Position numbers and translations under genes: made by a program | Notes under the pieces: model-generated | The model's input: the letters and a program-made list of their open reading frames with translations, nothing else | Database searches by the model: none | What the model was told of the DNA's origin: nothing | Assembly: GCA_018714665.1 (NCBI GenBank) | Contig: DVNA01000004.1 | Span: forward strand, 1-33,226 | From: Candidatus Gallibacteroides avistercoris | GTDB taxonomy: Bacteria > Bacteroidota > Bacteroidia > Bacteroidales > CHK158-818 | Length of the DNA: 33,226 nucleotides | Reading direction: 5' to 3' | In this document: positions 1 to 33,226 of the stretch, piece after piece | How positions within the stretch are numbered: the stretch's first letter is position 1 | Layout: each line of letters opens with the position of its first letter

Positions 1-31
1 AAGGAAATTTTATTTATAAACAGAAATAAAT

Positions 32-57
32 TACTTTTGTGCTCCGAAATAAATTTG
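32..57 (+). promoter_or_regulatory. Two candidate Bacteroidetes sigma-AB -7 boxes (TAnnTTTG) upstream of the TPR gene
   Basis: TACTTTTG at 32-39 and TAAATTTG at 50-57 in an AT-rich leader, 37-55 nt before the ATG at 94. No Shine-Dalgarno sequence, as is usual in Bacteroidota. Confidence 0.35.
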
Positions 58-93
58 TTTAACACGTTATAAAGCTAAATAAAACAAATAGTC

Positions 94-777
94 ATGTCAA
101 AAGAACCCAAAACACACGATGAGTTGGATACTGTAAATGAAGCGCTTACCAGATCAGAACAATTTATCGAAAAGAATCAGAAAAATATCATAACGGCGGT
201 TATAGCAGTTATCTTGGTTGTATCTGCCATATTGAGTTTCCGTTATTTCTACATACTTCCCAAACAGGAACGGGCACAAGCCGAGATGTTTAAAGGAGTA
301 TTTTATTTTGAGAAAGACTCGTTTCAGTTGGCTTTGACCGGAAACGGTACAGACTATGTCGGGTTTGAAGCCATTGCCGACGAACACAGCTCAACCCCCG
401 CCGGAAACCTGGCACAGGCATACGCCGGCATCTCTCACATGCGCCTGGGAAATTATGAACAGGCCATCAAATACCTGAAAGCGTTCGATGCCGACGACGA
501 TATGGTAGCTCCTACCTTGATAGGTGCCATTGGCGACTGTTACGTCAATATGGACCAAGTAAAAGAGGGAATCAGCTACTTTGAAAAGGCTGCCAAAAAA
601 GCTGACAACGACTTGATCAGCCCCATTTACCTGAAAAAAGCCGGTATTGCTTACGAAAGCCTGAAAGAGTACGACAAGGCGGTAAAGGCCTACGAAACCA
701 TAAAAAATAAATATGCCAGCTCTATGGAAGCATCCGATATAGAAAAATATATCGAGAGAGCCTCCGTTCAGAAATAA
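94..777 (+). CDS. Membrane-anchored tetratricopeptide-repeat protein (YfgM/TPR-like)
   Basis: 227-aa ORF with ATG at 94. One hydrophobic helix ([18 protein letters not shown]) follows a polar N-terminus. TPR-like repeats follow ([22 protein letters not shown]; [21 protein letters not shown]). A hairpin lies directly downstream. Confidence 0.7.
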
Positions 778-795
778 AAAGTCGATAACACGCAG

Positions 796-827
796 AAAAG
801 AGCCGCTCAACGGACAGCGGCTCTTTT
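796..827 (+). terminator. Rho-independent-type hairpin after the TPR gene
   Basis: Perfect 12-bp stem aaaagagccgct / agcggctctttt (796-807 pairs with 816-827) with an 8-nt loop. The 3' arm ends in TTTT. Confidence 0.5.
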
Positions 828-844
828 CATATAATAACTGTAAA

Positions 845-1336
845 ATGGCAACAGCATATCAAAATTTGTCGGATTACGATGTAAACAGCGTACCGGACGC
901 ATCCGGCATGACGGTGGCCGTGGTAACGGCCGAGTGGAACCGGAACATTACGGAAAAGTTACTCGAAGGCGCTTGCAACACCCTCGAAAAGCACGGTGTA
1001 AAAGCCGAGAACATAAAGGTGGCGCGCGTACCGGGAACCTTTGAACTCACCTTCGGCGCCCAGCAGATGGCCGAAGCGTACAGTCCCGATGCCGTTATCG
1101 TTTTGGGATGTGTGGTACGTGGCGATACCCCTCATTTCGATTACGTCTGTCAAGGGGTAACACAAGGAATCACGCACCTGAATACTCTGTTCGGTATTCC
1201 CTTCATTTTCGGGGTATTGACCACCGATACCATGCAGCAGGCCGAAGACCGCGCCGGTGGAAAATATGGTAATAAAGGAGACGAAGCGGCTGTTACGGCA
1301 ATAAAAATGCACGATTTTGCTTGCAAGTTAAAATAA
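845..1336 (+). CDS. ribH: 6,7-dimethyl-8-ribityllumazine synthase
   Basis: 163 aa. Family-typical segments: [55 protein letters not shown]. Confidence 0.93.
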
Positions 1337-1342
1337 TAATTG

Positions 1343-1350
1343 TACCTTTG
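1343..1350 (+). promoter_or_regulatory. Candidate -7 box (TACCTTTG) for the tRNA pair
   Basis: Exact TAnnTTTG match 17 nt upstream of the tRNA-Tyr 5' end. Confidence 0.4.
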
Positions 1351-1366
1351 CCACGCAAATAAAAAA

Positions 1367-1449
1367 GGGCGAATACCAGAGTGGCCAAATGGGGCAGACT
1401 GTAAATCTGCTGTCTTACGACTTCGGTGGTTCGAATCCATCTTCGCCCA
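1367..1449 (+). tRNA. tRNA-Tyr (anticodon GTA), class II with long variable arm
   Basis: Folded by hand. 7-bp acceptor stem GGGCGAA/TTCGCCC; 3-bp D stem. Anticodon stem GCAGA/TCTGC with loop CTGTAAA. Variable-arm hairpin gtc-ttac-gac. T arm GGTGG-TTCGAAT-CCATC. Discriminator A; CCA not encoded. Confidence 0.9.
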
Positions 1450-1479
1450 CACCTCTTCCAGAGGAAGCCAAGTTTGTTT

Positions 1480-1555
1480 GCGGGAGTAGCTCAGTCGATA
1501 GAGCATCAGCCTTCCAAGCTGAGGGTCGCGGGTTTGAGTCCCGTTTCCCGCTCCA
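1480..1555 (+). tRNA. tRNA-Gly (anticodon TCC), CCA encoded
   Basis: Folded by hand. Acceptor stem GCGGGAG/TTCCCGC (one G-U pair). D stem GCTC/GAGC. Anticodon stem TCAGC/GCTGA with loop CTTCCAA. T stem GCGGG/CCCGT. The 3' end is TCCA. The D loop reads AGTCGATA and the T loop TTTGAGT (see finding). Confidence 0.88.
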
Positions 1556-1556
1556 A

Positions 1557-1590
1557 AAGACCGGAACAATTCTGTTCCGGTCTTTTTTTG
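1557..1590 (+). terminator. Intrinsic terminator after the tRNA pair
   Basis: 11-bp stem agaccggaaca / tgttccggtct followed by a T7 run (1583-1589). Confidence 0.7.
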
Positions 1591-1677
1591 TTTATTCCGG
1601 TCGTTTTTCCCCTCTCTGGGGGTGTTTCCTCCCTCATTCTCTTTCTGCCGGATAGCCCTGATTCTGATTATAAATTG

Positions 1678-1685
1678 TATATTTG
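1678..1685 (+). promoter_or_regulatory. Candidate -7 box (TATATTTG) for metG
   Basis: Exact TAnnTTTG match 30 nt upstream of the metG ATG at 1715. Confidence 0.4.
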
Positions 1686-1714
1686 CAAACAGAAAACAAG
1701 ATATGCACACCTAT

Positions 1715-3754
1715 ATGGAAAAGAAATTTAAACGCACATTGGTAACTACCGCGCTTCCGTATGCAAACGGGCCGGTACACATCGGACATTTGGCAGGCGT
1801 GTACGTCCCTGCCGACATCTATACCCGCTACCTCCGCCTTAAAGGCGAGGATGTGATCATGATTGGCGGATCGGACGAACATGGCGTACCCATCACCCTC
1901 AAAGCCAAAGCCGAAGGCGTTTCTCCGCAGGATGTGGTAGATCGTTATCACAACATCATAAAAAAATCGTTTGAAGATTTCGGAATATCGTTCGACATAT
2001 ATTCCCGTACAAGTTCGGCGATACATCACCAGACAGCCTCCGACTTCTTCCGTACCCTCTACGACAAAGGCGTCTTTATTGAAAAGACGAGCGAACAGTA
2101 TTATGACCAGGAGGCGCACCAGTTTCTGGCAGACCGTTATATCACCGGTACCTGTCCCCATTGCAAGAATGAGCACGCTTACGGCGACCAGTGCGAAGCC
2201 TGCGGTACCTCGCTCAACGCCACCGACCTGATCAACCCCCGGTCGGCCATCAGCGGAAGTACCCCCGTCATGCGCGAAACCAAGCACTGGTATCTGCCGC
2301 TCGACAAATACGAGGACTTTCTCCGCCAGTGGATACTCGAAGGACACAAGGAGTGGAAGCCCAATGTATATGGACAGTGCAAATCGTGGTTGGATATGGG
2401 GTTGCAGCCCCGTGCCGTCAGCCGCGATTTGGATTGGGGCGTACCCGTACCCGTAGAGGGAGCCGAAGGAAAGGTACTGTACGTATGGTTCGACGCCCCC
2501 ATCGGTTACATCTCCAACACCAAGGAGCTGCTTCCCGATACGTGGGAAAAGTACTGGAAAGATGAGGAGACCAAAATGGTCCATTTCATCGGGAAAGACA
2601 ACATCGTATTCCACTGCATCGTCTTCCCCACGATGTTGAAGGCCGAAGGCAGTTACATCCTTCCCGAAAATGTTCCGGCCAACGAATTCCTCAATTTGGA
2701 GGGCGATAAAATATCTACCTCGCGCAACTGGGCCGTCTGGCTGCACGAGTACCTGGAAGAGTTTCCCGGCAAACAGGATGTCTTGCGCTATGTCTTGACA
2801 GCCAATGCCCCCGAGACAAAAGACAACGACTTTACCTGGAAAGATTTTCAGGCACGTAACAACAACGAGCTGGTAGCCATCCTGGGCAACTTCGTCAACC
2901 GGGCCATGGTACTGACCCATAAATATTTTGCAGGCAAGGTGCCGGTTTGCGGGGCGATGACCGAATACGATACCCAGACCCTCGAAGATTTCAAAAACAT
3001 AAAAAAAGAGCTGGAATCGTTCATCGAGACCTACCGTTTTCGCGATGCCCTGAAAGAGGCGATGAACCTGGCCCGTATCGGCAACAAATACCTGGCCGAT
3101 ACCGAACCGTGGAAATTGGCCAAAACCGATATGAACCGTGTCGGCACCATCCTGAACCTGTCGTTGCAGATAGCTGCCAACCTGGCCATCGCCTTTGAGC
3201 CGTTCCTTCCCTTCTCTGCGAGCAAACTGCGCAAGATGCTCTCCATGCCGCAATGCGACTGGAACCGTCTGGGCGACACCGACATCCTGCCCGAAGGGCT
3301 TCAACTGGGACAGGCGGAACTGCTGTTTGAAAAGATAGAAGATGCCGTGGTAGAGGCCCAGATACAGAAGCTGCTCGATACCAAAAAGGCCAACGAACTG
3401 AAAAACTATACCCCCCAGCCGGCCAAGGCGAACATCTCGTTTGAAGATTTTACCCGCATGGATATTCGTGTCGGCCGGGTATTGGAGGCAGAACGGGTAC
3501 CGAAAACCACCAAACTGATGAAATTGAAGATCGATACGGGCATAGACCGTCGCACCGTCGTATCGGGCATTGCCGAACATTTTACCCCCGAGGAGGTAGT
3601 CGGTCGGCAGGTATCCATTTTGGTGAACCTCGAACCCCGTAAGATCAAGGGAATCGAATCGCAGGGCATGATTCTGATGGCTGAAAATGCCGACGGCAAG
3701 TTGGTTTTCGTACAACCCTCGGCCGAGGTGAAGAACGGCTCCCAAGTTCGGTAA
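1715..3754 (+). CDS. metG: Methionine--tRNA ligase
   Basis: The ORF in the track starts at 1622, but the conserved N-terminus [26 protein letters not shown] begins at the ATG at 1715 (679 aa). HIGH motif (HIGH), KMSKS-type motif (KISTS), zinc knuckle [18 protein letters not shown], and a C-terminal tRNA-binding domain ([23 protein letters not shown]). Confidence 0.95.
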
Positions 3755-3784
3755 TCTTCCTTTTTCATCGAGAAAAGTTGTGCC

Positions 3785-5236
3785 ATGTCCGGAGAGAGTC
3801 CCCTGAAAGTCAAAACCCAGCACGCGTTGTTGTGGAATGCGTTGGACAAGGTGGTCTTGCAACTTGTCTCGCTGGCGATTAACCTGATTCTGGCCCGGGA
3901 ACTGCTGGACGATACCGACTATGGCCTTTGGGGGATGTTGGCCATTTTTGTGGCCATTGCCAACGCCATGACCGATTGCGGCCTTTCGTCGGCGTTGATA
4001 CGGAAATCCGTCATTTCAGAAAAAGATTACAATACGGCGTTCTATTTCAACCTTGCCTCGTCGTTGCTCCTGTACGGGATACTCTATGCTGCCGCCCCGG
4101 CCATCGCCCGTTTTTACGATGAACCGGTGCTGGTACCGTTGTCGCGGGTACTGTTTCTGGTCCCGATTCTCAATGCCGTAGGGTTGGTACAATCGACGCA
4201 ACTGGCCAAGCAGATACGGTTCAGCCGGCTGACGTTGGTCAATATGGGCAGTCTGCTCTTTTCCGGCGTAGCCGCCATTGCCACGGCCCTGTACGGGTAT
4301 GGCGTCTGGGCGCTCATCATCCAGCAGGTGGTGTTGGCCGGGTCCAAGAGCTTGTTGCTGTGGATGCTGAACCGGTGGCGTCCCAAGTGGCAGTTCAGCA
4401 CGGAATCGTTTAAGGAGATGTTCTTTTTCGGGACCAACCTGACCCTCTCCGGCATCTTGAATGTCGTTTTCCTGAACATATACTCCTCGTTTCTGGGGAA
4501 GTTGTACAAAGAGGATGTCGGTTTCTATGCACAGGCAGTCCGTTGGAGCGACATGGCGGTTTTCTCCCTGGCCGGGACCATCCAGACGGCCACCTATCCC
4601 GTGTTCAGCGCCGTCCAGACCGACACGCAACGGCTTCTTCGCGCCTATCGCAAGACGATGCGTTTTACGGCATTCGTATCCCTGCCGGCCCTGTTGGGGC
4701 TGGTTTTGGTCAGTCGGCCGCTGTTGCTTTGTCTGCTGACCGACAAGTGGGCCGCCTCCATCCCCTATATGCAACTGCTCTGTTTGGCCGGTATCTTTAC
4801 TGTCTTTACGCAGGTGAACCACAATTTCTTGAAGATTGCCGGGAACTCGCGGATGCTGCTGTTGCTCGAAATAGGCAAGATGGCGTTGGTCGGCATCGTG
4901 TTCCTGCTTACCTGGCACCTCTCGCCCGTGGCCATTGTGGCCGGACAGGTACTGGTACGGGTAGTGGTCTATTTCTCGAATGCCTATTTCATCGGCAGGG
5001 TAGTGGGGTATGGCTGGTGGATGCAGTGCAGGGATATCTTCCCGTACGCCGCAATCAGCGGGGCCATGGTAGTGGTGGGGTATGTAGCGGGGCTTCCCGT
5101 TCAGAACATATACGGACAACTGTTCCTGCAAATAGCCATCTGTGCGCTCTTCTACCTGGGCGTCAACAAATGGTTGCATTCCAAGATATTGAGTGAAGTT
5201 TTACAGATATTAAAAAAAGAGAAGAGAGAGATATGA
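3785..5236 (+). CDS. wzx: Wzx-type oligosaccharide flippase (MOP superfamily polysaccharide biosynthesis protein)
   Basis: 483 aa and highly hydrophobic multi-pass. N-terminus (ALLWNALDKVVLQLVSLAINLILARELLDDTDYGLWGMLAIF) is typical of the Wzx/RfbX family. Its stop overlaps the next ATG (ATGA at 5233-5236). Confidence 0.8.
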   Translation: MSGESPLKVKTQHALLWNALDKVVLQLVSLAINLILARELLDDTDYGLWGMLAIFVAIANAMTDCGLSSALIRKSVISEKDYNTAFYFNLASSLLLYGILYAAAPAIARFYDEPVLVPLSRVLFLVPILNAVGLVQSTQLAKQIRFSRLTLVNMGSLLFSGVAAIATALYGYGVWALIIQQVVLAGSKSLLLWMLNRWRPKWQFSTESFKEMFFFGTNLTLSGILNVVFLNIYSSFLGKLYKEDVGFYAQAVRWSDMAVFSLAGTIQTATYPVFSAVQTDTQRLLRAYRKTMRFTAFVSLPALLGLVLVSRPLLLCLLTDKWAASIPYMQLLCLAGIFTVFTQVNHNFLKIAGNSRMLLLLEIGKMALVGIVFLLTWHLSPVAIVAGQVLVRVVVYFSNAYFIGRVVGYGWWMQCRDIFPYAAISGAMVVVGYVAGLPVQNIYGQLFLQIAICALFYLGVNKWLHSKILSEVLQILKKEKREI

Positions 5237-6213
5237 AGACGACAGACAATCCTACCGTAAGCGTATTGATGATATGCTACAATCAACAGGAGTATGTGGG
5301 TCAGGCGATCCGGAGCGTCATGCGGCAGAAGACGACCTTCCCCGTCGAGTTGATTATCCACGACGATTGCAGTACTGATGGTACGGGAGAGGTCTGTATG
5401 CAGTATGCCCGCCGCTATCCAGAGTCGATCCGTTATGTGCGGAACGAAAAAAATGTGGGGTTGGAGGAGAATTTCATCCGTGCCTACCACTTGGCGCGGG
5501 GAAAATACATTGCCATTTGCGAGGGCGATGACTATTGGTTGGGACGGAAAAAGTTGCAGCGGCAGGTCCGTGTGATGGAGGCCCATCCCGAGTATGCCAT
5601 CTGTTTCCATCGGACGCTGAACTACTATATGCACGACGGCAGCAAGAGCCTTACCGCCCGTGAACGGCCCGCTGTTACCACCTTGTACGATTTGGCCCGG
5701 AAGAATTATATCTCGAATGTCTCGTGCCTCTACCGCAAGCAGCCGTTCGAGTTGCCCGCATGGATGTCGCAGGTACGCACCTACGACTATGCCATGCACC
5801 TGCTCAACGCCTGTTACGGCAAAATCGTCTTCCTTCCGCAGGTGATGGCCGTTTACCGGATACACGGTCGCAGCGTATGGAGCGAGTCGGGTGCCGAGAA
5901 GCGTTATCAGATTGCCATGAAGGTGCGTGAATGCGTCATGCTGCATCTGGCCGATACACATCCCGAGGTAGCCGCCATCTTGCGCGAGAAGTACCTGGAT
6001 AATGCCCAAGCGTTGTTGCGTTATTACCGGGCACAGGAAAACCGCGACGGGTTCGACTCGGTTCTGCGTGAGGTACAGCACTACTTTCCCGGTTTTACGG
6101 CGGGCGATGTAGGCGACGCCCTCCCTTCGGGAGGCTCCCCCTTCCGGGCGTTTTTATCTTCGGCCCGGCGTCAGCTTTCAAAATGGTTGCCGCTTCCCGG
6201 CAGGCGGATATAG
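5233..6213 (+). CDS. Glycosyltransferase family 2
   Basis: 326 aa. GT-A N-terminus VSVLMICYNQQEYVGQAIRSVMRQ...LIIHDDCSTDGT and an ICEGDDYW motif. Translationally coupled to wzx. Confidence 0.85.
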   Translation: MKTTDNPTVSVLMICYNQQEYVGQAIRSVMRQKTTFPVELIIHDDCSTDGTGEVCMQYARRYPESIRYVRNEKNVGLEENFIRAYHLARGKYIAICEGDDYWLGRKKLQRQVRVMEAHPEYAICFHRTLNYYMHDGSKSLTARERPAVTTLYDLARKNYISNVSCLYRKQPFELPAWMSQVRTYDYAMHLLNACYGKIVFLPQVMAVYRIHGRSVWSESGAEKRYQIAMKVRECVMLHLADTHPEVAAILREKYLDNAQALLRYYRAQENRDGFDSVLREVQHYFPGFTAGDVGDALPSGGSPFRAFLSSARRQLSKWLPLPGRRI

Positions 6214-6217
6214 GCGA

Positions 6218-6721
6218 TCAAAGGCTTTCGTAACGCTTCATGATGTCGTCGAAGAGCCTTTCCCGTTTCAGAATCCATTCGATAAATTCCCGGAAAGCAC
6301 CGTTCCCTCCACAGCGTGAGGTAACTACCTGTACCCGATCCTTGACGTAATCGACGGCATTTGCCGGCGATGCGCTCAGCCCTGCGTGCAGCAACAGCGG
6401 CAGGTCGTTGATATCATCCCCCATAAAGGCCACCTCTTGCAGCGTGATGCCCATTTGCTGGCATAGCTCACGGGCCAGCGAGAGCTTGTCTTTTACCCCC
6501 AGGAAGATGTGTTCGATGTGAAGTTTCTCGCCTCTTTTCCGGACAATCTCGGTATTCTCTCCCGTCATAATGGCTACCGGAATACCCAGGTCGCGGCAGA
6601 AAATCACGCCCCAGCCGTCGGCTACGTGGAAGCGTTTCATTACATCGCCCTCGCGGGTATAGTACATTCCCCCGTCGGTCCATACACCGTCTATGTCGGT
6701 AATTATCAGTTTCGGTAACAT
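6218..6721 (-). CDS. HAD-superfamily KdsC-type phosphatase (KDO-8-P / KDN-9-P / Neu5Ac-9-P phosphatase family)
   Basis: Trimmed to the ATG at 6721 (167 aa). The longer ORF in the track overlaps the upstream gene. Motif I is DIDGVWTDG and motif IV is MGDDINDLP. Size matches the capless C0 KdsC subfamily. Confidence 0.8.
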   Translation of the reverse strand: MLPKLIITDIDGVWTDGGMYYTREGDVMKRFHVADGWGVIFCRDLGIPVAIMTGENTEIVRKRGEKLHIEHIFLGVKDKLSLARELCQQMGITLQEVAFMGDDINDLPLLLHAGLSASPANAVDYVKDRVQVVTSRCGGNGAFREFIEWILKRERLFDDIMKRYESL

Positions 6722-6723
6722 GG

Positions 6724-7413
6724 TTATAGCAATTTTTCTTTTAGGATAAATTCGGCAAATGCCCAATCCAGCGGCGAGTCCAGGTCGAGCGAGTGGAGCT
6801 CGTCCATCTCCCACTTGCGGATACGTTCGAACCGCGCGAGCGGTTTCTCCCGCAACGTTTGCGGACGTATCACGTAAACCGCCCCGTTGTATTCCCACAC
6901 CGGAGGGGCTTCCTGTCGGCGGGTGTAGCATCCTTTCCCTTTCGAGATGCGCAGAAAACCCGCTTCGTCCGTCTCGAACAGGTTATAGTAGGGGTTGGCC
7001 GAGGCCTGTTTGACCGACACCACCATATCGGTATCGTCGTCGTACAACGCTGTGGCGCCGGCTACATCTTCTACCCGCCGGAAAGGCGAGGTAGGTTGCA
7101 ACAAGATGACGGCATCGAACTGACGTCCGGCCTGTTGGTAGTGGTCTAAGGCGTGCAGGATTACCTCCCGGCTGCCCGAGGTGTCGGACGAGAGGGCCTC
7201 CGGACGGACAAACGGTACCCGCAATCCATATCCTTCGGCAATCCGGATAATCTCTTCGTCATCGGTCGATACGCAGATGTTTTCCGCATCGGTCAGTTGC
7301 AGAGCCATTTCGATGGAGTAACCTATCAGCGGGATACCTGCCAGCGGTTTCCGGTTTTTATGGGGAATCCCCTTGCTCCCTTTGCGGGCGGGAATCAGGT
7401 AGAGTCCGTTCAT
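6724..7413 (-). CDS. CMP-nonulosonic acid synthetase (acylneuraminate cytidylyltransferase family; LegF/NeuA-like)
   Basis: Trimmed to the ATG at 7413 (229 aa). N-terminal signature LIPARKGSKGIPHKNRK; also ILLQPTSPFR. The 391-aa ORF in the track is an out-of-frame overlap with the upstream gene. Confidence 0.85.
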   Translation of the reverse strand: MNGLYLIPARKGSKGIPHKNRKPLAGIPLIGYSIEMALQLTDAENICVSTDDEEIIRIAEGYGLRVPFVRPEALSSDTSGSREVILHALDHYQQAGRQFDAVILLQPTSPFRRVEDVAGATALYDDDTDMVVSVKQASANPYYNLFETDEAGFLRISKGKGCYTRRQEAPPVWEYNGAVYVIRPQTLREKPLARFERIRKWEMDELHSLDLDSPLDWAFAEFILKEKLL

Positions 7414-7418
7414 GGGTA

Positions 7419-8465
7419 TCAATAGTTTATGTGTTTGGCCAATTCTTGTACTTTTTTGTAGTCGTCCGGTTTGCCGATGTCTATCCAGTATCCGATGATC
7501 GGGTATTTGATTACCCGTTTGTTGCGGCAAATCAGTTCCGTAATCAGGTCGGTAGCCTGGAATTTCTCCCCTTGGGGGATGAGCGAAAGCCATTCCCGTT
7601 TTATCAGGTATATGCCGGCATTGGCATAGTAGGTGTAGTTGGGTTTCTCTTCCAGACCGGTGATGCAGTTGCCCTCGGTTTCGACGATGGCGTAGGGGAC
7701 ATTGACACTGTACGGGACGGTGGCAATGGCCATATCGGCTTTCGAAGCGATGAACTCGGCATAAAACGCTTCGTAATCGATGTTGGTAAAGAGGTCGGAG
7801 TTCATAATCAGGACGGTGTCGTGGTTGAATTCCGGGATGAGCCCTACCGCCCCGATGGTTCCCAGAAATGCCGGTTCGGTAATGCAGGTTATCTGGCAAT
7901 CGGCCGATAGTGCCGACTCCTCGAAATGACGGACAATCTGCTCGCCCAAATAGTTGACCGTAACGTAAAAGCGTTCCACGCCGTAATCTTTCAGCCGGGC
8001 GATGTTGTGGTCGATGATGGCCCGTCCTCCCACGTTCAGCAGCGGCTTGGGGGTGGTATCGGTCAAGGGCCGCAGCCGTTCTCCCCGTCCGCCCGCCATG
8101 ATGACGGCATCTATGGGCAGGAGCGATTTTTGTTTGCTGAAATCATATACCTTTTCAATCGTTCCGTCTGCCCGCAGGAAGGGAACCAGCGATAACCGTA
8201 TCTGTTTGTACTGGCGGATTCTTTCCACCGAGAGGTTGGACTCCGACAGGGCGTGGAAGCGGGTGTGCATGATCGTATTGACGGGGTCGTCTAACGTACT
8301 GCCGGAGAGCAATCCCCGCCGTATGTCGCCGTCTGTCAGGGTTCCCACCAGTACCTCCCGTTCGTCTGTTACCAAAAGCGTCAGGATGGTCCCGCTTATT
8401 TTCTGCATGGCATCGCGGATGGTGGCCGAATGGGGGATCAGGTAAGAAGAGTATTCGAGCGTCAT
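7419..8465 (-). CDS. CBS-domain-pair nucleotidyltransferase (PtmE-like sugar-1-phosphate nucleotidylyltransferase)
   Basis: 348 aa. N-terminal CBS pair (LLVTDEREVLVGTLTDGDIRRGLL) fused to an NTP-transferase domain with AVIMAGGRGERLRPLTDTTPKPLL. Its ATG overlaps the neuC stop (ATGA). Confidence 0.75.
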   Translation of the reverse strand: MTLEYSSYLIPHSATIRDAMQKISGTILTLLVTDEREVLVGTLTDGDIRRGLLSGSTLDDPVNTIMHTRFHALSESNLSVERIRQYKQIRLSLVPFLRADGTIEKVYDFSKQKSLLPIDAVIMAGGRGERLRPLTDTTPKPLLNVGGRAIIDHNIARLKDYGVERFYVTVNYLGEQIVRHFEESALSADCQITCITEPAFLGTIGAVGLIPEFNHDTVLIMNSDLFTNIDYEAFYAEFIASKADMAIATVPYSVNVPYAIVETEGNCITGLEEKPNYTYYANAGIYLIKREWLSLIPQGEKFQATDLITELICRNKRVIKYPIIGYWIDIGKPDDYKKVQELAKHINY

Positions 8466-9628
8466 AGTTGTTTCAGGTCGTAAAAAGATTTGGGTATTAG
8501 GCGACGGAAATCGTCCTGTTGTTTCAGTATCTCCACAATTCTCCGGGCCGTGTCGGGTTGTTCGTACGGATTGGTCGTCGAGGCGGCTGTTTGCGCCATT
8601 TTATCGGAAAAGGCCGTTCTAATGGCCGCTTCAATAGCTTTTTCCGAGCACTCACAATCGATAACCGACGAGGCTTTTAACCGACCCTTCTGCCGGTTCC
8701 CGATATTGACGGTAGGGATGCCGAACGAGGGGACCTCCAATACTCCGCTCGACGAGTTTCCGACCACGGCCGACACGTATTGCAGGCAGGAGAGGTAACG
8801 CAGGTGTCCCAACGAAGGGTAGGCCGCACACCGTTGGGGATGTGCGGAGACATATTCCGTTATCAGCGAGATAATCTCCCGCCCCTGTGTGTCGGAGTTG
8901 GGATGCGTGAAGAGTATCTTGGTTTGGGGAAAGGCATCGAGCGCCCGTAACAGCTCTTTCAGCTGTTCGGTGGCCGGGTGCGATTCGAGTGTTTCGGGAT
9001 GGAATGTAACGAGCAGGGTCGGGCAATCCAACGAAAAGGCGAGGGCGTTTTCCAGCTCCTCTTTTCCCAACAGGGGCAGGTGGCGGATGTTGTCCACCCC
9101 CAGGGCTCCGACGTTGAATACGGTCGAGGGGTTTTCGCCCAGCTGGATGATTCGGTTCCGATAGACCTCGGTCGAGGGGAAGTGCAGGTGGCTCATCTTG
9201 GTGATGGAGTGGCGTATGGCGTCGTCGAAGGCGCCCTCGGTAACATCCCCTCCGGAGATGTGTGCCACCGGTATTTTGTAGAGCAGTGCGGCCGAGGCGG
9301 CAGCCAGCATTTCATAACGGTCGCCTAAGAGTACGATCAAATCGGGTTGCAGCGATTCGTAGGCATCGGCCAGCCCGATCATGCCCAATCCCGTTGATTT
9401 GGCCGTGCCGTTGGCCGTGTCGGAGGATAGCAGCATCTCTACCTTCCGGTCTATCGTAAATCCGTCGGCCTCGATCTCCCGGTAGGTCAAGCCGAACTCC
9501 GGGGAGAGGTGCGTGTTGGTAGCGATGATTTGCAGTTGCCACGACGTTTCCGCATCGATGAGGTGCATCAATCGGCTCATTAATCCATATTCGGCACGGC
9601 TGCCGGTTACCACGCAAATCTTTTTCAT
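8462..9628 (-). CDS. neuC: UDP/GDP-N-acetylhexosamine 2-epimerase, hydrolysing (NeuC/LegG family)
   Basis: 388 aa. Segments: VVTGSRAEYGL, LGDRYE, HISGGDVTEGAFDD, TFHPET, GNSSSG. Confidence 0.88.
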   Translation of the reverse strand: MKKICVVTGSRAEYGLMSRLMHLIDAETSWQLQIIATNTHLSPEFGLTYREIEADGFTIDRKVEMLLSSDTANGTAKSTGLGMIGLADAYESLQPDLIVLLGDRYEMLAAASAALLYKIPVAHISGGDVTEGAFDDAIRHSITKMSHLHFPSTEVYRNRIIQLGENPSTVFNVGALGVDNIRHLPLLGKEELENALAFSLDCPTLLVTFHPETLESHPATEQLKELLRALDAFPQTKILFTHPNSDTQGREIISLITEYVSAHPQRCAAYPSLGHLRYLSCLQYVSAVVGNSSSGVLEVPSFGIPTVNIGNRQKGRLKASSVIDCECSEKAIEAAIRTAFSDKMAQTAASTTNPYEQPDTARRIVEILKQQDDFRRLIPKSFYDLKQL

Positions 9629-10632
9629 AGGGTAATCAGTTCGTCGGGTTTATAGTCTCTGTTTGCCGGAGTTCCGATGATTTCGTTCCATTTCATCGGA
9701 GAAATACCGATTCCCGGCCGTTTGGTCGTCAGGTTGTTTTCGGTGAACAGTTCTCCTTGACGGATCTCGGTGGCCGCCACAATGCTTTTGCGGGCTACGG
9801 CCCGGTTCTCCGCTTCTCCGGCGAGGGGTTGCTTGGTCTCTCCCTCTAAGGCTTTTTCTACGGCCCGGATAGAGGCTACCAGCTGTTTCAGCTCTTCGGG
9901 TTCGATGGAGGCTTTGTGGTCCGGCCCCGCCATCTGGCGGTCGAGGGTGAAATGTTTTTCAATCACGCAAGCTCCCAACGCCGCGGCGGCCACGGCAATG
10001 GCCGTTCCCTCGGTGTGGTCCGAATAGCCTGTTTTGACCCCGAATATCTCTCCTAACCGCCGCATCGCATGCAGGTGGACATCCTCGTACGGGGCGGGGT
10101 ATTCGGTGGTACAGTGCAGCAGGGTGATTTTCTCTTTGGTCAGTCCGTTGGCTGTCAATACCGACAGGGCCTCTCCAATCTCTTCGAGCGACGACATGCC
10201 GGTAGAGAGGATAATCGGTTTCCCGCTCCGGGCAATCTGAACCAGGTAGGGGTAGTTGGTAATTTCGCCGGAGGGGATTTTCCAGGTGTCGATGTCGAGC
10301 CGCAACAGCAGGTCGATGCTCTCCTGGTCGAACGGCGATGAGAGAAAACCGATTCCCCGGCTGGCGCAATAGTCGGCCAGCAGGTAGAAGTCCGTCTCCG
10401 ACAGGGCGAGCCGTCGCAACATATCCAGTTGGTTTTCGTCGGTCGTCTCCGGTTGGTTCTGGCGTTGGTATGCTGCCTGGGGGGCAGCTGCCGAAGCCAG
10501 TTTTTCGGGGACGAAGGTTTGGAATTTCACATAATCGGCCTTTGCCTCAGCCGCGGCATCTATCAGCCGTCGGGCTATGGCGATGTCGCCGTTGTGGTTT
10601 ACCCCGATCTCTGCAATAACGATGGTCTTCAT
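9625..10632 (-). CDS. neuB: Nonulosonic acid synthase (N-acetylneuraminate / N,N'-diacetyllegionaminate synthase; NeuB/LegI)
   Basis: 335 aa. Segments: IAEIGVNHNGD, YVKFQTF, HCTTEYPAP, GYSDHT, and a C-terminal SAF domain. Confidence 0.9.
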   Translation of the reverse strand: MKTIVIAEIGVNHNGDIAIARRLIDAAAEAKADYVKFQTFVPEKLASAAAPQAAYQRQNQPETTDENQLDMLRRLALSETDFYLLADYCASRGIGFLSSPFDQESIDLLLRLDIDTWKIPSGEITNYPYLVQIARSGKPIILSTGMSSLEEIGEALSVLTANGLTKEKITLLHCTTEYPAPYEDVHLHAMRRLGEIFGVKTGYSDHTEGTAIAVAAAALGACVIEKHFTLDRQMAGPDHKASIEPEELKQLVASIRAVEKALEGETKQPLAGEAENRAVARKSIVAATEIRQGELFTENNLTTKRPGIGISPMKWNEIIGTPANRDYKPDELITL

Positions 10633-11267
10633 AGCGATTGTGTCCGATGGGCCGGTTGCCCGATGTAGGTTCCCGGTGTGATGATGTCGCGGCTTACCAA
10701 ACTTCCTGCGCCTAAAATAACCCGTTGTGTGACGGATATGCTGTGGAAAACGGTACAGTTACTCCCGATAAAGCACTCTTTGCCTATCTCTACCTCTCCG
10801 TTGAGGATGGCTCCGGTAGAGAGGTGCGTGTGCGAATGGACGATGGTGTCGTGTTCGACGATGGCCCCGGTGTTGATAATGCAGTTTTCGCCTATTTTAG
10901 CCCCGGCATTGACTACGGCCCGGTTCAGGATGATGGTACCCTCCCCGATTTGGGCGTGCCGCGAAACGACGGCGTAGGGAGAGATGAGGGTGGCGAATTG
11001 GCCTCCCATGATTTTTATCTGGTCGAATATGGCAACGCGCCGGGCGGCCGACTTGATCTGTCCCAACGTAATCAGAAATTCGTGGTCGGTCTCTACCCAT
11101 TGGGCAAACTCGTCGTCCGTCCCCACGATGGGGTAACCTAAAACCGTTTCTCCTACCCGTTCGGGTACGTCCAGAATTCCTTCTATCATTACGTTGTCCA
11201 TGAGTTCAATCGCGTTGATGCACGATTTACAGTGGCCTCCGCCTCCAATTAAGATTAGTTTTTTCAT
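10629..11267 (-). CDS. Left-handed beta-helix sugar N-acetyltransferase (NeuD/PglD family; LegH-like)
   Basis: 212 aa. N-terminal Rossmann-like LILIGGGGHCKSCINAIE followed by hexapeptide repeats (IGEGTIILNRAVVNAGAKIGENCIINTGAIVEHD). Confidence 0.8.
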   Translation of the reverse strand: MKKLILIGGGGHCKSCINAIELMDNVMIEGILDVPERVGETVLGYPIVGTDDEFAQWVETDHEFLITLGQIKSAARRVAIFDQIKIMGGQFATLISPYAVVSRHAQIGEGTIILNRAVVNAGAKIGENCIINTGAIVEHDTIVHSHTHLSTGAILNGEVEIGKECFIGSNCTVFHSISVTQRVILGAGSLVSRDIITPGTYIGQPAHRTQSL

Positions 11268-12406
11268 AATACCACGCTGCTTGGAATGTTAATAATTCGC
11301 TCTTCTAACCAGTGAGCGTTTGTCAAGTGGTCGTGTTGGCACTGTTCGAACATGGGCAACTGGGTCATCAGTCGCCATGCCGGACGGGTCATGACGCCGT
11401 TATCATTGCTGTATGCCAGAAATTCATCTCGCGATTCCTTGTCGGGCATAATCAGTGTATTCAACCAATAGTTCGATTGACACCCCTCCGGTTCGGTAAA
11501 AAACGAAACCGGCAACGCCTCGAAAAATGCGTTGTAGCGGTGGGCAATCTCTCGTTTCTTTTCGATGAAAAGGGGCAGATTCTCCATTTGTGCACACCCT
11601 AAGGCAGCGTTGATGTTGGGCATCCGGTAGTTGTATCCTATCGCATCGTGTACAAATTCCCACCGGTGGGGCAGTTTGGCCTGGGTAGTCAGGTGTTTGG
11701 CCCGGGCTCCTAAGTCGGCATCTTGAAAAAGCAACATCCCGCCTCCTCCCGTGGTGACGGTTTTGTTTCCGTTAAAACTTAAAACGCCGATTTTACCGAA
11801 CGTTCCGGTATGTTTCCCCTTGTAGAAGCTACCCAAACTTTCGGCGGCATCTTCCACCACGGCGATGTGGTACCGGTTGCAAACCTCCAACAATTCGTCC
11901 AGGTGTACCGGGTGCCCGAATGTGTGCATCGGTACGCAGGCTGCAATCCGGTTTCCGGTTGTCCGGTTGTAACAACCATCGCCCCGCATCTGGGCATTCT
12001 CTTTCAACCATTGCTCCACGGCGGCGGGGGATAGCCCCAACGTGTCGCGGTCCACATCCAGAAATACCGGACGGGCGCCGATGTAGCTGATGGCATTTGC
12101 CGTAGCGATGAAAGTGAGGGGTTGGGTAATCACTTCGTCGTATTGCTTTACGCCGGCCAACAGCAGGGCCATGTGCAGGGCGTTGGTGCCGTTTACGCAG
12201 ACAACGGCCCGGGCCGCTCCGGTATAGTCGGCCACCATCTCTTCGAAACGATCTACAAATTTCCCTACGCTCGATACGAACGTAGAGTCGATACACGCTT
12301 CCAGATAACGCTTTTCGTTCCCTGCAAAACAGGGTGCGTGCAGCGGAATTGTTCCCTCCGTCCCCGCATAGAGCGTTTTTATGAATGATACGATCTGGTT
12401 ATACAT
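11264..12406 (-). CDS. legC: DegT/DnrJ/EryC1-family PLP aminotransferase (LegC-like)
   Basis: 380 aa. Segments: CVNGTNALHMAL, and a PLP-lysine region SFNGNKTVTTGGGG typical of the LegC subgroup. Confidence 0.8.
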   Translation of the reverse strand: MYNQIVSFIKTLYAGTEGTIPLHAPCFAGNEKRYLEACIDSTFVSSVGKFVDRFEEMVADYTGAARAVVCVNGTNALHMALLLAGVKQYDEVITQPLTFIATANAISYIGARPVFLDVDRDTLGLSPAAVEQWLKENAQMRGDGCYNRTTGNRIAACVPMHTFGHPVHLDELLEVCNRYHIAVVEDAAESLGSFYKGKHTGTFGKIGVLSFNGNKTVTTGGGGMLLFQDADLGARAKHLTTQAKLPHRWEFVHDAIGYNYRMPNINAALGCAQMENLPLFIEKKREIAHRYNAFFEALPVSFFTEPEGCQSNYWLNTLIMPDKESRDEFLAYSNDNGVMTRPAWRLMTQLPMFEQCQHDHLTNAHWLEERIINIPSSVVL

Positions 12407-13379
12407 TGTATATCTGCCATTTGTAGTTCTTTAAATGTTCGGGTTGGGTAAACCATTGTACGGTTTTCGACAACCCCTCTTCTATGGTATGTCGGGGGGT
12501 GAAACCGGTCAATTTGTGTAGCAGCGAGTTGTCTCCCCACAACCGGAAAACTTCCGATTTCACCGGACGAATCCTGACCTTATCTTCGATAAAGCGTACC
12601 TCCTCTTTTCCCATGATCCGGGCAATCAGCGAGAGAGTGTCGCGCATCGATATTTCGTAGTTGGAGGCGATGTTCACCTCCTGTCCGATGGCTTCGGGGC
12701 ATTGTGCCAGGGCGATAAAACCGGCGCAGGTATCCTCCACGTAGTTGAAATCGCGGGTGGGCGAGAGCGATCCCAGTTTAATCTCTTCGGCACCGTTGGC
12801 GATTTGCGTGATGATGGTGGGGATGATGGCTCTGGCCGATTGACGGGGTCCGTATGTGTTGAACGGACGGGCAATGATTACCGGCAAGTCAAAAGCGCTG
12901 TAAAAACTCTTTGCCAGGGCGTCTGCTCCGATTTTGGAGGCGGAGTAGGGCGATTGCGGCTGTTTGGGATGGTTTTCGTCGATGGGCACGTAACGGGCTG
13001 TCCCATATACCTCGGAGGTGGAGGTTACCACCACCCGTTCCACCTTTTCTTCCCATGCGGCCTGGCAGATGTTGAGCGTACCCTTTACGTTGGTATCTAT
13101 GTAGCTGTCGGGGGCGATGTACGAGTAGGGTATGGCGATCAGTGCGGCCAGGTGGAATACCGTGTCGATGCCCTGCATGATATGCCGGCAGAGATGGGGG
13201 TCGCGTACATCGCCCGCTACCACCTCCAAAGCAGGGTGTTCCAATCCTTCGAGCCAACCCCGGTATCCGAACGAGTTGTAGTAGGACAGGGCCCGTACCC
13301 GGTATCCTTGTGCTAAAAGCATTTCGGTCAAATGCGAACCGATAAAGCCGTCTGCTCCTGTAACCAATATATGCTGCAT
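12399..13379 (-). CDS. legB: NAD-dependent sugar-nucleotide 4,6-dehydratase (SDR; LegB-like)
   Basis: ATG at 13379 (MQHILVTGADGFIGSHL). The track start at 13385 is a TTG. Catalytic YxxxK is in SPYSASKIGAD. 326 aa. Confidence 0.8.
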   Translation of the reverse strand: MQHILVTGADGFIGSHLTEMLLAQGYRVRALSYYNSFGYRGWLEGLEHPALEVVAGDVRDPHLCRHIMQGIDTVFHLAALIAIPYSYIAPDSYIDTNVKGTLNICQAAWEEKVERVVVTSTSEVYGTARYVPIDENHPKQPQSPYSASKIGADALAKSFYSAFDLPVIIARPFNTYGPRQSARAIIPTIITQIANGAEEIKLGSLSPTRDFNYVEDTCAGFIALAQCPEAIGQEVNIASNYEISMRDTLSLIARIMGKEEVRFIEDKVRIRPVKSEVFRLWGDNSLLHKLTGFTPRHTIEEGLSKTVQWFTQPEHLKNYKWQIYNV

Positions 13380-13389
13380 AGGCAATCTG

Positions 13390-14259
13390 TTAAAGTTCTG
13401 GTTCTATTTTTATACGCTCAAACGCATCGATGTACGAGTTGGGCGTGATGTTGAAAATCTCTTTGTGCAGATAGCGTGCATACGCTTTTATCTGGAAATA
13501 GCCTTTGAACACGACGTACATGTGGTAAAGTATTTCGTAAAGTTTCGACGACTGGTCGTTGTGGTCGCGTGCCTTTACCTGTACGGCCTGTTGGGTATAG
13601 AAGTGTTTGGCGCCGTAATATACGGTGTTGTCGTCGTCCACCATCACCTCCGATAGCCAGGAGTGTTCGGCCCCGGCCAGGTAGAGTCGCTCGAAGGGCA
13701 TCCGCAGCCCCAACATGATGGCCGGAATCAGGACATTGTGCGGACGGGGCATCCCCCAGCCTTTTTTGTAAAGGGGATAGGTTATGCATTTGAATCCCTC
13801 TACCGGAGTGGTATTGTAGAAATGCAGAAAGATGTTCGGGTTCTTCGCCACCAGCTCCTGCCAGGTTTTGTGCGAACGGGACCGGACGGGCATGAACAGG
13901 TGCATCGGCCAGGTTACCGTTTGCGAGATAGTCCCGAAGAGCCGTTCGGTCGATTCGGGTTGAAGCCAGAAATAGGGGTCGGCCACCACGTACAGTTCCG
14001 GTTTTACGACGGTAAATTGTTTGGAACAGGCCGAGAAGTTTACCATCAGGCAACATTTGTCCTGCCAAAAGGAGGGCGATTTCTCAATGAGTCCGTTCAA
14101 CGAGGGGCCGTTGCCCATCACCACCAACTCTTTGGGATGGGTAACAGACAGGGGTACGTCCGTATGGAATTTTGTAAAAAGGAGAATTTTTACAAAACTG
14201 AGAGCCGTTTGTACGCAATCGGCGGTAAAATATTGCATCTTGTCTAAAAACGGAGTCAT
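13390..14259 (-). CDS. Hypothetical protein; candidate CstII/GT42-like (or DUF115/Maf-like) nonulosonic-acid transferase
   Basis: 289 aa and first gene of the operon. It has a VVMGNGPSL motif, a CLMVNF segment, LIPAIMLGLRMPFERLYLAGAEHSW, and a C-terminal NITPNSYIDAFERI. From memory, these occur in the same order and spacing as motifs in Campylobacter CstII (291 aa). Confidence 0.5.
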   Translation of the reverse strand: MTPFLDKMQYFTADCVQTALSFVKILLFTKFHTDVPLSVTHPKELVVMGNGPSLNGLIEKSPSFWQDKCCLMVNFSACSKQFTVVKPELYVVADPYFWLQPESTERLFGTISQTVTWPMHLFMPVRSRSHKTWQELVAKNPNIFLHFYNTTPVEGFKCITYPLYKKGWGMPRPHNVLIPAIMLGLRMPFERLYLAGAEHSWLSEVMVDDDNTVYYGAKHFYTQQAVQVKARDHNDQSSKLYEILYHMYVVFKGYFQIKAYARYLHKEIFNITPNSYIDAFERIKIEPEL

Positions 14260-14279
14260 AGTTTACGGCCTATTTTTTA

Positions 14280-14287
14280 CAAATGTA
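14280..14287 (-). promoter_or_regulatory. Candidate -7 box (TACATTTG on the minus strand) for the nine-gene NulO operon
   Basis: caaatgta on the + strand equals TAnnTTTG on the - strand, about 20 nt upstream of the ATG at 14259, within the 107-bp divergent intergenic region. Confidence 0.4.
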
Positions 14288-14317
14288 CATAAACTTTTCG
14301 TGAAACGAAAAAAATAT

Positions 14318-14325
14318 TATCTTTG
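14318..14325 (+). promoter_or_regulatory. Candidate -7 box (TATCTTTG) for the GT4-GT2 pair
   Basis: Exact TAnnTTTG match 42 nt upstream of the ATG at 14367. Confidence 0.4.
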
Positions 14326-14366
14326 TCTAAGGCAGACCGCTTGCCGTTTGAGTGATATATGGAGAG

Positions 14367-15644
14367 ATGAAAGTACTATTTGTCAATACATACGAGTCTC
14401 GTGGAGGGGCCGCTATTGCTTGCCGGAGGCTTGCCCGGGCAGTGTCGAGAGCCGGCGTCGATGTCCGTCTGTTGGTACGCGAACCTTTTTCCGGCGTAGA
14501 TCAGAGAATATCTTCCGTCTCCTCTTCGCGGATGGCCCGGATGTTGAATTTTTTCCGGTTTGCCTGGGAGCGGTTTACCATTTTTCTGTACAACCGGTTT
14601 TCGCGCCGCAATCTTTTTGCAGTCTCTATTGCCAACACGGGGGAGGATATCTCCCGGCGCAAGGAGGTACAGGAGGCCGATGTGATTCACCTGCATTGGG
14701 TAAACCAGGGTTTTTTATCGATCAAGGATATTCAGCGGCTGACGGAGCTGGGGAAGCCTGTTGTCTGGACGATGCACGATATGTGGCCGTTTACCGGCAT
14801 TTGCCATTATGCCTGGCAGTGCCGCCGTTTTGAAGAGCGGTGCGGCTGTTGCCCTTTCCTCGTCTCTCCCGGTGAAAACGATTTGTCGGCCCAGGTATTG
14901 GAACGGAAACAGAAATGGAAATTCTCCGATATCTCTTTCGTCGCTTGCAGCCGGTGGCTGTGCGACAATGCCCGAAAGGCTTCCCTCTTGCAAAACAGCG
15001 ACGTCTCGAATATCCCCAATCCCATCGATACCAACTTCTGGAAACCCCAGAACAAGCAGGAGGTACGCAAGATGTTCCGTTTCCCCGAAAAGCGGAAATT
15101 GCTGTTGTTTGTCGCCGACAACGTCTCCGATACGCGCAAAGGCATTGCCTACCTGTATGAGGCGCTGAAAATATTAGAGTTGAAAAAGGCCGATTTAATC
15201 GAAAAAATGTCGTTGGTCATATTGGGTAAGAGAAGTCGCGACGTATCGTTGCAGTCGCCCTTTCATACCATACCGATGGGTTATCTCTCCGATGCCAAAC
15301 AGATTTGCCGGTTGTACTCGGCCGTCGATCTGTTTGTAACGCCGTCGCTCGAAGACAACCTGCCCAATACCGTTATGGAGGCCATGGCCTGCGGCTGTCC
15401 GGTAGTAGGATTCCGTATCGGGGGAATCCCCGAAATGATAGACCACCTTCAAAACGGATACGTGGCCGAGAGCCGCTCTTCTGCTGACCTGGCCAAAGGG
15501 ATAGAAGAGATATTGTTTTCAGAGAACTATTTTTATTATAGCACCCAGGCCCGTTTAAAGGTACAACAGTCCTATGCTGAGCCCTATATTGCCCGGCAAT
15601 ATATGGATTTGTATCAGATATTATTGGATAAAAAATATGAATAA
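14367..15644 (+). CDS. Glycosyltransferase family 4 (GT-B, group 1)
   Basis: ATG at 14367 (MKVLFVNTYESRGGAA). The track start at 14352 is a GTG. C-terminal GT1 signature: VTPSLEDNLPNTVMEAMACGCPVVGFRIGGIPEMI. 425 aa. Confidence 0.85.
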   Translation: MKVLFVNTYESRGGAAIACRRLARAVSRAGVDVRLLVREPFSGVDQRISSVSSSRMARMLNFFRFAWERFTIFLYNRFSRRNLFAVSIANTGEDISRRKEVQEADVIHLHWVNQGFLSIKDIQRLTELGKPVVWTMHDMWPFTGICHYAWQCRRFEERCGCCPFLVSPGENDLSAQVLERKQKWKFSDISFVACSRWLCDNARKASLLQNSDVSNIPNPIDTNFWKPQNKQEVRKMFRFPEKRKLLLFVADNVSDTRKGIAYLYEALKILELKKADLIEKMSLVILGKRSRDVSLQSPFHTIPMGYLSDAKQICRLYSAVDLFVTPSLEDNLPNTVMEAMACGCPVVGFRIGGIPEMIDHLQNGYVAESRSSADLAKGIEEILFSENYFYYSTQARLKVQQSYAEPYIARQYMDLYQILLDKKYE

Positions 15645-16392
15645 ACCGCTCTTCTCCGTTATTACCGTTACATACAATGCCGAGCAGGTTGTGTTGCCGA
15701 CGTTGAAAAGCCTCTCGTCGCAAACCTGTACCGATTATGAGCACCTGGTAATCGACGGGGCTTCTACCGACCGTACCCTTGCCGTAGTAAAGGAGTTCGA
15801 CTCTTCCCGGTTGCGCATTATTTGCGAACCGGACAAGGGGTTGTACGATGCCATGAACAAGGGGATGGCCGCCGCTTGCGGGCAGTATCTCCTCTTTTTG
15901 AATGCCGGCGACTCCTTTTTCGACCCGCAGACGTTGCAGTCGCTCAAACAGCAGATAGAGGAGGCTTCGTCGCCGGATATCATCTATGGCGAGACCGCCT
16001 TGTGCGACGATGCCGGGAATCTGGTCGGGATGCGCCGGTTGAAAGCACCCGAGAAACTGACGTGGAAAAGTTTCCGGAACGGGATGTTGGTTTGTCATCA
16101 GGCCTTTATTGCCAAACGGGAGATAGCCCCTCCCTATGATTTGACTTACCGTTTCTCTGCCGATTTCGATTGGTGTATCCGTTGCATGAAACAGGCCCAG
16201 ACCATTCATAACAGCCACCGGGTACTCATCCGTTACCTTTCCGAAGGGTTGACTACCCGCAACCACAAGGCCTCGCTGAAAGAGCGTTACCGGATTATGT
16301 GCCGTTATTACGGTCGTATCCCCGTATCGTTGCTGCACCTGTGGTTTGCCGTTCGGTACTATTATGCCAAATGGATTGTAGGTAGGGTATAG
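15637..16392 (+). CDS. Glycosyltransferase family 2
   Basis: ATG at 15637 overlaps the GT4 stop by 8 nt. FSVITVTYNAEQVVLPTLKSLSSQTCTDYEHLVIDGASTDRT and FLNAGD (DxD-like). 251 aa. Confidence 0.85.
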   Translation: MNKPLFSVITVTYNAEQVVLPTLKSLSSQTCTDYEHLVIDGASTDRTLAVVKEFDSSRLRIICEPDKGLYDAMNKGMAAACGQYLLFLNAGDSFFDPQTLQSLKQQIEEASSPDIIYGETALCDDAGNLVGMRRLKAPEKLTWKSFRNGMLVCHQAFIAKREIAPPYDLTYRFSADFDWCIRCMKQAQTIHNSHRVLIRYLSEGLTTRNHKASLKERYRIMCRYYGRIPVSLLHLWFAVRYYYAKWIVGRV

Positions 16393-16411
16393 TATATTAC
16401 CCTTTTCATCG

Positions 16412-16453
16412 AAAAAATACCCCTGAAACTTTATTGTATCAGGGGTATTTTTT
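16412..16453. terminator. Bidirectional hairpin terminator between convergent GT2 and yfhO
   Basis: aaaaaatacccctga / tcaggggtatttttt forms a 15-bp stem (including its A/T-run ends) with a 12-nt loop. A-run and T-run flanks give a U-tail on both strands. Confidence 0.65.
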
Positions 16454-16459
16454 ATCAGG

Positions 16460-18913
16460 TTATTTAGCCTCTTTTTCTTTCTTTTTCCGGATGAGCGGGA
16501 CGGCGATGGTTGCCGCAAACAGCAATCCGATCAGAGCGAGGGCGATGAAAGCAATGGTTTCGGAGTTTTTGACCGAATCGGGATCAAACCGGAACAGTAC
16601 CTCGTGTTTTCCCTCCGGTATTTGCAGGGCGCGCAATACATAGTCGGCACGTACCTCTTTGGCGGGTTTCCCGTCGATGGTTACCTTCCAGCCGTCGGGG
16701 TAGTAGATTTCCGAGAATACGGCTAATCCGCCATTTACGGAATTGGCGGTATAGGTCAGTTCGTTGGGTTTGTACGAGGTGAGCTGGATGGTGTCGCCCG
16801 GAGTTTTGTTCAGGACGATGTTACCCAGGGCCTCTTTGAACCGCACATCGATTACTGCGGTATCCAGCGGGTTGAGGTGATCCAGTGCCTTCATCTCTTC
16901 GTCGGCGCTGTTGACCCATTGGATGGACGATACGAACCATCCGTTGCCCAAGGCTCCGGCGTTGCGTTGCACATAGGGTTTCCCGTTCTCATCGTTCTGG
17001 ATGATGTATTTCGTATTGAGCATATTGAGAACCTGCTGGTTTCCTTTGGAGAGTTGGTGTTCTATCAGGTCCTGGTAACGTCTGAGCTTGGCAGCGTGGT
17101 ACCCCCCTATCGATTTGTGGTAATAGGAGGTGGTGGGGTCGCTGAACGGGTTCTGTACCGTCAGGTTGAAGACGCGGTAGTTCGGGTCTTTGTCTTGCAG
17201 AATCTCCTTGTCGGCTTCTGTCATCGGGAACGGATTGGACAGTTGTCTTTTGGGTACGAAGTTACTGCTGTTCAGGTACCGTTTGTCAACCGTATAGAGG
17301 TCGCACAAAATCAGGGCCCCGATAGCTGCGATGTAAGTGTATTTCTTTACCCGTTGGGTAGCGTACAGGTAGGTTAGTCCGGCTCCCAGCAGGATAATTA
17401 TCAGGCTGCGCCAGGCATCGGCGGTAAAGATGGACCGACGGACCGATTCCAGGTAGGCCAGTATCTGTTGTACCTGCGGGTTTGCTTTTGCCTGCGGCAG
17501 GAAAGCCATCTGTTCCTGTTGGCTCAGGAATGAAAAGAAGAGGTTCGGGAAGAGGGCGAAAATCAGGGCTACACCGGCGGTAATTTCAAGAGAGAACAGC
17601 GTGGCGTGTTTCTTCTCTTTCAGGATGGCCGGATTCTCCAAAATCTCTTTCAACGCCAAAATGGCCAGTACCGGGATACAGAACTCGGCAATAACCAGCA
17701 TACTCGATACCGCCCTGAATTTGTTGTACATCGGGAAGTAGTCGATAAACAGGTCGGTCAGGGGCATGAAATTCTTTCCCCAGGCCAATACGATGGAGAG
17801 TACCGTTGCCGACAAAAGCGCCCATTTCAACGGGCCTTTTACGATAAAACAGCCCAATATGAAGAGCGTCAGGACGAAGGCTCCCACATATACCGGTCCC
17901 GAGGTAAAGGGTTGGTCTCCCCAGTACCTCATCTGTTGGGCGATTACCTGTCGGTATTGTTGGGGAACCTCTTTTACCAGATCCGGTTCCTGTCCGATAA
18001 ATACCGAACGTCCACCTTTTACATCCGGCACTAACAACGACCAGGTCTCTCCCAGTCCGTAGCTCCAACTGGTGATATAATCTTTTTCGAGCCCGGCCAA
18101 TCCGCTTTTGGCCACATTTTCGGGATGGGCCAGTTCGGAGAGTCCCCGGGTAGATTCTTTGCTGTATTCGTATGTATTGTACAGGTTGGGCCAGTTGGCG
18201 GCCACCGCCAGCAACGCGGCGATAACCAGTACGCCCGAGGCCTTGAAAAATTCGGCAATGCGCTTCTCCTTGACATAGGCTATACATTCGCAAACCACCA
18301 GTGCTAAGATGATGAACAGCGAGTAGTAGGTCATCTGTACGTGGTTGGCGGCAATCTGGAATGTAGCGAAGAGTGCTGCCAGAAAGGCTCCTGCCAGGTA
18401 TTTACCGCGATAAACCAGCAGGATACCGGCAATCGTGGGGGGGATGTGGGCCAGCGTGATGAATTTCCACAGGTGTCCTGCCTCGATCAGGATAAAAAAA
18501 TAGGAGGAAAAGGCGTAGGCAATTGCGCCGATAACGGCCAGATACCACCTCATCCTGAGCGTAATTAACAGGATAAAGAATCCTACCAGCATGATGAATA
18601 CTAACGAGACGGGGGCCGGCAGCCACAACCGGTAGGCGTTTTCCAGAAACCGTACTACTGCTGAGGGGGCGTAGCTGGGGGTAATCTGGTAATTGGGCAT
18701 CCCCGAGAAGAGGGAGTTGGTCCACCGGGTAACCTCCCCGGTTTGTTCGCGAAACGCTACTCCTTCCTGCCCGACGCCGATTCCCTGCATCGTGTCGGTC
18801 TGTAAGAGTACCTTTCCTTCGGCGATGTCCGGCATGAAAAATACGACCGAGATAACGACGAAAAGGAGAATTGAAATCAGATAGGGAAGCGATTTTTTTA
18901 CCTGTGGTATCAT
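16460..18913 (-). CDS. YfhO-family polytopic membrane protein (GT-C-like putative glycosyltransferase)
   Basis: About 817 aa from the ATG at 18913 (MIPQVKKSLPYLISILLFVV). The track start at 18964 is a TTG. N-terminal two thirds is multi-pass hydrophobic. A roughly 250-aa soluble C-terminal domain and a final TM helix follow (IAFIALALIGLLFAATIAVPLI). Confidence 0.7.
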   Translation of the reverse strand: MIPQVKKSLPYLISILLFVVISVVFFMPDIAEGKVLLQTDTMQGIGVGQEGVAFREQTGEVTRWTNSLFSGMPNYQITPSYAPSAVVRFLENAYRLWLPAPVSLVFIMLVGFFILLITLRMRWYLAVIGAIAYAFSSYFFILIEAGHLWKFITLAHIPPTIAGILLVYRGKYLAGAFLAALFATFQIAANHVQMTYYSLFIILALVVCECIAYVKEKRIAEFFKASGVLVIAALLAVAANWPNLYNTYEYSKESTRGLSELAHPENVAKSGLAGLEKDYITSWSYGLGETWSLLVPDVKGGRSVFIGQEPDLVKEVPQQYRQVIAQQMRYWGDQPFTSGPVYVGAFVLTLFILGCFIVKGPLKWALLSATVLSIVLAWGKNFMPLTDLFIDYFPMYNKFRAVSSMLVIAEFCIPVLAILALKEILENPAILKEKKHATLFSLEITAGVALIFALFPNLFFSFLSQQEQMAFLPQAKANPQVQQILAYLESVRRSIFTADAWRSLIIILLGAGLTYLYATQRVKKYTYIAAIGALILCDLYTVDKRYLNSSNFVPKRQLSNPFPMTEADKEILQDKDPNYRVFNLTVQNPFSDPTTSYYHKSIGGYHAAKLRRYQDLIEHQLSKGNQQVLNMLNTKYIIQNDENGKPYVQRNAGALGNGWFVSSIQWVNSADEEMKALDHLNPLDTAVIDVRFKEALGNIVLNKTPGDTIQLTSYKPNELTYTANSVNGGLAVFSEIYYPDGWKVTIDGKPAKEVRADYVLRALQIPEGKHEVLFRFDPDSVKNSETIAFIALALIGLLFAATIAVPLIRKKKEKEAK

Positions 18914-18931
18914 GTATGTAATGGGTTTGAA

Positions 18932-18955
18932 GCCGGGGAGAAGAGCCTCCCCGGC
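18932..18955 (-). terminator. GC-rich hairpin between ahcY and yfhO (weak terminator, attenuator or RNA stabiliser)
   Basis: Perfect 9-bp stem gccggggag / ctccccggc with a 6-nt loop. Only a short U-tract follows on the minus strand. Confidence 0.3.
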
Positions 18956-18967
18956 GGTATGCAACGG

Positions 18968-20386
18968 TTAATAGCGATAGTGTTCCGGTTTATAGGGCCC
19001 GTCGGGAGAAACCCCGATGTATGTGGCCTGTTTGTCGGTAAGGCGAGTCAGCTTCACGCCGATTTTTTCGAGGTGCAGGCGGGCAACCTCTTCGTCCAGC
19101 TTTTTGGGCAGGCGATAGACTCCTATCGGGTAGGCTGTCTTGTACAGCTCCATTTGTGCCAGCGTTTGGTTGGTAAAGGAGTTGCTCATCACGAACGAGG
19201 GGTGTCCGGTGGCGCAACCCAGGTTTACCAGCCGGCCGTCGGCCAGCAACAGGATGGAGTGCCCCTGGGGGAAGAAGTATTGGTCTACCTGCGGTTTGAT
19301 GTTCCGGCAGCGGATACCCGGATATTGCTTTAATTTTTCTACCTGTATCTCGTTGTCGAAGTGTCCGATGTTGCATACGATGGCCCCGTTCTTCATGTTT
19401 TCGAGGTGCTCGATGCGGATGATGTCGCAGTTGCCGGTCGTAGTAACATAGATGTCTCCTTGCGGGAGGGCATCTTCGACGGTGGTTACTTCAAATCCCT
19501 CCATGGCGGCTTGCAGGGCGCATATCGGGTCTATCTCGGTAACGAGCACGCGGGCCCCGTAACTGCGCATGGAGTGGGCACACCCTTTTCCCACGTCGCC
19601 GTATCCGCATACTACTACCACCTTGCCGGCAATCATGATGTCGGTAGCTCTTTTGATGCCGTCGGCCAGCGATTCGCGGCAGCCGTACAGGTTGTCGAAT
19701 TTCGATTTGGTAACCGAGTCGTTTACGTTGAAGGCGGGGAACAGCAGCTTCTTGTTCTCCATCATCTGGTACAGGCGGTGTACGCCGGTGGTGGTCTCTT
19801 CCGAAACGCCTTTTATATCGGGCAACATCCGGCTCCACAACCGGTTGTCGGCTTTCAGCGTTTGCGAGAGTATCTTTACCAGCTCTATTTCGTCTTCGGA
19901 TTCGGCATTCGGGTTTAATACATCTTCTCCCTGTTCGGCGCGGTAGCCGGTATGTACCATCAAGGTGGCGTCGCCGCCGTCGTCAACAATCAGGTTCGGA
20001 CCTTTCCCTTCGCCGAAACAGAGGGCTTGCAGAGTACACCACCAGTAATCGGCCAGCGTTTCGCCTTTCCAGGCAAATACGGGGACGCCTGCGGCGGCGA
20101 TTGCGGCGGCTGCATGGTTCTGTGTAGAGTAGATGTTGCAGCTGGCCCAGCGTACCTGGGCTCCCAGTTCAACCAATGTCTCGATTAATACGGCCGTTTG
20201 GATGGTCATGTGCAGCGATCCCATGATGCGGGCGCCTTTCAGGGGTTTCTGTGCCCCGTACTTTTCGCGCAGGGCCATCAATCCGGGCATCTCTTTTTCG
20301 GCCAGTTCTATCTCTTTCCGGCCGAAATCGGCCAATGTTATGTCGGCCACCTTGTAAGGCAGGTTGGCAAATAGTTCTTGTGTCAT
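18968..20386 (-). CDS. ahcY: Adenosylhomocysteinase
   Basis: ATG at 20386 ([37 protein letters not shown]), 472 aa. NAD-binding [13 protein letters not shown], then GHFDNEI, with a C-terminal ...KPEHYRY. Confidence 0.93.
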
Positions 20387-20408
20387 AGTTCTATTGATAT
20401 TTTGCCTG

Positions 20409-20416
20409 CAAAGGTA
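20409..20416 (-). promoter_or_regulatory. Candidate -7 box (TACCTTTG on the minus strand) for ahcY
   Basis: caaaggta on the + strand, 22 nt upstream of the ATG at 20386. Confidence 0.4.
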
Positions 20417-20469
20417 GTCGATAATTTTTATTTTCAGCAACTTCTCCTTTGCAAACGGTGTTCACGAAT

Positions 20470-20516
20470 AAAGAGAGGGACGCTCCCGGCACGGGGAAAA
20501 CATCTCTCTCTTTTTT
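20470..20516 (-). terminator. Hairpin terminator downstream of serS
   Basis: Outer stem 20470-20480 pairs with 20503-20513 (aaagagaggga / tctctctcttt, one G-U pair). It encloses a small inner hairpin tcccg-gca-cggga. A/T runs lie on both sides. Confidence 0.45.
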
Positions 20517-20547
20517 ATGGGTTGTAAAAGGGCATCGTTCCCTTGGG

Positions 20548-21819
20548 TTAGTCGATGATGTCGAATCCGGTATAGGGAACCAGCGCTTTCGGTATCCGGA
20601 TTCCTTCCGGGGTTTGGTTGTTTTCCAACAAGGCTGCTACGATACGGGGCAGTGCCAGGGCACTCCCGTTCAGGGTATGCGCCAGTTGCGGCTTTTTGTC
20701 TCCGCTCTTGTAGCGGCATTTGAGCCGGTTGGCCTGGTAGCTTTCAAAGTTCGATACCGAGCTTACTTCGAGCCAGCGTTTCTGGGCGGCCGAGAATACC
20801 TCGAAGTCGAACGTGATGGCCGATGTAAAGCTCATGTCCCCTCCGCACAGGCGGAGAATCCGGTAGGGCAGTTCCAGCGCTTGTACCAGGCTCTCTACGT
20901 GCGCAATCATTTCGTCCAGCGATTGGTAGGAGTGTTCGGGCGTGTCGATGCGGACAATTTCTACTTTGTCGAATTGGTGCAACCGGTTCAGTCCGCGTAC
21001 ATCTTTTCCGTACGAACCTGCCTCGCGCCGGAAGCAGGCTGAGTAGGCCGTGTTCTTGATCGGCAGATCGGCTTCGTTCAGGATTGTGTCGCGGTAGATG
21101 TTGGTTACCGGTACCTCAGCCGTGGGGATGAGGTAGAGGTCGTCTTCGTTGCAGTGGTACATCTGTCCCTCTTTGTCGGGCAGCTGTCCTGTTCCGTAAC
21201 CCGAAGCGGCGTTTACCACGTACGGGGGTTGTATCTCTTCGTAACCGGCGTTGCGGGCTTTTTCGAGGAAGAAATTGATCAGGGCCCGTTGCAACCGGGC
21301 GCCTTTCCCGCGATATACCGGGAATCCCGCTCCGGTGATTTTTACTCCCAGTTCAAAGTCTATCAGGTTGTATTTCTTGGCCAGTTCCCAGTGGGGCAGG
21401 GCATCTTCCGGCAATTCGGGAACGATACCGCCCATCCGTTCTACCACGTTGTCTTCGGCCCCTTTCCCGGGAGGTACGGCGTTACAGGGCATATTGGGTA
21501 CGGTCAGCAGGATGTCCGTTATCTCTGTTTCGGCGGCCTTCATGGCAGCTTCCAGATATTTGTTGGCCTCTTTGATCTCTCCTGTTTTGGCTTTGATGGC
21601 TTCTGCCTCCTCCTTTTTCCCCTCTTTCATCAGTTGGCCGATGGTGGCCGACAGGGTTTTCAGTTCTGCCAGGCTGCTGTCCAGCGATGCCTGTGTGTTA
21701 CGACGGGTTTTGTCTAATTCGAGTACCCGTGCGATGACTTGGGTGGCATCGAAATTTTTGATGGCCAACCGGCGGATCACCTCTTCGGGATTTTCTTTTA
21801 TGGTGTTTAGTGTGAGCAT
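20548..21819 (-). CDS. serS: Serine--tRNA ligase
   Basis: 423 aa. N-terminal coiled-coil arm. Class II motifs: LIPTAEVPVTN, CFRREAGSYGKDVRGLNRLHQF, LNGSALALPR. Confidence 0.95.
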   Translation of the reverse strand: MLTLNTIKENPEEVIRRLAIKNFDATQVIARVLELDKTRRNTQASLDSSLAELKTLSATIGQLMKEGKKEEAEAIKAKTGEIKEANKYLEAAMKAAETEITDILLTVPNMPCNAVPPGKGAEDNVVERMGGIVPELPEDALPHWELAKKYNLIDFELGVKITGAGFPVYRGKGARLQRALINFFLEKARNAGYEEIQPPYVVNAASGYGTGQLPDKEGQMYHCNEDDLYLIPTAEVPVTNIYRDTILNEADLPIKNTAYSACFRREAGSYGKDVRGLNRLHQFDKVEIVRIDTPEHSYQSLDEMIAHVESLVQALELPYRILRLCGGDMSFTSAITFDFEVFSAAQKRWLEVSSVSNFESYQANRLKCRYKSGDKKPQLAHTLNGSALALPRIVAALLENNQTPEGIRIPKALVPYTGFDIID

Positions 21820-21829
21820 AGTTTTGTGT

Positions 21830-22279
21830 TTAAGCGAGCAATTCTTTTACTTTGGCAGAGATGGCGCGTCCTTCGGCTTTTCCGGCCAGTTGTTTTCCGG
21901 CCACTCCCATCACTTTTCCCATATCTTTGGCCGAGGTGGCGCCTACTTCGGCAATGATGGCTTTCAGGGCTGTTTCCAATTCCTCTTCGCTCATCTGCTT
22001 GGGCAGGTATTCGGCGATGACGGCGGCTTCGGCCAGTTCGCCTTCTCCCAATTCCGGGCGGTTTTGTTGTTGGTAAATGGCGGCGCTGTCTTTACGCTGT
22101 TTTACCATCTTTTGCAGAATCTTTATGGCTGCTTCATCGCTCAGTTCTCCTTCGGAGCCTTTGGCTGTTTTGGCTTCGATAAACTCTTTTTTGATGCCGC
22201 GCAGGGCGCCCAGCCGGACTTTATCTTTTGCCAGCATGGCTTTTTTTATGTCGTCGCTGATTTGATCGTACAGGTTCAT
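21830..22279 (-). CDS. GatB/YqeY domain-containing protein
   Basis: 149 aa. MNLYDQISDDIKKAMLAKDKVRLGALRGIKKEF...AAVIAEYLP...MGKVMGVA is typical of the YqeY family. Confidence 0.85.
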   Translation of the reverse strand: MNLYDQISDDIKKAMLAKDKVRLGALRGIKKEFIEAKTAKGSEGELSDEAAIKILQKMVKQRKDSAAIYQQQNRPELGEGELAEAAVIAEYLPKQMSEEELETALKAIIAEVGATSAKDMGKVMGVAGKQLAGKAEGRAISAKVKELLA

Positions 22280-22318
22280 TGTTATATTGTTTTGTTTAAT
22301 GGGTGAATCGTTTTTTTG

Positions 22319-23593
22319 TTAGAATCGGATAATACCGTCGGCCGACGGGGTCTCTGCCGGTGGCTCGACCGGGGCAACCGATGCGTGCTGTATCTTGGAA
22401 AGGAACTGCGGTTCCCGGTTGTAGGTGGGCGATTTGTCTATCAAGTCCAGCAACAGGTCGTCGTCCATCTGTTCGGGGGTCAATATTACGAACGAGGCGC
22501 GGGCTTTGGCCCGTTCGAGGTCTTTTACCGAGTCGTCGCCGTACATCGTTTCGATTTTCTTCGACTCTACCGTTTTGGTCTCGTTTTTGGTTTTGTCCGC
22601 AGAGGCTTGTGCCAGGTTGGAGATACCGAACCCGGTGGCCAGGATGATGATTTTGATGTTGTCGTCCAAGGTTTCATCCACGGCTGCTCCCCAGATTACC
22701 TCTACATCTTTGCCGAACTTCAACATGAAATCGTGCACTTCGCTCATCTCTTCCATTTTGAGTTGGCTCTTGCTGTTGAAATAGAGGTTGAACAGTACCT
22801 TTTTGGCGCCGAACACGTCGTTGTTGTTCAGCAGGGGTGAGTTGAGGGCGTCTTCGATGGCTTTGGCCACGCGTCTTTCACCTTGTCCGAATCCGGAACT
22901 CATGATGGCAACCCCGCCATCTTTCAGGATGGAGTTCACATCGGCGAAGTCCAGGTTGATGTATCCGCTTACGGTAATGATTTCGGCAATGCTCTTGGCT
23001 GCCGTAGTCAGGGTGTCGTCCGCTTTTCCGAATGCGTTGAGGAAATGCAGGTCGGGATAGATCTGGCGTAAACGTTCGTTGTTGATTACCAGCAAAGCGT
23101 CCACGTACTGGCTCATCTCTTCCACGCCGTCGAGCGCTTGCAGGATTTTTTTCTCGCCTTCAAACAGGAACGGGATGGTAACGATTCCTACCGTCAGGAT
23201 ATCTTTCTCCTTGGCAACCCGGGCAATTACCGGGGCGGCTCCTGTTCCGGTTCCCCCACCCATTCCGGCGGTGATAAATACCATTTTTGTTCCGTCGTCA
23301 AACAGGGCGCTGATTTCGTCGATGCTCTCTTCGGCGGCCTCCCGGGCCCGCATGGGGCGGTTTCCTGCTCCCAAGCCTTCGGTTACGGTGCGGCCCAGCT
23401 GAATTTTCCGGGGGATGGGCGAACGCAGCAACGCTTGGTTATCGGTGTTGCAGAGGGCAAACGAAACATCCTGAATCCCTTCTTTATACATGTGGTTTAC
23501 GGCGTTTCCTCCGCCACCACCCACTCCCACGACTTTGATAATCGTCGGGTTGCTTTTGGGATATTGAAGGTCTAATGGTTCATTCATTTCCAT
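22319..23593 (-). CDS. ftsZ: Cell division protein FtsZ
   Basis: 424 aa. Segments: VVGVGGGGGNAVNHM, tubulin signature GMGGGTGTGAAPVIA, and a disordered linker with a conserved C-terminal peptide. Confidence 0.97.
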   Translation of the reverse strand: MEMNEPLDLQYPKSNPTIIKVVGVGGGGGNAVNHMYKEGIQDVSFALCNTDNQALLRSPIPRKIQLGRTVTEGLGAGNRPMRAREAAEESIDEISALFDDGTKMVFITAGMGGGTGTGAAPVIARVAKEKDILTVGIVTIPFLFEGEKKILQALDGVEEMSQYVDALLVINNERLRQIYPDLHFLNAFGKADDTLTTAAKSIAEIITVSGYINLDFADVNSILKDGGVAIMSSGFGQGERRVAKAIEDALNSPLLNNNDVFGAKKVLFNLYFNSKSQLKMEEMSEVHDFMLKFGKDVEVIWGAAVDETLDDNIKIIILATGFGISNLAQASADKTKNETKTVESKKIETMYGDDSVKDLERAKARASFVILTPEQMDDDLLLDLIDKSPTYNREPQFLSKIQHASVAPVEPPAETPSADGIIRF

Positions 23594-23620
23594 ATGGTGT
23601 TGATCTATGTTGTTCTGTTG

Positions 23621-24967
23621 TTATTTCTTAAAGGTGTTATCGTCCTCTTCGAGAATCTTGCCTACTTTTTCCGAGAATATGCCCAAGATGTCATCGAACA
23701 GCCCTTTCTTGGGTGGCGTAGGCGGTTTGGGCGTCTTGGCCTGTTTGGGGTTGGTAGGGGTAGAGGGGCCAGTTGTCCCTGTCGTGGGGGGGGCTATCGG
23801 TTCTGTTCCCTCCTCTTTCAGACAGTGATCTTCTGCCATCGCTACCAACCCGATGGCCTGCATATAGGCCGGGTTGAAGACCGCTTCGGAGCGGTTGGCA
23901 AATGTAATCTCTTTCGGCAGGGTTGCTTTCCGTACCTCCATGCCTGTCTTTTGTTTCAACAGTTCGGGGAGTTGGCGTAATTGCGAAGCCCCTCCGGTGA
24001 TGACGATGCCGGCGGAGAGCTGTTTGGCATACCCCGACTCTTCTATCTGGGCGATGATGTTTTGCACGATCTCTTCAATCCTGGCCTCCGTTACGCGGCA
24101 GAGGGTCTGGTATTTTATTTTGGTGGCATCTACCCCTTCGATGTTGAGGCTGGGGGTGTTTTTCAGCTCTTTTGCCGACGGGACAATGGCCGTTCCATAA
24201 GCGATTTTCAGCTTTTCCGCTTCGGGTTCGAGTACGTTCAGCGAGCAGATGTCGCGGGTCAGGTTCCGTCCTCCGAAGGGGATGGTGGCGATGTAACGCA
24301 GGAAATCGTCCTTGTAGATGGATACGGTGGTGGTACCGGCCCCGAAATCAATCAATACGCAACCCAAACTCTTTTCGTTGTCGGACAACGCCACGGCGGC
24401 GGTTGCCTGTGCCGAGGGGATGTATCCGGCTACCGGAATCTTTATTTTTTCGGTCAGGCAGCGGAAGATGTTCTTTTTCAGCGAGGGCCTGCCGATAATC
24501 AGTTTCAGGTTGGCCTGGATATCTGAGCAGAAGATGCCTTTGGGATGGGATTCCATCCGGTTATCGACCAGAAATTCGGTAGGGACGATCCCGATGATTT
24601 CGGAGTTATATACCGGGAAGTTCTTGCTTTCGGCAAGCATCGAGGCAATCAGCTCTTCGGTTACTTGCGTATCTTCGTTGAGTTGCCGGCTGATGCTGTA
24701 ATCGATTGTGTGTACCGATTGTCCGCCTATGCCCACATATATTTTCTCTATTTTGCCCGCTATGCGGTTTTCCAGTTTGGTGATGATTTTTTTGATCCGG
24801 CTGGCAGCATCTTCTACGTTCAGAATACATCCGCGTTTGATGCACGTGCCGGAATCTTCTCTCTCTATGGCTTCGACCGTCAATCTGCCTTCGGCCGATT
24901 TTTTCCCGATGATACCTGCTATCTTGGAGGTTCCCAGGTCAATCGCTGCTATGTATCTTGTTTCCAT
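23621..24967 (-). CDS. ftsA: Cell division protein FtsA
   Basis: 448 aa. Actin-fold phosphate motifs IAAIDLGTSKIAG, LIDFGAGTTT and ITGGASQL. Pro/Thr-rich linker plus a C-terminal amphipathic helix GLFDDILGIFSEKVGKIL. Confidence 0.93.
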   Translation of the reverse strand: METRYIAAIDLGTSKIAGIIGKKSAEGRLTVEAIEREDSGTCIKRGCILNVEDAASRIKKIITKLENRIAGKIEKIYVGIGGQSVHTIDYSISRQLNEDTQVTEELIASMLAESKNFPVYNSEIIGIVPTEFLVDNRMESHPKGIFCSDIQANLKLIIGRPSLKKNIFRCLTEKIKIPVAGYIPSAQATAAVALSDNEKSLGCVLIDFGAGTTTVSIYKDDFLRYIATIPFGGRNLTRDICSLNVLEPEAEKLKIAYGTAIVPSAKELKNTPSLNIEGVDATKIKYQTLCRVTEARIEEIVQNIIAQIEESGYAKQLSAGIVITGGASQLRQLPELLKQKTGMEVRKATLPKEITFANRSEAVFNPAYMQAIGLVAMAEDHCLKEEGTEPIAPPTTGTTGPSTPTNPKQAKTPKPPTPPKKGLFDDILGIFSEKVGKILEEDDNTFKK

Positions 24968-24996
24968 ATCGTGATAGAAATTTGCTTATGTATGGG

Positions 24997-25773
24997 TTAT
25001 TCGCCTTTTCGGGTGGCGATAACCTGATTTTTGTATTTTAAATTGATTGCCTCGTACTTGTTCCATCCCACTTGGGGAAAGACCTGTTGGTACATGAGCA
25101 TGAGGTTGTCCAATTTTTGTTCAAAGTTATCTAATTTTCCCAACAAAATCAAGTGTGCGCCTACCCGAGGGATCAATTCAATCTCCTTGTCCGCGCGTAC
25201 ATATATCTGTTCTATCTGGGCGTTCCAGAATTTGTTCTCTTGCAGGAAGCGGGCAAACGGGAATAACTCTTTCTGTACGAACTCTTTATCGGCATATCCC
25301 GTAACCACAGGCAGGTACAGCGTAAAGTGGCGCGAGGTAGGCATATAGTTGCCCTTGTTGTCGATATAGAAGTTCCCCTCCGTGCCGATTACCCGCAGGA
25401 TGGGTACCCGTTGGGTGATGTCTATCCGGATGGCGCCTGCCAGCGTTTGGGTGGAGTCGCCCTGTAAGGTTACCATCCCTCCCGGAGTTTTATAACACTG
25501 GGCCTCTGCAATAAGTTGATTTTTCAACAAAGCAGCTTCGATTTCGTCCGTGTTGATCTCTTTCATCTCCTTCCCGATGGGGTTCAGGGAGGCCTGTCGG
25601 ATGATACGTTCTATCTCTTCCTTTTGGATAAACTGGTATTCGTCTTCATTTGTAATGTTGATTTTCAATTCATTACATATTTTCCGACCCTCCTCGTTGT
25701 TGTACACGATGAATGTGGCCAGCAGGTAGCAGGCCAATATACCCATGAGTATCAACTGAAAGATCCGTTTCAT
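24997..25773 (-). CDS. ftsQ: Cell division protein FtsQ (POTRA-domain, single TM)
   Basis: 258 aa. N-terminal TM helix (LILMGILACYLLATFIV). Position between murC and ftsA, with a 4-nt overlap with murC. Confidence 0.8.
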   Translation of the reverse strand: MKRIFQLILMGILACYLLATFIVYNNEEGRKICNELKINITNEDEYQFIQKEEIERIIRQASLNPIGKEMKEINTDEIEAALLKNQLIAEAQCYKTPGGMVTLQGDSTQTLAGAIRIDITQRVPILRVIGTEGNFYIDNKGNYMPTSRHFTLYLPVVTGYADKEFVQKELFPFARFLQENKFWNAQIEQIYVRADKEIELIPRVGAHLILLGKLDNFEQKLDNLMLMYQQVFPQVGWNKYEAINLKYKNQVIATRKGE

Positions 25774-27140
25774 TTCGTCTCCAAAATAGCTTTTATATCG
25801 GGCAACAGGCGGTCTATGTCTCCGGCTCCCAATGTGATTAACACCTCAAAGTTACGCTCTTTTATTTTTTCTAACAACATTTTTTTCTCACAAAGCTCTT
25901 TCTCTTTGCAGGTTACCTGGTCCAGGATGATTTGGGAGGTAACTCCCGGTATCGGCTGTTCGCGTGCCGGATAGATTTCGGTAAGAATCAGTTCGTCGAG
26001 CAGGGAGAGAGCCTTGGCAAAGTCGCCGGCGAAATCGCGCGTGCGGCTGTACAGGTGCGGTTGGAAAATCGCGCTGATTTTCTTGTCCGGATAGAGGGCT
26101 CGTACCGATTGGATGCTGGCGCGGATTTCGTCCGGATGGTGCGCATAGTCGTCTATCAACACGCATTTGTCCGTTTTCAACCAATAGTCGAAGCGGCGTT
26201 TGGCCCCTTTGAACGAGGCCATGGCTTGACGTATCGCCTCGGCGGGGATACCGTTCAGCCAGGCGATGGCCATGGCTGCAACGCCGTTTTCGATGTTTAT
26301 CTGTACGGGGACGCCTAACGAGATGTCCGGGATGACCTCCCGCGGGGTGACAAAATCGAATACGATCTCTCCGTTCCCGATGCGGATGTTGCGGGCGTAA
26401 AAGTCGCTTTCTTCGTTTCCGGCGTATTCATACACCTTGACACCCTCTTGGGTACGGGGTGTTGCGGCGATGCCTTTGTGCATGACCAGACATCCGCCCG
26501 GACGGATCAGGGAGGTGAAGCGACTGAAACTTTCCAGGTAGGCCTCGCGCGTCCCGTAAATGTCCAGGTGATCGGGGTCGGTAGCCGTAATGACGGCCAT
26601 ATAGGGCGACAGGTGGTGGAACGACCGGTCGTACTCGTCGGCCTCGATAATCGAGTAGGGGCTTTTGTTGTCGAGTATCAGGTTGCTGTCGTAGTTTTTC
26701 AGGATGCCTCCCAGGAAGGCGTTGCATCCGATACCCGACTGGTGGAAGATGTGCGCCGCCATGCTCGATGTGGTTGTTTTCCCGTGTGTACCGGCAAAAC
26801 AGAGGCCTTGGGAAGAACGGGTGATCAACCCCAGCAGTTCGGCCCGTTTGACGATGGTAAATCCGTTTTCCCGGAAATAGGAGAGACCGGCGTGCGTGTC
26901 GGGGACGGCCGGGGTACGGACAACCAGTGTGCTGCGGGCGTCTCTGCAATAGGACGGGATCAGCGAGACCGATTCGTCGTACACGATTTCAGCACCTTCG
27001 GCCAGGAGCTTTTCTGTCAGCTCCGAGGGGGTTTTGTCGTAGCCGGCTACCGGATAGCCTTTGGCCAGGAAGTAGCGTACCAATGCGCTCATCCCGATTC
27101 CTCCGGCTCCTACAAAATATAGCGAAGTATAATTAATCAT
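25770..27140 (-). CDS. murC: UDP-N-acetylmuramate--L-alanine ligase
   Basis: 456 aa. Segments: FVGAGGIGMSALVRYF, AGTHGKTTTSSM, DDYAHHPDE. Confidence 0.95.
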   Translation of the reverse strand: MINYTSLYFVGAGGIGMSALVRYFLAKGYPVAGYDKTPSELTEKLLAEGAEIVYDESVSLIPSYCRDARSTLVVRTPAVPDTHAGLSYFRENGFTIVKRAELLGLITRSSQGLCFAGTHGKTTTSSMAAHIFHQSGIGCNAFLGGILKNYDSNLILDNKSPYSIIEADEYDRSFHHLSPYMAVITATDPDHLDIYGTREAYLESFSRFTSLIRPGGCLVMHKGIAATPRTQEGVKVYEYAGNEESDFYARNIRIGNGEIVFDFVTPREVIPDISLGVPVQINIENGVAAMAIAWLNGIPAEAIRQAMASFKGAKRRFDYWLKTDKCVLIDDYAHHPDEIRASIQSVRALYPDKKISAIFQPHLYSRTRDFAGDFAKALSLLDELILTEIYPAREQPIPGVTSQIILDQVTCKEKELCEKKMLLEKIKERNFEVLITLGAGDIDRLLPDIKAILETK

Positions 27141-28245
27141 GGCGTTTTTTTATTAGTCCGAAAATGATCTCTGCAATTCGTTCGGCAGAACGGGGTTGCG
27201 CCAACTGCGATACCTGTTGGCTCAATGCCTGCAAGTGGGTATCGTTTTTGAGGGTACTCAATGCCAAGGGTACAAGCTGTTCCCGGGCCTGGTTGTCCGG
27301 AACCATGAAAGCTGCCTCTTTTTCTTGCAGGGCCAACGCGTTTTTGGTCTGATGATCCTCTGCCACGTTGGGGGAGGGAACCAGGATAGACGGTTTGCCC
27401 AGCAGACAAAGTTCGGAGATGGAGCTGGCCCCGGCCCGCGAGATGATCAGGTCGGCCGCCCGGTAGGCGATTGCCATTTGGGCAATGAAAGGCATCTGTG
27501 CCACGTTCGGGTATTTCCCTCCGGCGAGCAGCTTTTGTGCCTGTGGGTCGTACCATTTTCCGGTTTGCCAGATCAGCTGTACCGATTGTGCCGCGATGGC
27601 ATCCAGCTGATTTGCGATGCTTTCATTGATGGTGCGAGCGCCGAGACTTCCGCCGATTACCAGCAATGTTTTTTTATCCGGGTTCAACCCGAAGAAACAC
27701 CGTGCCTCCTGGGGGATCATCGGGGTATTGAGCAACTCTTGCCGTACCGGGTTGCCGGTCAGGATGATTTTATTCTTGGGGAAGAAGCGCTCCATCCCTT
27801 CGTATGCGACGCAAATGGCCGAGGCTTTCGAGGCCAGCAGTTTGTTGGTTACTCCGGCGTAGGAGTTTTGCTCCTGGATGAGGGTGGGTATGCCCAGATG
27901 CGAAGCCATCCACAAGGTAGGGCCGCTGGCGTAGCCGCCTACCCCCACGACGACATCGGGTCGGAAATCCCGGATGGTCTTGCGGGCCTTTATCAAACTT
28001 TTGCAGAGCCGAAACAGCACCTGTATGTTGCGCAGCGGGTTCTTGCGGTCGAATCCGGAGACGGGCAATCCCACGATCGGGTAACCGGCGGCGGGCACTT
28101 TTTCCATTTCCATCCGTGATTCGGCACCTACAAAGAGAATATCCGCTTCGGGATTCTTTTCTTTGATGGCGTTTGCGATGGAGATGGCCGGAAAGATATG
28201 CCCTCCCGTACCGCCTCCGCTTATGATGATTCTGACAGGTTTCAT
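27133..28245 (-). CDS. murG: Undecaprenyldiphospho-muramoylpentapeptide beta-N-acetylglucosaminyltransferase
   Basis: ATG at 28245 (MKPVRIIISGGGTGGHIFPA). The track start at 28251 is a TTG. 370 aa; GT28 family. Confidence 0.95.
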   Translation of the reverse strand: MKPVRIIISGGGTGGHIFPAISIANAIKEKNPEADILFVGAESRMEMEKVPAAGYPIVGLPVSGFDRKNPLRNIQVLFRLCKSLIKARKTIRDFRPDVVVGVGGYASGPTLWMASHLGIPTLIQEQNSYAGVTNKLLASKASAICVAYEGMERFFPKNKIILTGNPVRQELLNTPMIPQEARCFFGLNPDKKTLLVIGGSLGARTINESIANQLDAIAAQSVQLIWQTGKWYDPQAQKLLAGGKYPNVAQMPFIAQMAIAYRAADLIISRAGASSISELCLLGKPSILVPSPNVAEDHQTKNALALQEKEAAFMVPDNQAREQLVPLALSTLKNDTHLQALSQQVSQLAQPRSAERIAEIIFGLIKKRHD

Positions 28246-28257
28246 AATCAACCGTTG

Positions 28258-29562
28258 TTAATAAAACACATCTCTTGTACGAATATCCTCTGCTGCCGGG
28301 GTCTCCCCTTCGTAGTAGGTATTCTCCTCGATTTTTTGGCCTTCCGCCTCTTCCGGCTCTTCGGCTTCTTTTGTCTCTGTTACGGGCATTACTCCGTAGT
28401 GGCTGACACTCAGGATAATGCCGAAATATACACAGGTAATCAGCGTAGAGGTTCCCCCCCGGCTGATCAGGGGCAGCGGTTGCCCGGTAACGGGCATCAG
28501 CCCTACCGAAACGGCCATGTGCATGATGGCCTGGAAGACGATGATCAACGTACATCCCATAATCAGGAATGCGGGAGAGGCCCTTGTGCACCGTTTGGCG
28601 ATAATCCCCGCCCGGACTAACAGCCACAGGTAGAGCAACATCACCACAATTCCGCCGATGTAACCCATCTCTTCGATGATGATGGCGTATATGAAATCGG
28701 AAAAGGCCTGGGGCAGGAAGTCGCGTTCGATGCTGTTCCCCGGGAAGAGTCCGAAAACACCCCCGTTGGCCACTGCCATCCGGGCATGGTGCACCTGGTA
28801 GTTTTCATCCACGGTGGGTTCTTCGTAGGCGGGTACACCATCCTCTCCGGTGAAGTGGGCCATACGGTTGATCCATGTCTGGGCGCGGTCCATTCCCGGA
28901 ATACCCTCGGGCATGCGCGGTATTACCAGAAATATGATGGACAGGAATACAATCGCTATACCTACCAGGAGAGCAATCTTTTTCCACTCTATGCGTCCGA
29001 TGATCATCATGCAGAAGCAGACGACACCCAGCAGAAAGGCCGTCGAGAAGTTTTCGGGCAGAATCAACAGGCAGGCGGGAGTTACTACCCAGAGGATGTT
29101 TTTAAAGGCATCTTTGCTGACCCCATCCGGACGTTGGCTGCGGGCCAGGATAAAGGCTACGGCCGTGATAACCCCCAGTTTGGCCAGTTCGGAGGGTTGT
29201 ACCGTAAACCCGAACAGTTGTATCACCCGTTGCGCTCCGTTGATGGTCTTCCCGAAAAACATCGTATAGACCAACAACAGTCCCGATACCGGAATCAAAA
29301 AAATCGGTATCAGCTTGAAGTATTTGATCGGGATGTTGTGAATGGCCACTACCAGCGTAGTTCCCAGTAATAGAAAGATGCAATGCCGGATGGTAGGGGC
29401 AAAGTAATCCTGTTCCTTGAAAGTCAAAGTACTGGTAGCACTGTATATCTCGATGATGGAGATAAAACAGAGGATAAAATAGATTCCCCAGATGTATTTG
29501 TCTCCTTTTAAAAGACCTTCTTTCTTTTCTTCTTCTCCAACAGGTGGTCTCTCCGTATCCAT
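28258..29562 (-). CDS. ftsW: SEDS-family peptidoglycan glycosyltransferase FtsW
   Basis: 434 aa polytopic. Segments: QPSELAKL, TGQPLPLISRGGTS. Position between murD and murG. Confidence 0.9.
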   Translation of the reverse strand: MDTERPPVGEEEKKEGLLKGDKYIWGIYFILCFISIIEIYSATSTLTFKEQDYFAPTIRHCIFLLLGTTLVVAIHNIPIKYFKLIPIFLIPVSGLLLVYTMFFGKTINGAQRVIQLFGFTVQPSELAKLGVITAVAFILARSQRPDGVSKDAFKNILWVVTPACLLILPENFSTAFLLGVVCFCMMIIGRIEWKKIALLVGIAIVFLSIIFLVIPRMPEGIPGMDRAQTWINRMAHFTGEDGVPAYEEPTVDENYQVHHARMAVANGGVFGLFPGNSIERDFLPQAFSDFIYAIIIEEMGYIGGIVVMLLYLWLLVRAGIIAKRCTRASPAFLIMGCTLIIVFQAIMHMAVSVGLMPVTGQPLPLISRGGTSTLITCVYFGIILSVSHYGVMPVTETKEAEEPEEAEGQKIEENTYYEGETPAAEDIRTRDVFY

Positions 29563-29583
29563 ATATGAAATGTATTATTCGGG

Positions 29584-30921
29584 TTACAGGTTGCGGACGC
29601 ACGCTTTGAACTGCTCTCCGCGGTCTTCGTAGCTTTTAAACAGGTCGAAGCTGGCACAGCAGGGCGAGAGCAGCACCGTATCGCCTTTTTCGGCTATTTC
29701 GTATGCCTGGTTCACAGCCTCTTGCATGGATGACGCATCGGTTATCCGGCCTACCTTGCCGTCGAAAAATTGATGCAGCTTGGAGTTGTCCACCCCCATG
29801 CAGACAATGGCTTTTACCTTGTCGTGCACCAGTTGTTCTATTTCGGTATAATCGTTTCCTTTGTCTTTTCCCCCTAATATCAGCACTACGGGCGTGTTCA
29901 TGCTTTGCAGGGCATACCAGCAGGAGTTTACGTTGGTGGCTTTCGAGTCGTTTATATAGGTTACGCCCCGTACGCATGCCACGGGTTCCAACCGGTGTTC
30001 TACGCCTTTGAAGTTGCTCAATGCGGCCCGGATGTCTTCGTTGCGGATATCCAGCAGGTGGGCCGAAATGCCGGCAGCCAACGAGTTGAACAGGTTGTGC
30101 GTACCGCGCAAGGCCAGTTCTTCTTCGGGCATTACAAAGGGCATATCCGAGGTTTCGATAAATATTTGATGGTTCTCCGTGTAGGCTTTGGCTCCCTTCT
30201 CTTTCGTCTGGGCAAAAGGATAGAGGCGGGCCTGGGGACGGACCAGTTCCAGCTCCCGCGAGATGATGGGATCGTCGTTCCAGAAAATGAATGCATCCTC
30301 TTTGGTCTGGTTCTGTACGATGCGGAATTTGGCGTTGATGTAATTCTGCATATTGTATTCGTAGCGGTCCAGGTGGTCGGGAGTGATGTTCAGCAGGATG
30401 GCGATGTTGGCCTTGAAGCGGTACATATTGTCCAGCTGGAAGCTGCTGAGCTCGATTACGTAATAGTCGAAATTTTCTGTGGCCACCTGTAACGCCAGGC
30501 TTCTTCCCACGTTTCCGGCCAGCCCGACGTTTAATCCGGCATTTTTGAGGATGTGGTAGGTCAGCAGTGTTGTCGTGGTTTTGCCGTTGCTACCGGTGAT
30601 ACAGACCATTTTGGCCGAGGTATATCGTCCGGCAAACTCTATTTCGGAGATAATCGGTATCTTCTTCTCTTTGATTGCTTGGATGATAGGAGCTTTATCG
30701 GGAATTCCGGGGCTTTTTATCACTTCGTCGGCCGTCAGTATTTTGTCGAATGTATGGGTCGATTCTTCCCATGCTATCTGATACGAGTCGAGTAGCTTTT
30801 TATATTTGTCTTTGATGGCAGACATATCCGAAACGAATACGTCCAGTCCTTTTGTCTTGGCCAACACGGCTGCTCCGCTACCGCTCTCTCCGGCTCCCAA
30901 TACAACAATGCGTTTGCTCAT
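29584..30921 (-). CDS. murD: UDP-N-acetylmuramoylalanine--D-glutamate ligase
   Basis: 445 aa. Segments: VVLGAGESGSGAA, ITGSNGKTTTT, INDSKATN. Confidence 0.95.
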   Translation of the reverse strand: MSKRIVVLGAGESGSGAAVLAKTKGLDVFVSDMSAIKDKYKKLLDSYQIAWEESTHTFDKILTADEVIKSPGIPDKAPIIQAIKEKKIPIISEIEFAGRYTSAKMVCITGSNGKTTTTLLTYHILKNAGLNVGLAGNVGRSLALQVATENFDYYVIELSSFQLDNMYRFKANIAILLNITPDHLDRYEYNMQNYINAKFRIVQNQTKEDAFIFWNDDPIISRELELVRPQARLYPFAQTKEKGAKAYTENHQIFIETSDMPFVMPEEELALRGTHNLFNSLAAGISAHLLDIRNEDIRAALSNFKGVEHRLEPVACVRGVTYINDSKATNVNSCWYALQSMNTPVVLILGGKDKGNDYTEIEQLVHDKVKAIVCMGVDNSKLHQFFDGKVGRITDASSMQEAVNQAYEIAEKGDTVLLSPCCASFDLFKSYEDRGEQFKACVRNL

Positions 30922-30925
30922 TTCT

Positions 30926-32188
30926 TTATCTGATTTTTAAGGTAACTATGGTGATAACGGCCAGAATGATGCTGACAATCCAGAACCGTACGACGATTTT
31001 CGATTCGGGGATGGCCCGCAACGGCCGTTGTATAAGTGCATCTATCCCGGCGTTTCCTGCTTTCTGGAAATGGTGGTGGAGGGGGGTCATTTTAAAAATG
31101 CGCTTCCCCTCGCCATATTTCTTTTTGGTGTATTTAAAATAGGCGACCTGCAATACGACAGAGAGGTTTTCAACCAGGAATACGCCGCACAGGATGGGTA
31201 TCAACAGCTCTTTGTGTATGATGATGGCAAATACGGCAATGATACCGCCCAATGTCAGGCTTCCCGTATCGCCCATGAAAACCTGTGCGGGATAGGCGTT
31301 ATACCATAAGAACCCGATGGTAGCACCGATAAATGCGCTGGCAAATACCACCAGCTCTTCCGTCCCGGGTATATACATGATGTTGAGGTAAGAGGCGTAG
31401 TTGATGTGTCCCGACAGGTAGGCCAGGATACCCAGCGTTACACCGATGATGGCCGAACTTCCGGTTGCCAGTCCGTCCAGCCCGTCGGTCAGGTTGGCGC
31501 CGTTGGATACGGCGGTAACGATAAAGATGGTAATCAGCACGAAGATGATCCAGCCGGCCGCTTGTGCATAGTCGCCCATGAACGATACCAGGTCGGCGTA
31601 GTCGAAGTTGTTGTTTTTCAGGAACGGGATGGTAGTCTGGGTCGATTTGATGTTTTCGGGCATATAGAGCACCTCGGTCGTGTTATCCTTTTCGTCGATG
31701 ACCTGTACGTTTTCCCGGATAACCACATCCGGGCTCAGGTAGAGGGTTAACCCGACAATCAGCCCCAACCCGACCTGTCCGATTATCTTGAACCGTCCGT
31801 GCAGCCCCTCCTTGTCTTTTTTGAAAACCTTGATGTAGTCGTCGGCAAAACCGATAGCCCCTAACCACAAGGTGGTGATGAGCATCAGAAGGATATAGAT
31901 GTTGGTCAGTTTGGCAAACAGCAGGCAGGGTACGATGACCGATATGATGATGATGACCCCTCCCATGGTGGGGGTGCCCTTTTTGCTCATCTGTCCCTCC
32001 AACCCCAGATTGCGGATGATTTCTCCAATCTGTTTGTATTGCAGCTTGTCGATAATCCGCCGTCCGATGATGGTCGATAGGAACAACGATGTGATGAGCG
32101 CCATGGCAGAGCGGAAACTGATGTATTTGAACATCCCGGCTCCCGGCAAGTCGAACTGGTCTAAGTATTGAAAAAGATGGTATAGCAT
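30926..32188 (-). CDS. mraY: Phospho-N-acetylmuramoyl-pentapeptide transferase
   Basis: 420 aa. Segments: [38 protein letters not shown]. Confidence 0.95.
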
Positions 32189-32193
32189 GATCT

Positions 32194-33226
32194 CTACTGC
32201 ATTTGGGCGAACAACGCCTCGATTTCTTCCTTGTCGTTAAAATGGTGTTTTACACCTTGTATCTCCTGGTAGTCTTCGTGCCCTTTGCCGGCCACTACTA
32301 CCACGTCGCCCGGTTGCGCCAGCATGACGGCCGTCTTGATGGCCTGCCGGCGGTCGGTGATGGTCAAGACCTTTTGTTGTTGTTCGGGCGTTAGGCCTTG
32401 CAGCATATCGTCGATGATGGCTTCGGGTTGTTCAAAACGCGGGTTGTCCGATGTCAGGATGACCCGGTCGCTTTGGGCCACCGTTTCCTGAGCCATCAAC
32501 GGACGTTTCCCTTTGTCGCGGTTACCGCCGGCTCCTACCACCGAAATGACCTTCCCTTTTGCGTTGAGTACCTCGTGAACAGCCGTCAGGATGTTTTTGA
32601 TGGCGTCGGGCGTGTGTGCGTAATCGACGATTGCCGTGAATCCGTTGGGCGAACGCAGGGTCTGGAACCTGCCTGATACCGGGATTAACCGGCTCATGTT
32701 TACCAGCAGGGTTTCTTTGTCCATCCCCAACAGGGTAGCCGCCCCGTAAACGGCTAACAGGTTGTAGGCGTTGAAACGCCCTACGAAACGGACAAACAGT
32801 TGGCGATTGTTTATCTCCAACTCCGTACCGTCGAAGTGGCTTTCCAGGATGCGGCCCTTAAAGTCGGCCATCCCTCGCAACGAGTAGGTATATTGGGCCG
32901 CAGCCGTATTTTGTAACATCACCCTGCCGTTTTTGTCGTCGCCGTTGGTCAGGGCAAACGCATCGGCCGGAAGGGCGTCGAAAAATCCCTTTTTGGCTTT
33001 CAGATACGCTTCGACCGTTTTGTGGTAGTCGAGGTGGTCGCGGGTCAGGTTGGTGAAGATTCCCCCTTTGAACCGAAGCCCTGCGATGCGTTTCTGATCT
33101 ACCGAATGGGAGCTGACCTCCATGAAGGCGTGCCGGCATCCGGCTTCGACCATCCTGCCGAGCAGGTAGTTCAGCTCGAATGGGTCGGGGGTGGTATGCG
33201 TAGCGGCGATGGCCTCTTTCCCGATG
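32194..33226 (-). CDS. murE: UDP-N-acetylmuramoyl-L-alanyl-D-glutamate--2,6-diaminopimelate ligase (5'-truncated by window edge)
   Basis: The reading frame stays open past the track's internal Met (33153) to the window end (...[20 protein letters not shown]). Segments: [26 protein letters not shown]. Confidence 0.92.

Follow-up and report, generated by a model that had tools for sequence, protein, structure and literature searches.

The region between positions 1724 and 16392 of the window (the whole stretch of DNA analysed, 33,226 nt) is probably, judging from its gene content and homologies, an lfg-type locus, responsible for synthesis of the outer, species-specific portion of the general protein O-glycan of Bacteroidota. 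Loci of this type consist of metG, wzx, variable genes and, in last position, two conserved glycosyltransferases, the final gene being the GT2 fucosyltransferase BF4306/Tanf_01305 (PMC12871550, PMC8698959, PMC6120980). All defining lfg features were looked for in the window and all were found. The annotated features are as follows:

1678..1685, plus strand: Bacteroidetes-type -7 promoter motif TATATTTG, ahead of metG (motif scan and sequence)
1724..3754, plus strand: metG, methionine-tRNA ligase (NF001100, 872 bits)
3785..5236, plus strand: wzx, MOP-family flippase (PF13440, 266 bits)
5233..6213, plus strand: GT2a, GT2-family glycosyltransferase (PF00535), translationally coupled to wzx
6218..6721, minus strand: HAD-IIIA phosphatase, KDN-9-phosphate phosphatase homologue (NF058599, 232 bits, cut-off 180)
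6724..7413, minus strand: legF-like CMP-nonulosonate synthetase (cytidylyltransferase; PF02348)
7419..8465, minus strand: ptmE-like CBS-domain sugar-1-phosphate nucleotidyltransferase (PF00483 plus CBS)
8462..9628, minus strand: legG, hydrolysing NDP-sugar 2-epimerase, NeuC family (TIGR03568, 477 bits, cut-off 236)
9625..10632, minus strand: legI, nonulosonic acid synthase, NeuB family (TIGR03569, 480 bits, cut-off 400)
10629..11267, minus strand: legH, NeuD/PglD-type N-acetyltransferase (TIGR03570, 197 bits, cut-off 161)
11264..12406, minus strand: legC, aminotransferase (TIGR04181, 562 bits, cut-off 420)
12399..13379, minus strand: legB, NAD-dependent 4,6-dehydratase (TIGR04180, 488 bits, cut-off 475)
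13390..14259, minus strand: DUF115/MptE-like protein of 289 aa containing GNGPSL, encoded at the start of the sugar operon
14260..14366, no strand: divergent promoter region, one TAnnTTTG motif per strand (sequence and motif scan)
14367..15644, plus strand: GT4, GT-B glycosyltransferase (PF00534 and PF13439)
15637..16392, plus strand: terminal GT2, BF4306/Tanf_01305 (GtfE) orthologue (near-full-length identity)
16393..16459, no strand: convergent intergenic region (sequence read directly)
16460..18964, minus strand: YfhO-family GT-C membrane protein (PF09586, 29.8 bits, cut-off 28.5)

Organisation of the locus

The elements described in the original prediction were all recovered in place, gene for gene. 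It had wzx beginning 30 nt past metG with no terminator between them, and a GT2 gene coupled to wzx through ATGA; the metG stop lies at 3754 and the wzx ATG at 3785, the gap of exactly 30 nt contains no terminator-like hairpin, and wzx and GT2a overlap by ATGA. The nine-gene nonulosonic acid (NulO) operon said to converge on these genes was found as nine minus-strand genes (6218-14259) facing GT2a, with intergenic gaps of -8 to +5 nt and a stop codon 4 nt from that of GT2a. GT4 and the terminal GT2, as proposed, diverge from the promoter of this operon across a region of 107 nt, in which TAnnTTTG motifs were found at 14287 (minus strand) and 14318 (plus strand). The only other plus-strand TAnnTTTG near the island is that at 1678, which is preceded by tRNA-Tyr and tRNA-Gly genes (tRNA genes at 1367-1450 and 1480-1555) and a terminator hairpin. 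The metG gene, the anchor gene of lfg loci, is predicted to be the first gene of a metG-wzx-GT2a transcript driven by this promoter, while the divergent region would direct GT4 and the terminal GT2 one way and the nine-gene operon the other. In the convergent region, a hairpin lies between an A-run and a T-run and resembles a bidirectional terminator, which would close the locus. Gene starts were revised to the ATG codons at 6721 (HAD phosphatase), 7413 (legF) and 13379 (legB), and most likely to those at 14367 (GT4) and 15637 (terminal GT2).

Of the four transferases that had been claimed, GT2a, GT4 and the terminal GT2 were upheld; the fourth is the 289-aa protein, which carries no database annotation and is therefore a putative transferase.

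Relationship to lfg and capsule-type loci

The reading of this region as an lfg locus is supported by the terminal GT2. In alignments that cover almost the entire protein, it shares 60.7% identity with Tanf_01305, 57.7% with BF4306 and 43.9% with Phep_4048, using BF4306 and Tanf_01305 reference sequences from the supplement of PMC8698959. BF4306 and Tanf_01305, which are proven to be functional orthologues, are themselves 58% identical, so that the terminal GT2 is as close to either as they are to one another; for both, action on protein O-glycans has been proven (PMC8698959). GT4 is the conserved penultimate lfg transferase by its position, which is that of BF4305/GtfL. Homologues of GT4 (38-50% identical) were found directly before BF4306 orthologues that end their loci in seven cases (L008-L010, L056, L078, L079 and L087), that of L009 being 77% identical to BF4306. 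The same pair occurs at 77% in the sister locus L083. In L020 and L089 the fucosyltransferase is also terminal, but the preceding gene has no match to GT4.

Synteny of the metG neighbourhood pointed the same way. B. graminisolvens, B. clarus and a Bacteroides sp. MAG were found to share the whole frame, with metG-wzx-GT2a on one strand, an opposing operon running from a DUF115-like gene to a HAD gene, and a diverging GT4-fucosyltransferase pair. Identities to the window proteins in these three were 40-43% for GT2a, 52-66% for the HAD protein, 50-51% for the DUF115-like protein, 45-50% for GT4 and 56-58% for the fucosyltransferase. GT2a homologues in the 40-45% range take up the equivalent position in these genomes and in a further locus, one that contains a Mediterranea massiliensis protein. 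The window metG is 77-82% identical to wzx-flanking metG genes of other Bacteroidales loci. B. fragilis lfg (BF4298-BF4306) and other Bacteroides lfg loci share with the window metG directly before wzx, variable glycosyltransferases within, two conserved glycosyltransferases at the end with a BF4306-type GT2 fucosyltransferase last, and the absence of Wzy and an initiating transferase. Where the Bacteroides loci with the common frame hold a three-gene Kdn-like module (cytidylyltransferase, NeuB-like synthase and HAD phosphatase), the window holds a seven-gene Leg pathway plus HAD. B. fragilis lfg is not known to carry nonulosonic acid genes.

It is highly unlikely that the region is instead a locus for capsule, O-antigen or lipooligosaccharide units whose position next to metG is incidental, with a glycan that is attached to lipid or polymerised by genes elsewhere. 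Capsules and O-antigens often contain nonulosonic acids, and Wzx proteins of the TuaB/PRK10459 type, to which the window wzx belongs, serve capsule and teichuronic acid loci too. The NCBIfam O-glycosylation flippase model, which matches the window wzx below threshold, does not discriminate, as Planococcus and non-lfg Bacteroidales wzx score equally well. Against this reading, the window wzx was found to group in a neighbour-joining tree (without support values) with a clade made up nearly entirely of metG-, fucosyltransferase- or DUF115-linked wzx, outside which capsule-like and Firmicutes wzx fall; the exceptions within the clade are L006 and L025, in which linkage was not detected, L006 being a 4-kb contig. 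Linkage to metG is itself a published lfg hallmark (PMC8698959, PMC12871550). The absences that had been claimed were also borne out, a domain search of every ORF in the window finding no Wzy, Wzz/Wza/Wzc, initiating phosphoglycosyltransferase or UpxY/UpxZ; the sole PNPT-family gene is mraY, within the dcw cluster. Under the preferred lfg reading, wzx would encode the flippase of a lipid-linked outer glycan.

The probable legionaminic acid operon

The sugar module had been described as Leg-type, and this was corroborated by LegB and LegC scores above specific cut-offs and by the gene order legB-legC-legH-legI-legG-ptmE-legF, which is that of T. forsythia 92A2. Curated cut-offs were exceeded by LegB, LegC, NeuD/LegH (with PglD_N and hexapeptide-repeat domains), NeuC/LegG and NeuB/LegI, while the legF-like protein scored 136 bits against the PseF model, under its cut-off. 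In T. forsythia 92A2, where the module extends from BFO_1074 to BFO_1063 (the order being given for 92A2/UB4), LegB, LegC and LegG have been biochemically characterised, and the window ptmE-like gene matches BFO_1064 ptmE in position (PMC5378307). By analogy, its product may be a GlcN-1-P guanylyltransferase supplying GDP-GlcNAc. Family membership thus suggests that the operon encodes a complete CMP-legionaminic acid pathway. The same nine-gene operon was found with GT2a-wzx-metG in a second relative (L091), but in the close relatives L083 and L092 the module is short and lacks legB, legC, legG, ptmE and legF, and the Leg module is therefore not fixed in the lineage.

The operon ends with the HAD phosphatase, in which a DIDGVWTDG motif is intact and whose best PDB match is 3E81/3E8M (E 5.6e-49). 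These are structures of BT1713, the KDN-9-P phosphatase of the B. thetaiotaomicron Kdn pathway, in which BT1714 is the KDN-9-P synthase. Unlike the Kdn pathway, the Leg route yields no phosphorylated compound that could serve as a phosphatase substrate, and its canonical form includes no step for the HAD protein. An lfg-type locus making a sugar other than legionaminic acid as such, whether another 5,7-diamino derivative or the product of a Kdn/Neu5Ac-type route through a phosphorylated intermediate (NeuB plus HAD phosphatase), is an unlikely alternative that would account for this gene, which lies above the equivalog cut-off. It would also fit the relatives that retain only NeuB, NeuD and HAD, the NeuC, NeuB and NeuD models span sialic acid and Leg enzymes alike, and T. 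forsythia modifies its own NulO further (PMC5420450). However, the specific LegB and LegC matches and a PtmE-type enzyme within an operon of T. forsythia 92A2 gene order (PMC5378307) speak for legionaminic acid, and the domain annotation revealed no additional genes for an epimerase, methyltransferase or amidotransferase. The window synthase is a LegI/NeuB above the sialic/legionaminic cut-off, whereas the Kdn-type NeuB is divergent (232 bits in B. graminisolvens).

A candidate nonulosonic acid transferase and the proposed assembly route

The 289-aa divergent DUF115/MptE-like (Maf-type) protein is likely the nonulosonic acid transferase, because its gene adjoins a NulO module in 12/12 loci examined. 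These modules are of four types: Leg (the window and L091), Pse (L007), Kdn-like (L008-L011 and L087-L090) and short NeuB/NeuD/HAD (L083 and L092). PF01973, the catalytic Maf domain of flagellin nonulosonic acid transferases (bioRxiv 10.1101/2020.06.03.131540), matched 27/28 members of the protein family (best E 1.8e-6) and the window protein far below threshold (E 0.047, 13.9 bits versus 34.6). Fold searches with its AF2 model (pLDDT 87.8) returned MptE, SteA and viral DUF115 proteins as well as weak matches to viral GT29 sialyltransferases.

It is less probable, although by no means negligible, that one of the three classical glycosyltransferases adds the NulO and that the DUF115-like protein has another sugar-linked role (modification, kinase-like activity or scaffolding). 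The sub-threshold Pfam score would agree with this, as would the solved-structure neighbours, which are limited to SteA and the pterin diphosphokinase MptE (TM scores ~0.3-0.4); Maf (5MU5) and Cst-II were not retrieved by fold search, and hhalign against an approximate Cst-II sequence aligned the GNGPSL motif alone. On the other hand, GT2a, GT4 and the fucosyltransferase are kept in lfg loci without a NulO module (L056, L078 and L079; L020, also without one, has the fucosyltransferase and no GT4 match), while the DUF115-like gene was found only with such a module. The retained GNGPSL motif, the weak resemblance to GT29 folds and the catalytic nature of PF01973 in Maf also favour the transferase role. 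Like Maf, the family has a PF01973 domain, in divergent form, and is strictly tied to CMP-nonulosonate biosynthesis genes. It differs in length (~285 aa versus roughly 600+), in lacking the flanking Maf domains, and in its host, a non-flagellated Bacteroidales; the acceptor is presumed to be a lipid-linked oligosaccharide, as opposed to Ser/Thr of flagellin, and the Maf structure is outside its top fold matches.

Under the preferred reading, the operon would convert GlcN-1-P through GDP-GlcNAc to CMP-legionaminic acid via PtmE, LegB, LegC, LegH, LegG, LegI and LegF. GT2a, GT4 and the BF4306-type fucosyltransferase, in an order that we infer, would build on undecaprenyl phosphate, at the cytoplasmic face of the membrane, a short oligosaccharide that is not polymerised, to which the 289-aa protein would add a Leg-type cap from the CMP donor before Wzx flips it into the periplasm. 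There the outer glycan would be linked to the conserved core glycan that proteins, the presumed final acceptors, bear at D(S/T)(A/I/L/V/M/T) sequons. The joining enzymes would be encoded outside the locus, and one of these may be the neighbouring YfhO-family GT-C. The sahH-yfhO pair is co-transcribed and abuts the locus without belonging to it; YfhO shares 55-61% identity with YfhO of Barnesiella and Coprobacter, and its AF2 model matches AftD, STT3, PglB and EmbC. A recent study predicts that YfhO is the O-oligosaccharyltransferase hitherto missing (bioRxiv 10.64898/2026.07.27.740950), and this protein may act as such in the same glycosylation system.

The T. forsythia locus shares with the window a wzx at one end, an opposite end formed by a GT-B (GtfL) and the GT2 fucosyltransferase GtfE, an embedded complete CMP-legionaminic acid module in identical order (PMC6120980, PMC5378307) and the absence of a polymerase. 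It is larger (27 kb versus ~12.6 kb), forms one polycistron rather than three transcription units, and contains methyltransferases, wecB/wecC and asnB, which the present locus lacks; its sugar module does not end with a KDN-9-P phosphatase homologue. Linkage to metG, present in the window, is unmentioned in the T. forsythia paper PMC6120980. The combination had also been called undescribed for this organism, which is trivially true since the source is an uncultured Bacteroidales MAG. The organism is of gut type and known from metagenome assemblies only. The claimed difference in transferase set from T. forsythia was substantiated: the NulO transferase there is a TagB-like GT-B of ~442-445 aa (TFUB4_00887/Tanf_01245, GtfS; PMC5420450), of which no counterpart (~445 aa) was found in the present locus, the 289-aa DUF115-like candidate standing in its place. 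A Leg pathway in such a locus is already known from T. forsythia, but the candidate for the enzyme that would attach the nonulosonic acid is a different one here.

Organisation and predicted transcription of the island

The island was found to be laid out exactly as had been described from the sequence alone, with its genes and flanks arranged as follows.

Upstream flank, in order: TPR protein, ribH, tRNA-Tyr, tRNA-Gly, metG
1367-1685: tRNA-Tyr(GTA) and tRNA-Gly(TCC), then a hairpin/T-run terminator, then the promoter motif of metG
1724-3754, plus strand: metG
From 3785, plus strand: wzx, the flippase gene
5233-6213, plus strand: GT2a, a GT2 glycosyltransferase
6218-14259, minus strand: nine-gene nonulosonic-acid (NulO) operon, its first gene encoding a 289-aa DUF115/MptE-like protein (13390-14259) and its last a HAD phosphatase (6218-6721)
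14367-15644, plus strand: GT4, a glycosyltransferase
15637-16392, plus strand: terminal GT2 fucosyltransferase (FucT)
16460-20440, minus strand: YfhO-family gene and sahH
Downstream flank: YfhO-family gene, sahH (ahcY), serS, yqeY, dcw cluster from ftsZ to murE
22319-33153, minus strand: ordinary dcw cluster (ftsZ, ftsA, ftsQ, murC, murG, ftsW, murD, mraY, murE)

The metG gene ends at 3754 and the ATG of wzx lies at 3785, leaving a gap of 30 nt in which no hairpin or terminator-like site was identified. The original prediction of an ATGA coupling between wzx and GT2a was confirmed, with the start of GT2a lying within the stop codon of wzx (5233-5236). The nine-gene operon, with intergene gaps of -8 to +5 nt, converges on these genes and ends 4 nt from the GT2a stop, with GT4 and FucT diverging from it across a region of 107 nt.

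A motif scan identified the Bacteroidetes -7 promoter motif TAnnTTTG at 1678, before metG and directly past the tRNA terminator, at 14318 (plus strand, before GT4) and at 14287 (minus strand, before the nine-gene operon). No further copy was found on the relevant strands within the island, and the stretch running from the metG promoter (1678) to the GT2a stop holds none. As the window-wide count of this motif is at chance level, only placement directly upstream of operon starts was taken into account; this placement suggests three transcription units, with metG, wzx and GT2a predicted to be transcriptionally linked. A scan for sigma-70 promoters gave 12 sites, close to the 12.6 expected, and was not informative. 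The dcw-cluster gene mraY has no connection with the glycan island and is the window's sole PNPT-family gene.

Among relatives of the source organism, a 3.9-kb contig from an uncultured Bacteroidales MAG (CASGEW010000117.1) showed 99% identity across metG-wzx. The nearest longer relative was the sister MAG GCA_947627035.1 (locus L083), whose flanking housekeeping genes are 90-96% identical to those of the window at the amino acid level, while its glycan genes are only 74-79% identical. Surface-glycan loci typically show such accelerated divergence of their glycan genes. The ribH-metG interval of this sister MAG was also seen to hold a CMD/ABM-domain gene on the opposite strand.

Relationship to lfg-type loci

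The lfg loci begin with metG and wzx, followed by variable genes and then by two glycosyltransferases conserved across species (PMC12871550, PMC8698959, PMC6120980), a definition taken here from the summaries that later papers give of the original descriptions. The last lfg gene encodes a GT2 fucosyltransferase, BF4306 in Bacteroides fragilis and Tanf_01305 (GtfE) in Tannerella forsythia, which complement each other reciprocally, and the gene preceding it in T. forsythia is GtfL. Comparison with protein sequences from the supplement of PMC8698959 showed the terminal GT2 of the window to be 57.7% identical to BF4306, 60.7% to Tanf_01305 and 43.9% to Phep_4048, essentially over full length (approximately 240 of 255 residues for BF4306 and Tanf_01305); BF4306 and Tanf_01305 are themselves 58% identical. 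The identity of GT2a was only 26-30% and limited to the N-terminal third, so that the BF4306-type match is specific to the terminal GT2. The GT4 protein (425 aa), the putative counterpart of BF4305/GtfL (Tanf_01300), is similar in length to GtfL (420 aa), and its homologues (38-50% identity) directly precede BF4306 orthologues in seven other loci, B. clarus included. A GT4 homologue followed by a BF4306 orthologue ends the loci of B. graminisolvens, B. clarus and a Bacteroides sp. MAG (L008-L010) as well as L056, L078 and L079, and in L020 FucT is again terminal, with the gene before it having no match to GT4.

The synteny of the metG neighbourhood and the grouping of wzx were examined among 79 loci, the yield of a wzx profile search that covered a single genome of each GTDB species. 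The metG gene was located directly upstream in every locus with a wzx 42-48% identical to that of the window and a contig reaching upstream (L002-L005, L007-L010); L006 and L012 lie on contigs of less than 4 kb that end approximately 320 and 1,600 bp upstream of wzx. In a neighbour-joining tree of the 79 wzx sequences, built without bootstrap values, the window grouped with L083, L002-L011 and L025, and this group adjoins L020, L056, L078, L079 and L067. The members of this clade are linked to metG, FucT or a DUF115-like gene, with the exception of L006, L025 and L067, and all other wzx genes fall outside it, among them those of capsule-context Bacteroides, Flavobacteriia, Marinilabiliales and the TuaB type of Firmicutes. 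The window wzx thus lies in a clade linked to lfg loci and does not cluster with capsule or O-antigen loci, the outcome that would have counted against the original prediction.

The possibility that the island is itself a capsule or O-antigen locus was also considered. As originally predicted, no Wzy, Wzz/Wza/Wzc, initiating phosphoglycosyltransferase or UpxY/UpxZ was detected using Pfam and NCBIfam across all window ORFs of at least 100 aa, and no WbaP/WecA-type domain was found in any ORF of this set. The hallmarks of Bacteroides Wzx/Wzy capsule loci (UpxY/UpxZ, Wzy, a WcfS/WbaP-type initiating transferase) likewise went undetected in the window. The capsule or O-antigen reading was rejected because of this lack of a polymerase, regulator or export gene together with the orthology of FucT.

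The NCBIfam model NF058658 ("O-glycosylation flippase") was tried as a further line of evidence and set aside as non-discriminating. Its cut-off is 720 bits; the window wzx reached 368, and every TuaB/PRK10459-type wzx tried, that of Planococcus (Firmicutes) included, reached 311-390. Because of these equally high scores the model was replaced by the tree and by flags of genomic context, and sub-threshold matches to it should not be taken as evidence of O-glycosylation.

FucT orthology, metG synteny, the wzx tree and the lack of capsule functions all favour the prediction of an lfg-type locus. They support the assignment of the island as an lfg-type O-glycosylation locus with an embedded NulO pathway, a locus of known kind in a new uncultured lineage, whose glycan would be expected on many proteins at D(S/T)(A/I/L/V/M/T) sequons.

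Other arrangements were observed among the homologous loci. In L002-L005 (approximately 9560-11450), from ruminant and other gut "Bacteroidaceae" and Barnesiella MAGs, metG is followed by an ORF of 126-142 aa and a wzx of 46-48% identity. A GT4/FucT pair is missing over the surrounding 10 kb, and the lfg arrangement is accordingly reduced or split. In an uncultured Barnesiella (L056) and an unclassified Bacteroidales (L020), at 3600-16950, the type IX secretion operon porP-gldKLMN is divergent from wzx, and metG is located downstream of FucT and not upstream of wzx. In Barnesiella propionica (L086, 2176-12451), porP-gldKLMN is divergent from sahH-yfhO.

The nonulosonic-acid operon and its candidate transferase

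When the operon was compared with the GDP-GlcNAc-dependent CMP-legionaminic acid pathway of the C. jejuni/T. forsythia type, five encoded enzymes exceeded curated cut-offs, these being LegB (TIGR04180, 488 bits, cut-off 475), LegC (TIGR04181, 562 bits, cut-off 420), LegH/NeuD (TIGR03570, 197 bits, cut-off 161), LegG/NeuC (TIGR03568, 477 bits, cut-off 236) and LegI/NeuB (TIGR03569, 480 bits, cut-off 400), with the models for the last three also covering sialic-acid enzymes. LegB and LegC perform the steps that define stereochemistry. A PtmE-like protein with CBS and NTP_transferase architecture, a putative GTP-specific GlcN-1-P nucleotidyltransferase, reached no equivalog cut-off, and a LegF-like protein with a CTP_transf_3 domain, a putative CMP-synthetase, scored 136 bits with the PseF model, below its cut-off of 205.7; both are positioned as in T. 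forsythia. The genes run legB-legC-legH-legI-legG-ptmE-legF, matching the arrangement in T. forsythia FDC 92A2 (BFO_1074, 1073, 1067, 1066, 1065, 1064, 1063). Owing to the cut-offs passed and this shared gene order, a legionaminic-acid (Leg)-type sugar is the best-supported product of the operon, with CMP-Leg5Ac7Ac or a derivative as its expected activated form. In T. forsythia, LegB, LegC and LegG act on GDP-linked substrates (PMC5378307).

The HAD protein is intact and passes the equivalog cut-off for KDN-9-phosphate phosphatase, its nearest solved relatives being PDB 3E81/3E8M (B. thetaiotaomicron BT1713). Leg synthesis passes through no nine-carbon intermediate that is phosphorylated and needs no phosphatase; this protein may be a relic of an ancestral Kdn-type cassette or have a second activity.

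The window, B. graminisolvens, B. clarus and the Bacteroides sp. MAG were found to share a common frame, in which metG, wzx and GT2a face a convergent block running from HAD to the DUF115-like gene, followed by the divergent GT4-FucT pair. Differences within this frame are confined to the slot between HAD and DUF115, which holds a Kdn-like module in the Bacteroides species. Among close relatives, L091 has the same nine operon genes as the window, while L083 and L092 lack exactly the segments corresponding to window 6722-9619 (legF, ptmE, legG) and 11313-13404 (legC, legB), with clean boundaries, leaving a short DUF115-NeuD-NeuB-HAD module that has no cytidylyltransferase. Between the long and short forms, LegH is 89% identical and LegI only 69%. 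Judged by these comparisons, the sugar slot behaves as an exchangeable cassette.

In L091 (109-929), the position of GT4-FucT ahead of the DUF115-like gene is taken by an HTH_17 (excisionase-like) gene together with a small ORF. Insertion of a mobile element, or a rearrangement of the divergent promoter region, could account for this. In a Prevotellaceae MAG (L088, 413-3838), a 1141-aa TMEM260-like GT-C protein, of the protein O-mannosyltransferase family, is encoded approximately 4 kb from a DUF115-cytidylyltransferase-NeuB-HAD cassette that lies outside any lfg locus.

The 289-aa product of the first operon gene had no Pfam or NCBIfam match at normal thresholds, and all 941 of its database homologues (a family of approximately 285 aa) are annotated as "hypothetical". 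PF01973 matched it weakly (E 0.047, 13.9 bits, below the cut-off of 34.6), and across the aligned family 27 of 28 members matched at E<=1 (best 1.8e-6). PF01973 (MptE-like, formerly DUF115/Maf_flag10) is the catalytic domain of the Maf flagellin NulO transferases and is structurally related to GT42 sialyltransferases (bioRxiv 10.1101/2020.06.03.131540). The AF2 model (pLDDT 87.8) had archaeal MptE (8SD5, E 1.7e-4) as its best PDB neighbour and, in BFVD, matched viral MptE-like/DUF115 proteins (E 5.5e-7, TM 0.53) and, weakly, viral GT29 sialyltransferases. Sequence searches against the PDB, with the single protein and with a family profile, gave nothing meaningful, and an hhalign comparison of the family with an approximate Cst-II sequence, taken as a lead only, aligned just a 14-residue GNGPSL stretch at a probability of 16%.

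Genomic context provides stronger evidence for a transferase than these domain and fold matches. A DUF115-like gene adjoins the NulO module in 12/12 loci examined (window, L007-L011, L083, L087-L092), whichever type of module is present:

Leg module: window, L091
Complete Pse pathway (PseB, PseC, PseF, PseG/H, PseI): L007
Kdn-like trio of cytidylyltransferase, divergent NeuB and HAD (HAD detected in 8/9 loci): B. graminisolvens, B. clarus, Bacteroides sp. MAG, MAGs of Proteiniphilum, Tannerellaceae, Prevotellaceae and Muribaculaceae, and a metagenome contig with a Mediterranea massiliensis protein
Short NeuB/NeuD/HAD form: L083, L092

Among the lfg loci that have no NulO module (L020, L056, L078, L079), FucT is kept in 4/4 and GT4 in 3/4, and the DUF115-like gene is present in 0/4. 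Given its adjacency to NulO modules and its absence from module-less lfg loci, the DUF115-like protein was assigned as the candidate NulO transferase, a role that we infer, since neither the fold nor the profile searches recovered Maf (5MU5) or Cst-II.

This candidate is clearly different from the T. forsythia transferase GtfS (Tanf_01245/TFUB4_00887), a TagB-like GT-B protein of approximately 445 aa (PMC5420450), and no protein of that type was found in the window, where the sole GT-B is GT4, paired with FucT also in loci without NulO genes. The transferase set therefore differs from that of T. forsythia, as had been anticipated.

Within lfg-type loci, the Kdn-like module with a DUF115-like gene was observed in L008, L009, L010, L087 (the M. 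massiliensis protein contig) and L089 (Tannerellaceae), and the Proteiniphilum MAG (L011) has a wzx locus with both, in which no metG or FucT was detected. This hints that many gut Bacteroidales may cap the general O-glycan with a Kdn-type sugar; no description of Kdn in Bacteroides O-glycans, including BT1713/BT1714 in an lfg context, was found in the accessible literature.

The YfhO-family neighbour and its implications

The YfhO-family protein of the downstream flank (834 aa) is encoded 3 nt downstream of sahH and convergently with FucT, from which it is separated by a 67-nt spacer containing a hairpin flanked by A- and T-runs. A 2025 review listed the O-oligosaccharyltransferase (OTase) and the outer-glycan ligase as unknown, and a preprint of July 2026 predicted sahH- or luxS-linked YfhO to be the missing Bacteroidota OTase, defining it by a PF09586 match that reaches the gathering threshold, a large number of transmembrane helices, a GT-C fold and adjacency to sahH or mtnN-luxS (bioRxiv 10.64898/2026.07.27.740950). 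The window protein has each of these features (PF09586 at 29.8 bits, cut-off 28.5) and is 55-61% identical to YfhO of Barnesiella and Coprobacter. Its AF2 model matched only GT-C proteins, with modest scores (AftD, STT3, PglB and EmbC; E 6e-4 to 5e-2, TM approximately 0.3). It is a candidate for the OTase of the glycosylation system.

Contiguity of the lfg locus with yfhO is kept in the sister MAGs L083, L080, L082 and L092, and is absent in the Coprobacter, Barnesiella and Bacteroides loci examined. More divergent YfhO-family genes (39-43% identity) were identified elsewhere (L089, 440-4809; L023, L033, L036 and L054, approximately 5900-11450; L021; L043). In the Tannerellaceae MAG (L089) such a gene is situated directly past GT4-FucT in the same orientation, and in Draconibacterium and Prolixibacteraceae it is placed back to back with wzx, within polymerase-less wzx-GT2-methyltransferase-GT1 clusters. 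These divergent genes may be orthologues of the sahH-linked gene or paralogues of it, for example an outer-glycan ligase. The presence of YfhO beside lfg-type loci in three separate lineages is suggestive context evidence for a role in O-glycosylation.

Like T. forsythia UB4/92A2, the uncultured lineage has an lfg frame with an embedded Leg pathway; unlike it, it has a different candidate transferase family. The retained Kdn-type phosphatase, the cassette-like slot shared with Bacteroides lfg loci and the contiguity with a predicted OTase gene likewise mark the locus as a new variant. We infer all functions of the locus from sequence and models, and likewise from synteny.

Hundreds of proteins are targets of general O-glycosylation in Bacteroidota, a system important both for colonisation of the gut and for oral pathogenesis. 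To our knowledge, outer-glycan diversity has been described in no more than a handful of cultured species, with NulO caps known only from T. forsythia. We propose tentatively, with rather less than even confidence, a linked pair of readings: that the DUF115/MptE-like proteins of approximately 285 aa are a new family of NulO transferases, and that adjacency to lfg supports YfhO as the OTase or outer-glycan ligase. If this is true, the former would be minimal Maf-like enzymes with a lipid-linked oligosaccharide, and not flagellin, as acceptor, and their genes would travel in Bacteroidales lfg loci as a cassette with interchangeable Kdn-, Pse- and Leg-type modules. The cassette occurs in lfg loci of Bacteroides, Mediterranea, Tannerellaceae and the window lineage, and outside lfg in Prevotellaceae and Muribaculaceae.

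The locus offers a specific unannotated protein family as an enzyme candidate, with homologues directly testable in the culturable B. clarus and B. graminisolvens, and its contiguity with sahH-yfhO adds context evidence to the recent OTase proposal; were the pair of readings true, this adjacency would favour YfhO as the OTase or outer-glycan ligase independently, from genomic context. Sialic-acid-like capping of the general O-glycan would then be widespread in gut Bacteroidales and not a peculiarity of T. forsythia. Abundant surface glycoproteins would thereby mimic sialic acid, with possible consequences for immune recognition by Siglecs and for interactions with gut phages and lectins.

Follow-up and report, generated by a model that had tools for sequence, protein, structure and literature searches.

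What is the function of the 289-residue protein encoded at the head of a nonulosonic acid (NulO) operon in Candidatus Gallibacteroides avistercoris? We analyzed a stretch of 33,226 nucleotides from this organism (contig DVNA01000004.1), referred to here as the window, in which the open reading frame occupies 13390..14259 on the minus strand and begins with ATG. Homologs and their conservation bear out this frame, which had been proposed in an earlier note made from the sequence alone. They also agree with that note's description of the product as unannotatable: a scan against NCBIfam gave no match, the only Pfam match is a sub-threshold one to PF01973, and the homologs carry no informative names (most have none, and all those shown in the source records read "hypothetical protein"). 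The protein is a candidate CMP-NulO glycosyltransferase from an uncharacterized family with remote ties to both GT42 and Maf/DUF115, and we put at about 0.7 the probability that it is a soluble or peripheral enzyme that moves legionaminic acid (Leg) onto the undecaprenyl-linked LFG O-glycan.

The gene is the first cistron of the operon, as had been stated, with its upstream neighbor, a GT4 gene (14352-15644), divergent across a spacer of 92 bp. In this spacer, TACATTTG, a Bacteroides-type −7 box at 14280-14287 on the minus strand, that of the 289-residue gene, lies 21 nt upstream of the ATG, and a second such box, TATCTTTG (14318-14325, plus strand), faces the divergent GT4 gene. Boxes of this type are not enriched across the window (13 found, 15 expected), and only the placement and orientation of TACATTTG count in favor of a promoter box, which makes the assignment suggestive.

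Downstream, the LegB gene starts 10 nt past the stop codon. LegB, an NAD-dependent 4,6-dehydratase (12399..13379), is recognized by TIGR04180 (488 bits, cut-off 475). It is followed, likewise on the minus strand, by a DegT-family aminotransferase in the LegC role (11264..12406) and a PglD-like N-acetyltransferase in the LegH role (10629..11267), both placed by family matches, a NeuB-family NulO synthase in the LegI role (9625..10632; TIGR03569), a NeuC-type hydrolyzing 2-epimerase in the LegG role (8462..9628; TIGR03568, 477 bits), a sugar-1-phosphate nucleotidyltransferase (7419..8465; NTP_transferase) whose N-terminal stretch matches KpsF/GutQ models and is read as CBS-like, and a CMP-NulO synthetase in the LegF role (6724..7413; PF02348, CTP_transf_3, with PseF-like below threshold). 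The nucleotidyltransferase presumably has a PtmE-like role in the supply of GDP-GlcNAc. With the LegB, C, H, G, I, and F roles and a GDP-GlcNAc-forming nucleotidyltransferase in place, the operon is, by these assignments, a complete legionaminic acid operon. The last cistron (6218..6721, minus strand) encodes a Kdn-9-phosphate phosphatase, which scores 233.9 bits with NF058599 (cut-off 180) and shares 48-71% identity with its counterparts in Kdn-type loci. Leg synthesis does not involve this enzyme, which is probably a relic of a Kdn cassette; the earlier statement that the 289-residue protein is the only operon product without a pathway role therefore does not hold.

The operon is embedded in a locus whose layout fits that of LFG-type general O-glycosylation loci, which run from metG through wzx and variable genes to, finally, two conserved glycosyltransferases (PMC12871550). 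On the left side of this frame (1622..6213, plus strand) are metG (1622-3754), the wzx flippase gene (3785-5236), and a GT2 gene (5233-6213), and on the right side (14352..16392, plus strand) the conserved terminal GT4 gene is followed by a second GT2 gene (15574-16392). The same frame is found in about 40 related loci. No gene of the TagB/GT-B-like type, to which the NulO transferases of Tannerella forsythia belong, was found among the window ORFs scanned.

In the reaction we propose, the seven cistrons downstream of the 289-residue gene would provide CMP-legionaminic acid, probably as the Leg5,7Ac2 form, which the protein would use as its donor. The acceptor would be the undecaprenyl-linked outer O-glycan built by the surrounding LFG locus at the cytoplasmic face of the inner membrane, and transfer would precede flipping of the glycan by Wzx. 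By analogy with CstII, the chemistry would be inverting. Catalysis by the 289-residue protein itself is what we infer from sequence and model; the observations behind it are the conserved frame, remote homology to GT42 and PF01973, a fold match to Maf, the complete Leg operon, and the tight linkage of the family, with fusion in some members, to genes of CMP-NulO synthesis. In its core, this is also what had been read from the sequence, namely a CstII/DUF115-like candidate transferase for the operon's NulO, and profile, fold, neighborhood, and fusions agree with it.

Sequence comparison places the protein in a large uncharacterized family that has bacterial sialyltransferases as distant relatives. 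Among clusters at 90% identity, 941 homologs were found at E ≤ 1e-3, and at 50% identity the family comprises 2,502 cluster representatives, nearly all of them full-length at about 280-300 residues; an alignment of 30 relatives has 63 invariant columns. When PDB sequences were searched with the single sequence (phmmer), or with a profile, A1, built from members with 46% identity or more to the query, only chance matches were returned (antibody light chains, UBA5), and against the single CstII sequence A1 aligned the GNGPSL motif alone, with a probability of 16%. A more diverse alignment was therefore needed. With A3, a profile of 51 diverse family members, the only PDB sequences below E 0.9 were GT42 enzymes: CstI (2p2v) at E 7.3e-5 and CstII (1ro7/1ro8 and related entries) at E 0.0014-0.0046. 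The A3-CstII alignments span family positions 38-201 and CstII residues 2-154, from GNGPSL to the G-x-D motif. Comparison of A3 with a GT42 profile by hhalign gave a probability of 95.3% and an E value of 2.1e-8 for residues 39-100 against CstII 1-57, the donor-binding N-terminal third. The earlier label "CstII/GT42-type" is thus justified as remote homology but not as GT42 membership by curated threshold: PF06002 (GT42) was matched neither by the 289-residue protein at E ≤ 10 nor by the 30 aligned members at E ≤ 1.

A similar picture emerges for DUF115. The sole Pfam match of the protein is to PF01973 ("MptE-like"), with 13.9 bits and an E value of 0.048 against a gathering cut-off of 34.6 bits. 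This similarity recurs in 29 of 30 relatives at E ≤ 1 (best E 1.8e-6), below the cut-off where checked. The GxGPSL motif had been taken as a link to DUF115/Maf; the recurrent weak similarity supports this link, although the 289-residue protein itself remains under the threshold. Some relatives carry precomputed PF01973 matches.

An AlphaFold (AF2) model of the protein (pLDDT 87.4, pTM 0.86) consists of a single domain and one N-terminal helix. The best match in a Foldseek search of the PDB was the Maf glycosyltransferase 5MU5 (E 3.2e-6, query-normalized TM-score 0.52, probability 1.00), followed by MptE (8SD5, E 8.7e-5) and then human ST8SiaIII (5BO8, E 1.3e-4). The matches to MptE are confined to about 200 residues, with query-normalized TM-scores of 0.32-0.35, and SteA (9HMZ) is also among the matches. 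CstII is not found among the 50 best matches, so that of the two structures with which the model was to be compared according to the earlier note, Maf ranked first and CstII did not appear. The link to GT42 therefore comes from sequence profiles, and the link by fold is to Maf and ST8SiaIII; likeness to GT42 or DUF115, the general expectation of that note, is present in both senses. The PF01973 domain of Maf has been described as a modified GT-A fold akin to CstII in its donor-binding site (bioRxiv 10.1101/2020.06.03.131540). Judging from model and profiles, a modified GT-A ("sialyltransferase-like") fold and donor-binding motifs are common to GT42, the central PF01973 domain of Maf, and the 289-residue family, the members of which have a single domain and about 285-300 residues. 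Since this fold is shared by MptE, a pterin pyrophosphokinase, and SteA, a match in fold is not by itself proof of glycosyl transfer.

The individual motifs allow the comparison with CstII to be refined. All those previously listed were found in the frame, in the order given: VVMGNGPSL, CLMVNF, ELYVVADPYFW, HNVLIPAIMLGLRMPFERLYLAGAEHSW (13657-13755), the His stretch KHFY, and NITPNSYIDAFERI (13414-13452), all on the minus strand. The GNGPSL loop (residues 49-54; 14098..14115) corresponds to CstII G8-L13 and is predicted to bind CMP. In the hhalign alignment, the invariant N74 (14038..14040) is paired with CstII N31, and D94-P95 (13975..13980) with N51-P52. Further along, a global profile alignment places R172 and H174-N175 of GMPRPHNVLIP (residues 169-179; 13723..13755) opposite CstII R129 and T131-S132, and G196-x-E198 of GAEHSW (residues 196-201; 13657..13674) opposite G152-I-D154. 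F220-Y221, which with H219 occupy 13597..13605, fall opposite CstII F155-Y156 after a 21-residue insertion. Finally, NITPNSYIDAFER (residues 270-282; 13414..13452) is collinear with CstII CLCPNSLLANF, a pairing from alternative hit 2 that is weak on its own. In CstII, we take Y156 to be a phosphate-contacting Tyr, and S132 and Y156/Y162 to make CMP and phosphate contacts.

Of the motif series proposed earlier, the N-terminal elements align by hhalign, and the R-x-[TH]-[SN], G-x-[DE], FY, and PNS..F motifs are collinear with CstII in the global alignment, the central pairings (H174-N175, G196-x-E198, F220-Y221) appearing in global or extended alignments only. The global alignment places no His of the family opposite the catalytic base of CstII, His188; nor was a partner for CstII Y162 identified in the family. 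H199 and H219 lie elsewhere, each conserved in 90% or more of members; H199 is a candidate catalytic residue and H219 a second candidate base. Residues conserved at this level cluster in the motifs aligned with the CstII donor site. Candidate catalytic or donor-contact residues are the GNGPS loop, N74, D94, R172/H174/N175, E198-H199, and H219-Y221. At position 198, the Leg-type clades have E and the Kdn clade has D. By position only, E198/D198 and D94 are also candidate equivalents of the catalytic acids of Maf, which in the Magnetospirillum magneticum enzyme are at 324 and 415 and are given in the source as E324/D415 and elsewhere as Asp324/Glu415.

The N-terminal helix (residues 3-28; 14176..14253, minus strand; AF2 block pLDDT 82-94) is absent from CstII, the first residue of which falls opposite residue 42 in the hhalign alignment. 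An extra N-terminal segment had been predicted correctly, but its suggested function as a membrane tether finds no support: the helix is moderately hydrophobic, with a maximum 19-residue Kyte-Doolittle score of 1.32, and has conserved polar residues, S21 and K24. A transmembrane anchor was rejected on these grounds; the segment may be a peripheral or packing helix.

The gene neighborhoods of the family bear on its function. Among 75 informative family loci from the genomes of different species, a NeuB-type synthase is encoded within 6 kb in 70 (68 of the Kdn type and 2 of the Leg type), and for at least four of the five exceptions the Kdn cassette is on another contig of the same MAG. Three distant members (P0269, P0250, and P0222) lie on contigs too short to be informative. 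Conversely, 12 LFG-type loci lacking a NulO synthase also lack the family gene. Four divergent members (L118, L119, L122, and P0121) are in-frame fusions of the family domain to a CMP-NulO synthetase. This near-constant siting beside NulO synthesis genes suggests that the family is probably the missing enzyme that attaches these sugars to surface protein glycans in gut Bacteroidales. It need not be the only possible solution, because 29 of 75 loci seeded by a Kdn synthase have no member by the family HMM; six of these are short contigs, and the others have about 4-8 kb of flank. A neighbor scan around the Kdn cassettes without the family gene found no known sialyltransferase families.

Most relatives head an operon of the Kdn-9-phosphate phosphatase, Kdn-9-phosphate synthase, and CMP-Kdn synthetase types. 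Members at 54-56% identity head a Leg-variant cassette with an ATP-grasp gene, and one at about 34% identity heads a Pse-like cassette. In a close relative (L159), the gene is found beside a truncated cassette. Members of one clade are 55-100% identical, those of different clades 43-54%, and the clades track cassette type. Of five clade-diagnostic positions, two fall within donor motifs: G49/A49, part of the GNGPS loop, and E198/D198. The designation "legionaminic-acid transferase" thus fits the window clade, which goes with a complete Leg operon, but is too narrow for the family overall, which is mostly Kdn-linked. Just short of even odds, in our estimate, is a broader proposal in which this stand-alone Maf/GT42-like catalytic core family, which exceeds 2,500 clusters at the 50% identity level, would be the generic NulO "capping" enzyme of general O-glycosylation in Bacteroidales; in lineages like the present one, the cap would have switched from Kdn to Leg by a cassette swap with retuning of a few donor-site residues (A49 to G, D198 to E), leaving the phosphatase as a relic.

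The transferred sugar might instead go to an acceptor other than the O-glycan. In many loci from Muribaculaceae, Porphyromonadaceae, and related MAGs, the gene and a Kdn cassette occur with no metG, wzx, GT4, or GT2 gene nearby, as would be expected if the protein acted on capsular or LPS units or, in the manner of Maf, its nearest structural match, on protein Ser/Thr without a glycan in between. This is unlikely, in that the gene lies within the LFG frame, between wzx and the GT4/GT2 pair, in the window and about 40 fetched Bacteroides-type loci, and the protein has no counterpart of the N- and C-terminal domains on either side of the catalytic domain in Maf (632 residues in the structure); moreover, Bacteroidales are not flagellated.

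We regard as improbable, and slightly more so, an accessory or modifying role in the NulO pathway, as a CMP-NulO-binding chaperone, a scaffold, or a modifier of the activated sugar, with GT2 or GT4 carrying out the transfer. Linkage and fusion to a CMP-NulO synthetase would equally fit a protein that acts on CMP-NulO or hands it over, and homology assigns no catalytic base. However, the characterized sugar-acting relatives of the same fold (GT42, Maf, GT29) are all transferases, and the conserved residues cluster, as described above, at the equivalent of the CstII donor site. In addition, the GT4/GT2 pair and the GT2 gene beside wzx are present in LFG loci without a NulO cassette and therefore do not co-vary with the sugar. 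A nucleotide-dependent kinase or pyrophosphokinase like MptE, or another non-transferring enzyme of the same fold such as a SteA-like protein, linked to these genes by chance, is highly improbable, for although the Pfam match is to the "MptE-like" model and both MptE and SteA appear in the Foldseek search, MptE scores well below Maf over partial coverage, PDB sequence-profile matches are to sialyltransferases alone, the established Leg, Kdn, and Pse pathways need no such kinase, and the linkage is seen across four different NulO cassettes.

A transferase that caps O-glycans with NulO would resemble several known systems in part. Like Maf (5MU5), its best fold match and a source of weak recurrent PF01973 similarity, it is encoded beside NulO biosynthesis genes, and the donors of Maf enzymes are CMP-activated forms of Pse, Leg, Neu5Ac, or Kdo (bioRxiv 10.1101/2020.06.03.131540). 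Maf, however, has 632 residues with flanking domains and a flagellar context, whereas the single-domain, 289-residue protein lies below the PF01973 threshold, belongs to a Bacteroidales general O-glycosylation locus, and presumably acts on a glycan rather than on Ser/Thr. CstI and CstII (PF06002) are the only PDB sequences found by the family profile and are similar in length, at about 290 residues; the first three donor-binding elements align by hhalign, and the other motifs are collinear in the global alignment. Their identity to the family is about 12-20%. The family differs from CstII in the extra N-terminal helix of about 40 residues, the 21-residue insertion before FY, and the missing counterpart of His188, and, judging by cassette, its donors would be Leg, Kdn, or Pse-like sugars rather than the Neu5Ac used by CstI and CstII.

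The closest parallel in role is provided by Tanf_01245 and TFUB4_00887 of T. forsythia, transferases for Pse or Leg derivatives that come from the same phylum and act in the same glycosylation system; as in the window, each of their genes adjoins a CMP-NulO operon inside an O-glycosylation locus. These transferases have 442-445 residues, are of the TagB/GT-B type, and contain DXD, D/E-D/E-G, and HP motifs (PMC5420450). By that description they have a different fold and no homology to the 289-residue family, and a Pfam scan of the 289-residue protein gave no Glyphos_transf/TagB match. They are thus not large Maf-like proteins, as the earlier note had it, but the view that the window protein represents a different solution holds. 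Bacteroides thetaiotaomicron BT1713-BT1715 (Kdn-9-phosphate phosphatase, Kdn-9-phosphate synthase, and CMP-Kdn synthetase) are biosynthetic enzymes and not transferases. The same three enzyme types are encoded in the operons of most relatives, and the window retains the phosphatase.

Transferases for Leg, Pse, and Kdn are very scarce. Our literature searches found no Kdn transferase, a 2017 paper on Tannerella stated that there were no Leg transferase predictions in the literature or databases, and according to a 2025 review the enzymes for many steps of Bacteroidota O-glycosylation are largely unknown. If the proposed function is correct, one such gap would be filled, and a compact, apparently soluble candidate with clades for Leg, Leg derivatives, Kdn, and Pse-like sugars could become a tool for glyco-engineering with sialic-acid mimics. 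Under the broader capping proposal, Kdn would cap the O-glycoproteome of many common gut Bacteroides, including B. cellulosilyticus, B. intestinalis, B. stercoris, B. clarus, and B. oleiciplenus, which has so far been unreported. Many abundant gut Bacteroides would then carry Kdn or Leg on glycoproteins at their surface, which would be relevant to how the immune system and sialidases recognize them.

The 289-aa unnamed ORF (13390–14259, minus strand, ATG start) contains all the motifs listed in the earlier note, in the order claimed. The gene is strongly conserved: homologues number 941 at the level of 90%-identity clusters and 2,502 at the level of 50%-identity representatives, nearly all of them full-length (~280–300 aa), and an alignment of 30 relatives has 63 invariant columns. 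No curated NCBIfam or Pfam model names the protein; an NCBIfam scan returned zero matches, and the sole Pfam match, to PF01973 (MptE-like, formerly DUF115/Maf_flag10), scores 13.9 bits and so falls short of the 34.6-bit cut-off.

The target is indeed a first cistron, opening a tightly packed minus-strand operon with the upstream gene running divergently. Its stop codon is separated by 10 nt from the start of LegB (TIGR04180, above cut-off), which is accompanied downstream by a DegT aminotransferase, a PglD-like acetyltransferase, a NeuB-type synthase, a NeuC-type epimerase, a nucleotidyltransferase whose N-terminal stretch matches KpsF/GutQ models, and a CMP-nonulosonic acid (CMP-NulO) synthetase. 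These first seven downstream genes are a complete legionaminic acid (Leg) pathway. The last cistron (6218–6721, minus) encodes a Kdn-9-phosphate phosphatase (NF058599, 233.9 bits versus a cut-off of 180). Since the legionaminic acid product is a 9-deoxy sugar and cannot carry a 9-phosphate, this enzyme has no role in the Leg pathway, and the target is not, as had been supposed, the only operon gene lacking one. The phosphatase is 84% identical to those of Leg-type relatives (loci L159 and L160) and 48–71% identical to those of Kdn-type relatives; it has the look of a leftover from an exchange, behind the transferase gene, of a Kdn cassette for a Leg one.

The 92-bp spacer (14260–14351) between the target and a divergent GT4/GT2 pair contains two correctly oriented Bacteroides-type −7 boxes (TAnnTTTG): TACATTTG (14280–14287, minus) faces the NulO operon, and TATCTTTG (14318–14325, plus) faces the GT4/GT2 pair. 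This suggests back-to-back promoters serving both units; as the motif is not enriched across the window, just the placement of the boxes is suggestive. The operon sits inside a locus of the LFG type (Bacteroidota general O-glycosylation), with metG, wzx, and a GT2 on the left and the two conserved terminal glycosyltransferases, GT4 and GT2, on the right, in agreement with the described layout (PMC12871550). The proteins of the window are ~98% identical to those of one contig from an uncultured Bacteroidales metagenome-assembled genome (MAG).

Directly adjoining the terminal glycosyltransferases is an 834-aa YfhO-like polytopic membrane protein (16460–18964, minus), likewise recorded in loci L001, L002, and L156–L159; a 992-aa YfhO (L168, 2011–4989) adjoins a distant family member carrying a Pse-like cassette. 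According to a 2025 review, the OTase and outer-glycan ligase of the Bacteroidota O-glycosylation system are still undiscovered, and a YfhO-type (GT-C-like) enzyme would be a plausible candidate for such a role.

We examined 80 loci, from genomes of different species, seeded with family members. A NeuB-type synthase lies within 6 kb of the family gene in 70 of these; five loci are cut by contig ends, and five lack a synthase in the 10 kb downstream, at least four of the latter MAGs holding a cassette on a different contig. A Kdn-type cassette (CMP-transferase, NeuB-like synthase, and Kdn-9-P phosphatase, matching the trio of enzyme types characterised in B. thetaiotaomicron) is present in 68 loci. 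The full Leg operon is restricted to the clade of the window and also accompanies a homologue 77% identical to the target (P0002). In several divergent Bacteroidales MAGs, the family domain is fused in frame to the CMP-NulO (CMP-Kdn) synthetase, giving four divergent sequences of ~540 aa (L118, 6317–7954; L119, 2378–4036; L122, 3254–4897; and P0121). Conversely, none of 12 LFG-type loci without a synthase contains a family member. When 75 loci seeded with the Kdn synthase were searched with the family HMM, 29 had no member, six of these being short contigs, which makes the family one of several solutions. Those inspected have a capsule-like appearance, and their Kdn cassettes are instead flanked by ~310–520-aa ORFs without a Pfam match (L151, 10130–11680 and 12727–13923; L131, 9664–10809; L116, 6242–7180; L126, 9497–10666), which could be further unrecognised NulO transferases.

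Identity is 55–100% within cassette-type clades and 43–54% between them, and of the five positions that distinguish the clades, two (G49/A49 and E198/D198) lie within donor motifs. A sister clade, 54–56% identical, heads a Leg-like variant cassette (L161, 10001–17290; L163, 6065–13296) comprising DegT, an ATP-grasp ligase, a 105-aa ORF, NeuB, NeuC, a nucleotidyltransferase, and a CMP-transferase; dehydratase and phosphatase are both absent from this operon, and its product is probably an N-acylated Leg-type derivative. A member ~34% identical heads a Pse-like cassette. Close relatives (L159 and L156–L158, 67–74% identical) still carry the transferase gene, but next to it the cassette is truncated; the L159 remnant (6261–9289) has only acetyltransferase, NeuB, and phosphatase, and is without LegB, LegC, NeuC, nucleotidyltransferase, and CMP-synthetase. 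Such a locus could be decaying, or the absent genes may lie elsewhere in the genome.

PDB searches with the single target sequence or a profile of close relatives found no relative. A profile of 51 diverse members matched CstI (2p2v, E 7.3e-5) and CstII (1ro7, 1ro8, and related entries, E 0.0014–0.0046), the only matches below E 0.9, with the CstII alignments spanning GNGPSL to the G-x-D motif. Aligned by hhalign to a GT42 profile made from CstII homologues (starting sequence confirmed against the PDB), it gave 95.3% probability (E 2.1e-8, 60 columns), pairing GNGPSL with GNGPSL, N74 with N31, and D94-P95 with N51-P52. In global mode the remaining motifs are collinear: R172 and H174-N175 align with CstII R129 and T131-S132, G196-A-E198 with G152-I-D154, F220-Y221, after a 21-residue insertion, with F155-Y156, and TPNSYIDAF with CPNSLLANF. 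No family histidine aligns with the catalytic His188 of CstII. None of 30 members matches PF06002 at E ≤ 1, and 29 of the 30 touch PF01973 (best E 1.8e-6). Seven bona fide GT42 (PF06002) proteins (P0284, P0298, P0305, P0353, P0368, P0372, and P0383) also have precomputed PF01973 matches; the two models therefore overlap at the sequence level. The CstII/GT42-type assignment thus stands as remote homology, but not as PF06002 membership.

AlphaFold gives a high-confidence model (pLDDT 87.4, pTM 0.86). The best PDB match to this model is the Maf glycosyltransferase 5MU5 (E 3.2e-6, query-normalised TM-score 0.52), followed by archaeal MptE and human ST8SiaIII; CstII is missing from the top 50. The Maf PF01973 domain is described as having a modified GT-A fold with a CstII-like donor-binding site (bioRxiv 10.1101/2020.06.03.131540). 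Together, the profile and structure matches place the target, as a remote member, in the sialyltransferase-like GT42/Maf/MptE superfamily but outside either curated family. The N-terminal helix (residues 3–28), once suspected of tethering the protein to the membrane, is confidently predicted; a role as transmembrane anchor is not supported, given its moderate hydrophobicity (KD19 score 1.32) and conserved polar S21 and K24. The helix may instead be packed against the domain or rest on the membrane surface.

We put the probability that the target is a NulO transferase at about 0.7, its catalysis, donor, acceptor, and stereochemistry being inferred. By analogy with CstII and Maf, CMP-Leg would be bound by the GNGPS loop, N74, D94, the R172/H174/N175 segment, and the E198-H199 and H219-Y221 motifs, and Leg would then be moved onto the lipid-linked outer O-glycan at the cytoplasmic face, prior to flipping by Wzx. 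The Tannerella forsythia Pse/Leg transferases, taken in the earlier note for large Maf-like proteins, are described as 442–445 aa long and TagB/GT-B-like (PMC5420450), whereas the target has 289 aa and is Maf/GT42-like; that it is a different, compact solution holds. A literature search found no account of a NulO transferase of this compact, DUF115/GT42-like kind from Bacteroidota. We rate the target as a stand-alone Maf/GT42-like catalytic core, recruited into a glycan-building locus.
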